Positions 1 to 38,276 of a DNA stretch of 38,276 nucleotides are shown here, piece after piece. The stretch is from Dehalococcoidia bacterium (GTDB lineage: Bacteria; Chloroflexota; Dehalococcoidia; Dehalococcoidales; RBG-16-60-22): contig JBGPRB010000003.1 of assembly GCA_041489355.1 (NCBI GenBank), positions 1 to 38,276 on the forward strand. Direction: 5' to 3'. The position numbers were made by a program, and so were the translations under genes. The notes beneath the pieces were generated by a model. That model saw only the letters and a list, made by a program, of their open reading frames with translations, ran no database searches and was not told the origin of the DNA. Within the stretch, counting starts at the first letter, position 1. Every line of letters starts with the position of its first letter.

Positions 1-42
1 CTATCATTCCATGTTAATAACGGAAATCTTAGGAGGTTATAA
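1..42 (+). CDS. 3' end of an upstream gene (partial, ...LSFHVNNGNLRRL*)
   Basis: Open frame 1 ending in TAA at 40-42, directly abutting the ATG at 43; AT-rich like the next gene. Confidence 0.45.
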   Translation, partial: LSFHVNNGNLRRL

Positions 43-378
43 ATGAAAAAACATTTTAAGCTTTCTGATTACACTGTTACTTATTCAACTAGGGCAAAAG
101 GCGATGAAATTGCATATACTTTGAAAGACTTTGTGAAGACATTAAATAATGATGATTATCTTGTTATAGATTTTGATGGAGTAAAGGCTGTCAGTTATTC
201 ATTTTTAGACCAATTCTTTAGTAACATAATTACATGTGACTTATTGAAAGAAAAAGAAATATCTATTGCCGGTTGGTCTCAAAACTTACTGTCAATTATA
301 GATAAATCGTTACAACATAGAAATTGTGACTACTCAGAATCTAAGAGCGAGCGAAGATTGGTCTGCCAATCCAAATAA
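43..378 (+). CDS. STAS-like (DUF4325-type) domain protein
   Basis: Motifs STRAKG and LVIDFDGVKAVSYSFLDQFF typical of DUF4325; SD AGGAGG upstream; markedly AT-rich. Confidence 0.75.
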   Translation: MKKHFKLSDYTVTYSTRAKGDEIAYTLKDFVKTLNNDDYLVIDFDGVKAVSYSFLDQFFSNIITCDLLKEKEISIAGWSQNLLSIIDKSLQHRNCDYSESKSERRLVCQSK

Positions 379-417
379 ACTCGTTTTACAATTATCGTAG
401 ATATAGTCATATTGGCA

Positions 418-448
418 AAGGGGAGCGCTACCGCTCCCCTTGTTTTTT
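418..448 (+). terminator. Hairpin AAGGGGAGCG-CTAC-CGCTCCCCTT plus T-tract (terminator / REP-like family A)
   Basis: Perfect 10-bp stem followed by GTTTTTT downstream of the 43..378 gene; related copies at 581-604 and 1101-1124. Confidence 0.65.
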
Positions 449-481
449 ATCAGTGGGGGAGGGGTAAGGGAGTAGCTTGCG

Positions 482-552
482 AAGAGGGGCGACAGCCCCT
501 CTTTCTTTTGCTTCCCCCTTCCCGGCGGGAAGGGGGATAAAGGGGGATGGGG
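482..552. repeat. REP-like composite palindrome (AAGAGGGGC-N-GCCCCTCTT followed by CCCCCTTCCC...GGGAAGGGGG...AGGGGGATGGG)
   Basis: Same architecture recurs at 31772-31847 and 32391-32466; first hairpin also at about 38108-38128. Confidence 0.7.
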
Positions 553-656
553 CAAGAATGACAGGTGTGGTGGGGGGAAAAAGGGGGGTGGTAGCGCTCC
601 TCTTCTTTTTTGTGATAATATAGAGTCGAGAAAAATCAGAGAAGGGAGAAAAGTAC

Positions 657-1079
657 GTGGTAAAAATAGGGATTATACGTTGTTACGAGAATAGCGAAAG
701 GTGCGCGGGGTGGAACTGTTTCCCGGCAATGGCGAATAAGACGGGAGAGTTCGCGAAGTACGACACGATAGAAATCGTGGGGTTTGACACGTGCGGGGGC
801 TGCGGGCACGGCAAGGCCGACAAGATATTGAAAAACGCCAAGAGACTCAAGGAAAAAGGCGCCGAGGTCATACATCTAGGGAATTGCATAGCAAGCGATT
901 GTCCATCGAAAGACATATACATAAAAGCGTTGCGAAAGAGTATGAAAATACCGATAGTGGAGAAGACACACGGGGGGCCGTCTCCTGCGCAAATGGCAGC
1001 CTATAGGGCAGCTGCGGAGGCAAAGAAGGCGAAAGCCGCGGAAGCCAGGAGAGCCAGTCGGGCGAAGGCGAAAAAATAA
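657..1079 (+). CDS. CGGC domain metal-binding protein with Ala/Lys/Arg-rich C-terminal tail
   Basis: KIGIIRC...CAGWNC...TCGGC...IHLGNC...CP...TH pattern; GTG start with AAGGGAG SD. Confidence 0.85.
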   Translation: MVKIGIIRCYENSERCAGWNCFPAMANKTGEFAKYDTIEIVGFDTCGGCGHGKADKILKNAKRLKEKGAEVIHLGNCIASDCPSKDIYIKALRKSMKIPIVEKTHGGPSPAQMAAYRAAAEAKKAKAAEARRASRAKAKK

Positions 1080-1100
1080 GAGATCATAGGGAGGGGGGAA

Positions 1101-1131
1101 AAGGGGAGCGGTGACGCTCCCCTTATTTTTT
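1101..1131. terminator. Probable bidirectional terminator AAGGGGAGCG-GTGA-CGCTCCCCTT between convergent genes
   Basis: 10-bp perfect stem with T-tract on the right and A-tract on the left, between the CGGC gene and mscL. Confidence 0.65.
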
Positions 1132-1148
1132 ACCAGAGACTAAAAAGC

Positions 1149-1625
1149 TCAGGCAGGTCTGAGTTCCGAAGTGCAATGGGGGCAGCGAACGGCCTTGAGG
1201 GGAATGGCGGTGGCACAGTAAGGACAGTCTTTGGTCGCGGGGGCTGCGGCGGCCGCTTCAATCGCTTTCTTTGTTTCCAGGGCTTTTCTAGCCTTATTTA
1301 CCAGGCGCACAACCATGAATACAGCAAAGGCAACGATGATGAAAGCGATTATAGTGTTGATAAAGACACCGTAATTAAAAGTAACAGCACCGGCGGCCTG
1401 GGCATTGGCCATGGTGTGATAAGGTGGTGGGGTGGTCGCGCCATTTCTGATTACCACAAACAGATTCGTGAAATCTACTTTGCCTAATAACAGGCCGATG
1501 GGCGGCATGATAATATCTTTAACCAGGGAATTTACGATTGTGCCAAAAGCGGCACCGATGATGATACCTACAGCCAGGTCGAGCACATTACCGCGCATAA
1601 CAAAGTCTCTGAATTCCTTAAACAT
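1149..1625 (-). CDS. mscL: Large-conductance mechanosensitive channel MscL with C-terminal zinc ribbon
   Basis: [44 protein letters not shown]; C-terminal CPYC...CPHC. Confidence 0.95.
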
Positions 1626-1776
1626 GATTAATTCTCCTTCAAGGCATATAGTATCACTATAGTATTTATTCTATTAAATGTTGTCAAATACTTTTACGTA
1701 TTCATGTAATGTAAGTAGCGCTCCCCTAATTTTTTGTGTATTATTTAGTCGATGAAATTTTAAAGGAGGATGAAAC

Positions 1777-2487
1777 GTGGCGCAAAAAGGACTGGAAGCT
1801 AAAGTGGCGGTGATGGAGAAAGAGCTGACAAGGCTGAAGGACATCGAGGCGATACGCAAGCTGGAACATGCCTACAGCTTTTACCTGGTGATGTGGATGC
1901 CGGATGAAATTATCGACCTGTTTTCCTGGAGGGACGACACGACGCTGGAATGGCCGGAGGGGACGTTCTACGGCAAGGACGGCCTGAAACGGTTCTTCGG
2001 GAACATCAATCCGAAGAAGGACCCGGAGTTCATGCACCAGATGATGCACCTCTCCGACGTCATCGACATCGCCGAGGACGGCAAGACCGGCAAGGGGCGG
2101 TGGTGGGGATTTGGGGCGATGGCGCTTCCCATGGGCGACTCAGGCATCAATCAGGCGCTAGCCTGCGGCATCTATGAAAACGATTTCATTAAAGAGGACG
2201 GCATCTGGAAGCTCTGGAAAATAAAGTGGGTGCCAGTGTACTCGGGGACGCCGGCAAGGGGGTGGGTCAAAGAGGAGCGACTGGCCAAGCCGAGACCGCA
2301 GACAAAACCGCAAAAAGAGGGAGAAGTAAGTGTACCGACCTGGTGGAAGCCCGATAAGCCTGCCAAGGGCATCGCGTATTCGTACCCATCAGGATACATT
2401 TTGCCTTTCCACTTTAAGCACCCGGTGACAGGAAAGAAGACCACTGAAGAAAAGAGAAACGCGAGAGTAAAGGGAGTGAAGAAGTAA
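1777..2487 (+). CDS. SnoaL-like / NTF2-family protein
   Basis: L..L.DIEAIRKL...Y, DGKTGKGRW, YENDFIKEDGIWKL motifs; SD AAGGAGG and GTG start. Confidence 0.85.
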   Translation: MAQKGLEAKVAVMEKELTRLKDIEAIRKLEHAYSFYLVMWMPDEIIDLFSWRDDTTLEWPEGTFYGKDGLKRFFGNINPKKDPEFMHQMMHLSDVIDIAEDGKTGKGRWWGFGAMALPMGDSGINQALACGIYENDFIKEDGIWKLWKIKWVPVYSGTPARGWVKEERLAKPRPQTKPQKEGEVSVPTWWKPDKPAKGIAYSYPSGYILPFHFKHPVTGKKTTEEKRNARVKGVKK

Positions 2488-2705
2488 GGGGAAAAAAACT
2501 AAATTCCAAGCTCTAAATACTAAACCCCCTCTCCCTTTCACCCAAGGCGGATTAGTTGTAATATTCTATTTTTTACCTCACTTCATGGCCGTTTCTCCTT
2601 TCGAGGTTATCAAGGGAGGTGGATATTTTCCGAGAGGGTGCGGTGACATCATCGAGCTATACGCTTTCTGCAAGGGACGCTATGGTAATTTACAGATAGG
2701 CTTTC

Positions 2706-2734
2706 TTGACGGAATGTAAAGAGAGGTTTAAATT
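2706..2734 (+). promoter_or_regulatory. Putative sigma70 promoter of the SDR gene
   Basis: TTGACG-N17-TAAATT. Confidence 0.45.
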
Positions 2735-2797
2735 AAACTGAAAGCGGACAGGATAAAATCATTTTCAGGCTATTTGAAAGGCATGAAGGGAGATGCA

Positions 2798-3805
2798 ATG
2801 AAAAACCTGCTGGATACAGCCACGCTTACCATGGACAAAACCGGCTTGCTTAAAAATTCGATGGAGGGGGATGTGGCAGTAGTCACGGGCGGCGCGGGCA
2901 CCATCGGACTAGCTGTTTCTCGAAGCCTGGCATGGCTCGGGGCAAAGATAGTCATCGCGAGTAGAAATACACAAACCGGGGAGGCGGCCGCAGAATTCAT
3001 CGACCACGAGAATAAACCCGGCACGGCGCTCTATGTCCCGACGGATGTTTCCGATGAAGAGAGCATGAAAGCCATGGCTAAAGCGGCGTTTAAGGCTTTT
3101 GGAAAAGTGGATATCCTGGTGAATAACGCCATGGATATGTCACTGGGAGCCTCGATTTTGAAAACATCGGCAGCAGCTTTAGATAGACAATATGAGATAG
3201 CCGTACGCGGCGCGCTTCTCGGAATACAGGCATTCGTGCCCGGCATGGTCGAGCGACATCACGGCGTGGTAACTTATATAGCCACTGCCTTCCGCTATCC
3301 GTCAGGTCCCGGCAACTATTGCGCCGTAAAGGCTGCCACCAGTTCTATGATGATGTCTCTGGCGGCTGAGCTGGGTCCGGTCAAAGATACCGGTGTGGCC
3401 GTGTTTATGTATGTCCCGACACTGGTGGGAAGGCCGCGGCGTTCTGATGCAGATGTGAGCCGCGGGGGTACTTTCATGCTGCCACCAGCGATTATCGGGT
3501 ATGGGCGCGGTCCGATACCTCCTGAGGATTGCGGGGCGACTCTTGCCTACTGTATCGTTCATGCTGCCGATATTCACGGTTCGGGGGTAAATGCCGGACA
3601 AGCCCAAAAACGCATGAATTGGCCTTTCCCCGAACCTGACACAGTGCCAGGCAAAGATTTCGACCGTATCAGAGACCAGGTTATGGTACGTATGTTCGGC
3701 TACGTGGGGCCCGGCTGGCCGGATAAAATAGAGCCTCTGGTGACCGTCAACCGTTCTGAAGCTCCGCCTGATGAGCCGCTGGGGATTACGGCGCTGATGG
3801 GGTGA
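2798..3805 (+). CDS. Short-chain dehydrogenase/reductase (SDR) family oxidoreductase
   Basis: TGGAGTIG nucleotide-binding loop, VDILVNNA, catalytic YCAVK; ATG 2798 follows AAGGGAG (ORF open from 2774). Confidence 0.9.
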   Translation: MKNLLDTATLTMDKTGLLKNSMEGDVAVVTGGAGTIGLAVSRSLAWLGAKIVIASRNTQTGEAAAEFIDHENKPGTALYVPTDVSDEESMKAMAKAAFKAFGKVDILVNNAMDMSLGASILKTSAAALDRQYEIAVRGALLGIQAFVPGMVERHHGVVTYIATAFRYPSGPGNYCAVKAATSSMMMSLAAELGPVKDTGVAVFMYVPTLVGRPRRSDADVSRGGTFMLPPAIIGYGRGPIPPEDCGATLAYCIVHAADIHGSGVNAGQAQKRMNWPFPEPDTVPGKDFDRIRDQVMVRMFGYVGPGWPDKIEPLVTVNRSEAPPDEPLGITALMG

Positions 3806-3833
3806 GGGAGGGGGGAAGAGGGGAGGGGCAATA

Positions 3834-3914
3834 AAATCCCTCTTACTCTCCCCTTCGACAGGCTCACTTCGTGGTGACTCAGTGGAACCAGGGCAGGCCC
3901 TTTACAAAAGCGAA
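3834..3914. repeat. REP-like element apparently interrupted by nested CTTCG...CTCAG elements
   Basis: Flanks match 38008-38041 (AAATCCCTCT.A.TCTCCCTTTAC.AAAG.GA) once about 3853-3900 is removed. Confidence 0.55.
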
Positions 3915-3974
3915 AAGAATCTATGGTATAATTATTTAAATATTTAATGACATATCACATTCGGGGGAAGAACT

Positions 3975-4208
3975 ATGCAATTAACAGCAATAGTCAGGAA
4001 AGGTGAAAAGCAATACGTAGCTTTGTGCCCTGAAGTAGACGTAGTCAGCCAGGGTCATACGGTGGAGGAAGCGTTGAGCAATTTAAGGGAGGCGGTAGAG
4101 CTTTATATAGAGGAAATGGGGCTTCCGGAAGGCGTAGGGGAAGAAGAGTTAATTATTACTCATTTCGGGGTTAAAAGTGCCAAAACTACCGGTCGTGTCA
4201 GGGCGTGA
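3975..4208 (+). CDS. hicB: HicB family antitoxin (short form, no DNA-binding domain)
   Basis: YVALCPEVDVVSQGHTVEEALSNLREAVELY signature. Confidence 0.9.
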   Translation: MQLTAIVRKGEKQYVALCPEVDVVSQGHTVEEALSNLREAVELYIEEMGLPEGVGEEELIITHFGVKSAKTTGRVRA

Positions 4209-4407
4209 ACTAATCCGGATTCTGGGAAAAGCGGGGTTTACACCGGCTCGACGGAGAGGAAGCCACGTTGTTCTGGTAAAGACAGACAAAAGCGGAAAGC
4301 GCGCCGTCGTGGTACCTGACCACAAAGAAATAGATAAAGGAACATTGGTTGAAATAATCCGGCAGGCTGGGCTTAAAAGAGAAGAATTTTTTAAGCTGCT
4401 GAAATAA
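4177..4407 (+). CDS. hicA: HicA family toxin (mRNA interferase)
   Basis: PKLPVVSGRELIRIL...GF...RRGSHV...VVVPDHKEIDKGTL..I signature; overlaps hicB. Confidence 0.9.
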   Translation: MPKLPVVSGRELIRILGKAGFTPARRRGSHVVLVKTDKSGKRAVVVPDHKEIDKGTLVEIIRQAGLKREEFFKLLK

Positions 4408-4527
4408 GTTACAGCGACATGATGAATGAGATGAAGAAGTAAAATTATAAGCACTTAGCTTCAAATATTGAACCACGGCTCCTTTTCCCCCGCAAGGGTG
4501 GGGGAAGGCGGGAAATCATCCGTTCTA

Positions 4528-5688
4528 TTACACATCCAGTCCCAGCAGCATTTTCAGCCTGATTTTAAGCATGTTCCACCGGCCAACTTTGCGGGACATG
4601 ATTTTCATAAAGGTAGTGTCCTTATCTTTCGGAGGGACAAAGGCATTATCTTTTTTATGGAGTCGGCTGGCATGAGATTCACAGGTGACGACGCAATTGC
4701 CGCAGCCGATACACCGGTCGAGGTTGACAGCAGCAACATTATTAACGATGGTACGCGCTTGAAGCTGGCAGCGCTTAACGCAGGTGCCGCAGCCCCTGCA
4801 TAAAGCGGGGTCGACTTCGGCATAGTAATTGGTGGCATAAAGGTCGGCGGGGCGGGGGGACTTTACTACAGCGGAGAGGAGTCCACAGCAGTCGCCGCAG
4901 CAACAGCAGATTGCCTCCGGACGGAGCGAATTTTCCGGCTGGAGGATAAATCCCGCGTGCTGAGCTTTTTCCAGTATATTAAAAGCTTCTTCTTTAGTGA
5001 TATAGCGGGCAATCCCCATCTCAACGTACTGGCGGGCGTGGTCCGTTCCTATCTGTAAACAGGTCTCGCGGATATCAGAGTGGGTGCAGGGCTGTCCCTG
5101 TATGTCTTTGGTCTGGCGGCAGACGCAATTGGCTACCGCGATGGGGCCGGCGGCATTTTCGACAAGCTGACGTACATCATCATAGGTGCTGACCAGGTGC
5201 TTATCCGGGACGGGGATGCTTTTTTCAACCGGGATAGTACGGAGCTGGGGAACTCCCCGCGAGCCGGTCATTTCCGCCCGGGCGAACACCTCGACGTGAT
5301 ATTGATGGAAGGTATCCACGAGGTCTTTAGTGAGCCGGTTTACCTGAAAGTCCACGATGCCGCCGGCGGTAACCCCGGCGTTTTTATAGCGTTTTTCCTT
5401 ATAGCTTGCCCGGTATATCAGGACGGTGCCTTTATAAGCCATGCGGTCGAGAATTATCTGAAGCTGTTCGAGAGATGTCACCAGTCCGCTTTTTTTAGCG
5501 CGACGATAAATGCGTCCGGCAGGTTCCAGCTTGATAGTGGAAAGCTGTGTGGCTATCTGCGCTTCTTCCGGGGTGAACAGGTGCTTCAGCAGGCTAATAT
5601 CGATACCCGATGGAGTGGAGGGATAGCCGACCGGCCCCTTATCAAGATGCTGCTGCAGGTTGCGATATATTTCAGTACCGGTATCCAA
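4528..5688 (-). CDS. 4Fe-4S dicluster domain protein (Cys-rich)
   Basis: CVCR, CCCCGDCC, and two ferredoxin motifs CRGCGTCVKRC and CIGCGNCVVTC; TTG start after GAGGA. Confidence 0.85.
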   Translation of the reverse strand: MDTGTEIYRNLQQHLDKGPVGYPSTPSGIDISLLKHLFTPEEAQIATQLSTIKLEPAGRIYRRAKKSGLVTSLEQLQIILDRMAYKGTVLIYRASYKEKRYKNAGVTAGGIVDFQVNRLTKDLVDTFHQYHVEVFARAEMTGSRGVPQLRTIPVEKSIPVPDKHLVSTYDDVRQLVENAAGPIAVANCVCRQTKDIQGQPCTHSDIRETCLQIGTDHARQYVEMGIARYITKEEAFNILEKAQHAGFILQPENSLRPEAICCCCGDCCGLLSAVVKSPRPADLYATNYYAEVDPALCRGCGTCVKRCQLQARTIVNNVAAVNLDRCIGCGNCVVTCESHASRLHKKDNAFVPPKDKDTTFMKIMSRKVGRWNMLKIRLKMLLGLDV

Positions 5689-5824
5689 GATATTTTCCTC
5701 TTAACAGGGATTAAGAATGGGCGGTTAATGGATACTGTAAGTAGTTGAGTTGAGTTTGTCAAATTCTGCTCTGAATTGACTTAAACAGGTTCTGAGAGTA
5801 ACCGGGGTCTGCTTTATCGAAGAA

Positions 5825-5902
5825 CCCCCTCTCCTCCGGGAGGCAGGGTCCGAAAGAGAGGGGGTAACAGGGGTCCTTCTAAGAAGGACAGGGGGATTAG
5901 GT
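5825..5902. repeat. REP-like palindrome CCCCCTCTC...GAGAGGGGG...AGGGGGAT with an internal GTCCTTCT-A-AGAAGGAC hairpin
   Basis: Inverted repeats seen directly; related to 512-552. Confidence 0.55.
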
Positions 5903-5922
5903 AAGGGGCAAGCAGTATTCAA

Positions 5923-7692
5923 TTAGTAATAGAAAGCGGTCCTCCTGCCCATCCAGAAGCCGAAGAGGAATATTAGCACAACGCCGACGCCGATGGTCGC
6001 GTATAGCAGCCAGCCGGTGAATTTAAACGGTTGGGCGATAGAGAACTGGCCGGCACCGGTCCAATCGCTTTCGTTCAGGGCGGCATCTACGGCTTTGATT
6101 CTCCAGAACAAGGAGGATTCCTGACCGGCCAGCTTGAGCTCCTCGGCTTCGGTTAAAATATATTCAGATTTACTTAGAGCTGTTTTATCCAGGATGATAG
6201 AACTGGCGGAAAAATCCGAAGCGGAGGCAACCTGCAGATAATAGGAAACAGGAGAGCTATTATCGGTAACACTTGCCCAGGTGAAGGTTATCGGCGTCTT
6301 AGCCTTTACGCCCATCTCCGGCTTTTCCGGTTGCGGTACTTTAGGCGGCACTGATTCCACCGTGAAAGTAATTTTACTGGTATGGGGGCCATCGCTGGCG
6401 GTGATGGTATGGTCTCCGTGTTTACCGGTTGGCACCGGGAAGATATTGCTCATAAAGGTCCCGTTGGCTCCAGCCTTGCCCGTGGCTATTTCCTTATCAT
6501 CATACTTGACGGATATATTGGCATTAGGCGAAAAACCAGTGCCGCCCACCATAAGAGGTTGCCCGACAGCGCCAGTAGTCTGGCTAATGCTGAGGGGGGT
6601 TGTAGAGGGTGCAGGTGCTGGCGCCGGTGCGGGTGTGGGAGCAGGTGCTGGCGTGGGCGTGGGTGTGGGTGATGGGGTGGGTGTTGTGACATTGAAAGTA
6701 ACATTGGCGGTACTGCTCCCAGCGGTAACGTAGATGGCATGGGGACCAGCAGTGCTTTGCGGGATGGTGAGAGTGCTGATAAAGACTCCGCTGGTGCGCG
6801 TAGCCGCATCCCCCGTTTTTGGTGAAATTGTCGTAGTATCATATTTAAAGATAATGGGCGTGCTGACCGGGAAGTTGGTACCGCTAATCGTCACCTCTGT
6901 GCCAGCTGGTCCCGAGGTAGGCAAGAGCGTGTCAATGGTGGCAGCGGCGGTTACGGTGAAAGTGGCAGTGACTGTGCTGGTTCCTACAGTAATAGAAATG
7001 GTATGAGCGCCGGGTGTACTTGAAGGTATGGTGATGGTGCTGATAAAGATGCCACTGCTGCGAGTTGACATGTCTCCTGATTTGGGTGCAATTGCCGTTT
7101 CATCATATTTGAAGAGGATGGGGGAGCTGACGGCGAAGTTAGCACCGCTAATTGTTACGTCAGTGTTAGCCGGACCCGAGGCAGGCGAAAGCGGGTCAAG
7201 GGTGGCGCCGGGGATAACAGTAAATTGGGCATAAGTTCGGATAAGAATCCAATCAGTTTGTGTCGGAGGAGCAGTGTATTCCAGGCTAACATAAACGTAA
7301 TAATTTGTACCTGGCGTTACGGTGCTAGTGCCTATGGTACTGGGCACGGTAAAGGTATATCCAAACTCGCCGGTATCGGAAGTTGCGCCATCTCCTTCGT
7401 CAATTTCTGTACCCTCATGTAATAAAGTATAGTGGGTGATTTGATTATTAATATAATATGTTCCTGTCTGTGGCGGGTCACTGGAAAAGTACAAATTAAC
7501 ATATCTTATGGCACTTTCCGTAGACCTAGTAAAACCAGAGCCGATAACTGAAATTCTGTCGCCGACCTTACCCTGTAACGGATTTAAATTAATGGTTTTT
7601 GCTGCTAGAACCGGTATGGCCGGTATGACCGCCATCAAAAGGGACAGGATAAGTGCCGTCCCGAATATTCTAAAAATTCTTTTGTATTTCAT
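5923..7692 (-). CDS. Membrane-anchored surface protein with IPT/TIG Ig-like repeats, Pro-rich linker and FN3-like domain
   Basis: N-terminal signal peptide (..PAIPVLA|A); repeated L.P.SGP.GT.VTISG.NF units; (TP/AP)n linker; FWRIKAVDAALNESDW; C-terminal TM helix followed by RR. Confidence 0.85.
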   Translation of the reverse strand: MKYKRIFRIFGTALILSLLMAVIPAIPVLAAKTINLNPLQGKVGDRISVIGSGFTRSTESAIRYVNLYFSSDPPQTGTYYINNQITHYTLLHEGTEIDEGDGATSDTGEFGYTFTVPSTIGTSTVTPGTNYYVYVSLEYTAPPTQTDWILIRTYAQFTVIPGATLDPLSPASGPANTDVTISGANFAVSSPILFKYDETAIAPKSGDMSTRSSGIFISTITIPSSTPGAHTISITVGTSTVTATFTVTAAATIDTLLPTSGPAGTEVTISGTNFPVSTPIIFKYDTTTISPKTGDAATRTSGVFISTLTIPQSTAGPHAIYVTAGSSTANVTFNVTTPTPSPTPTPTPAPAPTPAPAPAPAPSTTPLSISQTTGAVGQPLMVGGTGFSPNANISVKYDDKEIATGKAGANGTFMSNIFPVPTGKHGDHTITASDGPHTSKITFTVESVPPKVPQPEKPEMGVKAKTPITFTWASVTDNSSPVSYYLQVASASDFSASSIILDKTALSKSEYILTEAEELKLAGQESSLFWRIKAVDAALNESDWTGAGQFSIAQPFKFTGWLLYATIGVGVVLIFLFGFWMGRRTAFYY

Positions 7693-7811
7693 TGCAACCT
7701 CCTGATAAAAAGTTCTTCTTCTGGCAGGTCAGCCCCCGCCGGGCAAGCAGCAACCCAATAATATATAACGTCTGGGACAGGAAAAAGTTTTCAAACAGGT
7801 TTTTTCTCCTT

Positions 7812-8018
7812 TCACTTTATCAATCTTTTCCTGGCACCGACTTTCGGATTATAGGTGCCGGCGAAGTTATCCAGGGTATCCTTGTTGATGAGCCAGGTGT
7901 TGTGAATCTTGTTCGCCGGCAAATCGCCCTGACGGCATAGCCGTTTTACAGTTTCCGGATGAACCTTAAGGCGGCGACTTGCCTCTATGACATTAAGATA
8001 ATTATCCCATATCGGCAT
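7812..8018 (-). CDS. Excisionase-family (HTH_17) small DNA-binding protein
   Basis: YLNVIEASRRLKVHPETVKRLCRQGDLPANKIHNTWLI matches the MerR-like/Xis HTH pattern. Confidence 0.85.
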   Translation of the reverse strand: MPIWDNYLNVIEASRRLKVHPETVKRLCRQGDLPANKIHNTWLINKDTLDNFAGTYNPKVGARKRLIK

Positions 8019-8046
8019 ACTGTTCTCTTAACAATTTCTTAATAAT

Positions 8047-8092
8047 ATTGCTTTATCAAAGCAATTATAACAATTGTGAGCACAAATGTCAA
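8047..8092 (-). promoter_or_regulatory. Consensus sigma70 promoter of the HTH_17 gene with overlapping inverted repeats
   Basis: TTGACA (8092-8087)-N17-TATAAT (8069-8064) with extended TG; palindromes ATTGCTTT-ATC-AAAGCAAT (8047-8065) and TTGTG-AG-CACAA (8074-8085). Confidence 0.75.
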
Positions 8093-8123
8093 GGGTGTGC
8101 GCCAAAAAAGTGACAAAACTCCA

Positions 8124-8153
8124 TTGACGGTAATAGAACATATGTGCTATTCT
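8124..8153 (+). promoter_or_regulatory. Promoter of the capsid cluster with a LexA (SOS)-like box in the spacer
   Basis: TTGACG (8124-8129)-N18-TATTCT (8148-8153) with extended TG; AATAGAACATATGTGCTATT (8132-8151) is a 20-bp palindrome with one mismatch, containing GAAC-N4-GTGC. Confidence 0.7.
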
Positions 8154-8181
8154 TACTCTGTTTGGTTTTTAGAGGTGCGTT

Positions 8182-8505
8182 ATGGATTTGGTGCATGAGA
8201 TTTGCGGAGATGCCCCGGAAGAGACGAACAAGGAAACCAACCAGAATGAAACAGACTTACCGCCGGAATACTGTCACTATCGAGATGAGGGGTGTGAATA
8301 CGCCCAATCCTGTCTGGCATGTCCGTTCCCACAGTGCCTGTACGATGAGCCAAGGGGAAGGCAGCGCTGGCTTAAAGAATTACGCAACAAGGAGATAAAA
8401 AGACTTTTTACCGCAAACTGGAAAATTAAGGAACTGGCTTTGCTATTCGGTGTCAGCCTGAGGACGATACAGAGGGCGTTGAAGAGTGAGGTAAGTGGGA
8501 AGTAG
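8182..8505 (+). CDS. Cys-rich protein with C-terminal helix-turn-helix (sigma70 region 4-like); probable cluster regulator
   Basis: CHYRDEGCEYAQSCLACPFPQC followed by IKELALLFGVSLRTIQRAL; SD GAGGTG. Confidence 0.75.
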   Translation: MDLVHEICGDAPEETNKETNQNETDLPPEYCHYRDEGCEYAQSCLACPFPQCLYDEPRGRQRWLKELRNKEIKRLFTANWKIKELALLFGVSLRTIQRALKSEVSGK

Positions 8506-8611
8506 TCAGTTGTTAGTTATAAAGGAAACCGGCAGGATGGCAGTCAAAGGAGCATGATAGACAATGAATGAAGCAGTTGTATAACAGCTGGCCCGTCTGG
8601 ACCTGGACAGG

Positions 8612-9958
8612 ATGAAAGGCTATAAAGAACTGCTGGATTTCTATTTCGGACAGCAGTGGGAAGGCCGGGGGAGGCGGAACGAAAGGCGCCTGACATTTAA
8701 CTATGCCAAAGTATTTGTCGAGAAAATTACATCATATTTAATGGGAGGCATCAGCTTTGACGTCGTCCCATCCGGAGATACGGACAAGGAGAGGGAAAGC
8801 GCCAGAAGGGCGGAGGCCGCCATTTATAGAGTCTACGATCAGAGCCACCTGGAGCAACTCGACCTCGAGACGGAAACAGACTGCGCGGTGCTGGGTGACG
8901 GCTGCTATAAAGTTATCTGGGATGCGGTGGAGAAGAGGGTCAGGGTGACCGCTCCCGATGTCCAGGGTATATATGTATGGTGTTCCGGTGATGATACCTC
9001 AAGGATATGGAGGATAGCTTCCCGGTACAGGCTGTCCGCCGAAGAGGTGGAAAATATTTACGGCGTGAAACCCAAGAATAAGACAGCGGTGATAGTGGAG
9101 CTATGGACAGACCATGACTTCGAGCTGTATCTGGATAATGCTTTGCTGGAAGCTAAGCCAAATCCTTACGGATTTATTCCATTTGTCGTTTTCCCCAATC
9201 TTCGCGAACCGAAGAAGTTCTGGGGAGCCTCCGATTTGCCCCAGATAATGGAGAGCCAGCGAGAGCTGAACCGCGCCATGAGCCAGCTATCGCGCATACT
9301 GGAGCTGTCCGGGAACCCCATCGCCGTCCTGGAGAACGTGGAGGAGTCCGAGGATATCGCCATCAGGCCGGGGGCGGTATGGAATATCCCGGAGGATGCC
9401 AAAGCCTATCTGCTCGACCTGCTGCAGGGGGGCGGCGTAAATCTCCATATCAACTACATTGACCTGATATACCGCGCCCTGCACGATTTATCCGAGAGCC
9501 CGAGGTCTGCCTTCGGCGGTATGGAAAGGAACCTGTCCGGGGTAGCCCTTGAGATTGAGCTCCAGCCGTTGCTGCAGAAGGTCAGGAGAAAGAGGATTAT
9601 CAGAACAGCCGCCTATAACCGGCGTAATGAGATGATACTCAGCCTTCTGGAGAAATACGGAGGTGAGAATTTCGGTCCTTCAGCCGAAGGACATACGCGA
9701 GTTATCTGGGGGACGATACTGCCCAGGGACATGGAGACAAGAGTGAACAGCGAACAGGTCATGGTGCAGAACGGAATACACTCCCGGAGAACGGCCATGG
9801 GGGAGGTGGGGGTGAGGGACCCCGATTACGAATTCCAGCGGTGGCTGGAGGAGAGGGAGTCCATTCTTAAGATGAACAGAGAGCTTAACGCTAAATCCGC
9901 CAGGAGCGGAGCGAGAGAGAGTGCTTTACCGTACCGGGCGGAAGGCGTTGAGGAGTAA
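8612..9958 (+). CDS. Phage portal protein (SPP1 gp6-like); an upstream in-frame ATG at 8564 is cut off by TAA at 8582
   Basis: DFY.G.QW, LTFNYAKVFVEK..SYL, NPYGFIPFVVFPN, SGVAL motifs; about 450 aa; position before scaffold and capsid. Confidence 0.85.
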   Translation: MKGYKELLDFYFGQQWEGRGRRNERRLTFNYAKVFVEKITSYLMGGISFDVVPSGDTDKERESARRAEAAIYRVYDQSHLEQLDLETETDCAVLGDGCYKVIWDAVEKRVRVTAPDVQGIYVWCSGDDTSRIWRIASRYRLSAEEVENIYGVKPKNKTAVIVELWTDHDFELYLDNALLEAKPNPYGFIPFVVFPNLREPKKFWGASDLPQIMESQRELNRAMSQLSRILELSGNPIAVLENVEESEDIAIRPGAVWNIPEDAKAYLLDLLQGGGVNLHINYIDLIYRALHDLSESPRSAFGGMERNLSGVALEIELQPLLQKVRRKRIIRTAAYNRRNEMILSLLEKYGGENFGPSAEGHTRVIWGTILPRDMETRVNSEQVMVQNGIHSRRTAMGEVGVRDPDYEFQRWLEERESILKMNRELNAKSARSGARESALPYRAEGVEE

Positions 9959-9979
9959 TGAGCAGGAGGCAAGACTTTT

Positions 9980-10468
9980 ATGGAAAATGAACAGGAAAAG
10001 GTCGATGAGGTGGAGACTAACGGCAGCGAAATTGACAGTCTTAAGCTTGAGAAAGAGTCACTTGCACGTGAGCTTAAGTCCAGAGACGACGCAATCGCCA
10101 AACTGGAGCAGGCGCTGACCGGTAAGGACAGCGAGGTGACGGCCATGAAGCAGGCTCTGGATGATACCACGCAGAAGCTGAAAGATATGGGCGAGGTTCT
10201 ACCCAAAGCGGTCGCCGCCTATAAGGAAATCGTGGCCCAGGCGAACCCCGGCATCCTGGCCGAGATGATAAACGGGGACACAATCGAAGGAATAAACGAG
10301 TCCCTGAAGAATGCCCGGGCTCTCGTGGAAAGGGTCAGGCAGGAAGTGGGGGCGGAAGCTGCCAGGGTAAGGGTGCCGGGTGGCGCCCCGCAGAGGACAC
10401 CGCTGGACATGTCGGCCCTATCGCCACGGGAAAAGATTCAGTACGCCCTGGGGGGTTCGGCGTCCTGA
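9980..10468 (+). CDS. Probable capsid scaffolding protein
   Basis: Acidic coiled coil between portal and capsid genes; short C-terminal helix LSPREKIQYAL; SD AGGAGG. Confidence 0.65.
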   Translation: MENEQEKVDEVETNGSEIDSLKLEKESLARELKSRDDAIAKLEQALTGKDSEVTAMKQALDDTTQKLKDMGEVLPKAVAAYKEIVAQANPGILAEMINGDTIEGINESLKNARALVERVRQEVGAEAARVRVPGGAPQRTPLDMSALSPREKIQYALGGSAS

Positions 10469-10570
10469 TGAGGGGTGGTGGCGGGTGTGAGGTTACTGCG
10501 TCCACCTGAGGCGGACTGGCAGTAATCATCTGTAGAATCAGAAAAATATTATAAGTGAGGTAAAAGAAAA

Positions 10571-11491
10571 ATGGCTTTAACTTTAGCAGAAGCATCCAAA
10601 CTATCTAACGATATACTGATGCAGGGAGTGGTGGAGACCATCGTGAAGGACTCGCCGGTTCTCCAGAAGCTGCCCTTTGTCGAAATCGTGGGCAACGGTC
10701 TGACTTATAACCGGGAAAACACCCTGCCCAGTATCGATTTCTATGACGTGGGCGATACATGGACAGAATCGACGCCGACTTTCACACAGGTAACGGCCAA
10801 CCTGAAAATCATGGGCGGCGATGCCGATGTGGACAACTTCCTCAAGGCTACCCGCAACAATGTCCAGGACCTGGTGGCGGCCGTCATCGAGCTGAAGGCC
10901 AAGGCGCTCCAGCAAAAATTCGAGGACACCTTTATCTACGGCGATAGTTCCGTCAACGCCAAGCAGTATGACGGGCTGAGGAAGCTGATAAATACCGGCG
11001 TGGCGGGCAGCCAGGTGATAGCGATGGGGGCTACCGGCGCCACTTTGACCCTGGCCAAGCTGGACGAGCTGATTGACGCCGTAAGGGGCGGCAAGCCCGA
11101 TATGCTGCTGATGAGCCGGCGTTCCCGGCGCAAGATGAATGCCTTGGTCAGGGCGGCCGGTGGCATGATTGAGACCAACCAGGATAAATGGGGCAACTTC
11201 ATCCAGCTCTGGGACGGTGTACCCATCGGCGTGAACGACTGGATTCTGGACACGCATGTCCTCAGCGGCAGCGTGGAAACGGCTACCACCGGCGGCACCT
11301 GTTCCACCATATACGCTGTGCAGCTGGGGGAGGGGGCCCTCTGCGGCCTGACCAGCCCCGGCTACCTGCAGGCTGAGCCCATCGGCTCACTGGAGACCAA
11401 GGACGCCTCCAGGACCAGGGTGAAGTGGTATGTCTCCCTGGCGCTGTTCAGCTCAATCAAGGCAGCGGCCCTTATCGGCGTCCAGGACTAA
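10571..11491 (+). CDS. Phage major capsid protein (HK97 fold, epsilon15 gp7/BPP-1-like)
   Basis: ALTLAEA.KL...GVVE.I...SP.L..LPF..I.GN...YNRE..LP, DVDNF, FIYGD.....YDGL motifs; 306 aa with no delta domain. Confidence 0.88.
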   Translation: MALTLAEASKLSNDILMQGVVETIVKDSPVLQKLPFVEIVGNGLTYNRENTLPSIDFYDVGDTWTESTPTFTQVTANLKIMGGDADVDNFLKATRNNVQDLVAAVIELKAKALQQKFEDTFIYGDSSVNAKQYDGLRKLINTGVAGSQVIAMGATGATLTLAKLDELIDAVRGGKPDMLLMSRRSRRKMNALVRAAGGMIETNQDKWGNFIQLWDGVPIGVNDWILDTHVLSGSVETATTGGTCSTIYAVQLGEGALCGLTSPGYLQAEPIGSLETKDASRTRVKWYVSLALFSSIKAAALIGVQD

Positions 11492-11512
11492 TACTTGACA
11501 TAAAATATGATT

Positions 11513-11541
11513 AGGGGGTCTCGATTCTATCGGGGCCCCCT
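11513..11541 (+). terminator. Stem-loop after the capsid gene (attenuator or mRNA stabiliser)
   Basis: AGGGGGTCTCGAT-TCT-ATCGGGGCCCCCT, 13-bp stem with two G-U pairs and no long U tract. Confidence 0.5.
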
Positions 11542-11554
11542 TGAGGAGGAAGAA

Positions 11555-12088
11555 ATGGTTCACCAAGAGAATTCAACACGGATGGAAAGAAGAGAATCAG
11601 CGAGATGGCTATGCCGGTTCCAGCTCAGAAAGTACCGGGAGAACATTGACCTGTACCGGGGCCGCGAAGACAACTTTCACCGTCTTTTTAAGCCTTACGA
11701 GGTTATCGAGGGGGAGGGGAACTGCTTGCTTAACACGGGCATCGACGAGATGTGGGACCTGATTGCGGGCGACTCGGCCAATCACTTTAACAACGCCAGC
11801 TCTCAAATCGGCGTCGGCGATAGCAACACGGCGGCCAGTCCGTCCCAGACGGACTTACAGGCAGCCACCAATAAGACCTACAAGAGTATGGATACCGGCT
11901 ATCCCACATCCACCAGCCAGAAGGCAACCTTCAAGGCCAGCTTTGGTTCCGATGACGCCAATTACGCCTGGAACGAGTGGGTGGTCAAGCAGGCGACCAG
12001 CGCCAAGTGCCTGAACCGCAAGGTGGAAAGCCTCGGCACGAAAAGCGGCGGCACCTGGACGCTGGAAGTAAGCATCACTCTATCGTGA
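11555..12088 (+). CDS. Putative virion structural protein
   Basis: N.LLNTG..., IGVGDSNTAASPSQTDL, F..SFGSDDANYAWNE, LNRKV...GTK resemble phage tail/baseplate-associated proteins; ATG 11555 after GAGGAGG. Confidence 0.6.
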   Translation: MVHQENSTRMERRESARWLCRFQLRKYRENIDLYRGREDNFHRLFKPYEVIEGEGNCLLNTGIDEMWDLIAGDSANHFNNASSQIGVGDSNTAASPSQTDLQAATNKTYKSMDTGYPTSTSQKATFKASFGSDDANYAWNEWVVKQATSAKCLNRKVESLGTKSGGTWTLEVSITLS

Positions 12089-12130
12089 TGATTCATTACG
12101 GGGATTCATTACGAGAGATTGGAGACGGCA

Positions 12131-14101
12131 GTGGCGGAGATAGAAAAGGTAACCGATCCGACTAAAATGGTCACCGACCCCGTAGTGCTTGACGTGTTAG
12201 CGAAGCAGAAGATAGATAAAGATTACGTCCTTCTGCTGCAGGATTACGGCAAGCGTATCAAAGGTGTCAGCTCACCCTATGCCAGGTTTTACCGTGACCT
12301 GAAGTCCGGAAAGGGGCTGATGGTTGTCTCCGGACTGCCGATGGTTGACGCCTACGGGTTCGGGCATGAGTTGCAGTGGACGGATAAGAACGGCGTCATC
12401 GAGAACGGCAACAATATCTTCCACAGCGCTATCGATAAAGGTGCGGTACGCCTGATTGCCCTCAGCGACCAGCCAAACGGAGCGAAAAAGGACGACGAGG
12501 TAAACTTTCATCCGCAGCTATTCATTAGTGGTGTGGAGATTCTGCCTTTGTCGGATATGCCCAAGTTACTGGAGACCGACTCCATCAATGAGAACTACCA
12601 TTACAATGTCCTTGAATGGGACTTTGGAGTATGTCTGCGCAGGGTCAGACTAATTGAGGGACGTTTTCTCGGTTCATGGGTGTTCTTGACCAACCCTAAA
12701 GGCGATGTCCTTATCAAGTATAATCAGTCTGGCAAACTTAAGTTGCGACTCCAGTATGCTAGAGACGAAGATACAGAATTTGTACCGAAGGAGTTTTTTT
12801 ACGAGGCCGAGGCATATCCCCTCACTATCTCGGATAACCTTACATTCTATCCTGACGCTGACCCTGAGACTTCTTCTGTTGATGGGAGAGTACAGCAAGC
12901 CTCCACAAATATTGCCTGGGGCACTCTTGTGGGTGCTGCGGGTTCCCAGGCTTACCCTTCTGAGGCTTCCAGCGATATACGATTTTTAGCTGGCTCGACA
13001 ACTGACCTCTGGGACCGTATTTATCGTCTCATTACTCTTTTTGATACCAGCAACCTGCCCGATACTGCCAGCATATCTGCCGCTACACTTTCCCTGCATG
13101 GTAAGGTGGGTAAAACGGACGGATGTTTAGCAACTCCGACTGTTAATGTATATTCGTCTAATCCTGCCAACAATAATAACTTGGTAGCAGCAGACTACGC
13201 TACTCTAGGCACAACCGCCTTTTGTGATTCTCCAATTGCGTATGCCGATTGGGTTGAGGGTGGAACTGCGAATATTTACTACAATGACTTTGCACTCAAT
13301 GCGTCAGGTATTGCGGCCATAAGCACAATTGGAGTGTCCAAGTTTGGTTTCCGCTTCAACTATGACGCAACCAGTACCGCACCTAATTGGGTATCAGTAG
13401 GTTCAACCCTCATATCAGTTTATACGACAGAGAAAGGTGCAGGGTTCCAGCCCAAACTGGTGGTGACTTATAGCTCTACCATCGAGAAAATCTCATCGGA
13501 AACCGGCTCGGGGGCTGAGGTGATAACATCGGGCAATCCCATTGTCGTGACGAGCGGCGCGGAGGCAGGTTCCGGGTTAGAATCTCTAGGAAGCCGTGAC
13601 CTGGGGCAAATCGAAACAGGTTCCGGGTTAGAATCTTTAGGAAGCCGTGATCTGGGGCAAATAGAGACAGGTTCCGGGTTAGAATCTCTGGAAAGCCGTG
13701 ATCTGGGGCAAACCGAGGCAGGTTCCGGGTTAGAATCTCTAGGAAGCCGTGACCTGGGGCAAATCGAAACAGGTTCCGGGTTAGAATCTGTCGGGAGCCG
13801 TGATTTTGGGCAAACCGAAGCAGGGTCAGGGCTTGATATTTCCTCTCTTTTGGCGGCATTTACAGGATATGACATTGGTTCAGGCATGGAAGCAGCTCTT
13901 AAAATTGCTGCTTTCATCTCAGGCGATGGGGGGGTCGGCTCAGAACTCAGCTGGATGCTGAAAGAAGCCCTGGCGGGTGACAGAGGCGGTGGTTACGATG
14001 CCCTGAAGGCCCTGATAAAGGCAGCGGGTTCGGGCTCTGATATGAGATTAACCATCCACCAGGGCCAGGTGGCCAGACCTAACAAGGAGGTAGATTTATG
14101 A
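12131..14101 (+). CDS. Large mosaic virion protein (fibre/adhesin-like) with central DNRLRE-like domain and C-terminal 17-aa repeats
   Basis: GTG 12131 after GGAG (ORF open from 12119); LFDTSNLPDTASISAATLSL...PKLVVTY; repeats GSGLESLGSRDLGQIET; ATGA overlap with next gene. Confidence 0.6.
   Translation: MAEIEKVTDPTKMVTDPVVLDVLAKQKIDKDYVLLLQDYGKRIKGVSSPYARFYRDLKSGKGLMVVSGLPMVDAYGFGHELQWTDKNGVIENGNNIFHSAIDKGAVRLIALSDQPNGAKKDDEVNFHPQLFISGVEILPLSDMPKLLETDSINENYHYNVLEWDFGVCLRRVRLIEGRFLGSWVFLTNPKGDVLIKYNQSGKLKLRLQYARDEDTEFVPKEFFYEAEAYPLTISDNLTFYPDADPETSSVDGRVQQASTNIAWGTLVGAAGSQAYPSEASSDIRFLAGSTTDLWDRIYRLITLFDTSNLPDTASISAATLSLHGKVGKTDGCLATPTVNVYSSNPANNNNLVAADYATLGTTAFCDSPIAYADWVEGGTANIYYNDFALNASGIAAISTIGVSKFGFRFNYDATSTAPNWVSVGSTLISVYTTEKGAGFQPKLVVTYSSTIEKISSETGSGAEVITSGNPIVVTSGAEAGSGLESLGSRDLGQIETGSGLESLGSRDLGQIETGSGLESLESRDLGQTEAGSGLESLGSRDLGQIETGSGLESVGSRDFGQTEAGSGLDISSLLAAFTGYDIGSGMEAALKIAAFISGDGGVGSELSWMLKEALAGDRGGGYDALKALIKAAGSGSDMRLTIHQGQVARPNKEVDL
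13566..13834 (+). repeat. In-frame 51-bp tandem repeat, 5 full copies plus a degenerate sixth
   Basis: Units start at 13566, 13617, 13668, 13719, 13770, 13821; units 1 and 4 are identical. Confidence 0.95.
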
Positions 14102-14730
14102 ATTTAACCGAGATGATATCCCTGGTCAGGAGTGACCTGCACGATGAAGCCAGCGGCAATTATCGCTGGTCGGACGCCGAGCTCACCAGGCACATCAACC
14201 GGGCGGTGGCGGAGCTTTCCGAGGGCCTGCCCCTGCCGGCTAAAGCTACCCTGCCCACGGCGGCCGGTTCGAGAGAACTCGATATCTCTGGCCTATCTGA
14301 CCGGATAATGGTTGCCGCCGTGGAGTATCCGGTGGGGTCCAGCCCGCCAGATTATCAGCAGTTTTCCATCTGGGGCGACATGCTGACTATCGTGAGCGGC
14401 AGCCTGCCCGAAGGCTCTAACTGCTATGTTTATTACGGCGTCCGGCATACCCTGGATGACGAGGGTTCGACAATCCCGGTTAAGTACGAGGATTTGGTCG
14501 CCAGCGGGGCCTGCGGTTATGCCGCCATCGAGTGGGCAGCCTATGCTATCAACCGGGTCAATGTGGGGGGTACGGTAACGCCCAGGGAGTTCCTCGACTG
14601 GGGAAACCAGAAACTCAAAGATTTCCGGCAGGAGTTGAGACGGCTGGGGAGGCGAAATCGTATCAGGATAAGCTCTCTTTACAGCCTCTATAATCACGCC
14701 GCCTCCACGTCAATTGACTACGGCCCTTAA
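14098..14730 (+). CDS. Probable head-tail adaptor / head-completion protein
   Basis: MNL.EM...VR..L.D......RWSDAEL..HINRA N-terminus typical of phage adaptor proteins. Confidence 0.65.
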   Translation: MNLTEMISLVRSDLHDEASGNYRWSDAELTRHINRAVAELSEGLPLPAKATLPTAAGSRELDISGLSDRIMVAAVEYPVGSSPPDYQQFSIWGDMLTIVSGSLPEGSNCYVYYGVRHTLDDEGSTIPVKYEDLVASGACGYAAIEWAAYAINRVNVGGTVTPREFLDWGNQKLKDFRQELRRLGRRNRIRISSLYSLYNHAASTSIDYGP

Positions 14731-14754
14731 TTTACCGCGATACGGAGTAAGAAG

Positions 14755-16758
14755 ATGCGTACATTGACGTCGACATTACTGGCCGCCCAGAAGCAGGAAG
14801 CTTCGATTCCCTGTGCTAAGATTGAAGCCGTAAGCAAGATTACCGGCGTGGTCAGGTACGATTGGTCCAGACTTTATGATGGCTCCGAACCTGACTACTT
14901 TCATGCCCTGACGATGCCCGGCGATGGCTCCCTGGTCAGGGCCAGGATAACACTGCCCGCCGATTCCAGGAAGCTCTACCGCCAGCGGGTGGCTAACCCC
15001 GGCCCGTGGAGCGACTTCAGCCAGTGGACCTATACCAGCCAGTATAATGCCGTCGTGGCGGCGGCGGCTTCCCTGGGGGCTGAAGTCTCGATATTCTGGA
15101 TAAACACCAGCCGGGAAATCAGGCGCATCAAAAGCACGGACTACGGTGTGAACTGGGGCAGCCCCGAGCTTATCGATTATTCACCGACAACCGCTATTTA
15201 CGGCCTGGCGGCCGCTTATAAGCCCGGCGGCAACCTGGCAATCTTTTTCGCTGACCAGTCGACCCTGTATGTCAAGAAGAATATCAGCGGGGCGTGGCAG
15301 ACGAAGGCGGCCTGGGATAAGGCGACCGGTAGTCTATCGGGTATCGCCGGCGCCTACGATGGCGACTGGAATCTGCTGGTCACCGGCAAAGATACGGCGG
15401 GAAACTACAAGCTATGGAGCCTGGTATATGGGGACGGCGGGGATGTCGCCATCGGTAGCTGGTCAGTCCTGAAAGAGCTTGCCTCGGCCCCTTCCGGCGG
15501 CGATTTCGAGTATAAACAGCCGTTCCTCGATAGGACGGACGTTTATCGCTGTTTCTTTATCGAGAAGTTCGCCGGCACCGAGGCTTACAGCCGTCCTTTC
15601 CGGTCTCAGGCTGTTCCCGGTGCGCATTTTGTCGATGGCCTGTGGCGGGAGCCGGCGCCGTTCAATCTATCTTCGGATTATGGTCTGGCCATGGCTCATT
15701 ACGGCGATTATGGCTGGTTTTCCAGTCCTGATAGCGTCTGGAGAGCTTCACTGACCGCCAGCAGTCTTGACCTGACGGCGGACGTCATCAGCGTCAGGCA
15801 GGAACTGGGTAAGACTTCGGGCGGTTTAACCGTGGAGTTGAGGAATGATGACGGGAGGTATGCATCTCCGGGGCAGGGTGACCTGGCGGCCATGGACATC
15901 GGCTGCCAGCTGGAGTTCAGTCCCGGCTGCATAACTGCTAATGGCAGCGAGTACAGTAGCGGACTGAGCTTTTACCTCGAATCTCTGGAGCACACCAGCG
16001 CCGGCGGCAGGGCCAGTCTAATTCTTCACGCCAGGGACGGCTGGGGGGCGCTGGGTGACTGGAAAGCCAGACACCAGTTCCGCTGGAACAAGACCTCTGA
16101 CGACATGTGCGTAAAGGATATTATCGCGGTTATTCTGGCCAGGGTGGGTCTGAAGCTGGAGGTAAAATCACAGTCATCGACGATAACGGGGTTTTACCCG
16201 GATTTCACGTTAAATCCAGATGACAACGGCAGGGCGGTGATAATTAAGCTGCTGTCTTTCGTTCCCGATGTATTATTTATCGAAGGTAATAAGGCTTATA
16301 TCGTCAACCCGCTGTCTTCCGATGGTACGGAATACAGTTATGGCGTCGAGCACCAGATTAAAGAGGGCAGGTACGGGCGGGGAGCCTTGGGAATTAACAG
16401 GGTACAGGTCGAGGGGTATGATACCGGCACCAGCCATTTAATACTGGTGAATAGCTTCGCCTGGAGTGAGATAGACCGACTTTACGACCGGCTGTACCAG
16501 ATTGAGGATAGGAATTTAAATAGCGTGGACGAGGCCCAGCAGCGCGGGCAGGCTCATTTAAGGCAGATGGAGATAGAAGCGACTGAGGGCATGATTATAG
16601 TTCCGGTGAACTGCGGGCAGCAGCTATATGACGTCATCGATGTGACCGATACGCGGGCCGGACTTGATGCGGTAAAGAAAAGAGTCCTGGGACTGGTCCT
16701 GGTTTATAATCCTCAGCGCGGCGAATACTTCCAGCGTCTGGAGCTGGGAGGGGTATAG
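14755..16758 (+). CDS. Putative tail tip / baseplate hub-like virion protein
   Basis: Beta-rich 667 aa with a BNR-like STDYGVNW motif; C-terminal INRVQVEG...EA..R....L......G...VP.N...QLYDVI.V resembles hub/Tal folds (inference). Confidence 0.5.
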   Translation: MRTLTSTLLAAQKQEASIPCAKIEAVSKITGVVRYDWSRLYDGSEPDYFHALTMPGDGSLVRARITLPADSRKLYRQRVANPGPWSDFSQWTYTSQYNAVVAAAASLGAEVSIFWINTSREIRRIKSTDYGVNWGSPELIDYSPTTAIYGLAAAYKPGGNLAIFFADQSTLYVKKNISGAWQTKAAWDKATGSLSGIAGAYDGDWNLLVTGKDTAGNYKLWSLVYGDGGDVAIGSWSVLKELASAPSGGDFEYKQPFLDRTDVYRCFFIEKFAGTEAYSRPFRSQAVPGAHFVDGLWREPAPFNLSSDYGLAMAHYGDYGWFSSPDSVWRASLTASSLDLTADVISVRQELGKTSGGLTVELRNDDGRYASPGQGDLAAMDIGCQLEFSPGCITANGSEYSSGLSFYLESLEHTSAGGRASLILHARDGWGALGDWKARHQFRWNKTSDDMCVKDIIAVILARVGLKLEVKSQSSTITGFYPDFTLNPDDNGRAVIIKLLSFVPDVLFIEGNKAYIVNPLSSDGTEYSYGVEHQIKEGRYGRGALGINRVQVEGYDTGTSHLILVNSFAWSEIDRLYDRLYQIEDRNLNSVDEAQQRGQAHLRQMEIEATEGMIIVPVNCGQQLYDVIDVTDTRAGLDAVKKRVLGLVLVYNPQRGEYFQRLELGGV

Positions 16759-16783
16759 GCATTGTCTGAAGGGGGCACGGGAA

Positions 16784-16996
16784 ATGAGGTTGAAGAAAGC
16801 GGAGCTAAGGAGTTTTAATTCCGGCAATTACACGGCTACTGTCCGACTTGCCAGCAGCTATAAGGTCTACCTGGAGGATGTAGCTGTGGCCAGGAATCTG
16901 ACGTCAGCGGAAATGATTACAGGACGGAAGGTTGCCGTGATATTTTTTGATGAGAATAGCCCCAAGGAAGCGGTGGTGGTGGCGGTCTATACTTAA
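16784..16996 (+). CDS. Small protein, possible OB-fold spike/tip component
   Basis: ATVRL......LEDVAV......GRKVAVIFFDENSPKEAVVVAVY resembles gp5/gpV N-terminal OB folds; last gene of the cluster. Confidence 0.5.
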   Translation: MRLKKAELRSFNSGNYTATVRLASSYKVYLEDVAVARNLTSAEMITGRKVAVIFFDENSPKEAVVVAVYT

Positions 16997-17021
16997 GCTG
17001 GGGATTCTATCTGTAGCAGAG

Positions 17022-18095
17022 TTACCATCGTGCCATGGGATGGCGCTGGCGGGCGCAACCCGGCGGGTAGGTTTTATCGGGGGCACGGTAGGACGCTGGC
17101 TCTTCTGCCTCATCCGGTTTTTCGGCTTCAGTTACCGATTTCCTGGCGTGGATTACCAATTTTTCGGCTACGGGCACCAGTTTTTCAACCTTGTATGCCG
17201 GCTTTTCCGTTGCCGTTTTATATAAAGCCCGGTGGAACGGGGGTATCTTTGCCTCGTCCGGTTTTTCGGCTAGAGGCGCCGGCTTTTCTGTTGCCGGCGG
17301 CGTTTCTTTTATTAAAGTTATTGTTTCCTGCTTATGGCCTGCCTTAGTCATGTTCTCCATGAGGGCCGCCAGGACGCGATTTTGTTCGGCGGCGCCTTTC
17401 TTTAACTCATGAGATGCCTCGGCTAGACTCTGGACGGCACTGGTATGGCTGGCCAGGTGCTGGGCATATTCCGAAATGGCGGCAGAGAACTTACCCAGGG
17501 CCTGTTCCGTGGAGTCCATTTTCTTTTCCGTGGCTTCCATTTTGCGTGTCAGCACCCGGTTAGTACGTTTTTCTTCGTTAATGACCGGAGAAAATATCCC
17601 CCGGTGTATCAAGTTACTGCCCCGGCTTATTTCACCGCCATACAGGAAGAGAATGAGCAGGACCAGGGCGATAATAACGAATATCAGACCCTGCTTGCTC
17701 TGGAAGAACAGCAGGGGAAGACCGAGAAAAGGAATCTGGCTGCCGACGGTACCACGGATGTCCATCGGCCTGATGGTGAAAGGTTCTTCACCGGTATTAT
17801 CACCCTGGGTGCGGAAGCCCAATGATGGTGTGGTATTAACCTTTATCACCCTGTGGGCCACCACCGGCGGATAGTTGTAATATTCCCGAACCATCGGGGG
17901 GACATTATAGACGATGATATCGCCTACCCTGACATCACCGGGGTTCACGGGTTTAATCATAAGGAGGCCGCCGGAATGCAGTGTGGGTTCCATACTGGAG
18001 CCGAATATGGGAATGAAAGGCATCGTCCCTCTTACCGTGAGGAATCCCACGATGCAGGCTACAGTAACGAATACAAGTCCGATGGCGCGTTTCAT
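17022..18095 (-). CDS. Signal peptidase I, ER/SipW type, with long C-terminal coiled-coil and EKP-repeat tail
   Basis: GSSMEPT (Ser), VGDIIVY, VAHRVI (His), FRTQGDN; N-terminal and post-catalytic TM helices. Confidence 0.9.
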   Translation of the reverse strand: MKRAIGLVFVTVACIVGFLTVRGTMPFIPIFGSSMEPTLHSGGLLMIKPVNPGDVRVGDIIVYNVPPMVREYYNYPPVVAHRVIKVNTTPSLGFRTQGDNTGEEPFTIRPMDIRGTVGSQIPFLGLPLLFFQSKQGLIFVIIALVLLILFLYGGEISRGSNLIHRGIFSPVINEEKRTNRVLTRKMEATEKKMDSTEQALGKFSAAISEYAQHLASHTSAVQSLAEASHELKKGAAEQNRVLAALMENMTKAGHKQETITLIKETPPATEKPAPLAEKPDEAKIPPFHRALYKTATEKPAYKVEKLVPVAEKLVIHARKSVTEAEKPDEAEEPASYRAPDKTYPPGCARQRHPMARW

Positions 18096-18104
18096 GTGCT
18101 TATT

Positions 18105-19151
18105 TTACCTCTGCGTAACCTCGCAGTAAAATTCAGGGACTATACTCCATCCGGCTCCCCAATCGTCGGTGTTGTCAGAAACCAGCCGGTAGCTACCGCC
18201 AGCCAGTTCCATGGTGTATTTTTTAGCGGAACCGCCTTCAATATTAAAGGATATCACGCCATTTTCAATACTCAACATCTGGTAATCGGGAGTCTTTTTG
18301 GCTTCCAACGAGTTAGCCATATAGAGTTCCATGTTAAGGTAGTTATACGCCTTGAGCAGGTCGGCGGTATTGGTCATGTAAATTCTCACCTGAAGGTCAC
18401 CGGTATAGTCGGTGTGGGGGGTGATATCATACAGGTTACCCTGCGGTAATTCGCCCTGGGTGGTGGTATGTTTATAATTGACTTCCACATAAACCTGGGT
18501 GCAGAGAGCCGGCTTATTTTTATTATGACCTTCGATAGTAACGCCAGCCTGCAAATCATTAATGTCTTCCTGGGTCCAGGATTTGTCGGTAGCGGGGTTA
18601 TTGGCGCACTGCCAGGACTCAGTAACGAAGGGGGTATCAGATAGTGTTATGTTCGGGCCTTCGTAGACCTGGTCGTTCGTTTTGATAGCGGCCATGGCAG
18701 TGACGTCGTAATCACCGCCGGAAGCGAACCGGAAGTAAACGGTAATATTTTCTATTGTATCTTCGCTGCCCGCTCCCGTAAAATTACTCAAGTTATACAG
18801 GTCTCTTTGCCAGCCGCCAGAATCTTCGGTAGATACATAGGTGTCACCATCGTCAGCGGGCTGGTCGTCCACCTTATCCCAGTGTTCATCCGATGCGGGG
18901 TACTGAGCGGACAACTCGGTATCATCACCGGGAGCGTTAGGCACAAGAATTTCGGAATTGTACTCGCCGCTGGGCAGAAGGCTGTTCCAGTTCGGCTGGT
19001 TGGCCGATGGCTCGTAGGTTGTCCAGCCGTCATCAGCAAGGGTGGCATTCAGTGTTGTCACCGAGTTATTGGAAAAGGTGTAGGCGAAAGTGCCGGTGGT
19101 CAACACCAGGGCGAGTATTAATATTCCGATAAAGATTAATTTTTTCTTCAT
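18105..19151 (-). CDS. Secreted TasA/CalY-like protein with SipW-type signal peptide and an inserted domain
   Basis: MKKKLIF...LVLTTGTFA|YTF signal; paralogous to 19273..20049 (YTGDL, NG, PE..CEV.QR); ATG at 19151 (ORF open from 19178). Confidence 0.65.
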   Translation of the reverse strand: MKKKLIFIGILILALVLTTGTFAYTFSNNSVTTLNATLADDGWTTYEPSANQPNWNSLLPSGEYNSEILVPNAPGDDTELSAQYPASDEHWDKVDDQPADDGDTYVSTEDSGGWQRDLYNLSNFTGAGSEDTIENITVYFRFASGGDYDVTAMAAIKTNDQVYEGPNITLSDTPFVTESWQCANNPATDKSWTQEDINDLQAGVTIEGHNKNKPALCTQVYVEVNYKHTTTQGELPQGNLYDITPHTDYTGDLQVRIYMTNTADLLKAYNYLNMELYMANSLEAKKTPDYQMLSIENGVISFNIEGGSAKKYTMELAGGSYRLVSDNTDDWGAGWSIVPEFYCEVTQR

Positions 19152-19272
19152 TTTTTTATGTTCTTCAGCGCTTATCAAGTAATGGGATGATGTCTTTTAA
19201 GGCCGGTAGGGTAGAGGAGTATGAGTGTCAGTCTACCCTACCGCGTTGTATTTATACTATACTACCAGGTTT

Positions 19273-20049
19273 TTACCTCTGGGCGACTTCGCAGAAGAGC
19301 TCCGGAGAGCCGCTGCCTGTCCAGGTTCCCGGCCAGACATGGGTGATAAAGAAACCTCTCTTGACTCTTACAGAACTGTTGTCAGCCGCGCCGCCGGGGT
19401 ACATGCTGACGGAGCCGTTGTCCAGCGTGAGCATGACCCAGTCAGTAGCCGCGTCTGCTACACTGTCTTCATTAATATCCAGGATGCTGCCGTCGGCGGC
19501 ATTCATGGTGAGTTGCAGGGAAAGCGCGCGATAGCGCTTTACCAGCTCGTCGGCGTTGCCGAGTGAGACCGTAACTACCAGGTCGCCGGTGTAGCCGGAG
19601 GTGGCGGTGTTAATGTTGAATATCGGTGTGCCACCGATGGCGGCAGTGATAGCGCCCTTGTAGAAGCCCCAGCCGGACCAGCTGAGCGAGCCGACGCCGG
19701 CGGTGTCGACGCTAACATCGGCAAAGTTCGACTCGGCGATGGTGCCGGTCAGAGTTGTGCTGGCGTTGATGAAACCGAAGGCGAATACGCCGCCGGTAGC
19801 AGCCAGCGCCAGGAGCAGAGCGCCGATCAGGTAAGCTCCCTTGCCTCTGGAAACGGCGAAGGTCAGCTTATCATCGTCATTGAGCACGGTATCATGTTCA
19901 GCGTTCGCCTTGACTCTGGAGCCGTTCAGCTTTGCCTGGGCTTTATCCGGGATGCCAAACTCAGCTTTGAACTGCTCACGAGCCGCTCTAACTGTCTGCC
20001 CGGCTAGATTAGTTATTTCAAACTGGTCACTATATTTTATTTCAACCAT
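19273..20049 (-). CDS. TasA-like secreted protein with N-terminal ubiquitin-like domain before an internal SipW-type signal peptide
   Basis: aa 1-66 G.TV......FGIP....A.LNG......D..L..DD.L.F; aa 67-90 RGK...LLLALAATGGVFA|FGF; C-terminus PELFCEVAQR. Confidence 0.65.
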   Translation of the reverse strand: MVEIKYSDQFEITNLAGQTVRAAREQFKAEFGIPDKAQAKLNGSRVKANAEHDTVLNDDDKLTFAVSRGKGAYLIGALLLALAATGGVFAFGFINASTTLTGTIAESNFADVSVDTAGVGSLSWSGWGFYKGAITAAIGGTPIFNINTATSGYTGDLVVTVSLGNADELVKRYRALSLQLTMNAADGSILDINEDSVADAATDWVMLTLDNGSVSMYPGGAADNSSVRVKRGFFITHVWPGTWTGSGSPELFCEVAQR

Positions 20050-20214
20050 ATTATTCCCTTTTCTTCCTCAGTCTAGCTATTTTTAGTCGGATTGTTTATA
20101 CAACCTTTAAAGTGTGCGGTCCTCCTGCCTGCCCGGTCAGTCCGGAGTACCGACAAATCTGTCTATTCTTCATTTACATACCTGACCCCCCTTTCATGCA
20201 TAATTGCTTCAATA

Positions 20215-21027
20215 TCAGGTCAGTTCACCGATAAAGGACTTTAAGCGTTCCATCAAATGTTCTTTAAAATCGTTGAATTCTGCCTTGGTTACATATTCGA
20301 CAAACTTACCGTCTTTTTTAATCGAGCCGCGGATTATTGAAGGCAGGCTTCTTTGAGCAGCTTCAATCACGGTACGGGCCTGGTCATTGGATACCAGCTT
20401 GTTCAAGATTATTCTAAGAGTTCGCCTGACGGTCTCTTCATTTATTTCCAGTTTGGCGGTGATTTGCTCGATAGTATTGTCGGCGGCGATGCTGGTAAGA
20501 ATCTGTGTCTCTCTGGGAGCGAGGTTGGCCAGCAGGTTATCGAACTGTTCATTCAGAGCGGCCAGGTCTTCAAACTCGGTAAGGACCATGGAAGCCAGCC
20601 CCGGCGTGAGTAGTTCTTCCATGATGGGGTAACTGCCCTGAGCGACCACCCTGATAATATCGAGCAGATGTTCAGGCTCAATATCTTTCGTCAGGCAGGC
20701 GCTGGCGCCGCTCTTGATGGCCGCGAAGATTCTTTCCGGCTCTTTTTTCTCCATGGTCAGAATCACGGATACCAGGGGCAGGTTCCGTTTGATGCGGCGG
20801 GTTATCTCGGGGCCATTGGCTTTGGGGTCCTGCATGCTCAGGATAGCGATATTGGGCGGATTGGCTTCGATGAGGGAAAAACCCTCTTCATTACTGGTTG
20901 TTTCGCCGGTAACTTCGAAATCGTCCTCACCCGAGAGGATGAAGTGTATTCCTTCCCGAAAGAGAACTTGCGGGTCCGAAAGAAATACCTTTACTTTTTC
21001 CATCTTTATATTTCTCTGCTGGCTCAT
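20215..21027 (-). CDS. NarL/LuxR-like response regulator with atypical receiver
   Basis: KVFLSDPQVLFREGI...PNIAILSMQ...AIKSGASACLTKD...LAPRETQIL HTH; alternative start at 21003. Confidence 0.85.
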   Translation of the reverse strand: MSQQRNIKMEKVKVFLSDPQVLFREGIHFILSGEDDFEVTGETTSNEEGFSLIEANPPNIAILSMQDPKANGPEITRRIKRNLPLVSVILTMEKKEPERIFAAIKSGASACLTKDIEPEHLLDIIRVVAQGSYPIMEELLTPGLASMVLTEFEDLAALNEQFDNLLANLAPRETQILTSIAADNTIEQITAKLEINEETVRRTLRIILNKLVSNDQARTVIEAAQRSLPSIIRGSIKKDGKFVEYVTKAEFNDFKEHLMERLKSFIGELT

Positions 21028-21221
21028 AGTATTTTTTCGCTATATCCAATTTAACACGAAAGCATAAAGATGGGTCTAAGAAACATAAAAATTTCATAAA
21101 GATGTCATAAAATTTTAATAAAGATTAGCTTGAGATGAGATGAGATTTACGATTTGCTGGTGTGCGCTATGTCTTTGACGCGCCGGATGGGAAGGTAGGC
21201 TATGAGCCGAAATGGGGGTAC

Positions 21222-21920
21222 TTAAGTACCGATCGGCTTGATGAATTTATAACCGATGCCGTGCTCGGTGACGATGATGTTGGGCACCTCGGTATTATCT
21301 TCCAGTTTCTGTCTGAGATGCTGTATATGCACGCGGAGCAGGTCCCTGGCGTCGACATAGGTGTCTCCCCAGACTTTGGAAAGCAGGCTCTCGTGTGAGA
21401 GAATACGTCCTTCGTTCCTGATGAGATGGTAAAGTAGTTTCCTTTCGGTGGAGGTAAGCTTCACCGACTTACCACTTAAAAGGACTTCATTGCGGCTGAA
21501 ATCAACCGAAAGCTTGCCGCTGGTAAAGGGTCGTTCTTCATTGGTTACATTCAATCCCTGGGCGCGGCGCAGGACGGCCTGTACCCGGGCAATCAGCTCG
21601 ATGTGGCTGAAGGGCTTGGTAATATAGTCGTCGGCACCCAGTTCCAGGCCTTTGGCGACATCAGTGTCCTCACCTCTAACTGTCAGCATGAGTACCGGCA
21701 CTTCGGAGAAACGGCGTATCTCACGCAGTACCTGGTAGCCGTCTATATCGGGTAAGCCGATATCCAGTATGACGACATCGGGGCTCTCCGTCTCAACGAG
21801 CTCCACGCCTTTATGGCCATTGGCAGCAGATACTACTGTAGTACCGCTCCAACGCAGCTGGAAGCAAAGGGAGACAACCTCAATAATCCCGGGGTCGTCC
21901 TCTATAACCAGAACTTTCAT
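21222..21920 (-). CDS. OmpR/PhoB family response regulator
   Basis: VLVIEDD, PDVVILDIGLPD, GLELGADDYITKPF, LRVHIQHLRQKL, G.GY. Confidence 0.93.
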   Translation of the reverse strand: MKVLVIEDDPGIIEVVSLCFQLRWSGTTVVSAANGHKGVELVETESPDVVILDIGLPDIDGYQVLREIRRFSEVPVLMLTVRGEDTDVAKGLELGADDYITKPFSHIELIARVQAVLRRAQGLNVTNEERPFTSGKLSVDFSRNEVLLSGKSVKLTSTERKLLYHLIRNEGRILSHESLLSKVWGDTYVDARDLLRVHIQHLRQKLEDNTEVPNIIVTEHGIGYKFIKPIGT

Positions 21921-21934
21921 ATTGCTCCTTATTT

Positions 21935-22648
21935 TCAGGTGGAATGTATCGTGGCCTGGCGCGGTAGAAAGAAAGAGAAAGTACTGCCTTTTCCAGGCTC
22001 GCTATCTACCCAGATTCTGCCCCCGTGTAGCTCCACTACCTGCTTGGATAAAGCAAGCCCCAGGCCCAATCCCGGGTGGCGTTGTCTATCGGAGCTAAGG
22101 CGACTGTAAGGTTTGAATAACCTGGATTGTTGTTCCTTGGCGATACCGATGCCGTCATCCTGCACCTCTATTACGAGTCCGGTGTCCTGCTTCCGGACTC
22201 TTACAGAGATGTTACCCCCTTCCGGGGTGAACTTGGTGGCATTGTTCATCAGGTTAAGCAATACCTGCTCCAGTCTCTGCCCGTCACCCCGGATGATGGG
22301 GAGGGAATCGGGCACCTCGGTCTTCAGCTTCTGTCCTTTACCGCGGAGTAAAGGGCTGATTTGCATACATGTTCCGAGGACGAGCGACTTGATATCTACC
22401 GGTTCAAGTTGTAGTTGCAGTTTGCCGCTGCCTGTCTTGACAATGTCCAGGAGTTCGGCCAGCCTGGTCTCAAGGGTATTGGCGTTATGGATAATGGTTT
22501 GAATAAGCTTCTGATGAGACTCGTCGGCGGTGGTTTGAAGTTCCTCAGCCAGTAAACCAGCCGCGGCGATAATAGATGTCAGGGGCGTCTTAAGCTCATG
22601 GCTGAGGGTATCGATAAATCTCAGCCATTCCTCTTCTTTGGTTTCCAT
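21935..22648 (-). CDS. Histidine kinase (HisKA + HATPase only, no sensor or TM domain)
   Basis: SHELKTPL H-box from residue 16, NLMNNATKF, DDGIGI, GLGLGL, GKGSTF. Confidence 0.92.
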   Translation of the reverse strand: METKEEEWLRFIDTLSHELKTPLTSIIAAAGLLAEELQTTADESHQKLIQTIIHNANTLETRLAELLDIVKTGSGKLQLQLEPVDIKSLVLGTCMQISPLLRGKGQKLKTEVPDSLPIIRGDGQRLEQVLLNLMNNATKFTPEGGNISVRVRKQDTGLVIEVQDDGIGIAKEQQSRLFKPYSRLSSDRQRHPGLGLGLALSKQVVELHGGRIWVDSEPGKGSTFSFFLPRQATIHST

Positions 22649-22801
22649 AGGAATTATTCTTCCTTGCCCTTGTTTGCAGGCAAATGGATTTACTTAAATG
22701 TAACACGTTTTTGACGGCGTATCAAGTGATTACGCCCGCCGGTTAAGGGTGATATGCCTTTTTCTTTAAAAGGACGATACCGCGACCAGACTCTGCCGGA
22801 T

Positions 22802-23188
22802 TTATTTCGTCATTCCCTTGGCGATACTTTTCAGGAGGCTGAGGACGCCGACGACGGCACGCTGCACCTCAGGAGGTTCCTCGGCCAGCATTCTGGCTAC
22901 ATAGGGGTCCAACTGCCGGCCGGAATAGCGTGTGCCGCTTTCTTCGGCTACGCCGGAGGTTTGCGGTGAAAGGAATCCGGCCAGGGTGAACAATTCATCC
23001 TCGTCAAAACCCAGCGGTTTAGCGATTTTACGCAAAATCCGTGCCGATGGAAAGCGCTCGCCCCTTTCTATGCGTCCCAGATGTGACGAAGATACGCCCG
23101 ATTCCTTGGAGAGTTCCTGGAGAGTGAGTGGAACTGTAACCCTCTGTTGTTTAAGTATTCTGCCCAGATCATTATTATTATAGCTCAT
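22802..23188 (-). CDS. XRE-family HTH transcriptional regulator (SinR/cI-like)
   Basis: LGRILKQQR....LTLQELSKESGVSSSHLGRIERGERFPS...L.KIA..L. Confidence 0.9.
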   Translation of the reverse strand: MSYNNNDLGRILKQQRVTVPLTLQELSKESGVSSSHLGRIERGERFPSARILRKIAKPLGFDEDELFTLAGFLSPQTSGVAEESGTRYSGRQLDPYVARMLAEEPPEVQRAVVGVLSLLKSIAKGMTK

Positions 23189-23196
23189 AATAAATC

Positions 23197-23225
23197 ATTA
23201 TAATTTGCCAATTGGCAAATGTCAA
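23197..23225 (-). promoter_or_regulatory. Consensus promoter of the XRE gene with a perfect 18-bp operator palindrome
   Basis: TTGACA (23225-23220)-N17-TATAAT (23202-23197); ATTTGCCAATTGGCAAAT at 23203-23220. Confidence 0.8.
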
Positions 23226-23291
23226 CCATATTGACCCCCAATTTTAAGCAATTTGTCCACATTTTGGCGTTTTTATCGTGAGATAAATTCC

Positions 23292-23320
23292 TTGACGGGT
23301 CAAATAACTCTATATATAAT
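23292..23320 (+). promoter_or_regulatory. Putative sigma70 promoter of the FAD oxidoreductase gene
   Basis: TTGACG-N17-TATAAT. Confidence 0.65.
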
Positions 23321-23412
23321 GATGAAGGTCTGATAAGTCATTTATATAATTAAAGCTGAGATGTGATAGCCTATCTCGGCTTTTCCACGTGTCTGGAGGA
23401 AAATTCGGCACA

Positions 23413-24819
23413 ATGACAAAAGGTTATGATGTAATTATTATCGGCGGCGGGCCGGCAGGTATTTTCGCGGCTCTAGAGCTTTCGCAGGCTGCCAGACTGA
23501 GGGTGCTCCTTATCGAGAAGGGCAAGGATATCAGCGGACGCCGGTGTCCGGTACGTGATACGGGTGGTTCCTGTGTGGAGTGTCTGCCGTGTAATCTGGT
23601 CTGCGGCCTGGGCGGGGCGGGTGCTTTCAGCGATGGTAAACTGGTTCTCTCTTCGCAGGTGGGGGGGCATCTGGGCGATTATCTCGGCGAAGAGCGCACG
23701 GCTGTCCTGATTAAATATGTGGACGAATTATATCTCAAGTTCGGCGCCACCAAGAGGGTTTTCGGCGGTAATGGTCCTTCCACAGGAAGGATTGACGAGA
23801 TAAGCCGCAGGGCAGGTCAGGCCGGACTGCACCTGATACCAACACCGGTGCGCCATATGGGAACGGAAAACTGCTATCAGGTGCTGAAAGCTATGCAGGA
23901 TTACCTTTTCCCCCGGGTGGAGGTTAAGCTCGGGGCGATGGTCTCCGAGGTTCTGGTGGACGGGGGGAAGGTCAAGGGCGTGGTGACCGAGGGTGGCGAA
24001 AAGTATCTATGCAAGTACCTTATTCTGGCACCGGGTAGAGAGGGAGCCGACTGGTTTTCCCATGAGGCCGAACGCATCAAATTGACCATGCATAATAACC
24101 CCATCGACGTGGGTGTGAGGGTGGAAGTGCCCTTTGCGGTAATGAAAGAGCTGACCGACGTGTTATATGAGGTCAAGCTGGAATACAGGTCACAGAGTTT
24201 TAACGACCGTATCAGGACCTTCTGTATGTGTCCGGCCGGCGAGGTTATTATGGAGTCCACCGGAGGCACCGACCCCGTGGTGACGGTCAACGGGCACAGT
24301 TACGCCGGACGAAAGAGCGATAATACCAATTTTGCACTGCTGGTAAGCACTGATTTTACCAAGCCGTTTCACGAGCCGATTGCCTACGGGAAGTATCTGG
24401 CTAAACTGGCCAATATGCTCGGCGGCGGTGTGATGGTGCAGCGCCTGGGTGACCTCCTGGAGTGTCACCGCTCCACCCCGGAACGTATCGAGAAGGGGCA
24501 GGTAAAGCCTACCTTGAAGAGCGCTACGCCGGGCGATTTGAGTTTCGCCCTTCCCTTTCGCCACCTTACCGGCCTCATAGAGATATTGATGGCCATGGAC
24601 AAACTGACGCCGGGTGTGGCCTCGGCGGATACCCTGCTGTACGGAATAGAAGTGAAGTTTTACTCCTTCCGCCCGCAGCTCAGTCCGTGCCTGGAGACCG
24701 AAGTCCATAATATGTTTGCCGTGGGTGACGGCACCGGCGTGAGTCGTGGCCTGGTGCAGGCATCGGCTTCCGGCCTGGTGGCCGCCGTCGAAATAATGAG
24801 GAGAATAGAGAAGGGTTAA
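23413..24819 (+). CDS. NAD(P)/FAD-dependent oxidoreductase (COG2509-like)
   Basis: YDVIIIGGGPAG, GLGGAGAFSDGKL, RTFCMCPAG, VNGHS, LYGIEVKFY, GDGTGVSRG. Confidence 0.9.
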   Translation: MTKGYDVIIIGGGPAGIFAALELSQAARLRVLLIEKGKDISGRRCPVRDTGGSCVECLPCNLVCGLGGAGAFSDGKLVLSSQVGGHLGDYLGEERTAVLIKYVDELYLKFGATKRVFGGNGPSTGRIDEISRRAGQAGLHLIPTPVRHMGTENCYQVLKAMQDYLFPRVEVKLGAMVSEVLVDGGKVKGVVTEGGEKYLCKYLILAPGREGADWFSHEAERIKLTMHNNPIDVGVRVEVPFAVMKELTDVLYEVKLEYRSQSFNDRIRTFCMCPAGEVIMESTGGTDPVVTVNGHSYAGRKSDNTNFALLVSTDFTKPFHEPIAYGKYLAKLANMLGGGVMVQRLGDLLECHRSTPERIEKGQVKPTLKSATPGDLSFALPFRHLTGLIEILMAMDKLTPGVASADTLLYGIEVKFYSFRPQLSPCLETEVHNMFAVGDGTGVSRGLVQASASGLVAAVEIMRRIEKG

Positions 24820-24843
24820 TCTATAATTTGCAGATTAACTCGC

Positions 24844-24872
24844 TTGACAGGTCGGTTCCCGCCATCTACAAT
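24844..24872 (+). promoter_or_regulatory. Putative promoter for rpsU-yqeY
   Basis: TTGACA-N17-TACAAT. Confidence 0.6.
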
Positions 24873-25019
24873 AGTAAAGTGTGTTTCATATACCGAATGA
24901 AACACCGGAATCTTAATTTTTTGGGGGTAGAATCCTTCTAATGGAAGGACTGGTACCCCCTATAATATTGGCCGATGGATAACACGGCCGGATGGAATTT
25001 AGAAGGGGAGTGATGCTAC

Positions 25020-25232
25020 TTGGCAGAAGTCACACCAGGCACTGAAGAAAGCTTTGATAGCTTACTCAAGCGATTTAACAGGAAGGTGCAGCAGGACGGC
25101 ATCCTGGCGGAGTTGCGCCGGCGGGAGCACTACGAAAAACCCAGCGTCAAGCGGAAGCGGAAGAAGGCAGCCAAGAAACGCGGTTCTGCCAGAAGCACCA
25201 GAACGTTCCGTCGGTCAGCGAGTACACGTTAG
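25020..25232 (+). CDS. rpsU: 30S ribosomal protein S21
   Basis: [39 protein letters not shown]; TTG start. Confidence 0.95.
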
Positions 25233-25279
25233 TTTGAAATAAACAACGAACACCAATAACACAGGATGGCAGGTCCGAT

Positions 25280-25738
25280 ATGGAACCGGAAGCAGACCTT
25301 CAAAAAAGATTGTCCGACGAACTCAAGCAGGCGATGAGGAGCGGCGATACGGTCAAGCGTGACACGCTCCGTATGCTGATATCTTCGGTGAAAAACGCTG
25401 AAATTGCCAAGCAGGCTTCTCTTGATGGTTCCGATATTCTGGGCGTCATTTCCAGGGATGTAAAAAGGCACCAGGAGAGCATCGACGCTTTCAAGAAGGG
25501 GAACCGGGCGGACCTGGTGGCGAAAGAGGAAGCAGAGATGGCTATTCTGCAAGGTTACCTGCCGAAGCAGATGACCCATGATGAGATTGTGGTGGCGGCG
25601 CGCGAGGTTATGGCGGCGGTGGGGGCAAAGGGCCCCGCCGACAAGGGCAAAGTGATGCAGCAGTTGATGCCCAGGCTCAAGGGTAAAGCGGACGGCAAAG
25701 AAATTAACGAAGTGGTGACGGGGTTATTAAGTCAATAG
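25280..25738 (+). CDS. GatB/YqeY domain protein
   Basis: LKQAMRS.D..K...LRML...IDAFKKGNR.DL..KE..E..IL..YLP.Q; classic position after rpsU. Confidence 0.92.
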   Translation: MEPEADLQKRLSDELKQAMRSGDTVKRDTLRMLISSVKNAEIAKQASLDGSDILGVISRDVKRHQESIDAFKKGNRADLVAKEEAEMAILQGYLPKQMTHDEIVVAAREVMAAVGAKGPADKGKVMQQLMPRLKGKADGKEINEVVTGLLSQ

Positions 25739-25758
25739 GGGCGGTAGGATTTCCTTCG

Positions 25759-26016
25759 CTAAATCCCCCGATAGACATCCCGACGGTGACCAATCCTAAC
25801 AACTGTTATTATCTTCTTTCCATCATCAATATGATAGATAAGCCTGTAGTCACCCTCTCTAATGCGCCAGAGTTCCGTTCCACGTATTTTTTCGATACCT
25901 TTTGGTCTTGGGTTTTGCTCTAGCTCTACTAGTGTCGAGATAATTTTAAAGCGTTCTTGCTTTTGTAGCCTGTCGAGTGCTTTTTGGGAACTACGGCGTA
26001 GTTCAACCCTATACAC
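25759..26016 (-). CDS. RelE/ParE family toxin
   Basis: NPRPKGIEKI...WRIREGDYRLIYHIDD...V.IGHRRDVY. Confidence 0.9.
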   Translation of the reverse strand: MYRVELRRSSQKALDRLQKQERFKIISTLVELEQNPRPKGIEKIRGTELWRIREGDYRLIYHIDDGKKIITVVRIGHRRDVYRGI

Positions 26017-26251
26017 TCCGGTTTTCCTTTTGCGAGGAAATGTAGTCTCTCAGAGTAATTGTGCCTTCTACCTCACCGAGGGTGGCTAGTCCTTCACGGG
26101 CATCAATATCGTCTTCCAGTTTTTCTATAATGGCTTCTGTCAGCCACTCCTTCATGGTCTTACCCTGCAAAGCAGCGACGGCTTTGACACGGTTGCGAAG
26201 CTCCGGGTCGATATCCAGAAAATACCTTGACCTGTTTACTAAATTTACCAT
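26009..26251 (-). CDS. Probable antitoxin (RHH-like N-terminus)
   Basis: LDIDPELRNRVKAVAALQGKTMKEWL..AI.EKLED; overlaps the toxin start by 8 nt. Confidence 0.75.
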   Translation of the reverse strand: MVNLVNRSRYFLDIDPELRNRVKAVAALQGKTMKEWLTEAIIEKLEDDIDAREGLATLGEVEGTITLRDYISSQKENRSV

Positions 26252-26273
26252 TTTAATTACCTCATGCTATTAA

Positions 26274-26309
26274 TATAGCCATTATAGCCTATATAGCCAT
26301 CAATGTCAA
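26274..26309 (-). promoter_or_regulatory. TA operon promoter with three TATAGCC direct repeats
   Basis: TTGACA (26309-26304)-N17-TATAAT (26286-26281); TATAGCC at 26274, 26283 and 26292 (9-bp period). Confidence 0.75.
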
Positions 26310-26323
26310 TATATAAGCTATTT

Positions 26324-27928
26324 TTACTTTAATAGCGCCTTCTCCAGCTCACTACACAATTTCTCTATCTTCATTCCTGAATCTATCACAGCCCAGGGCA
26401 GTTTTACATTTGTGTCCCATTTCTGATTGACATAAAAGTCAATATCAAGTTGATGTTGCTCTACTACCTTACGCCAGCCGGATAGTGAAATATCTGGCAT
26501 ATCAGCCAGAGCCATGGCAAGTCTTTCATCGCCGCGGGACAGCACTCCCTGAATCTGGCTCCAGGCGGGGCTTTCCTCGTTGAGCTTGATGCCTTTCAGG
26601 GGCAGGCTGCTCCTCAGTATCGACAGGCGGCGGTTCAATGTTTCCTGAGACGCCATGGGCAGCCACTGGAAGGGCGTGCCGGCTTTAGGCACGAAGGGGG
26701 TGGCATTCAGGGTAATATGCATGTTGCTCTGCCGGCGGTCGAGCCTGTCTTTTATCGCCAGGGTCAGTTTAACAATGTCTTCAACGTCTTCATCGGTCTC
26801 TGTCGGCAGTCCGATGATGAAATATAGTTTGAGCTGGGTGAAGCGGTTCCCGGCAATCCTGTCAGCTACCGCCAGGATATCGTCTTCGGAAATCCCTTTA
26901 TTTATCGCCTGGCGTAGGCGCTGGGAGCCGGCCTCAGGGGCGATGGTGATAGTCTGTACCTTACCCCGGGCAAGCTCTCCGATGATATCGCTGGAGAGAG
27001 AATCTATACGTAGCGAACTGATGGATATCTCGGCATTAAGTTTATGCAAACCCTCAAGCAGTTCATTTATCCGGGGGTGGTCGGTGACAGCCGGGCCAAC
27101 CAGCCCGATGCGTCTCCGGGAGTGCAATCCCTCCCATGCCTGCTTGATTATCTTCTCCACAGAGCGAAAGCGCATGGGGGCGAAAGCGGTATTGACCAGG
27201 CAGAAGCGGCAGCCTCGCTGACAGCCTCGTTCCACTTCGATAAGATACAGGTCCCCGAGTTCCGTATCCGGCGTGAGAACCACCGACGCAACGGTAAAGT
27301 CGTCCAAATTTGGCGTCCACTGACGGCCTACGGGAGTTGCCATGGGCAAAACCGGCACATAAATTCCGGGTAACGCTGCTAACGCCTGTAAAAGCTCAGC
27401 GCGAGGGCCACCGATGCCTTCGAAAAGCACCGGGAGCATGGCAGGCAGTATCGGTTCGGCCTCGCCGATGCAAAGGCAGTCGAAAAACGGGGCGAGCGGC
27501 ATGGGGTTGGCGGTGACGCACGGTCCTCCGGCGATAATCAGGGGATGCCTTTCGTCGCGGTCGGCGGCGAAGAGAGGTATGCCGCTGGCTTTTAGGATAT
27601 TGACGACGTTGAAGTAGTCCAGCTCGTAAGAAATCGAGAAGGCGAGAACGGCGAAATCAGATAGTGGTCTTCCCGATTCTATAGCGGCGGGAGCGTTTTT
27701 GTCCTGTGTATCCAGGAAGACCCTTTCGCAGACGACCCTGAGGTTGTTGTTTAACAGTTTATAGATGGCATGAATCCCCAGGTTGGACATGCCCAGGTAG
27801 TAGGAATTCGGATAGATGAGGGCTATCGGCAGTCTCCCGCCCCAGTCCTTGACAATGGCGCCTTCTTCGCGGGGAAACCGTGCGCCGGCACGACCCTTTA
27901 TCTCCGTTTTCCTGGTTTTGTCCCTCAT
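26324..27928 (-). CDS. Radical SAM protein with B12-binding-like N-terminal domain
   Basis: YPNSY..GMSNLG, GGP....NP.P, IEVERGCQRGCRFC, APEAGSQRLR, KLYFIIGLPTET, FVPK..TPFQW. Confidence 0.9.
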   Translation of the reverse strand: MRDKTRKTEIKGRAGARFPREEGAIVKDWGGRLPIALIYPNSYYLGMSNLGIHAIYKLLNNNLRVVCERVFLDTQDKNAPAAIESGRPLSDFAVLAFSISYELDYFNVVNILKASGIPLFAADRDERHPLIIAGGPCVTANPMPLAPFFDCLCIGEAEPILPAMLPVLFEGIGGPRAELLQALAALPGIYVPVLPMATPVGRQWTPNLDDFTVASVVLTPDTELGDLYLIEVERGCQRGCRFCLVNTAFAPMRFRSVEKIIKQAWEGLHSRRRIGLVGPAVTDHPRINELLEGLHKLNAEISISSLRIDSLSSDIIGELARGKVQTITIAPEAGSQRLRQAINKGISEDDILAVADRIAGNRFTQLKLYFIIGLPTETDEDVEDIVKLTLAIKDRLDRRQSNMHITLNATPFVPKAGTPFQWLPMASQETLNRRLSILRSSLPLKGIKLNEESPAWSQIQGVLSRGDERLAMALADMPDISLSGWRKVVEQHQLDIDFYVNQKWDTNVKLPWAVIDSGMKIEKLCSELEKALLK

Positions 27929-27950
27929 CAGATTTTGCTACATTCGTGAG

Positions 27951-28481
27951 CTATTTCCAGCAGTCTTTAAGCAGCCGGGCGTTGATAGCTATCACCATGT
28001 CGGCGGACGCCCTTAATTGCTGGGAAGTACCCTGCTTGCCGAATAAAGCGACCTCGACGTGCTTGCCGTTGTCCTTAACGGCCTGGACGGCACCGGTATA
28101 GTCATTATCCCCGGCGACGAGGATAGCTACATCATAATTGTTTTTAAAATTATGGGTTATCATATCGGTAGCCAGCTGTACGTCGGTGCCTTTTTCGTAG
28201 GGCGGTACGCTGGGCCAGTTGGAATATACCAGTCGCCCCAGGCGCAGTTCGGTATAAGGTATGGCGCTGATGCCGGCGAAGAAAGCCTGCTGTTGCTTGT
28301 AGACCTCGGGCTCCTCCTTCTGTCCCACCCTGGCGTTATAATAATAGATTCTAATTAACTGGCGTCTTTGTAAAATTTTACGGCAGAATTTGCCGAGGTC
28401 CAGGTCTGTCCTGTTGAAATGATTTTTAAGGGAATGGTAGAGATTGCTACCGTCAACAAATATCATTACCCTCTCCCCCAT
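27951..28481 (-). CDS. NYN domain (LabA/DUF88, PIN-like) protein
   Basis: IFVDGSNLY, EKGTDV.LATDM, LVAGDNDY, G..V.V. Confidence 0.9.
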   Translation of the reverse strand: MGERVMIFVDGSNLYHSLKNHFNRTDLDLGKFCRKILQRRQLIRIYYYNARVGQKEEPEVYKQQQAFFAGISAIPYTELRLGRLVYSNWPSVPPYEKGTDVQLATDMITHNFKNNYDVAILVAGDNDYTGAVQAVKDNGKHVEVALFGKQGTSQQLRASADMVIAINARLLKDCWK

Positions 28482-28661
28482 ATTTTACCTCCTTCATTAT
28501 GATAAATAGAATTGCTCTTCTTTATATATTATATATTTTTTATGTTAAGATTGCGACTTTCTCGGGAATCTGGTTGCCTGAGGCTGAGAGCCAATGCTAT
28601 AATTGGCGAGTAGTCCTTCCGGGCATCGGAAGGATGTAAAAGGTGATTCCGGGGGTTATTT

Positions 28662-28949
28662 ATGAAGCTCAGTCGAGAAGAAGTATTGCACATCGCCCGC
28701 CTGGCCCGGCTCGGTCTGACCGAGGCCGAAATTACCCGTCTCAGCGAGCAGTTATCCAACATCCTCGAAAACTTTGAGATACTGCAGCAGGTAGACACGA
28801 CGGATGTCCCTCCCACGGCACAGTCGGTGGCTCTCCAGAGCGTCATGAGGGAAGACGAGGTAGCTCCCTCTCTACCGTCGGACGATATCCTGGCCAATGC
28901 ACCGCGGCGGGAGGGCGACTGCTTTAGGGTCAGGGCGGTGCTCGAATAA
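28662..28949 (+). CDS. gatC: Asp-tRNA(Asn)/Glu-tRNA(Gln) amidotransferase subunit C
   Basis: LSREEVLHIARLARL...VDT.DVPPT....MRED......LANAP. Confidence 0.95.
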   Translation: MKLSREEVLHIARLARLGLTEAEITRLSEQLSNILENFEILQQVDTTDVPPTAQSVALQSVMREDEVAPSLPSDDILANAPRREGDCFRVRAVLE

Positions 28950-28969
28950 TTTATTAGCGGGAGGTTTCA

Positions 28970-29437
28970 GTGAAAATGGAGAGACTATTCGGTATTATCC
29001 CAGCTTCATCCGGCCCATATATGTTCATATGGATTTTCAGCGTTGTAATTGGCTTAATTCTCGTTGGCGTCATCGGCCTGCTAATTTCCTTTGGCTACCA
29101 GGCCAGGCACGCCAGCTTCACAGTTAACGACCAGGGATTGCGTATTTCACCCGGTCTTTATGGACGATTTATCCCGAAGGAAGATATTAATGCGGAAGGT
29201 GTTAAAGTAATCAACCTGAACATAGAAACCGAATACAAGCCTAAGTGGCGGACGAACGGCGCCGGACTGCCCGGTTATTCCGCAGGCTGGTTCAAACTGC
29301 AGAATAAGGAGAAGGCTTTACTCTTCGTCACCGACCGCTCGAGTGTGGTGTACATACCGACTAATAAGGACTATTCGGTGCTGTTGAGTGTCAGAGACGC
29401 CGAAGAATTCGCCGATTTAATGAAGCACCGGGATTAA
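28970..29437 (+). CDS. Membrane-anchored bacterial PH-domain (bPH_5-like) protein
   Basis: N-terminal TM helix; WRTNGAGLPGY.AGWF motif. Confidence 0.8.
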   Translation: MKMERLFGIIPASSGPYMFIWIFSVVIGLILVGVIGLLISFGYQARHASFTVNDQGLRISPGLYGRFIPKEDINAEGVKVINLNIETEYKPKWRTNGAGLPGYSAGWFKLQNKEKALLFVTDRSSVVYIPTNKDYSVLLSVRDAEEFADLMKHRD

Positions 29438-29458
29438 TAAAGACAGGCAGATACGAAT

Positions 29459-30901
29459 ATGCAGGTTACGATACATGAGGCCAGCCGGCTTTTAAAGGAA
29501 AAGAAAATATCCTCGGTGGAGTTGACGAGGGATTACCTCGAACGCATCCGTCAGCTTGAGCCGAAGGTCCGTGCCTTCGTGACGGTCACCGATAAGCTTG
29601 CCCTGGAGCAGGCGCAGCAGGCCGACGAGCTTATAGCGGCGGGTAAAGTCAGTCCCCTGACCGGGATTCCGATTGCCATCAAGGACGTCATCTGCACCCG
29701 GGGAGTGCGCACGACATGCTCTTCAAAGATGCTGGAAAACTTCGTACCTCCTTATGACGCTACGGTCATGGAGAAGTTAAACTCCTATGGAGCGGTGATG
29801 ATGGGCAAAGCCAACATGGATGAGTTCGCCATGGGCTCGTCCACGGAGAACTCGGCGCTGTTCGTGACCCATAATCCGTGGGACCTGAGCCGCGTGCCCG
29901 GCGGCTCGAGCGGCGGTTCGGCGGTAGCTGTAGCGTCCGGCGAAGCCGTCTGCGCTCTGGGCTCGGACACCGGCGGCAGTATCCGCCAGCCGGCGGGCTT
30001 TTGCAGCGTCGTCGGTCTGAAGCCTACTTACGGGCGGGTGAGCCGCTACGGACTGGTGGCTTTCGCCAGCTCCCTCGACCAGATTGGGCCGCTGACGCAG
30101 GACGTTACCGACTGCGCTCTATTATTAAATGCTATCGCCGGACATGACAAACGCGATTCTACATCCGTTCCTGAGCCGGTGCCCGATTATACCCAGTGTT
30201 TGAAAACCGATTTGAAAGGGCTGCGCCTGGGCATTCCCAAAGAGTATTACGTCGAGGGGATGCAGCCGGAGGTAGCGGCGGCAATGAAGTCGGCCATCAA
30301 AAAGCTGGAAGAACTGGGCGCTATTATTGAAGAGGTATCACTGCCCCACACCCCATATGTCCTGGCCGTCTACTATATCATCGCCCCAAGCGAAGCCTCA
30401 GCCAACCTGGCGCGGTATGACGGCGTGAAGTATGGCTACTCCTACAGGGGCGATACCATGTGGGAGTCAATGGAGAAGACGCGCGAGAACGGCTTCGGCC
30501 CCGAAGTAAAGCGGAGGATTATGATTGGCACCTACGCTCTTTCCGCCGGCTACTACGACGCCTGGTACCTCAAGGCGCAGAAGATGCGTACTCTGATAAG
30601 GCGTGAGTTCGACGCCGTCTTCGAGAAATGCGATGCCCTGATAACACCCACCTCCCCCACCGTTCCCTTCAAGATAGGAGAGAAGACAGACGACCCCCTG
30701 GCCATGTACCTGAGCGATATCTGCACCCTGCCCATCAATATCGCTGGAGTGCCGGCTATCTCCATTCCGGCAGGCTTTGCCGATGGTTTACCCATAGGGA
30801 TGCAGATTATCAGCAAGCACTTCCGAGAAGAAACCCTCTTGAGGGTGGCCTATGCCTACGAACAGGCGACAGAGTGGCATAAGAGGAGGGCGGGGATTTA
30901 G
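29459..30901 (+). CDS. gatA: Asp-tRNA(Asn)/Glu-tRNA(Gln) amidotransferase subunit A
   Basis: Amidase signature GGSSGGSA...[12 protein letters not shown]; [20 protein letters not shown]. Confidence 0.97.
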
Positions 30902-30914
30902 AAGGTAAGAACAG

Positions 30915-31760
30915 ATGGTTGATAAAGGGAAATTCTCACCACAATATATAGACGCGTTGGCAGAATGTATTACAGGTGGTTCTGCTGGGAGCAGTGTGCC
31001 ATCAATTGGATTTTATCGTTCTGGAATGTCAATAGCGAAGTTTTTTCGCAGTGTTGGATGTGACGTAACTTACGGATATTGGTCAAGGGTTCCATTCACT
31101 CAAGAATTACTGAATCAGATTAATCATGAAGAGAAAGGATTTGAAAAAATTGTTGAAATCACCATAAATCTATTGAACCCTCGTGATTATGTAGGCAATG
31201 AGGAAAAACTAATAAATGTAGTCAATCACTTGAATAAATATCTCAAATACGATGGTTTTGAAATTATTAGAGCAGGGGTATCGTATAGCCTAGTAGAAGT
31301 CGGAGGAACAGCGCCAGTAGCTACGGAATTTGGAAACAAGGCATTATCACTTCCAAGTGTAAAAGCTGATTTTGAAAGAGCTATTTCATGCATAGACTCT
31401 GATGCCGGTGGAGCTATTACAAGTGCGTGTTCAACACTAGAAAGCGTGGCAAAGTCAATTCTTGATGGCCTTGGTAAATCATATCCTAAAGATCAGAGTA
31501 TACAACCTTTAGTATTAGCAACAATGAGAGAATTGAAATTAGCTCCAGATCAATATTCTGAAGCTGAAGTTAAAAGGATATTGGGGGGTTTAATAAACAT
31601 ATCTGCTGGAATTGGAGTCCTAAGAACAAAATATGGTGATGCGCATGGTAAAGGACAGAAATTTGCACAATTGGTTTCGAGACATGCTCGTTTAACGGTT
31701 AATGCAGCTAGTACGATAGGTCTATTTCTCCTCGAAACTTATCTGGAAATAAAAAGCTAA
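30915..31760 (+). CDS. Abortive-infection family protein (Abi_C-like C-terminal domain)
   Basis: AITSACSTLESVAKSIL...GIG.LRTKYGDAHGKG...ARL.VNAA.T..LFL; AT-rich relative to flanks. Confidence 0.8.
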   Translation: MVDKGKFSPQYIDALAECITGGSAGSSVPSIGFYRSGMSIAKFFRSVGCDVTYGYWSRVPFTQELLNQINHEEKGFEKIVEITINLLNPRDYVGNEEKLINVVNHLNKYLKYDGFEIIRAGVSYSLVEVGGTAPVATEFGNKALSLPSVKADFERAISCIDSDAGGAITSACSTLESVAKSILDGLGKSYPKDQSIQPLVLATMRELKLAPDQYSEAEVKRILGGLINISAGIGVLRTKYGDAHGKGQKFAQLVSRHARLTVNAASTIGLFLLETYLEIKS

Positions 31761-31771
31761 AAGCTTAGTCC

Positions 31772-31847
31772 AAGAGGAGGCACCAGCCCCTCTTTTTTAG
31801 ATTTCCCTTCCCCTTAATCCGAAGGAAGGGGGGAAAAGGGGGTGGGT
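31772..31847. repeat. REP-like composite palindrome (may also terminate the abi transcript)
   Basis: AAGAGGAGGC-ACCA-GCCCCTCTT plus T-tract, then CCCTTCC...GGAAGGG...AGGGGGTGGG. Confidence 0.65.
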
Positions 31848-31903
31848 AGTCTAATAAGAAATTTCCTTTATTTCTATGCTAAGATATAGGTGGAGGTGAT
31901 GAA

Positions 31904-32113
31904 GTGAACACAGCGGAATCAAAGGCTGAAGTTTATCTCATGGCTTTGCAATCACTCTCCAAAGCGGAGAAAAAAGCGGTTATCAGCCGTTTACTGGAAG
32001 ACGATAGCCTGAGAGAAGATATCTTGGATTTAGCCCTTATTAGACAGCGTCAGGGAGAAACAAGCCGTCCTTTCCGTGAATACCTCGCGGTGAGAGAAAA
32101 ACGGGGTAGATAG
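31904..32113 (+). CDS. Probable antitoxin
   Basis: 69 aa directly upstream of a RelE toxin; acidic EDILDLAL...R..E..RPF.EY C-terminus; SD GGAGGTG. Confidence 0.7.
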   Translation: MNTAESKAEVYLMALQSLSKAEKKAVISRLLEDDSLREDILDLALIRQRQGETSRPFREYLAVREKRGR

Positions 32114-32114
32114 T

Positions 32115-32369
32115 GTGAGCTACGAAGTCCACACCATCCGCTCTGCCGAGAAGGAACTGGACCGGCTTCCCACAGCAGTTCATGCCCGCCTCAGTAAAAG
32201 AATCCTTGCTCTGGAAGATAATCCCCGCCCCAGAGGTATCAAGAAATTAAGTGGGCGGGAGGAATACCGCCTTCGAGTGGGTGACTACCGAATCCTATAT
32301 ATTATTGATGATAAGAAGCATATCATCACTATTTTCGCGGTAGGTCATCGGCGGGAAGTATATGGTTAA
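32115..32369 (+). CDS. RelE/ParE family toxin
   Basis: SAEKELDRL...NPRPRGIKKLSG...YRLRVGDYRILY.IDD...VGHRREVY. Confidence 0.9.
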   Translation: MSYEVHTIRSAEKELDRLPTAVHARLSKRILALEDNPRPRGIKKLSGREEYRLRVGDYRILYIIDDKKHIITIFAVGHRREVYG

Positions 32370-32390
32370 ATTCTTAATGTCAGGCAGTCC

Positions 32391-32466
32391 AAGAGGGGCA
32401 GTTGCCCCTCTTTTTTAAACTTCCCTTCACCAAATCCCCAAGGGAGGGGGGAAAAGGTGGTGGGGT
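32391..32466. repeat. REP-like composite palindrome
   Basis: AAGAGGGGC-AGTT-GCCCCTCTT plus T-tract and downstream C-rich/G-rich arms, as at 482-552 and 31772-31847. Confidence 0.65.
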
Positions 32467-32691
32467 TTGAATAACCTCATCGTAAAATGTTACTCTGGAC
32501 ATACCTATGCCGAGGAGCCACGCTCTTTCTGGTGGGAAGGGGTGGAATATGAGATTGCGCAAATCGAGAGGGCCTGGCGGGAACCGGGCGAAAGGCACTT
32601 CATGGTGAGAACGGGGGGTAACAAATTCTTCCAACTCTGCTATAATGATGTCAAAGATTTATGGACTGTGACCGAGGTTGTGAGGAGGTAA
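32467..32691 (+). CDS. Conserved small hypothetical protein (DUF6504-like)
   Basis: P.SF.W.G..Y.I..I...W......F.V.......F.L.Y......W pattern; coupled to the Lrp gene; start uncertain. Confidence 0.6.
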   Translation: MNNLIVKCYSGHTYAEEPRSFWWEGVEYEIAQIERAWREPGERHFMVRTGGNKFFQLCYNDVKDLWTVTEVVRR

Positions 32692-32695
32692 GGAG

Positions 32696-33181
32696 ATGCT
32701 GAAGGATATATTAAAGATACTGGAAAATGATGCCCGCACAACGAGCCAGCAGATAGCCACCATGACCGGCACACCTGTCAACGAAGTCAATAAAATCATC
32801 GAGCAGGCGGAGAAAGACAGGATTATCCTCAAATACAAGACGGTGATTAACTGGGACAGGCTCGAAGAAGATGGGCAGGTCTGGGCATTGATAGAAGTCA
32901 GGGTCAAACCGGAGCCGGAGGTCGGCTTCGACTCCATCGCCGAGCGCATCGCCCGGTTCGAGCAGGTACGCTCCCTTTTCCTCGCCTCCGGCACGTACGA
33001 CCTTCTCGTGGTCGTCGTCGGTAAGTCCGAGCATAAGGTGGCGGACTTCGTCTCGCAGAACCTGGCCCATATCGAAGGTGTGCAGGGCACGGTCACCCAT
33101 TTTGTGCTGAAACGCTATAAAGATGACGGCGAATTACTGGAGGGAGGGGAGGGGGCCAAAAGACAACCGGTAATATTGTAG
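32696..33181 (+). CDS. Lrp/AsnC family transcriptional regulator
   Basis: ILKILENDAR....IA...; SGTYDL; THFVLKRYK. Confidence 0.92.
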   Translation: MLKDILKILENDARTTSQQIATMTGTPVNEVNKIIEQAEKDRIILKYKTVINWDRLEEDGQVWALIEVRVKPEPEVGFDSIAERIARFEQVRSLFLASGTYDLLVVVVGKSEHKVADFVSQNLAHIEGVQGTVTHFVLKRYKDDGELLEGGEGAKRQPVIL

Positions 33182-33206
33182 TCCGGTCGTTGATATCGGG
33201 AGTAAT

Positions 33207-34418
33207 ATGTCTGTGAAAAAACCTGGCCAAACTCTAAAACAGCATCCTTCACAAAGTGAAGGATTAATATCCGAGCGCACCAACCGTCTTTCGCCCTCCG
33301 GGATACGCAAGTTCTTCGACCTGCTGGCGAATATGGAAGGCGTTATTTCCCTGGGGGTCGGCGAACCCGACTACGCCACGCCGTGGCATATCAGCGAAGC
33401 TGCGGTCAAGAGCCTGGAGAAGGGCTACACCATGTACACCTCGAACTCGGGGATACCGGAGCTGCGGCAGGAGACGGCGCGTTATCTCAAGGAAAAGTAT
33501 AGTGTAGATTATGACCCCTTCGGGGAGATACTGATGACCGTGGGCGTCAGCGAAGCGCTGGACCTGGCGATGCGGGCGATTATTAATCCCGGCGATGAAG
33601 TTATTATGCCCGACCCCCATTATGTAGCCTATGACTCCTGTGTTATCCTCGCCGGGGGCGAGCCGGTCATGGTGCCGACCAGCCAGGAGAATAATTTCGA
33701 GGTAAGCGCCGGGGATATTGAAGCGAGGATTACAGATAAGACCAAGGCGATACTGATTGGCTATCCCGCCAACCCTACGGGGGCGGTGATGAGTCGGCAA
33801 AAGCTCCTGGATATCGCCGGGGTAGCCAGGCGCCACCAGCTTACGGTGATATCCGATGAAATTTATGCCCGGCTCACTTATGGCGTGGAGCATACCTGTT
33901 TTGCCAGCCTGCCGGGCGTCCGGGAAAACACTATCCTGCTGGGCGGCTTTTCCAAGGCCTATGCCATGACCGGGTGGCGTATCGGTTACGCGGTGGCGAC
34001 CAAAGAGATTATCACGGCTATGACCAAGATTCACCAGTACACGATAATGAGCGCTCCCACCCCTGCCCAGGTAGCCGCCATCGAAGCGCTGAAAACCGGC
34101 GAATCGGACGTGGTGGAGATGGTAGAGGACTACAACCGTCGGCGGCTCATCATCGTGAAGGGGCTGGGCGATATCGGCCTGAGCTGCTTCGAGCCGCATG
34201 GTGCTTTCTATGCCTTTCCGTCCATCACCTGCACCGGCATGAATTCGGAGGAGTTCTCGGAGAAGCTGCTCATGGAGGAAAAGGTGGCGGTGGTGCCCGG
34301 CTCGGCCTTCGGGCAGTGCGGGGAGGGCTATGTGCGCTGCTGCTATGCCACGTCTCTGGCGGAGATAGAGGAAGCCTTGCGCCGCATGGGGCGGTTTGTG
34401 AAGAAGTACAGGAAGTAG
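33207..34418 (+). CDS. PLP-dependent class I/II aminotransferase
   Basis: ISLGVGEPD, YPANPTG, SDEIY, GFSKAYAMTGWRIG (PLP Lys), GAFY.F, VPG.AFG. Confidence 0.93.
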   Translation: MSVKKPGQTLKQHPSQSEGLISERTNRLSPSGIRKFFDLLANMEGVISLGVGEPDYATPWHISEAAVKSLEKGYTMYTSNSGIPELRQETARYLKEKYSVDYDPFGEILMTVGVSEALDLAMRAIINPGDEVIMPDPHYVAYDSCVILAGGEPVMVPTSQENNFEVSAGDIEARITDKTKAILIGYPANPTGAVMSRQKLLDIAGVARRHQLTVISDEIYARLTYGVEHTCFASLPGVRENTILLGGFSKAYAMTGWRIGYAVATKEIITAMTKIHQYTIMSAPTPAQVAAIEALKTGESDVVEMVEDYNRRRLIIVKGLGDIGLSCFEPHGAFYAFPSITCTGMNSEEFSEKLLMEEKVAVVPGSAFGQCGEGYVRCCYATSLAEIEEALRRMGRFVKKYRK

Positions 34419-34426
34419 GTAGCAAA

Positions 34427-34538
34427 TGTCATTCCCGTGAAAACGGGAATCCAGTTCAAAATCCCCCTTTATAAAAGGGGGAAACTAAACCTCTCCCTTT
34501 CGTAAAGGGAGAAAGAGAGGGATACAGGGGGAGGATTT
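34427..34538. repeat. Cluster of REP-like palindromes between convergent genes
   Basis: TGTCATTCCC-N8-GGGAATCCA (34427-34453), TCCCCCTTT..AAAGGGGGA and TCTCCCTTT..AAAGGGAGA hairpins. Confidence 0.7.
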
Positions 34539-34547
34539 AAGAATCAG

Positions 34548-35531
34548 TTACCCCAGCCCTACCCTCTTTTTAACCTCGGCCAGGGTCTTTTCGGCAAGCG
34601 GACGGGCTTTGGCAGCCCCTTCGGCAAGGATAGCATCGATATGGCCGGGCTCGGCGGTAAGTTCCCGGTAACGTTCCTGCAAAGGGCGCAGGCCTTCAAT
34701 CACTACCTCAGCCAGGGCTTTCTTAAAGTCGCTGTAGCCCTTGCCTTCAAACTGCGACTCTATCTCTTTTTTATCACCGCCGGTGAAGAGCTGGTAGATA
34801 GTCAGCAGGTTGTTAATGCCGGGGCGGCTTTCATCGAAGCGTATATCCTTCAGCGAGTCGGTAGTCGCCCGCGCTATTTTGGACCGGATGGCATCGGGCG
34901 TATCCAGCAGGTTGATAGCGTGGTTCGGGGCATCTTCGCTCTTGCTCATTTTTTTAGTCGGGTCGTCCAGCCCCATGATACGGGCGCCGACGCTGGCAAT
35001 CATCGGCTCCGGCAGCACGAAGGTCTCGCCGTAGATATTATTGAAACGCTGGGCGGCATCCCTGGCAAGCTCGACGTGCTGTTTCTGGTCTTCGCCTACT
35101 GGCACGACATCCGTCCTGTAAAGCAGGATATCGGCGGCCATCAAAGCCGGATAGTCAAAGAGGCCGACGCTCACCTGCTCTCTGTGTTTGGCGGATTTCT
35201 CTTTAAACTGGGTCATGCGCTGCATCCACCCCATGGGGATAAAGCAGTTGAGAATCCAGGCCAGCTCGCTGTGGGCGCTGATGTGCGACTGCACAAAAAC
35301 GATAGACCGCTCGGGGTCGATGCCGGCGGCCAGAAGCAGTCCGGTGACCTCGCGGGTCCTGGTTTTAAGTACAACGGGGTCCTGCTGGATGGTGATGGCA
35401 TGGAGGTCTACGATACAGAAGATATTATCGTACTTCTCCTGCATAGCCACCCAGTACTTGATGGCTCCCAGGTAATTACCTATCATTATTATGCCCGTCG
35501 GCTGGATGCCGGAAAAGACACGCTTTTTCAT
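34548..35531 (-). CDS. trpS: Tryptophan--tRNA ligase
   Basis: FSGIQPTG, VDLHAIT, YPALMAADILLY, VPVGEDQKQH, KMSKS. Confidence 0.97.
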   Translation of the reverse strand: MKKRVFSGIQPTGIIMIGNYLGAIKYWVAMQEKYDNIFCIVDLHAITIQQDPVVLKTRTREVTGLLLAAGIDPERSIVFVQSHISAHSELAWILNCFIPMGWMQRMTQFKEKSAKHREQVSVGLFDYPALMAADILLYRTDVVPVGEDQKQHVELARDAAQRFNNIYGETFVLPEPMIASVGARIMGLDDPTKKMSKSEDAPNHAINLLDTPDAIRSKIARATTDSLKDIRFDESRPGINNLLTIYQLFTGGDKKEIESQFEGKGYSDFKKALAEVVIEGLRPLQERYRELTAEPGHIDAILAEGAAKARPLAEKTLAEVKKRVGLG

Positions 35532-35588
35532 CGGGACCTCCTGACATTGGAAAGTTTAGCATAAACATGAGCGTAGCGGCAAGGTGAA

Positions 35589-35618
35589 TTGACGTTGTGT
35601 GTATTAGGTTGCTACTAT
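35589..35618 (+). promoter_or_regulatory. Putative promoter of the gamma-CA gene
   Basis: TTGACG-N18-TACTAT with extended TG. Confidence 0.45.
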
Positions 35619-35639
35619 GAAATGAACGGGGGCGAACAT

Positions 35640-36158
35640 ATGATAAAGAGCTTTAACGGAAAAACGCCAAAGATAGCTGCATCGGCTTTCATCAGCGAGG
35701 CAGCCTATATCGTCGGCGACGTGGAAATAGGGGAGAACTCGAGTGTCTGGCCCGGGGCGGTGATAAGGGGGGACACCGGTCGGGTCGTCATCGGCAAATA
35801 CTCTGCAATTGAGGATAACTGTGTGGTCCACTCCGGGATACCGGGTAGAGGGGACACCTTTATCGGCGATATGGTGAATGTCGGCCATGGGGCGGTGATT
35901 CACGGTCGCAAAATCGGCCATAACGTGCTGGTGGGCATCAACGCCGTTATCCTGCACGATGCGGAAATCGGCAATTTCTGCCTCATTGGCGCCGGCTGCC
36001 TGGTAAATGAAGGCATGGTTATTCCGGACAATTCGTTTGTCGTGGGAATTCCCGGAAAGATAAAAGGAAAAGTCTCGGAAGAGCAGATGCTCTGGCTCAG
36101 AGATGTGCCGCGGGAATATGCCGGGCTGGGTAAGCAATATAAAGAGGAAGGGCTGTAG
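35640..36158 (+). CDS. Gamma carbonic anhydrase family (hexapeptide-repeat) protein
   Basis: P.I...AFI...A.IVGDV.IG..SSVW.GAVIRGD; three His ligands (VVH, VGH, VIH). Confidence 0.92.
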   Translation: MIKSFNGKTPKIAASAFISEAAYIVGDVEIGENSSVWPGAVIRGDTGRVVIGKYSAIEDNCVVHSGIPGRGDTFIGDMVNVGHGAVIHGRKIGHNVLVGINAVILHDAEIGNFCLIGAGCLVNEGMVIPDNSFVVGIPGKIKGKVSEEQMLWLRDVPREYAGLGKQYKEEGL

Positions 36159-36163
36159 GGGAG

Positions 36164-36194
36164 AGTTATCAGTTATGAGTTGTCAGTTATCAGT
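36164..36194. repeat. Heptamer tandem repeat (AGTTATC)x4, degenerate
   Basis: AGTTATC AGTTATG AGTTGTC AGTTATC AGT; similar run at 8501-8521. Confidence 0.6.
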
Positions 36195-36225
36195 GATGGG
36201 GGGGAGGGAAAAGGGGCGGGTGAAC

Positions 36226-36263
36226 GGATTGCTTCGTCCTTCAGCGGAAGGACTCGCAATGAC
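36226..36263. repeat. REP-like element GGATTGCTTCG-hairpin-CTCGCAATGACA
   Basis: Recognisable GATTGCTTCG...CTCGCAATGAC pattern with internal GTCCTTC-AGCG-GAAGGAC stem. Confidence 0.65.
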
Positions 36264-36275
36264 ATGATAAACATG

Positions 36276-37934
36276 TCACATTCTATCCGGTGCTTTCATG
36301 CCCATTAAATTTAAAGTCCTGCCCAGAACGAGCTTGGCGGCTTTCACCAGCTTGAGACGCGCTCCGGTCATAGCTTTGTCGTCGGTGACAACCCGGCATT
36401 GCTTGTAAAAGGCATGGAAGGCGGTAGCCAGGTCCTGGGCATAGTAGGTCAGGTGGTGGGGCTCCAGTGTCTGGGCTATCGTCTCGACTATTTCCGGGAG
36501 GAGCAGCATCTTGCGTATCAGAATAAGCTCCGGCTCCGTAGTCAGCAGGGAGACATCGCCGTCACGGCTATCCGCTCCCTTTTCCCGGGCCAGGCGCAGA
36601 ATGCTGGCGATGCGGGCGTGGGCATACTGTACGTAGTAGACGGGGTTATCCGCCGATTGCTTTTTCGCCAGTTCCATGTCAAAGTCCATCTGGCTATCGG
36701 CGGTGCGGGAAAGGAAGAAAAAGCGGCAGGCATCAATACCCACTTCCTCGATAAGCTCACGCAGGGTAATGATGTCCCCGCTGCGCTTGGAGAGTTTGAC
36801 AATCTCGCCGCCGCGGCGCAGGGTGACCATCTGGTGGACAATAATCTGGAGCCGCTCCGGTTCGATGCCGAGAGCCCCGGCGACAGCTTTCATGCGAGAG
36901 ACGTGACCCATGTGGTCGGCGCCCCAGATATCGATAACGCGGTCAAACTTGCGTTCGATGAATTTGTTATAGTGATAGGCGATGTCGGCGGCGAAGTAGG
37001 TGGGTGAGCCGTTGCTGCGGATGACGACGTTATCTTTATCCTCGCCGAGGGCGGTAGAGACGAACCAGGTGGCGCCTTCCCTTTCGGTAATATAACCGCC
37101 CTGACGCAGCAGCACCATCACTTTATCGAACTGTCCGTTTACGTAAAGGGTCTTCTCACTGTACCAGACATCAAAGTCGACGCGCAGCCGTTTCAGGTCT
37201 TGGCGGGTGCTGTCGAGTATCTTCGCTAAGCCCAGCTGTCCCAGTCGGTCGATTCCCTCAGCCTCCGGCATCTTTAAAAAGCGGTCGCCCTCCTCCTCGA
37301 TAATCTCGGCGGCGAGGTCAACCATGTAGTTCCCCAGGTAGCCCTCGGTGGGCATCTCGACATCCCGGCCGAGGGCCTGCTGGTAGCGAGCGTAGAGCGA
37401 GTGCCGGAAGGCGTCCATCTGGCTGCCGGCATCATTAAAATAGTACTCCTTCACGACGCTATAGCCGCTGGCGGTCATGACGTTGCACAGGGTGCTGCCC
37501 AGGACGGCGCCGCGTCCGTGGCCGACGTGGAGCGGCCCGGTGGGGTTAAGACTGACGAACTCTATCTGTATCTGTTTCCCCTGGCCCAGGTCAATATTGC
37601 CGAAGGTATTACCGCTATCCAGTATCGATTCCACCTGCTGTGTCAACCAGTCGGACTTGAGGGTGAAGTTGATGAATCCCGGCGGGGCGACGGTGACGCT
37701 GTCAATCTCCGCCGAAGGTGTGATGAAACCGGCGATTTCAGCGGCGATTTTCAGGGGGCTGGTGCCGATGGCCCGCGCCAGCTTGAGAGAAATGCTCGAA
37801 GCGTAGTCGCCGTGCTCCGGGTTCTGGGGCCGCTCGATGATTATCTCCGGGAGGGTAACGGTAGGTAATTTGCCGGCCTGCTGCGCGGCGACGATGGCTT
37901 TAGTCAGTAATTCGGTTATGGTTTGCTTGAGCAT
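36276..37934 (-). CDS. argS: Arginine--tRNA ligase
   Basis: [56 protein letters not shown]. Confidence 0.97.
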
Positions 37935-38007
37935 CGATATCCAGTCTTTTAATTAAAATGTACGCAAAAATTATAGCATAATGTGAGGGGAAAGGGTAAT
38001 AATAACA

Positions 38008-38128
38008 AAATCCCTCTCAATCTCCCTTTACGAAAGGGAGAGGCACAAGTTTCCCCCTTTTATAAAGGGGGAACAAGGGGGATTTTAAGATGGGGGGAAG
38101 AAAAAGAAAGAGGGGCTTTGCCCCTCTT
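38008..38128. repeat. REP-like palindrome cluster
   Basis: AAATCCCTCT..TCTCCCTTT..AAAGGGAGA..TTCCCCCTTT..AAAGGGGGAA..AGGGGGATTT and AAGAGGGGC-TT-GCCCCTCTT. Confidence 0.7.
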
Positions 38129-38156
38129 AGATGTCCTGTATGCTGATTTCGGAAGG

Positions 38157-38276
38157 TTATTTTGGTGTAATTTCTTCATGCCCAATTATATTGCCATTTT
38201 CCGAATCTATTTGGTATCGAAACGCTCGTTTCTCTGTGCCCAATAGCCCTTTCTTATATTGGAAAGTACCTTCTAC
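38157..38276 (-). CDS. 3' end of a gene running in from beyond the window (partial)
   Basis: Open frame VEGTFQYKKGLLGTEKRAFRYQIDSENGNIIGHEEITPK* ending at 38157; AT-rich. Confidence 0.5.
   Translation of the reverse strand, partial: VEGTFQYKKGLLGTEKRAFRYQIDSENGNIIGHEEITPK

What the first reader, a model, noticed from the sequence alone, without database searches (positions are those of the whole stretch)
7812..16996. Stand-alone capsid/virion operon without replication, integration, packaging or lysis genes: candidate gene-transfer-agent-like system
Seen: about 9 kb of co-oriented genes (regulator, portal, scaffold, major capsid, two structural proteins, adaptor, hub-like, spike-like) with long open frames, clear SD sites on most genes, an ATGA overlap, and GC like the housekeeping genes for most of its length. 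It is flanked directly by cellular genes, with no integrase, att-like repeat, terminase, primase/helicase, holin or endolysin. Established: GTAs such as RcGTA and VSH-1 are compact host-regulated structural clusters with other functions encoded elsewhere. Inference: this is a vertically inherited, domesticated phage head module in a probable Dehalococcoidia host, making DNA-transfer particles or a repurposed compartment. I know of no characterised GTA from this lineage, but I could not search the literature.
Basis: partly seen in the sequence, partly recalled or inferred. Interest (0 to 1): 0.9.

Follow-up and report, generated by a model that had tools for sequence, protein, structure and literature searches.

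The report
Domesticated phage capsid system in Dehalococcoidia
A phage-derived set of head, short-tail and DNA-packaging genes has been kept as ordinary chromosomal genes across the bacterial class Dehalococcoidia, apparently switched on by DNA damage, and is a strong candidate for a previously undescribed gene-transfer-agent-like particle.

Summary
Window 8182-16996 encodes a regulator, portal, scaffold, epsilon15-type major capsid protein (MCP), two variable proteins, an SU10-type adaptor, a gp27-like hub and a 70-aa protein. It has cellular flanks and no integrase, att repeat or tRNA.

The "no packaging genes" part holds only for the window. A divergent but intact TerS/TerL operon lies on contig C160, about 11 kb upstream by synteny.

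The MCP is single-copy in 43/61 relatives in the order and 172/301 genomes of the class. Identity falls with taxonomic rank: 98% in the genus, 79-93% in the family, 55-75% in other orders. The best cultured-phage hit is 42%.

Gene order and cellular flanks are conserved. dN/dS is 0.05-0.22, like the neighbouring genes. The portal+MCP tree shares 6/13 splits with TrpRS (chance 0.15). In other orders the set is split into loci up to 170 kb apart yet retained. Two genomes carry deletion remnants.

A GAAC-N4-GTNC box, matching the genome's own lexA, recA and imuB-like operators, precedes the head operon in 63/63 loci and TerS/TerL in 22/24.

Best reading: an ancient, host-controlled, SOS-inducible DNA-packaging particle that is GTA-like. 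DNA transfer is untested. My literature searches found no description.

The parts
5923..7692 (-). 589-aa surface protein: signal peptide, Ig/IPT-like repeats, Pro/Thr linker and a C-terminal membrane anchor. It is co-oriented downstream of the HTH_17 gene. It evolves fast and is often tandemly duplicated. It is associated with the module within the order, and its role is unknown.
   Evidence: Sequence. Only weak Ig hits. Lies between TerL and the regulators in most order-level loci and is detected in 43/80 loci. dN/dS 0.17-0.31. Not found beside the module in the other-order loci L258-L265.
7812..8018 (-). 68-aa HTH_17/excisionase-family DNA-binding protein, a candidate regulator. It is very conserved (67-100% identity).
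   Evidence: Pfam HTH_17 1.4e-10; TIGR01764 3.9e-8; dN/dS 0-0.07; present in 30/80 loci.
8048..8064 (.). Conserved palindrome TTGCTTT-N3-AAAGCAA, abutting the -10 of the leftward promoter. Candidate operator; its binding protein is unknown.
   Evidence: Columns at least 80% conserved over 27 aligned loci; sequence.
8064..8092 (-). Leftward sigma-70-type promoter for HTH_17 and the surface protein: TTGACA-17-TATAAT with an extended TG.
   Evidence: 12/12 consensus match; the -35 is conserved across loci.
8124..8153 (+). Rightward promoter-like site (TTGACG-18-TATTCT) for the head/tail operon.
   Evidence: the -35 TTGAC is conserved.
8135..8148 (.). LexA-type (SOS) box AGAACATATGTGCT, overlapping the spacer and -10 of the rightward promoter.
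   Evidence: GAAC-N4-GTNC lies upstream of the HTH gene in 63/63 loci; 1 control window held the motif. It matches the boxes upstream of the genome's own lexA, recA and Y-family polymerase genes. The identical 12-mer lies upstream of TerS/TerL on C160.
8182..8505 (+). 107-aa protein with a Cys-rich N-terminus and a C-terminal HTH. First gene of the head operon; candidate activator.
   Evidence: HTH_23 6.7e-4 (below cut-off) and phrog_836 'late transcriptional activator' 3.1e-6. Present in 65/80 loci and directly after TerL in two other orders.
8612..9958 (+). Portal protein.
   Evidence: SPP1_portal 1.9e-23; phrog_64 2e-37. Found in 77/80 loci. dN/dS 0.08-0.10.
9980..10468 (+). Scaffold-like coiled-coil protein (assignment by position and composition).
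   Evidence: Weak phrog_233 scaffold hit, 8e-3. Found in 79/80 loci. Same position as the annotated scaffold of phage Rowa.
10571..11491 (+). Major capsid protein, epsilon15 gp7 type.
   Evidence: NF045672 216.6 bits (cut-off 75); phrog_212 1.1e-74. Found in 172/301 genomes of the class. dN/dS 0.05-0.08.
11507..12088 (+). 193-aa virion-associated protein of unknown role, in the variable slot between MCP and adaptor.
   Evidence: phrog_23653 6.9e-46. ESM Atlas look-alikes are viral hypothetical proteins. Present in 37/80 loci; replaced by an unrelated 154-aa protein in 26 loci and absent in compact versions.
12119..14101 (+). 660-aa variable protein with 5.2 copies of a 51-nt (17-aa) tandem repeat at 13566-13831 and lower GC. 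Candidate fibre or receptor-binding protein (inferred).
   Evidence: No family hit; repeats; GC dip. Found in 24/80 loci at 29-54% identity. The alternative cassette encodes a Laminin_G_3/virion structural protein.
14098..14730 (+). Head-to-tail adaptor, SU10 type.
   Evidence: PF24175 9.7e-10, 39.6 bits above the cut-off of 27. Found in 68/80 loci.
14755..16758 (+). Tail hub: an N-terminal beta-propeller-like domain plus a C-terminal gp27/Mu gp44/VgrG-like hub domain.
   Evidence: AF2 model with pLDDT 89.9 and pTM 0.85. Foldseek PDB hits 7aef_q 3.5e-17, 1wru 3.1e-14 and the pyocin R2 hub. BFVD hits 'Tail protein', 'Phage protein D' and 'XkdQ'. Found in 63/80 loci.
16784..16996 (+). 70-aa conserved protein following the hub. 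Candidate tip or plug (inferred from position only).
   Evidence: No family hit. Found in 55/80 loci and retained next to the hub in other orders. dN/dS 0.04-0.13.

Best explanation
The cluster is the head and short-tail half of an anciently domesticated, vertically inherited phage-derived particle system of the class Dehalococcoidia.

The full system has two parts:
- A packaging operon: a small ORF, a TerS-like gene and a divergent but intact TerL. In this genome it lies on contig C160, just beyond the window's 5' end.
- A head/tail operon: HTH activator candidate, portal, scaffold, epsilon15-type MCP, optional fibre cassette, SU10-type adaptor, gp27-like hub and a 70-aa tip candidate.

Both operons carry the same LexA-type operator. 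The inferred sequence of events is: DNA damage leads to LexA cleavage; both operons are derepressed; procapsids assemble on the portal with the scaffold; TerS/TerL fill them with DNA; adaptor, hub and fibres close them into podovirus-like particles.

The locus has no replication, integration or recognisable lysis genes, is interrupted by cellular genes, and is split over distant loci in other orders. The particle therefore cannot propagate as a virus. It most likely carries host DNA, as a gene transfer agent does.

Shown here: gene identities, conservation, synteny, purifying selection, and the shared operator. Inferred: induction by LexA, particle formation, DNA content, transfer.
For: TerL:
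- Terminase_6C 7.8e-10 and phrog_5909.
- Homologous over 94% of its length to annotated TerL of Bacillus phages vB_BboS-125 (5e-40) and BCD7 (3e-33). In BCD7 the homologous TerL and portal are adjacent.
- In 14 aligned sequences these motifs are invariant: ARQGGKNE, LLLE(I/V)DE, YGTTW, and the acidic residues of DLAGE, VDA(T/S)G and GHDDF. Reading them as ATPase and nuclease motifs rests on my recall of T4 gp17.
- TerS-like ORF: phrog_1889 1.6e-4 and NF040601 1.2e-3, both weak.

Distribution:
- MCP in 43/61 order-level relatives, TerL also in 43/61.
- MCP in 172/301 genomes of the class, mostly one copy.
- Only 15 matching genomes from other classes in a 301-genome phylum sample (34 matches in all), at 46-55% identity.
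- 319 stretches in species-representative genomes; the 80 kept are all from Dehalococcoidia/Chloroflexota-labelled MAGs apart from one labelled 'delta proteobacterium'.
- Best cultured-phage MCP hit is 42% identical.

Vertical descent and selection.

The set is dispersed but retained in complete genomes of other orders. The MCP block and the TerL-portal block are 170 kb apart in G086, 47 kb in G065 and 112 kb (portal) in G114. In G248 and G342, TerS-TerL-HTH-portal are contiguous.

Loss by internal deletion at the same locus is seen in G002 and G045.

Shared operator.

Flanks in other genomes are housekeeping genes and no integrase was seen. Composition is host-like.
Against: There is no experimental or expression evidence. 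No RNA run was listed, so expression is unknown.

The LexA assignment rests on sequence similarity. The common box, GAAC-N4-GTGC, departs from the perfect palindrome. Genome-wide, the relaxed pattern occurs about as often as chance predicts: 62 sites against about 42 expected, and 9 on one strand for AGAAC-N4-GTNCT. Only conservation and position make it significant, and another regulator (HTH_17 or the HTH activator candidate) could bind it.

Outside the order the box is only modestly enriched: 6 of 27 boxes in 12 loci lie upstream of module genes, against my rough estimate of 1.7 by chance.

The TerL-TrpRS distance correlation is weak (r = 0.22, p = 0.13). Host phylogeny was represented by a single marker, and 7 of 13 splits are not shared.

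The TerL structure model failed (pLDDT 47). TerS support is weak.

No lysis or release gene was identified, and no tail tube or needle. A gp27-like hub docked directly on an SU10-type adaptor is an arrangement I cannot match to a solved virion.

Many genomes of the class lack the MCP (129/301; families f50 0/17 and f52 0/7), so it is dispensable.

Capsid size, and therefore whether the particle could hold its own genes, is unknown.
Confidence: 0.6

Rival explanations
1. A PBSX-like or tailocin-like killer particle. Here the domesticated, SOS-induced defective phage is kept because released particles kill or inhibit competing strains. Any packaged DNA would be incidental and not delivered.
For: The evidence for domestication is the same as for the main reading. 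The SOS-type box parallels PBSX induction, which I recall rather than tested. The variable fibre cassette between MCP and adaptor, the fast-evolving surface protein, and a hub of the XkdQ/pyocin-hub fold would all fit strain-specific targeting.
Against: The Pfam/PHROG scans of the cluster ORFs and of frequent neighbouring ORFs found no sheath, tube, tape measure or other killing device. TerL, TerS, portal, scaffold and MCP are all under strong purifying selection, which a killing particle without DNA would not need. The compact versions in other orders lack the variable cassette.
Confidence: 0.17
2. An ordinary prophage remnant, or a widespread temperate phage of Dehalococcoidia. On this reading the conservation reflects recent spread of one phage rather than host inheritance.
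For: All parts are of phage origin. IMG/VR lists 173 contigs with this MCP. Outside the class, MCP, portal and TerL lie in a conventional phage order.
Against: - No integrase, att repeat, tRNA, replication or lysis genes in the window, and none among the frequent neighbouring ORF clusters of the 80 loci that were scanned.
- Same chromosomal neighbourhood across genera.
- dS of module genes equals that of the flanks in the same-genus pair.
- Tree and distance congruence with a host gene.
- dN/dS of 0.05-0.22 excludes neutral decay.
- The genes are split up to 170 kb apart yet retained.
- The 80 IMG/VR contigs kept are all fragments of 2-16 kb.
- Nearest cultured-phage MCP is 42% identical.
Confidence: 0.03
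3. A capsid supplier for other mobile elements, or a non-transfer use. Host-encoded heads would be exploited to package a specific resident element (for example genomic islands carrying dehalogenase genes), or used for DNA export or storage under stress rather than generalised transfer.
For: Intact TerS/TerL and portal imply DNA packaging. The system is host-fixed. Dehalococcoidia carry many integrative elements, according to passages of bioRxiv 10.64898/2026.09.15.751708.
Against: No pac or cos site, and no partner element, was identified. The module occurs in genomes of very different content across a whole class. The preprint's IME1 elements are proposed to make their own filamentous particles.
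Confidence: 0.12

Closest known systems
Gene transfer agents: RcGTA of Rhodobacter, BaGTA, VSH-1 of Brachyspira, Dd1, VTA (named from recall)
   Same: A chromosomal phage-structural gene set lacking replication and integration genes. It is vertically inherited under purifying selection, controlled through host regulators, has its genes at more than one locus, and retains TerS/TerL.
   Different: No sequence relationship was detected. The MCP is epsilon15 gp7-type and the adaptor SU10-type, so the architecture is podovirus-like with a hub but no tube, tape measure or sheath. From recall, the known GTAs are sipho- or myovirus-like. The host phylum is Chloroflexota, and the candidate control is a direct LexA-type box on both operons. 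DNA transfer has not been shown.
PBSX/PBSZ-type defective prophages of Bacillus (recalled)
   Same: Domesticated and SOS-inducible, and they package host DNA. The hub fold is related to XkdQ.
   Different: PBSX has a contractile tail and is limited to a narrow species group. The system here has no sheath or tube and spans a class.
Epsilon15/SU10-like podovirus virion modules, and the TerL-portal pair of Bacillus phage BCD7
   Same: MCP family NF045672 above its cut-off. SU10_adaptor and SPP1_portal above their Pfam cut-offs. TerL and portal both have homologues that are adjacent in BCD7.
   Different: Identities are only 24-42%. There is no nozzle or needle homologue, and the distal part is a gp27-like hub with a beta-propeller. 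No phage genome surrounds the module.
Capsid-forming phage satellites (cf-PICI; recalled)
   Same: Encode their own portal, MCP, adaptors and TerS.
   Different: From recall, satellites carry integrase and replication genes, lack TerL, and are mobile. This system has TerL, no integrase, and a fixed chromosomal position.

Membership tests
Gene transfer agent (functional class) | Phage-like structural genes in the host chromosome without replication, integration or self-propagation functions | tested here: met
   none in the window or among the neighbouring ORF clusters of the 80 loci that were scanned.
Gene transfer agent (functional class) | Vertical inheritance with purifying selection across a host clade | tested here: met
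   Only one host marker was used.
Gene transfer agent (functional class) | Expression under host regulatory control | tested here: inconclusive
   A conserved LexA-type box sits on both operons and matches the genome's own lexA, recA and imuB-like boxes. Binding and induction were not tested.
Gene transfer agent (functional class) | Particles package random host DNA fragments too small to encode the particle | not testable with these tools
   Needs sequencing of DNase-protected particle DNA.
Gene transfer agent (functional class) | Delivery of packaged DNA to recipient cells | not testable with these tools
   Needs a marker-transfer assay.
RcGTA-like (alphaproteobacterial) GTA | Homology of head-tail genes: HK97-type capsid with a prohead protease, tail tube, tape measure | tested here: not met
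   The Pfam, PHROG and NCBIfam hits are epsilon15/SU10-type. No protease, tube or tape-measure gene is present.
Temperate prophage | Integrase and att sites, plus replication and lysis modules contiguous with the structural genes | tested here: not met
Epsilon15 gp7-type major capsid protein family (NF045672) | Score above the curated cut-off over the full length | tested here: met
   216.6 bits against 75, covering residues 4-300 of 306.
Terminase large subunit | N-terminal ATPase with Walker A/B motifs, plus a C-terminal RNase H-like nuclease | tested here: met
   Terminase_6C is above its cut-off. Full-length homology to annotated phage TerL. Motifs are invariant. The ATPase domain has no Pfam hit and the AF2 model failed.
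LexA (SOS) regulon, Gram-positive-type box GAAC-N4-GTTC | Box overlapping the promoter, conserved across orthologous promoters, and shared with lexA and recA of the same genome | tested here: met
   The consensus for B. subtilis is taken from a passage of PMC4234289. LexA binding itself is not testable here.
PBSX-like or R-type tailocin | Contractile sheath and tube | tested here: not met
   No sheath or tube family in the cluster. Only the hub fold is shared.

The most novel reading that the evidence does not exclude
This is a true gene transfer agent that arose before the radiation of the class Dehalococcoidia. It would be the first in Chloroflexota and the first with a podovirus-type particle. 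It would be wired directly into the SOS response through LexA boxes on separate packaging and head/tail operons. It would be a main route of gene exchange, for example of reductive dehalogenase islands, among these small-genome anaerobes.
Probability: 0.4. Interest if true: 0.9.

Novelty: new variant of a known kind. Interest (0 to 1): 0.85.

Why it matters
From recall, only a handful of independent GTA families are known, and none is in Chloroflexota. Dehalococcoidia are abundant in sediments, aquifers and peat and include the key organohalide respirers used in bioremediation. How their streamlined genomes exchange genes is an open question.

A host-fixed, DNA-damage-inducible, DNA-packaging particle kept for the whole history of a class would be a concrete candidate mechanism. 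It is directly testable, because one genus with seven complete single-contig genomes carries the full set. It would also affect virome interpretation: IMG/VR already lists at least 173 fragments of this module as viral contigs.

Tried and rejected
TerL searches with standard Pfam models mostly failed:
- Terminase_6N: 0 in the own genome and 1/61 relatives, on an unrelated contig.
- TerL_ATPase: 0/5.
- Terminase_3: 0/5.
- TerL_nuclease: 0/5.
- Only Terminase_6C found the gene.

The profile search of TerL against PDB sequences gave only marginal TerL nuclease hits (E about 0.5). The hub profile gave nothing meaningful. The AF2 model of TerL from a 14-sequence alignment was too poor to use (pLDDT 46.7).

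An apparent link between the 660-aa protein and the SipW-associated proteins, seen in single-linkage clustering, was not confirmed by BLASTP (E = 0.88).

TrpRS proved an imperfect host marker. Many genomes carry a second type at about 42% identity, so only the 19 genomes with the orthologous type were used.

Sequencing runs: 20 DNA holders and no RNA holder were listed, so there is no evidence either way on expression.

Literature searches found nothing describing this module:
- 'gene transfer agent' with Dehalococcoidia, Chloroflexi or Chloroflexota.
- Dehalococcoidales with capsid and portal.
- Dehalococcoid with prophage, MCP and terminase.
- Dehalogenimonas with capsid.

The one relevant preprint (bioRxiv 10.64898/2026.09.15.751708; abstract and passages read) describes a different, filamentous element and does not mention GTAs. 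Supplements were not consulted; its tables of tailed proviruses could bear on the claim.

The paper on Dehalococcoides LexA that I recall was not in the library, and PMC3289957 was a false lead.

Complex prediction, the search of protein representatives, the listing of cluster members and the plasmid and E. coli collections were not used.

Full report
**What is in the window.**
The window is a whole 38,276-nt contig (G000:C3) of a 2.77-Mb MAG that is 75% complete. Related records are labelled Dehalococcoidales or Dehalococcoidia.

On the plus strand, 8182-16996 holds nine tightly packed ORFs:
- A 107-aa Cys-rich protein with a C-terminal HTH.
- A portal.
- A coiled-coil scaffold-like protein.
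- A major capsid protein (MCP) of the epsilon15 gp7 family (NF045672, 216.6 bits against a cut-off of 75).
- A 193-aa protein of a PHROG of unknown function.
- A 660-aa protein with no family and a 17-aa tandem repeat.
- An SU10-type adaptor.
- A 667-aa protein.
- A 70-aa protein.

An AlphaFold model of the 667-aa protein (pLDDT 89.9) shows an N-terminal beta-rich domain and a C-terminal domain. The C-terminal domain matches baseplate hubs: eCIS/PVC spikes, Mu gp44, T4 gp27, the pyocin R2 hub, VgrG and XkdQ.

Divergently transcribed are a 68-aa HTH_17/excisionase-type protein and a 589-aa membrane-anchored surface protein with Ig-like repeats.

The flanks are cellular genes. There is no tRNA, and the only direct repeats bracketing the cluster are 14-nt matches. 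Composition equals that of housekeeping genes.

**The missing terminase.**
Four standard TerL Pfam models found nothing. Terminase_6C hit a 461-aa ORF in 4 of 5 good genomes.

This protein is homologous over 94% of its length to annotated TerL of Bacillus phages vB_BboS-125 (5e-40) and BCD7 (3e-33). In BCD7 the homologous TerL and portal are adjacent.

In 14 aligned sequences a Walker A-like ARQGGKNE, a Walker B-like LLLE(I/V)DE, YGTTW and three acidic nuclease motifs are invariant. Reading these as TerL motifs rests on my recall of T4 gp17.

The gene occurs in 43/61 relatives (23/25 high-quality genomes) at 63-82% identity to the G026 query. It belongs to a family of at least 3,957 protein clusters; the 120 listed are unnamed or called 'hypothetical protein'.

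In the window's own genome it sits at C160:5561-6946, at the end of a 7-kb contig. In the same-genus genome G001 it lies 1.6 kb upstream of the MscL gene that opens the window. C160 therefore most probably abuts the window's 5' end.

Upstream of TerL lie a 53-aa ORF and a 126-aa ORF. The latter has a basic N-terminus and weak TerS hits (phrog_1889 1.6e-4; NF040601 1.2e-3).

**Distribution.**
- Order level: the MCP is found in 43/61 genomes (31/36 other genera of the family; 11/24 other families). It is mostly single-copy, at 98% identity in the genus, 79-93% in the family and 69-83% across the order.
- Class level: 172/301 genomes (133/222 high-quality; 113/192 genera) at 55-75% in other orders. 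G302, flagged unpublished, is one of these hits.
- Phylum level: 34 of 301 genomes match, of which 15 are from other classes, at 46-55% identity and concentrated in a few families.
- Species-representative genomes contain 319 matching stretches.
- Cultured phages reach only 38-42% for the MCP and 22-26% for the portal.
- IMG/VR holds 173 matching contigs. The 80 kept are fragments of 2-16 kb.

**Synteny.**
In 10/10 fetched 20-kb loci, and across 80 MAG loci, the order is: surface protein(s), HTH_17, HTH, portal, scaffold, MCP, a variable slot, adaptor, hub, 70-aa protein.

Counts over the 80 loci were MCP 80, scaffold 79, portal 77, adaptor 68, HTH 65, hub 63 and the 70-aa protein 55. Many of these contigs are short, so part of the shortfall is expected at contig ends; I did not tabulate this.

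The two-component/FAD flank or the S26-peptidase flank recurs in 23-29 loci. Other flanks are enolase, GAPDH, PurL, a CetZ-like tubulin and a radical-SAM enzyme.

From the coordinates, TerL lies 4.7-11 kb from the MCP on the same strand in 13 genomes where both share a contig. In two genomes it is 19-24 kb away on the opposite strand.

The slot between MCP and adaptor holds one of three things:
- the 193-aa and 660-aa pair;
- a 154-aa protein plus a Laminin_G_3 'virion structural protein';
- nothing.

This is what one expects of exchangeable receptor-binding or decoration proteins.

**Evolutionary tests.**
NG86 dN/dS values:
- Same-genus pair, where dS is unsaturated at 0.10-0.37: MCP 0.056, portal 0.10, HTH 0.07, scaffold 0.22. 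The four upstream cellular genes on the shared contig gave 0.075-0.19, with similar dS.
- More distant pairs: MCP 0.05-0.08, portal 0.08-0.10, hub 0.10-0.15, adaptor 0.10-0.22.

Mean pairwise protein distances are MCP 0.18, portal 0.24, TerL 0.25 and TrpRS 0.27. Mantel correlations with TrpRS are r = 0.39 (p = 0.002, n = 19) for the MCP, 0.65 (p = 0.0002, n = 16) for the portal and 0.22 (p = 0.13, n = 13) for TerL.

Rows with under 90% coverage, and genomes without the orthologous TrpRS type, were left out.

Quick ML trees of portal+MCP and of TrpRS for 16 genomes share 6 of 13 bipartitions, including the deepest split (support 97 and 98). In 2000 label shuffles the mean was 0.15 and the maximum 3.

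**Decay and dispersal.**
Two genomes that lack the MCP (G002, and the complete G045) carry a remnant. In it, the first 167-273 portal codons run directly into the C-terminal part of the hub, followed by the 70-aa gene. TerL is still present, and in G002 the same two-component flank is present.

In complete genomes of other orders the gene set is kept but scattered:
- G086: MCP-adaptor-hub-p70 at 1.61 Mb; portal and TerL at 1.78 Mb.
- G065: 47 kb apart.
- G114: portal 112 kb away.
- G127: inverted, 10 kb away.

In G248 and G342, TerS-TerL-HTH-portal are contiguous. This is probably the ancestral order, as in phage BCD7.

A selfish prophage would not survive such scattering. A host-maintained regulon would.

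**Regulation.**
The 163-nt divergent region has a perfect sigma-70 promoter for the leftward unit, abutted by a conserved palindrome, TTGCTTT-N3-AAAGCAA.

The rightward promoter's spacer and -10 are overlapped by AGAACATATGTGCT (8135-8148). A GAAC-N4-GTNC motif is present upstream of the HTH gene in all 63 loci that have at least 200 nt of upstream sequence. One control window held the motif.

In the same genome:
- lexA (canonical LexA_DNA_bind + S24) has AGAACAGGTGTTCT 32 nt upstream.
- recA has AAACAGATGTGCT in its promoter.
- A Y-family polymerase gene has AGAACAATTGTTCT 30 nt upstream.

The consensus GAAC-N4-GTTC is the B. subtilis SOS box (passage in PMC4234289). That Dehalococcoides LexA uses it is my recollection only.

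The identical 12-mer GAACATATGTGC lies upstream of the small ORF-TerS-TerL operon on C160. A box is present there in 22 of 24 loci examined. Several of those loci duplicate one genome, so this is 16 of at most 18 distinct genomes. Six further loci were too short upstream and were dropped.

In 12 loci from other orders and classes, 6 of 27 boxes lie within 250 nt upstream of a module gene. My rough estimate of the chance expectation is 1.7, so this is suggestive only.

Genome-wide the relaxed motif is no more frequent than chance. The argument therefore rests on position and conservation.

**Interpretation.**
The evidence supports an anciently domesticated, host-regulated particle system. It has a packaging operon and a head/short-tail operon, and these probably share LexA control. 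Intact TerL, TerS, portal and scaffold argue that DNA is packaged.

The absence of replication, integration and recognisable lysis genes, the cellular genes interposed between the operons, and the dispersal of the set all argue that the particles cannot carry a self-propagating genome. The closest functional analogues are GTAs and, as a rival, PBSX-like killer particles.

From recall, cultured Dehalococcoides lack peptidoglycan, which might explain the absence of an endolysin. This was not tested.

What the particles contain and do is unknown. I put about 0.8 on 'functional domesticated particle system', about 0.6 on the full statement including DNA packaging and SOS control, and about 0.4 on genuine gene transfer.

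**Novelty.**
Six literature searches found no description of this module.

Noticed in passing
window 30915-31760: An Abi_C (abortive infection C-terminus) gene with GC 0.377 and GC3 0.23, directly downstream of the amidase (GatA-like) gene. The genome GC is 0.507, so this looks like a recent foreign insertion and a possible defence gene.
   Followed up: no
window 17022-20049 (minus strand): An S26 (SipW-like) signal-peptidase homologue with a long C-terminal extension. It is followed by two paralogous secreted proteins (357 and 258 aa) that end in a shared E(F/L)(Y/F)CEV(T/A)QR motif. The trio is a conserved neighbour of the capsid cluster in many genomes and has no family hit.
   Followed up: partly
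window 568-591, 1088-1111, 2257-2280, 3805-3828: Four copies of a 24-nt purine-rich element (AGGGAGGGGGGAAAAGGGGAG-like). At least two copies lie just past gene ends. Function unknown.
   Followed up: no
window 10571-11491 compared with L013/L025: Against G026-level relatives, the MCP's synonymous divergence (dS 0.58-0.68) is about half that of neighbouring module and flank genes (1.0-2.0). Its GC3 (0.77) is the highest in the window. This suggests strong codon selection from high expression, or gene conversion.
   Followed up: no
G079:C1 (434136, 1027622, 2248152, 2896760): One complete genome of another order carries four full-length copies of the TerL-like gene (57-58% identity to the query) plus four fragments, but only one MCP and one portal.
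   Followed up: no
L265 (G342) 3903-9540; L264 (G248) 7170-9567: In two other orders, 2.4-5.6 kb of unexamined sequence is inserted between the portal and the scaffold/MCP. A second SOS-like box lies just upstream of the scaffold gene.
   Followed up: no
window 34548-35531 and relatives: The class I tRNA synthetase (TrpRS-like) occurs in two types across the order. One is about 70-83% identical to the window's; the other is about 40-44% identical. Some genomes carry both.
   Followed up: no
window 4528-5688 (minus strand): A 386-aa protein with two C-terminal 4Fe-4S motifs lies between the packaging operon and the capsid cluster in this genus only. It might be a reductive-dehalogenase-like enzyme; this was not checked.
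   Followed up: no

Follow-up and report, generated by a model that had tools for sequence, protein, structure and literature searches.

The DNA analysed here (the window, 38,276 nt) is the entire contig C3 of a bacterium of the order Dehalococcoidales, whose assembly comprises 2.77 Mb in 280 contigs and is 75% complete. Flanked on both sides by ordinary cellular genes (MscL, a short-chain dehydrogenase, a ferredoxin-domain protein, a two-component system), it carries a cluster of phage-type head and tail genes. The capsid operon runs from a small HTH protein, p107, through portal, major capsid protein and head-tail adaptor to tail-protein candidates, while an HTH_17 gene and a gene for a 589-aa protein lie on the divergent side (Table 1). 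The ORFs scanned in window positions 1-28900 yielded no integrase, replication or CI-like family; several of the cluster proteins are without a family.

Table 1. Genes and promoter elements of the capsid operon and of its divergent side, in window coordinates.
Feature	Position	Strand	Evidence or remark
589-aa cluster protein	5923-7692	-	17/20 loci
68-aa HTH_17 (excisionase-like) DNA-binding protein	7812-8018	-	Pfam HTH_17, E 1.4e-10; 8/20 loci
17-bp palindrome TTGCTTTATCAAAGCAA, directly after the divergent -10	8048-8064	.	kept in 16 aligned HTH_17-carrying loci
Divergent consensus promoter of the HTH_17 gene, TTGACA-17-TATAAT	8064-8092	-	12/12 hexamer matches, TG
GACAAAA element upstream of the -35	8112-8118	+	common to capsid and terminase promoters
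-35 hexamer TTGACG	8124-8129	+	letters and promoter consensus scan
AATAGAACATATGTGCTATT, 20-bp one-mismatch palindrome, predicted LexA (Cheo-type) operator	8132-8151	.	matrix score and conservation
Extended -10: TG (8145-8146), one base, TATTCT	8145-8153	+	overlaps right half of the predicted operator
RBS GAGGTG, 4 nt before the ATG at 8182	8172-8177	+	kept in family f1 loci
p107, 107-aa Cys-rich HTH_23 protein, first gene of the operon	8182-8505	+	Pfam HTH_23, E 6.7e-4
Portal protein	8612-9958	+	Pfam SPP1_portal, E 1.9e-23
162-aa protein between portal and capsid	9980-10468	+	30-58% identity, 18/20 loci
Major capsid protein, HK97-type	10571-11491	+	Pfam GP7, SU10_MCP, Phage_capsid
Two variable genes, 193 aa and 660 aa	11507-14101	+	each in some families only
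Head-tail adaptor, SU10-type	14098-14730	+	Pfam SU10_adaptor, E 9.7e-10; 19/20 loci
667-aa tail-protein candidate and conserved 70-aa gene	14755-16996	+	18/20 and 17/20 loci

The capsid operon, its promoter and the terminase module

A homologue of p107 occurs in all of 30 orthologous loci and in 19 of 20 distant ones; its weak match to PHROG 836, a family named 'late transcriptional activator' (E 3.1e-6), makes a role as late activator possible. The 162-aa protein, for which no Pfam family reached the cut-off, would by its position alone be the scaffold. The capsid protein is 70-93% identical in 19 of the 20 loci. For the 193-aa protein there is a match to PHROG 23653, a family of unknown function (E 6.9e-46), and a weak one to a tail-fibre family, a lead according to which this gene and its 660-aa neighbour might encode tail fibres or receptor-binding proteins. 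The 667-aa protein belongs to an Atlas cluster named 'phage tail protein', for which Sipho_Gp37 is a lead (0.92).

The promoter of the operon has a TATTCT hexamer (8148-8153) that is separated from the -35 by an 18-nt spacer (8130-8147), and it scores 9 of 12 hexamer matches in the consensus scan, with TG present. The initial annotation had read TTGACG-N18-TATTCT with an extended TG at this place, and within it a 20-bp palindrome with a single mismatch whose core is one base away from AGAAC-N4-GTTCT; the same letters, palindrome and core were recovered here, and the consensus scan returned the same promoter. The core, AGAACATATGTGCT at 8135-8148, reads AGAAC-ATAT-GTGCT. Its location between -35 and -10 is one where bound LexA would block RNA polymerase.

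The terS-like and terL genes are found on a different contig, C160 (4930-6949), together with a twin of the box. That terS-terL and the capsid cluster are separate loci was considered and dropped for the host genome, as comparison with a genome of the same genus shows that the end of C160 adjoins the start of the window with a gap of about 0.4 kb. The terminase promoter thus precedes the capsid promoter by some 10 kb, and cargo genes lie in between. These (window 1-5700) are cellular-looking (CGGC, MscL, SnoaL, SDR, HicB-like and a ferredoxin-domain protein) and occupy the space between the terminase and capsid modules in the host genus only. In one single-contig relative, the two clusters are about 675 kb apart.

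The host LexA motif and its sites in the genome

The assembly encodes one LexA, on contig C63 at 5701-6339 (TIGR00498 at 167.9 bits; Pfam LexA_DNA_bind and Peptidase_S24), whose Ala-Gly cleavage site, Ser and Lys can be aligned with the corresponding residues of E. coli LexA. No other protein of this 75%-complete assembly reaches the S24 cut-off and no CI-like S24 repressor was found, so that a CI/Cro-type prophage switch was rejected; given the incompleteness, a second repressor could be unassembled. A perfect AGAAC-N4-GTTCT lies 31 nt upstream of the host lexA gene. Among the lexA promoters of 30 relatives the box occurs in 28 when up to one mismatch is permitted and in 29 with up to two, and it is also present upstream of lexA in 19 of 19 loci from families f19, f10, f44 and f36. 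The lexA gene's own box is the same across the order; in genus g73 of family f10, 7 of 9 lexA boxes score below 14 bits. For LexA of Dehalococcoides, a GAAC-N4-GTTC box has reportedly been described.

A symmetrised 20-nt weight matrix was constructed from the lexA boxes of 28 relatives, from which the host's own genome and all phage-like sites were excluded, and was scanned over all 2,769,984 bases of the host assembly. The highest score (26.1 bits) was obtained for the promoter of an operon that encodes an imuB-like Y-family polymerase and a DnaE-type polymerase, and the second highest (22.3 bits) for lexA itself. Rank 3 is the capsid-promoter site (19.5 bits), which matches the LexA core at 7 of 8 bases, and rank 4 (18.6 bits) is the twin site, located 153 nt before terS in the terS-terL promoter. 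Ranks 5-9 all fall inside ORFs and score at most 16.5 bits. An intergenic site on contig C116 (13.8 bits), found before a molybdopterin oxidoreductase gene, was taken as a chance match.

The imuB-dnaE2 cassette is an SOS operon. In the host (contig C216, 651-4735) it has the best LexA site of the genome, a perfect box lying between TTGACA and TATAAT, and thus shares the geometry of the capsid promoter, where the box also falls between -35 and -10. As predicted from their boxes, lexA, imuB-dnaE2 and the two particle operons are the whole recognisable SOS regulon of the 75%-complete assembly.

The gene recA, a textbook SOS gene, reaches only rank 31 (10.3 bits). Its promoter (contig C29, around position 3253) has a weak site with two core mismatches, which overlaps TGTGCTATTAT and is conserved in family f1, the recA promoters of this family matching the box in the TGTGCTATTAT part only. 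As a two-mismatch site at rank 31 that overlaps an extended -10, it was dropped as a source for the motif. With this exception, the supposition of the initial annotation that host SOS genes use the motif seen at the capsid promoter holds for the genome: the boxes at lexA and imuB-dnaE2 are perfect, and a matrix derived from lexA promoters alone is sufficient to place the capsid site third among 2.77 Mb.

In 14 genomes of the family, AGAACANNTGTKCTA has 28 matches, as compared to 0 for a reversed control. There are 26 distinct sites, of which 24 precede SOS or particle genes (9 p107-portal, 8 terS, 3 lexA and 4 imuB). The other two belong to an integrase-bearing element of one relative.

Conservation of the box in orthologous promoters

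Upstream of the orthologous operon, a box with at most one mismatch is present in 30 of 30 loci. The p107 homologue is in each case preceded by TTGAC, a few bases, and AGAAC-N4-GT(G/A/T)CT running into TAnTnT. A second sample provided 62 evaluable loci. A site of 9 bits or more is present in all of them and one of 12 bits or more in 58, as compared to 0.25% of 2000 random 400-nt segments. Over these 62 loci the box carries 1.68 bits per position, compared to 0.11-0.28 in its flanks, so that the palindrome is conserved and its surroundings are not. More distant families (f44, f36, f3, f34 and f4) have retained the box in 11 of 11 loci, and at the terminase promoter it is found in 25 of 27.

The two halves of the box differ in how strictly they are kept. 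Each column of AGAAC retains its base in 61 or 62 of the 62 loci. The right half has an invariant G, T, C and T, only its third base being variable (G in 44, A in 12, T in 6), and the T-A-n-T-n-T of the -10 is invariant in 60-62 loci. The right half is thus GTGC rather than GTTC in most orthologues, which has to be counted against a LexA operator. As the variable base coincides with the -14 G of the TG extension, the imperfect half-site looks like a trade-off with promoter strength.

The wiring is not universal. In f10 genus g73 all 7 of 7 loci have a degenerate box, and in f19 none is present in 2 of 2 loci, although lexA keeps its own box in both families. In f19, the cluster itself has been kept, with a capsid promoter that is devoid of a box.

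Overlap with the extended -10 raises the question of whether promoter sequence alone, that is, an extended -10 (TGTGn-TAnTnT) together with a spacer constrained by RNA polymerase, might account for the conservation with no repressor being involved. TGTGCTATTNT is indeed also a good extended -10 and recurs in recA promoters that have a poor left half, from which it follows that part of the resemblance to a LexA box is promoter sequence. Also, TGTGCTATTAT is common to the recA promoters of family f1, and the single base of the right half that varies is the very one that serves the TG extension. However, AGAAC lies within the spacer, where sigma-70 has no sequence requirement, and yet its columns are nearly invariant. 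G9 and C12 of the right half are conserved in 62 of 62 loci, though TGn leaves both of them free and an extended -10 alone does not need them. Furthermore, TG is absent in 18 of the 62 loci, and these retain the rest of the box. We thus regard it as very unlikely that promoter constraints alone have produced the pattern.

A chance palindrome in an AT-rich intergenic region would be compatible with the counts from within the window, which are not significant by themselves. AGAAC-N4-GTTCT with up to one mismatch occurs twice where 0.79 are expected, and 18 of 100 shuffled sequences also reach two; there are four 20-bp palindromes with one mismatch, as compared to a mean of 1.2 in 100 Markov-1 simulations. 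In-window statistics were for this reason left out of the support, which is comparative. A chance origin is extremely unlikely because of the third rank in the entire genome and because the site is kept in all orthologous promoters of both samples with a fixed spacing from -35 and -10.

Two further sites were noted in the window. One is the second one-mismatch match to AGAAC-N4-GTTCT (AGAAACGCGGTTCT, 25174-25187), which precedes a YqeY-like gene by 93 nt; it does not appear in the top 45 of the matrix scan of the genome and was taken as a chance occurrence. The other is a 20-bp one-mismatch palindrome (AATTTGCCAATTGGCAAATG, 23202-23221) that probably serves as operator for the Xre-family HTH gene 14 nt downstream of it (22802-23188, minus strand) and has nothing to do with the LexA site.

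The intergenic region contains additional conserved elements. GACAAAA is preceded by an A-tract, and on contig C160 it is found about 22 nt before the box. Its GACAA part precedes the box by 22-24 nt in 26 of 30 capsid promoters; in the terminase promoters the distance is 22-23 nt (23 of 24). The mean information of the element is 1.11 bits per position, compared to 0.11 farther upstream. The palindrome behind the divergent -10, TTGCTTTATCAAAGCAA, is probably the operator of a second regulator. With this palindrome, GACAAAA, p107 and the HTH_17 protein at hand, other regulators probably act at the locus and control is layered.

A regulator other than LexA, either encoded by the element or by the host (p107, the HTH_17 protein or an unassembled repressor), might then be what binds AGAACA...GTnCT, in which case the likeness to a LexA box would be coincidental or a mimicry. 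In favour of p107 are its HTH domain, its weak match to late transcriptional activators and its presence wherever the cluster occurs, but f19 has p107 and no box. The HTH_17 gene starts from the same intergenic region, along with the further conserved elements just described, but is missing in 12 of 20 loci, many of which have the box. It also speaks for another regulator that the assembly is 75% complete and that the right half does not form a perfect LexA half in most loci. Nevertheless, a matrix trained only on lexA promoters singles out precisely these sites in the genome, and the same class of 15-mer precedes lexA and imuB. On balance we consider binding of another regulator in place of LexA to be unlikely.

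The explanation that we favour is that 8132-8151 is a working LexA operator, which we hold to be very probable. The arguments are the identity of the motif with that of host lexA and imuB, the genome rank, conservation, the geometry of the promoter, the presence of an intact LexA and the way in which the cluster is inherited (see below); from these we infer actual LexA binding, repression, induction by damage and the production of particles. Among 22 listed sequencing runs, none is an RNA run that contains the stretch. The initial annotation had predicted an operator of host LexA rather than of a phage CI, and this assignment is supported by motif, rank and conservation as well as by the S24 search, which returned LexA as the sole S24 protein of the assembly (75% complete).

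Inheritance of the cluster, the proposed switch and related systems

Of 201 genomes of the order, 128 have the portal gene and 143 have TerL; among the 102 high-quality genomes, the portal gene occurs in 76. Each of the two genes is present as a single copy in nearly all cases and is mostly free of internal stops. A core order is shared by 20 loci from 11 families: terS-terL, the 589-aa protein, p107, portal, the 162-aa protein, capsid, adaptor, the 667-aa protein and the 70-aa protein. The mean pairwise distance of the capsid proteins (0.21) is close to that of RecA (0.20), and in Mantel tests against RecA the correlation is r 0.70 for the portal and r 0.65 for the capsid (p 1e-4 with 16 genomes, a generous value as kin are non-independent). 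Among isolated phages, the best relative of the capsid is 41.9% identical, and all 306 records remain below 60%. Domestication, which the initial annotation had favoured, is thus consistent with a cluster that is order-wide, intact, nearly always single-copy and co-diverging with RecA. We conclude that the genomic comparisons support the head and short-tail module as vertically inherited, domesticated phage genes of the Dehalococcoidales.

Decay is seen in f10 genus g19, whose small closed genomes (e.g. G009) have a cluster with a truncated portal and no capsid match. Both LexA boxes persist in this genus despite the decay.

In the switch that we propose, a LexA dimer bound to AGAAC-N4-GTGCT would fill the spacer and overlap the extended -10 of a sigma-70-type promoter, so excluding RNA polymerase. 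Upon DNA damage, RecA-stimulated self-cleavage of LexA would free the promoter, and p107, portal, capsid, adaptor and tail genes would be expressed, with the twin operator controlling the distant terS-terL promoter in the same way. Cells of the Dehalococcoidales would, by this mechanism, appear to make virus-like particles in response to an SOS signal. A more far-reaching view, which we put forward tentatively and at somewhat less than an even chance, is that the cluster encodes an ancient and independently domesticated DNA-packaging particle resembling a gene transfer agent (GTA), with terminase, portal, HK97-type capsid, adaptor and short tail. Cleavage of LexA would directly trigger its production, damage being the signal for gene transfer or for altruistic lysis, and its two operons would constitute half of a four-promoter SOS regulon (in the 75%-complete assembly).

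SOS-inducible particles of phage origin and prophages that borrow LexA are represented by PBSX-type defective prophages, coliphage 186 and the Gifsy phages. In these, LexA acts via a repressor or antirepressor encoded by the element and is not known to act directly on head or terminase promoters, and conservation is at the species level, not at the level of an order as in the Dehalococcoidales.

The closest analogue is the temperate tectivirus GIL01 of Bacillus thuringiensis which, according to the accessible text of the reports, uses host LexA as the phage repressor (PMC6182141, PMC4551915), LexA repressing early and late promoters including P3 for the virion genes (PMC6182141). Common to both systems, as far as those texts describe GIL01, is that boxes of the LexA type lie inside the promoters of virion genes; a dedicated CI-type repressor is lacking in GIL01, and none was found in the 75%-complete assembly of the host. 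P3 is described as also needing gp6, a small phage DNA-binding protein, to which p107 and GACAAAA may be a parallel; by this analogy, GACAAAA may be an activator or UP-like site, perhaps for p107. The same texts describe GIL01 as a linear prophage that is mobile and replicates itself, with boxes in tandem and gp7 as co-repressor, whereas the cluster of the Dehalococcoidales is chromosomal, nearly always single-copy, order-wide, host-co-diverging and provided with one box per promoter. A mobile, self-replicating phage of the GIL01 type was rejected for the Dehalococcoidales on the basis of the cluster's chromosomal location, copy number and co-divergence with RecA and of phage capsid identities of <60%.

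These arrangements are also reminiscent of gene transfer agents. For RcGTA of Rhodobacter capsulatus, the accessible text reports that production depends on LexA, which appears to work through CckA by a mechanism not precisely known (PMC9638019). RcGTA and other GTAs, as portrayed there, share with the cluster described here vertically inherited head and tail genes, host regulators and a link to LexA and the SOS response (PMC9638019). The Dehalococcoidales differ from RcGTA in having the predicted operator inside the structural and packaging promoters, in belonging to a Chloroflexota lineage and in the SU10/SPP1-like type of capsid and portal.

The box itself is of a known class. The Gram-positive Cheo-type SOS box is given as CGAACRNRYGTTYC with the core GAACN4GTTC, and as TACGAACATATGTTCGTA for the Firmicutes consensus, in the portion of the source that was available (PMC2248561). 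Compared to this description, the site has the same type of GAAC-N4-GTTC core with an AT-rich centre (ATAT) and differs in its flanking bases, which are A/T (AGAAC...GTTCT) instead of C/G (PMC2248561), as well as in the third-position G of its right half that doubles as part of the extended -10 TG.

What we consider to be new is a LexA-type operator, with its function predicted from sequence comparison, on a host-inherited, GTA-like element across an order. Direct control of virion genes by LexA is known for one mobile phage, GIL01, whereas the predicted operator is kept in head and terminase promoters in all families of the Dehalococcoidales that were examined, except f10 and f19. Searches of titles and abstracts, with subscription journals and supplements beyond reach, returned no description of a gene transfer agent in Dehalococcoidia or Chloroflexota, and nothing relevant was found in titles and abstracts on Dehalococcoides prophage, capsid or portal or on a Dehalococcoid terminase. 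If the prediction is true, it would yield a switch that is simple and open to testing for what is probably a new GTA-like system, in a group that matters environmentally and is hard to manipulate, a lineage that includes organohalide respirers, and it could open a route to DNA delivery tools for the Dehalococcoidales. It would also mean that phage-derived genes can form half of the recognisable SOS promoters of a genome.

There are consequences for the annotation of viral sequences. In IMG/VR, 173 contigs that are filed as viral encode related capsids; the 80 of them that were retained have identities of 79-99% and lengths of 2-16 kb. These are probably pieces of the chromosomal element and not free viruses.

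A different type of element was encountered in one relative, G208. On its contig C12, two more promoters that carry a LexA-type box come after an integrase gene, at about 15.3 and 17.9 kb; the former of the two also shows the GACAA and TTGAC layout. To judge from this arrangement, it looks like a mobile element that has the same switch, which hints at an ancestor of the domesticated cluster.

Follow-up and report, generated by a model that had tools for sequence, protein, structure and literature searches.

The window, that is, the whole stretch of DNA that was analysed, comprises 38,276 nucleotides of a contig from an uncultured sediment bacterium of the Dehalococcoidia. On its minus strand it carries a gene for a 258-residue protein in which a ubiquitin-like domain (Ubl) stands ahead of the predicted export signal of a putative fibre subunit. 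Within the literature searched this arrangement was previously undescribed: no account of a Ubl-signal peptide-fibre architecture was found there, and the supplementary tables of work on the TasA superfamily could list such proteins. Around it lie regulatory genes, fibre genes, a peptidase gene and a phage-like module. The features referred to below are given in the direction of transcription.

22802-23188, minus strand: XRE regulator, syntenic with the operon.
21935-22648, minus strand: sensor-less histidine kinase of 237 aa (HisKA and HATPase only), syntenic with the operon.
21222-21920, minus strand: OmpR-type response regulator, syntenic with the operon.
20215..21027, minus strand: LuxR/NarL-type response regulator (Response_reg and GerE domains).
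19273..20049, minus strand: Ubl-signal peptide-fibre subunit precursor gene (258 aa, ATG start, stop codon at 19273-19275).
19852..20049, minus strand: Ubl, a ThiS/MoaD-like beta-grasp, putatively cytoplasmic (residues 1-66; AF2 model and structure comparison).
19780..19851, minus strand: predicted SipW-type internal signal peptide (residues 67-90; predicted cleavage after Ala90).
19729..19779, minus strand: N-terminal extension of the mature protein, putative donor strand (residues 91 to about 107).
19276..19728, minus strand: acidic jelly-roll core, TasA-superfamily / CanA-like (residues 108-258; VIA and Foldseek).
19204..19243, minus strand: intercistronic RNA hairpin without a U-run, 3' of the stop codon of the Ubl-fibre gene (RNA fold).
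18105..19178, minus strand: larger Ubl-less paralogue of 357 aa, with an ordinary signal peptide and an inserted middle region.
17022..18095, minus strand: SipW-like signal peptidase I of the archaeal/ER type, which spans the membrane twice and bears a cytoplasmic tail of about 200 aa.

Four parts make up the protein: the Ubl, an internal signal-peptide-like segment, the N-terminal extension and the acidic jelly-roll. Its AF2 model had a mean pLDDT of 89. The open frame continues just 6 codons upstream of the ATG (264 aa), and a purine-rich Shine-Dalgarno-like stretch lies immediately 5' of this ATG. An earlier, sequence-only reading had quoted the Ubl from AGQTV; the domain is there, but it begins at Met1 (MVEIKY...), and AGQTV stands at residue 16. 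That reading was correct that the linker offers no start codon, the sole alternative within codons 1-90 being a GTG in the Ubl itself (codon 55); its placing of the GGVFA|FGF junction after residue 90 likewise agrees with the translation, where Ala90 and Phe91 stand in ...TGGVFA|FGF.

A homologue search with the target returned 382 proteins at E<=1e-3, and the best 120 of these showed 100% query coverage throughout and one Ubl each. When a profile of the Ubl only was used, 405 proteins matched, and the best 120 of the 405 were the same fusion of about 250 aa or its fragments. Median dN/dS over codons 1-66 was 0.15 (301 of 666 locus pairs, those in which synonymous change was unsaturated). Because the homologues are full-length with the Ubl and its codons show this low ratio, the fusion is not a chance reading frame; it is genuine and under purifying selection. 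The Ubl was the best-conserved part, its mean pairwise identity being 0.72 as against 0.71 in the signal peptide and 0.60 in the mature part. The same genome holds a second, unlinked copy of the fusion gene, and forms with two or three Ubls in tandem occur among relatives. The target protein matched no Pfam family at E<=1 and no NCBIfam model, and every named cluster among the language-model look-alikes of the whole protein and of the Ubl part scored <0.9, which gives leads only. The runs listed as containing the stretch include 20 DNA runs (sediment, peat and wetland metagenomes) and no RNA run.

Residues 1-66 had been expected to adopt a beta-grasp and were modelled as such, with the strand and helix order b-b-a-b-b-b; ThiS and MoaD headed the structural matches. 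Comparison by VIA (residues 1-70) gave Z 8.2-8.3 to MoaD (6jc0/1fm0) and ThiS (3cwi), with 62-67 of 70 residues aligned at an rmsd of 2.0-2.5 A, and all of the best 50 VIA matches were ubiquitin-like folds; Foldseek matched ThiS/MoaD-like beta-grasp structures at E 4.8e-4 to 1.6e-3. The profile of the Ubl found nothing significant among PDB sequences (best E 0.66), and Pfam ThiS (PF02597) did not match the target at E<=1. Aligned over 37 loci, the Ubl was gap-free with a mean column identity of 79%. The absence of a C-terminal Gly-Gly, noted before, was seen in all 37 aligned loci, where the end of the domain (...TFAVSRGKG) runs into the membrane segment. Invariant charged residues lie on the surface of the domain (E3, E11, R24, E51, D58 and D60), a pattern that would suit a specific partner.

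The segment of residues 67-90 is laid out as a basic linker (SRGKG), a hydrophobic core (72-84) and a c-region (TGGVFA), and the modelled helix spans residues 71-84 only (14 residues). No NCBIfam model matched it. No stretch of the protein is better conserved than the c-region, TGG[VI]FA (majority frequency 0.94); the P1' residue varies (F/Y/A/S/T) and is followed by invariant G-F. In Ubl-less relatives an identical c-region comes right behind a short basic N-terminus, forming ordinary N-terminal signal peptides. We predict from these motifs that residues 67-90 act as a SipW-type signal peptide cut after Ala90.

For the part beyond the predicted cleavage site a TasA/camelysin-like jelly-roll had been proposed. 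Residues 89-258 do form a TasA-superfamily jelly-roll; the nearest solved structures, however, are CanA/CanX, Hyper2 and AbpA rather than TasA, which was absent among the listed structural matches, and Pfam PF12389 (Peptidase_M73 / TasA-camelysin) was unmatched at E<=1. In VIA the mature part scored Z 11.3 with CanA (7uii), 11.2 with Hyper2 (9bab) and 11.1 with CanX (9h8b) over 139-144 aligned residues, and Foldseek returned CanX, CanA, Hyper2 and AbpA (7ueg) at E 1e-5 to 8.5e-4, the last value being that of AbpA. A language-model lead to the PF12389 cluster was weak (score 0.78), and a full profile of 88 sequences run against all PDB sequences (E<=10) found only 3 unrelated hexosaminidase chains (best E 0.31). 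The mature part has a pI of 4.3, an invariant C-terminal end (...CEVAQR) and, at 191-196, a conserved Asp/Asn-rich loop, D-I-N-E-[D/S]-G, which may bind calcium. Residues 91 to about 107 had no secondary structure in the monomer model (pLDDT about 70-77). The alignment with filament-form CanA (7uii) starts at its chain residue 2, equivalent to model residue 89, whereas that with monomeric CanA (9dlo) starts only at model residue 107; because the two alignments differ over the extension, this segment is likely, on modelling grounds, to serve as a donor strand.

The conserved gene order was LuxR-type regulator, Ubl-fibre gene, larger Ubl-less paralogue and archaeal-type peptidase. In every case the Ubl-fibre gene came first among the structural genes of its operon and was the smallest of them. 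The LuxR-type gene was immediately 5' of it in 33/38 related loci, the 357-aa paralogue followed in 26/38, and the peptidase gene was kept in 27/38; the complete trio of Ubl-fibre gene, paralogue and peptidase was present at 26 of the 38. As had been read from the sequence, the neighbouring paralogue lacks the Ubl and opens with a basic, hydrophobic signal peptide; it shares its C-terminal half with the target (37% identity to target residues 144-258), ends in ...CEVTQR, rose above noise with no family of Pfam or NCBIfam, and is likely a minor or tip subunit. A SipW-type signal peptide had been suggested, and a peptidase gene lies two genes downstream of the target. Its product matched TIGR02228 (E 4.3e-21; 75 bits, cut-off 52) and shows SMEP, AHRV and GDN boxes in its translation; with the Bacillus SipW model it reached 40 bits, under the cut-off of 190. 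No SLH or LPXTG wall-anchor genes were seen in the target operon.

The intercistronic hairpin recurred with long stems at most of the 33 loci compared, and on 22 sequences it comprised 10 pairs, with 91% of cells paired (27-52% when the pairing was slid) and compensatory changes at 5 pairs. Consensus terminator sites were at shuffle level (5 vs 4.8), and consensus promoter sites were in modest excess (9 vs 4.6 shuffled, sd 2.1); neither was used. Of the lone copies of the fusion gene that have upstream sequence, 4/5 adjoin no regulator, whereas a partial LuxR-like gene precedes L030, a lone second copy.

In a sample of about 900 Chloroflexota genomes, the Ubl fusion was confined to one Dehalococcoidales family. 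The fusion is conserved in orthologues, as anticipated, but in sister genera of the same family the operon is syntenic and its small subunits lack the Ubl, and 19/110 family genomes have, in the same operon, Ubl-less small subunits only. In some operons (e.g., that of G405) Ubl-fused and Ubl-less small subunits occur together; the larger paralogues are never fused, the Ubl being confined to the small subunit. For two high-scoring genome matches the Ubl-less status was an artefact, of a contig end in G468 and of a run of N in G408. The fusion is, then, a lineage-variable accessory and no fixed feature, and because operon, peptidase and regulators are all retained in the sister genera, where the signal peptides are ordinary, the Ubl is an added module and lies outside the core machinery. 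On the tree of mature domains, Ubl presence was as scattered as shuffled labels, with 26 changes, at least 19 of them forced by well-supported branches; the domain can thus be done without and has often been lost or exchanged, which fits a tuning role yet weakens any claim of a necessary function. For the within-genome pair L029/L031 (identity 97% in the Ubl, 92% in the signal peptide and 58% in the mature part), recombination of the mature domain was considered and dropped: the AU test does not reject a sister placement of the two on the mature-domain tree (p 0.14), and mosaic evolution is thus unsupported.

No partner of the Ubl was found. The peptidase tail and the C-terminal extension of the LuxR-type regulator were considered as Ubl-specific partners and rejected, since both occur at 49-58% identity in the Ubl-less loci L044, L045, L046 and L049 and neither co-varies with the Ubl. 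In an exploratory distance correlation on 14 related loci the partial r of the Ubl was 0.58 with the LuxR receiver, 0.38 with the kinase and 0.22 with the peptidase core, and was highest (0.68) with the extracellular paralogue; given the relatedness of the 14 loci and this peak at an extracellular protein, the values may mirror locus-wide rates, and they were not counted as evidence.

We consider it about an even chance that the gene encodes the precursor of the major subunit of a surface fibre of the TasA superfamily, CanA-like in fold, from which the SipW-like peptidase would cut the polymerising mature part after Ala90, and in which the Ubl and signal peptide would be a partner-binding pro-domain on the cytoplasmic side. 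That the target is the major subunit is suggested by the gene arrangement, i.e., its place as first and smallest structural gene, the conserved hairpin and the second unlinked genomic copy. The Ubl would fold in the cytoplasm, the hydrophobic segment would insert N-in/C-out via Sec, and the dedicated peptidase would cleave after Ala90. The freed 168-aa subunit would then polymerise outside the cell, probably aided by calcium, as its strand of residues 91 to about 107 enters the groove of a neighbour, and a 90-residue stub of Ubl and signal peptide would remain at the cytoplasmic face. More tentatively, and with somewhat less than an even chance, the Ubl may serve within such a pro-domain as a docking handle. 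With the Ubl in front, the signal peptide of the subunit made in the largest amounts would become an internal signal-anchor, and a conserved partner in the cytoplasm or at the membrane face could hold or stage the precursor by way of the Ubl; release of polymerisation-competent subunits would then hinge on the dedicated peptidase, with the Ubl acting as an accessory tuning module outside the core export machinery. An adaptor-type role of this kind would have, by analogy, a precedent in YukD.

A membrane anchor, or a dual fate, is a less likely alternative: some or all copies would stay uncleaved, the short membrane segment and the folded Ubl, as a cytoplasmic 'stopper', holding the fibre base in the membrane of a wall-less cell, and cleaved copies or Ubl-less paralogues would make up the shaft. 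Dehalococcoides is not known to have a cell wall, and 38/41 family genomes had at most 1 Mur-ligase-domain match per genome, a weak hint of absent murein in that matches are not copy numbers. The type II membrane protein layout, the tandem double and triple Ubls and the sharing of some operons by Ubl-fused and Ubl-less small subunits would all suit an anchor, as would the lack of SLH or LPXTG genes from the target operon when such genes are reported to be common in bacterial TasA-like loci. Conservation, however, peaks at the cleavage motif, which is the same as that in the ordinary signal peptides of relatives. The target is, moreover, the sole small subunit in the operon type of the window, where its first place and the hairpin suit an abundant shaft subunit; sister genera without the Ubl show no obvious substitute anchor, and frequent loss of the Ubl fits poorly with an essential one.

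It is improbable, though the architecture implies one stub per exported subunit, that the sensor-less kinase or the LuxR-type regulator senses the stub left by each cleavage, either in the membrane or after release by intramembrane proteolysis; were a regulator to bind it, transcription of the operon would track the number of exported subunits. The synteny of the sensor-less kinase and the OmpR-type and LuxR-type regulators, the last directly upstream at most loci, favours such a counter, as does the partial LuxR-like gene beside L030, and the exploratory correlation with the LuxR receiver leans the same way; but the same regulators adjoin Ubl-less operons, most lone copies have no regulator alongside, and that correlation peaks with the extracellular paralogue. 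Slightly less probable still is a Ubl that works in cis, as a fast-folding solubility or anti-aggregation tag that would need no partner, would keep a self-polymerising precursor fit for export and would be shed together with the signal peptide. Ubiquitin fused to ribosomal proteins offers an analogy for this passive role, and the Ubl is found only on the small, presumably most expressed, self-assembling subunit, is dispensable in many lineages and occurs in tandem copies. One would not expect a passive tag to be conserved better than the rest of the protein or to bear invariant charged surface residues, and the larger paralogues, presumably harder to export, are never fused to it.

TasA-superfamily fibres (TasA, bundling pili and cannulae) are an emerging matrix system common to bacteria and archaea, and the present fusion bears on two poorly understood matters, the restraint of self-assembling subunits before export and the attachment of fibres to wall-less cells. 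CanA-like folds now reach mesophilic sediment bacteria, and the ubiquitin fold gains a third bacterial setting free of conjugation, beside sulfur transfer and type VII secretion. Because the sister genera with the same operon minus the Ubl are natural controls, the role of the domain is directly testable. Were a regulator indeed to read the stub, the cell would gauge fibre export directly, and bacteria would have a case of signalling by an internal signal peptide of the polyprotein kind, the ubiquitin fold serving as non-covalent messenger. Surveys that filter for a predicted N-terminal signal peptide, as one published account describes, may overlook proteins of this kind.

Compared with known systems, the Ubl is most like ThiS and MoaD, which were the best structural matches of residues 1-70, and the automatic JGI name 'molybdopterin converting factor small subunit' was attached to 17 of the best 120 homologues. 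It differs in that it has neither the C-terminal Gly-Gly nor a free C-terminus, the chain continuing into the membrane segment, and in that the locus holds no MoaE, ThiF/MoeB or E1-like gene. In type VII secretion, the N-terminal Ubl domain of EccD1 reportedly lies at the cytoplasmic face of the membrane machine. YukD is described as a non-conjugated Ubl that is a structural adaptor at the cytoplasmic face of a type VII export system. The target thus resembles YukD, EsaB and EccD as a non-conjugated Ubl associated with membrane export, its cytoplasmic side being only inferred; in YukD and EccD, by contrast, the Ubl is part of the machine and not of a substrate, and signal peptidase does not remove it. 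Neither was among the best 50 Foldseek/VIA matches of the Ubl, a list too short to count against common descent, and no T7SS-type gene turned up in those ORFs of the window that were scanned.

The mature part has its nearest solved fold in the cannula subunits CanA and CanX of Pyrodictium and the tube subunit Hyper2 (7uii, 9h8b, 9dlo, 9bab); CanA and CanX are acidic as it is, and the N-terminal strand of filamentous CanA aligns with the segment directly after the predicted cleavage site. The polymerisation of CanA is reported to need no chaperone and to proceed by donor strand and calcium. Identity is 8-18%, and the profile search of PDB sequences gave no match to them; CanA and CanX are proteins of archaeal hyperthermophiles that carry an ordinary signal peptide at the N-terminus and lack a Ubl. 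Cannulae are tubes (about 25 nm, with calcium-dependent assembly), and the target could form either tubes or thin fibrils. In the published work, homologues of CanX are restricted to Pyrodictiaceae, with no dedicated peptidase nearby, and the CanX-like and AbpA families likewise stand outside PF12389. TasA-superfamily loci typically encode, according to published work, regulators and a dedicated SPase I besides the major and the minor or tip subunits, and for AbpX an adjoining TIGR02228 peptidase and an unusually long 54-residue leader are described. TasA-TapA-SipW of Bacillus subtilis and AbpA/AbpX accordingly offer the closest likeness in organisation, with a jelly-roll subunit, a larger accessory paralogue, a dedicated archaeal-type peptidase and nearby regulators, as here. 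From bacterial TasA-like loci, where SLH or LPXTG wall anchors are reported to be often encoded, the present operon differs in having none; from the TasA and AbpA systems it differs in the cytoplasmic tail of about 200 aa borne by its peptidase and in the folded 66-residue domain ahead of the signal peptide.

The protein encoded at window 19273-20049 had been read, from sequence only, as a ubiquitin-like beta-grasp domain (Ubl) fused ahead of the signal peptide of a TasA-like fibre subunit. This architecture is well supported by the analysis below, and several functions are proposed for it. The features concerned are:

8612-16996 (+), podovirus-like structural module
14755-16758, last large gene of that module, 667 aa
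17022-18095 (-), SipW-like signal peptidase; its tail (residues ~156-357) is encoded at 17022-17630 (-)
18105-19178 (-), 357-aa paralogue
19204-19243 (-), hairpin directly 3' of the Ubl-fibre stop codon
19273-20049 (-), Ubl-fibre gene (target), 258 aa
21935-22648 (-), histidine kinase, 237 aa

The target ORF starts with an ATG that is preceded by a purine-rich ribosome-binding stretch and by just six open codons. Within codons 1-90 there is one other possible start, the GTG of codon 55, which falls inside the Ubl, in agreement with the claim that the linker holds neither ATG nor GTG. The translation likewise has the hydrophobic segment ending in TGGVFA at residue 90, followed by FGF, and the gene next downstream does lack a Ubl and begin with its signal peptide. 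Two details of an otherwise accurate description need amendment: the gene lies on the minus strand, and the N-terminal domain, though present, begins at Met1, the AGQTV given as its start falling at residue 16.

We modelled the full target with AlphaFold2 (88-sequence alignment, mean pLDDT 89) and the N-terminal 70 residues alone (sequences from 37 genomic loci, pLDDT 85). Residues 2-65 run strand-strand-helix-strand-strand-strand. The top VIA matches to the Ubl were MoaD and ThiS (Z 8.2-8.3, rmsd 2.0-2.5 Å, 62-67 residues aligned), all 50 of the 50 VIA matches listed were ubiquitin-like folds, and Foldseek returned ThiS 3cwi (E 4.8e-4) and MoaD 1nvi (E 7.1e-4); the beta-grasp fold predicted for residues 1-66 was thus recovered. 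A Pfam search of the target gave zero matches at E<=1, and the Ubl profile found nothing significant among PDB sequences (best E 0.66). The JGI pipeline had named 17 of the best 120 of 382 homologues 'molybdopterin converting factor small subunit'; since the Ubl has neither Gly-Gly nor a free C-terminus, it is a ThiS/MoaD-like fold unable to serve as sulfur carrier or conjugated modifier. It is nevertheless the best-conserved part of the protein (mean pairwise identity 0.72 vs 0.60 for the mature domain), with 79% column identity and no gaps across 37 loci and a median dN/dS of 0.15. Language-model look-alikes of residues 1-68 were ThiS-like proteins of ~70 aa, many in phage records (score 0.83, a lead only), which is curious beside the phage-like module adjoining the fibre operon.

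Conservation of the fusion in orthologues, suggested as a check, was borne out by a word-indexed search, where the best 120 of 382 homologues all spanned the whole query and each had exactly one Ubl. The best 120 of 405 proteins found with a Ubl-only profile were all the same ~250-aa fusion or its fragments, and the Ubl was not found free-standing or in other fusions in these searches; the host genome has only two copies, both fused. Among 150 listed of the 239 matches from a full HMMER scan of 1.84 billion representatives, 75 had one Ubl, 72 none, two had two (one being a 115-aa fragment) and one had three; P0133 (392 aa) carries three and P0135 (328 aa) two, in tandem ahead of the signal peptide. 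Of 401 genomes sampled from the class, 4 had a match, and three of these 4 belong to the host's own family; the Ubl-only profile matched 0 of 400 further genomes sampled across the phylum. Within the family 60 of 110 genomes matched. The possibility that orthologues simply start at the signal peptide holds for only part of these: 38 of the 110 have at least one Ubl-fused gene, 19 have only small subunits beginning at the signal peptide, 3 are unclear (one contig end, two weak matches) and 50 have no match, as read from the matches listed, with a further 45 weaker matches left out.

The c-region TGG[V/I]FA shows the highest conservation of the whole protein (majority frequency 0.94, 88 sequences); the next position is variable (F, Y, A, S, T), and the G and F behind it are invariant or nearly so. 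Ubl-less relatives have the same motif right behind a short basic N-terminus, as ordinary signal peptides. The hydrophobic core has 12-13 residues and the single helix modelled there (71-84) has 14, so that the segment has the geometry of a signal peptide and not that of a lengthy membrane anchor. The second gene downstream encodes a signal peptidase I of archaeal/ER type (TIGR02228, 75 bits, cut-off 52; 40 bits against the Bacillus SipW model, under its cut-off of 190), which spans the membrane twice and has a cytoplasmic helical tail some 200 residues long. The predicted cleavage after Ala90 is thus well motivated. The tail comprises a helical stretch, then Pro/Glu/Lys-rich repeats; its first ~130 residues are conserved, Ubl-less operons included. 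Weak, sub-threshold matches to the MCP signalling domain were also seen.

For the mature part (residues 91-258) a TasA/camelysin-like jelly-roll had been predicted. Residues 111-257 do form a beta-sandwich in the model, whereas residues 85-110 are modelled less confidently and without secondary structure. The top matches of the full target model were the CanA cannula subunit (7uii; Z 11.3 with 143 residues aligned, chain 2-182 matching model 89-258), the Hyper2 tube subunit (9bab, Z 11.2), ex-vivo CanX (9h8b, Z 11.1) and the bundling pilin AbpA (7ueg, Foldseek E 8.5e-4). TasA itself is absent among the structural matches listed, and Pfam PF12389 did not match. The modelled fold therefore places the target in the TasA superfamily with the CanA branch nearest, and no link to that branch was detectable by sequence. 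Monomeric CanA (9dlo) aligned only from model residue 107, so the CanA donor strand would lie opposite target residues ~89-106. The mature part is acidic (pI 4.3); its C-terminal end is invariant, and residues 191-196 form a conserved loop rich in Asp and Asn. Contig 41 of genome G000 (L004 1330-1845) encodes a distant 171-aa fibre-domain relative with a different ordinary signal peptide and without that C-terminal end, adjoining a stand-alone receiver-domain gene.

Neighbourhoods were compared in 38 related loci from Dehalococcoidales metagenome-assembled genomes. The order Ubl-fibre, 357-aa paralogue, peptidase occurs in 26; six are cut by contig ends and are consistent as far as they reach, five are lone second copies, and one (L033) has a hybrid fibre gene with the peptidase gene immediately behind it. 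In this hybrid (8001-8735) the C-terminal half of the Ubl-fused product is 69% identical to the 357-aa paralogue; P0156 (283 aa) joins Ubl and signal peptide to the peptidase tail. Each of these two forms reflects either a deletion or an artefact of assembly. In 33 of the 38 loci the gene immediately upstream of the Ubl-fibre gene encodes a LuxR-type response regulator, and further upstream are an OmpR-type regulator, a sensor-less histidine kinase (HisKA and HATPase only, no membrane part) and an XRE regulator; kinase, both response regulators and XRE protein are syntenic with the fibre operon. In operons with two or more small subunits, the Ubl-fused one is encoded first (genome G405 included). 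Across 22 loci the hairpin (10 pairs, no U-run) is conserved: 91% of cells are paired, vs 27-52% in slid controls, and 5 pairs show compensatory change on both sides. Major pilin genes offer an analogy by which we read this hairpin as a device that would boost expression of the first gene over the rest of the operon. Taken with the small size and the second genomic copy, this reading suggests that the Ubl-fused protein is the major subunit and the 357-aa paralogue a putative minor or tip subunit.

The adjoining module encodes an SPP1-type portal and an SU10-type major capsid protein and adaptor; the ORFs of the window that were scanned showed neither a terminase nor an integrase. The 667-aa gene of the module, of no family, faces the peptidase gene in convergent orientation in 24 of the 38 related loci and recurs in Ubl-less sister genera (57-97% identity). 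The module looks like a vertically kept phage-derived element, conceivably gene-transfer-agent-like.

In sister-genus loci L044, L045, L046 and L049 the flanking genes and regulators are those of the Ubl-fused operon, and the peptidase is shared as well, together with its tail (52-58% identity over query residues 1-251 to 1-301). What sets these loci apart is the structural genes, which encode a pair of small subunits (179-197 aa) whose signal peptides are ordinary, a subunit of about 345 aa and a giant one of 1011 aa. The latter in L044 (6290-9325, -) has the family signal peptide and N- and C-terminal halves around a large repeat-rich insert; it matched no Pfam family. The Ubl is therefore outside the core export or processing machinery. 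The peptidase tail and the C-terminal extension of the LuxR regulator were considered as Ubl-specific parts and ruled out, both occurring in these Ubl-less loci. In a maximum-likelihood tree built from 73 mature domains, of which 37 come with a Ubl and 36 do not, Ubl presence requires 26 changes, at least 19 of them forced by well-supported branches, which is like shuffled labels on the same tree (mean 24.6). Some Ubl-less proteins (e.g. P0240) keep the first Ubl strand and continue straight into the signal peptide, the form expected after an internal deletion. One paralogue pair is nearly identical in Ubl and signal peptide with just 58% identity in the mature part, where an AU test did not reject sister status (p 0.14). 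Frequent loss and exchange of mature parts between genes both fit this scatter.

Domain order, conservation and operon are established by these data, and the folds as predictions. Beyond this, we propose that the Ubl would fold in the cytoplasm and that segment 67-90 would insert with its N-terminus inside, because positive charges lie on its N-side and acidic residues on its C-side. The dedicated peptidase would cut after Ala90, leaving the stub (Ubl plus signal peptide) on the cytoplasmic side, and the 168-aa subunit would polymerise by donating residues 91-~107 to its neighbour; published accounts describe donor-strand polymerisation for CanA, AbpA, AbpX and TasA. The chief competing reading is a membrane anchor that is cleaved in part or not at all; in its favour, no wall anchor is encoded in the operon and the lineage may be wall-less, of which a weak hint was seen here. 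The favoured role of the Ubl is that of a predicted docking pro-domain: its charged surface positions are under strong purifying selection, which suggests a specific partner. Only the first and presumably most abundant subunit carries the Ubl, and sister genera dispense with it, which suggests that it tunes how precursors are staged or released. The boldest alternative makes the stub an export-coupled signal, read by the neighbouring kinase or LuxR regulator; the dullest makes the Ubl a passive solubility tag.

We found no description of a Ubl or beta-grasp domain in TasA-like or SipW substrates in the literature searched. The system works like the TasA/SipW and AbpX loci, whose superfamily it shares at the level of fold. 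It fails the Pfam test for the TasA family and is further set apart by its signal peptide, which is internal and preceded by a folded cytoplasmic domain. In functional terms, the closest precedent for a Ubl that serves a bacterial export system without being conjugated is YukD/EccD of type VII secretion, where the Ubl is part of the machine, whereas here it is carried on the cargo.
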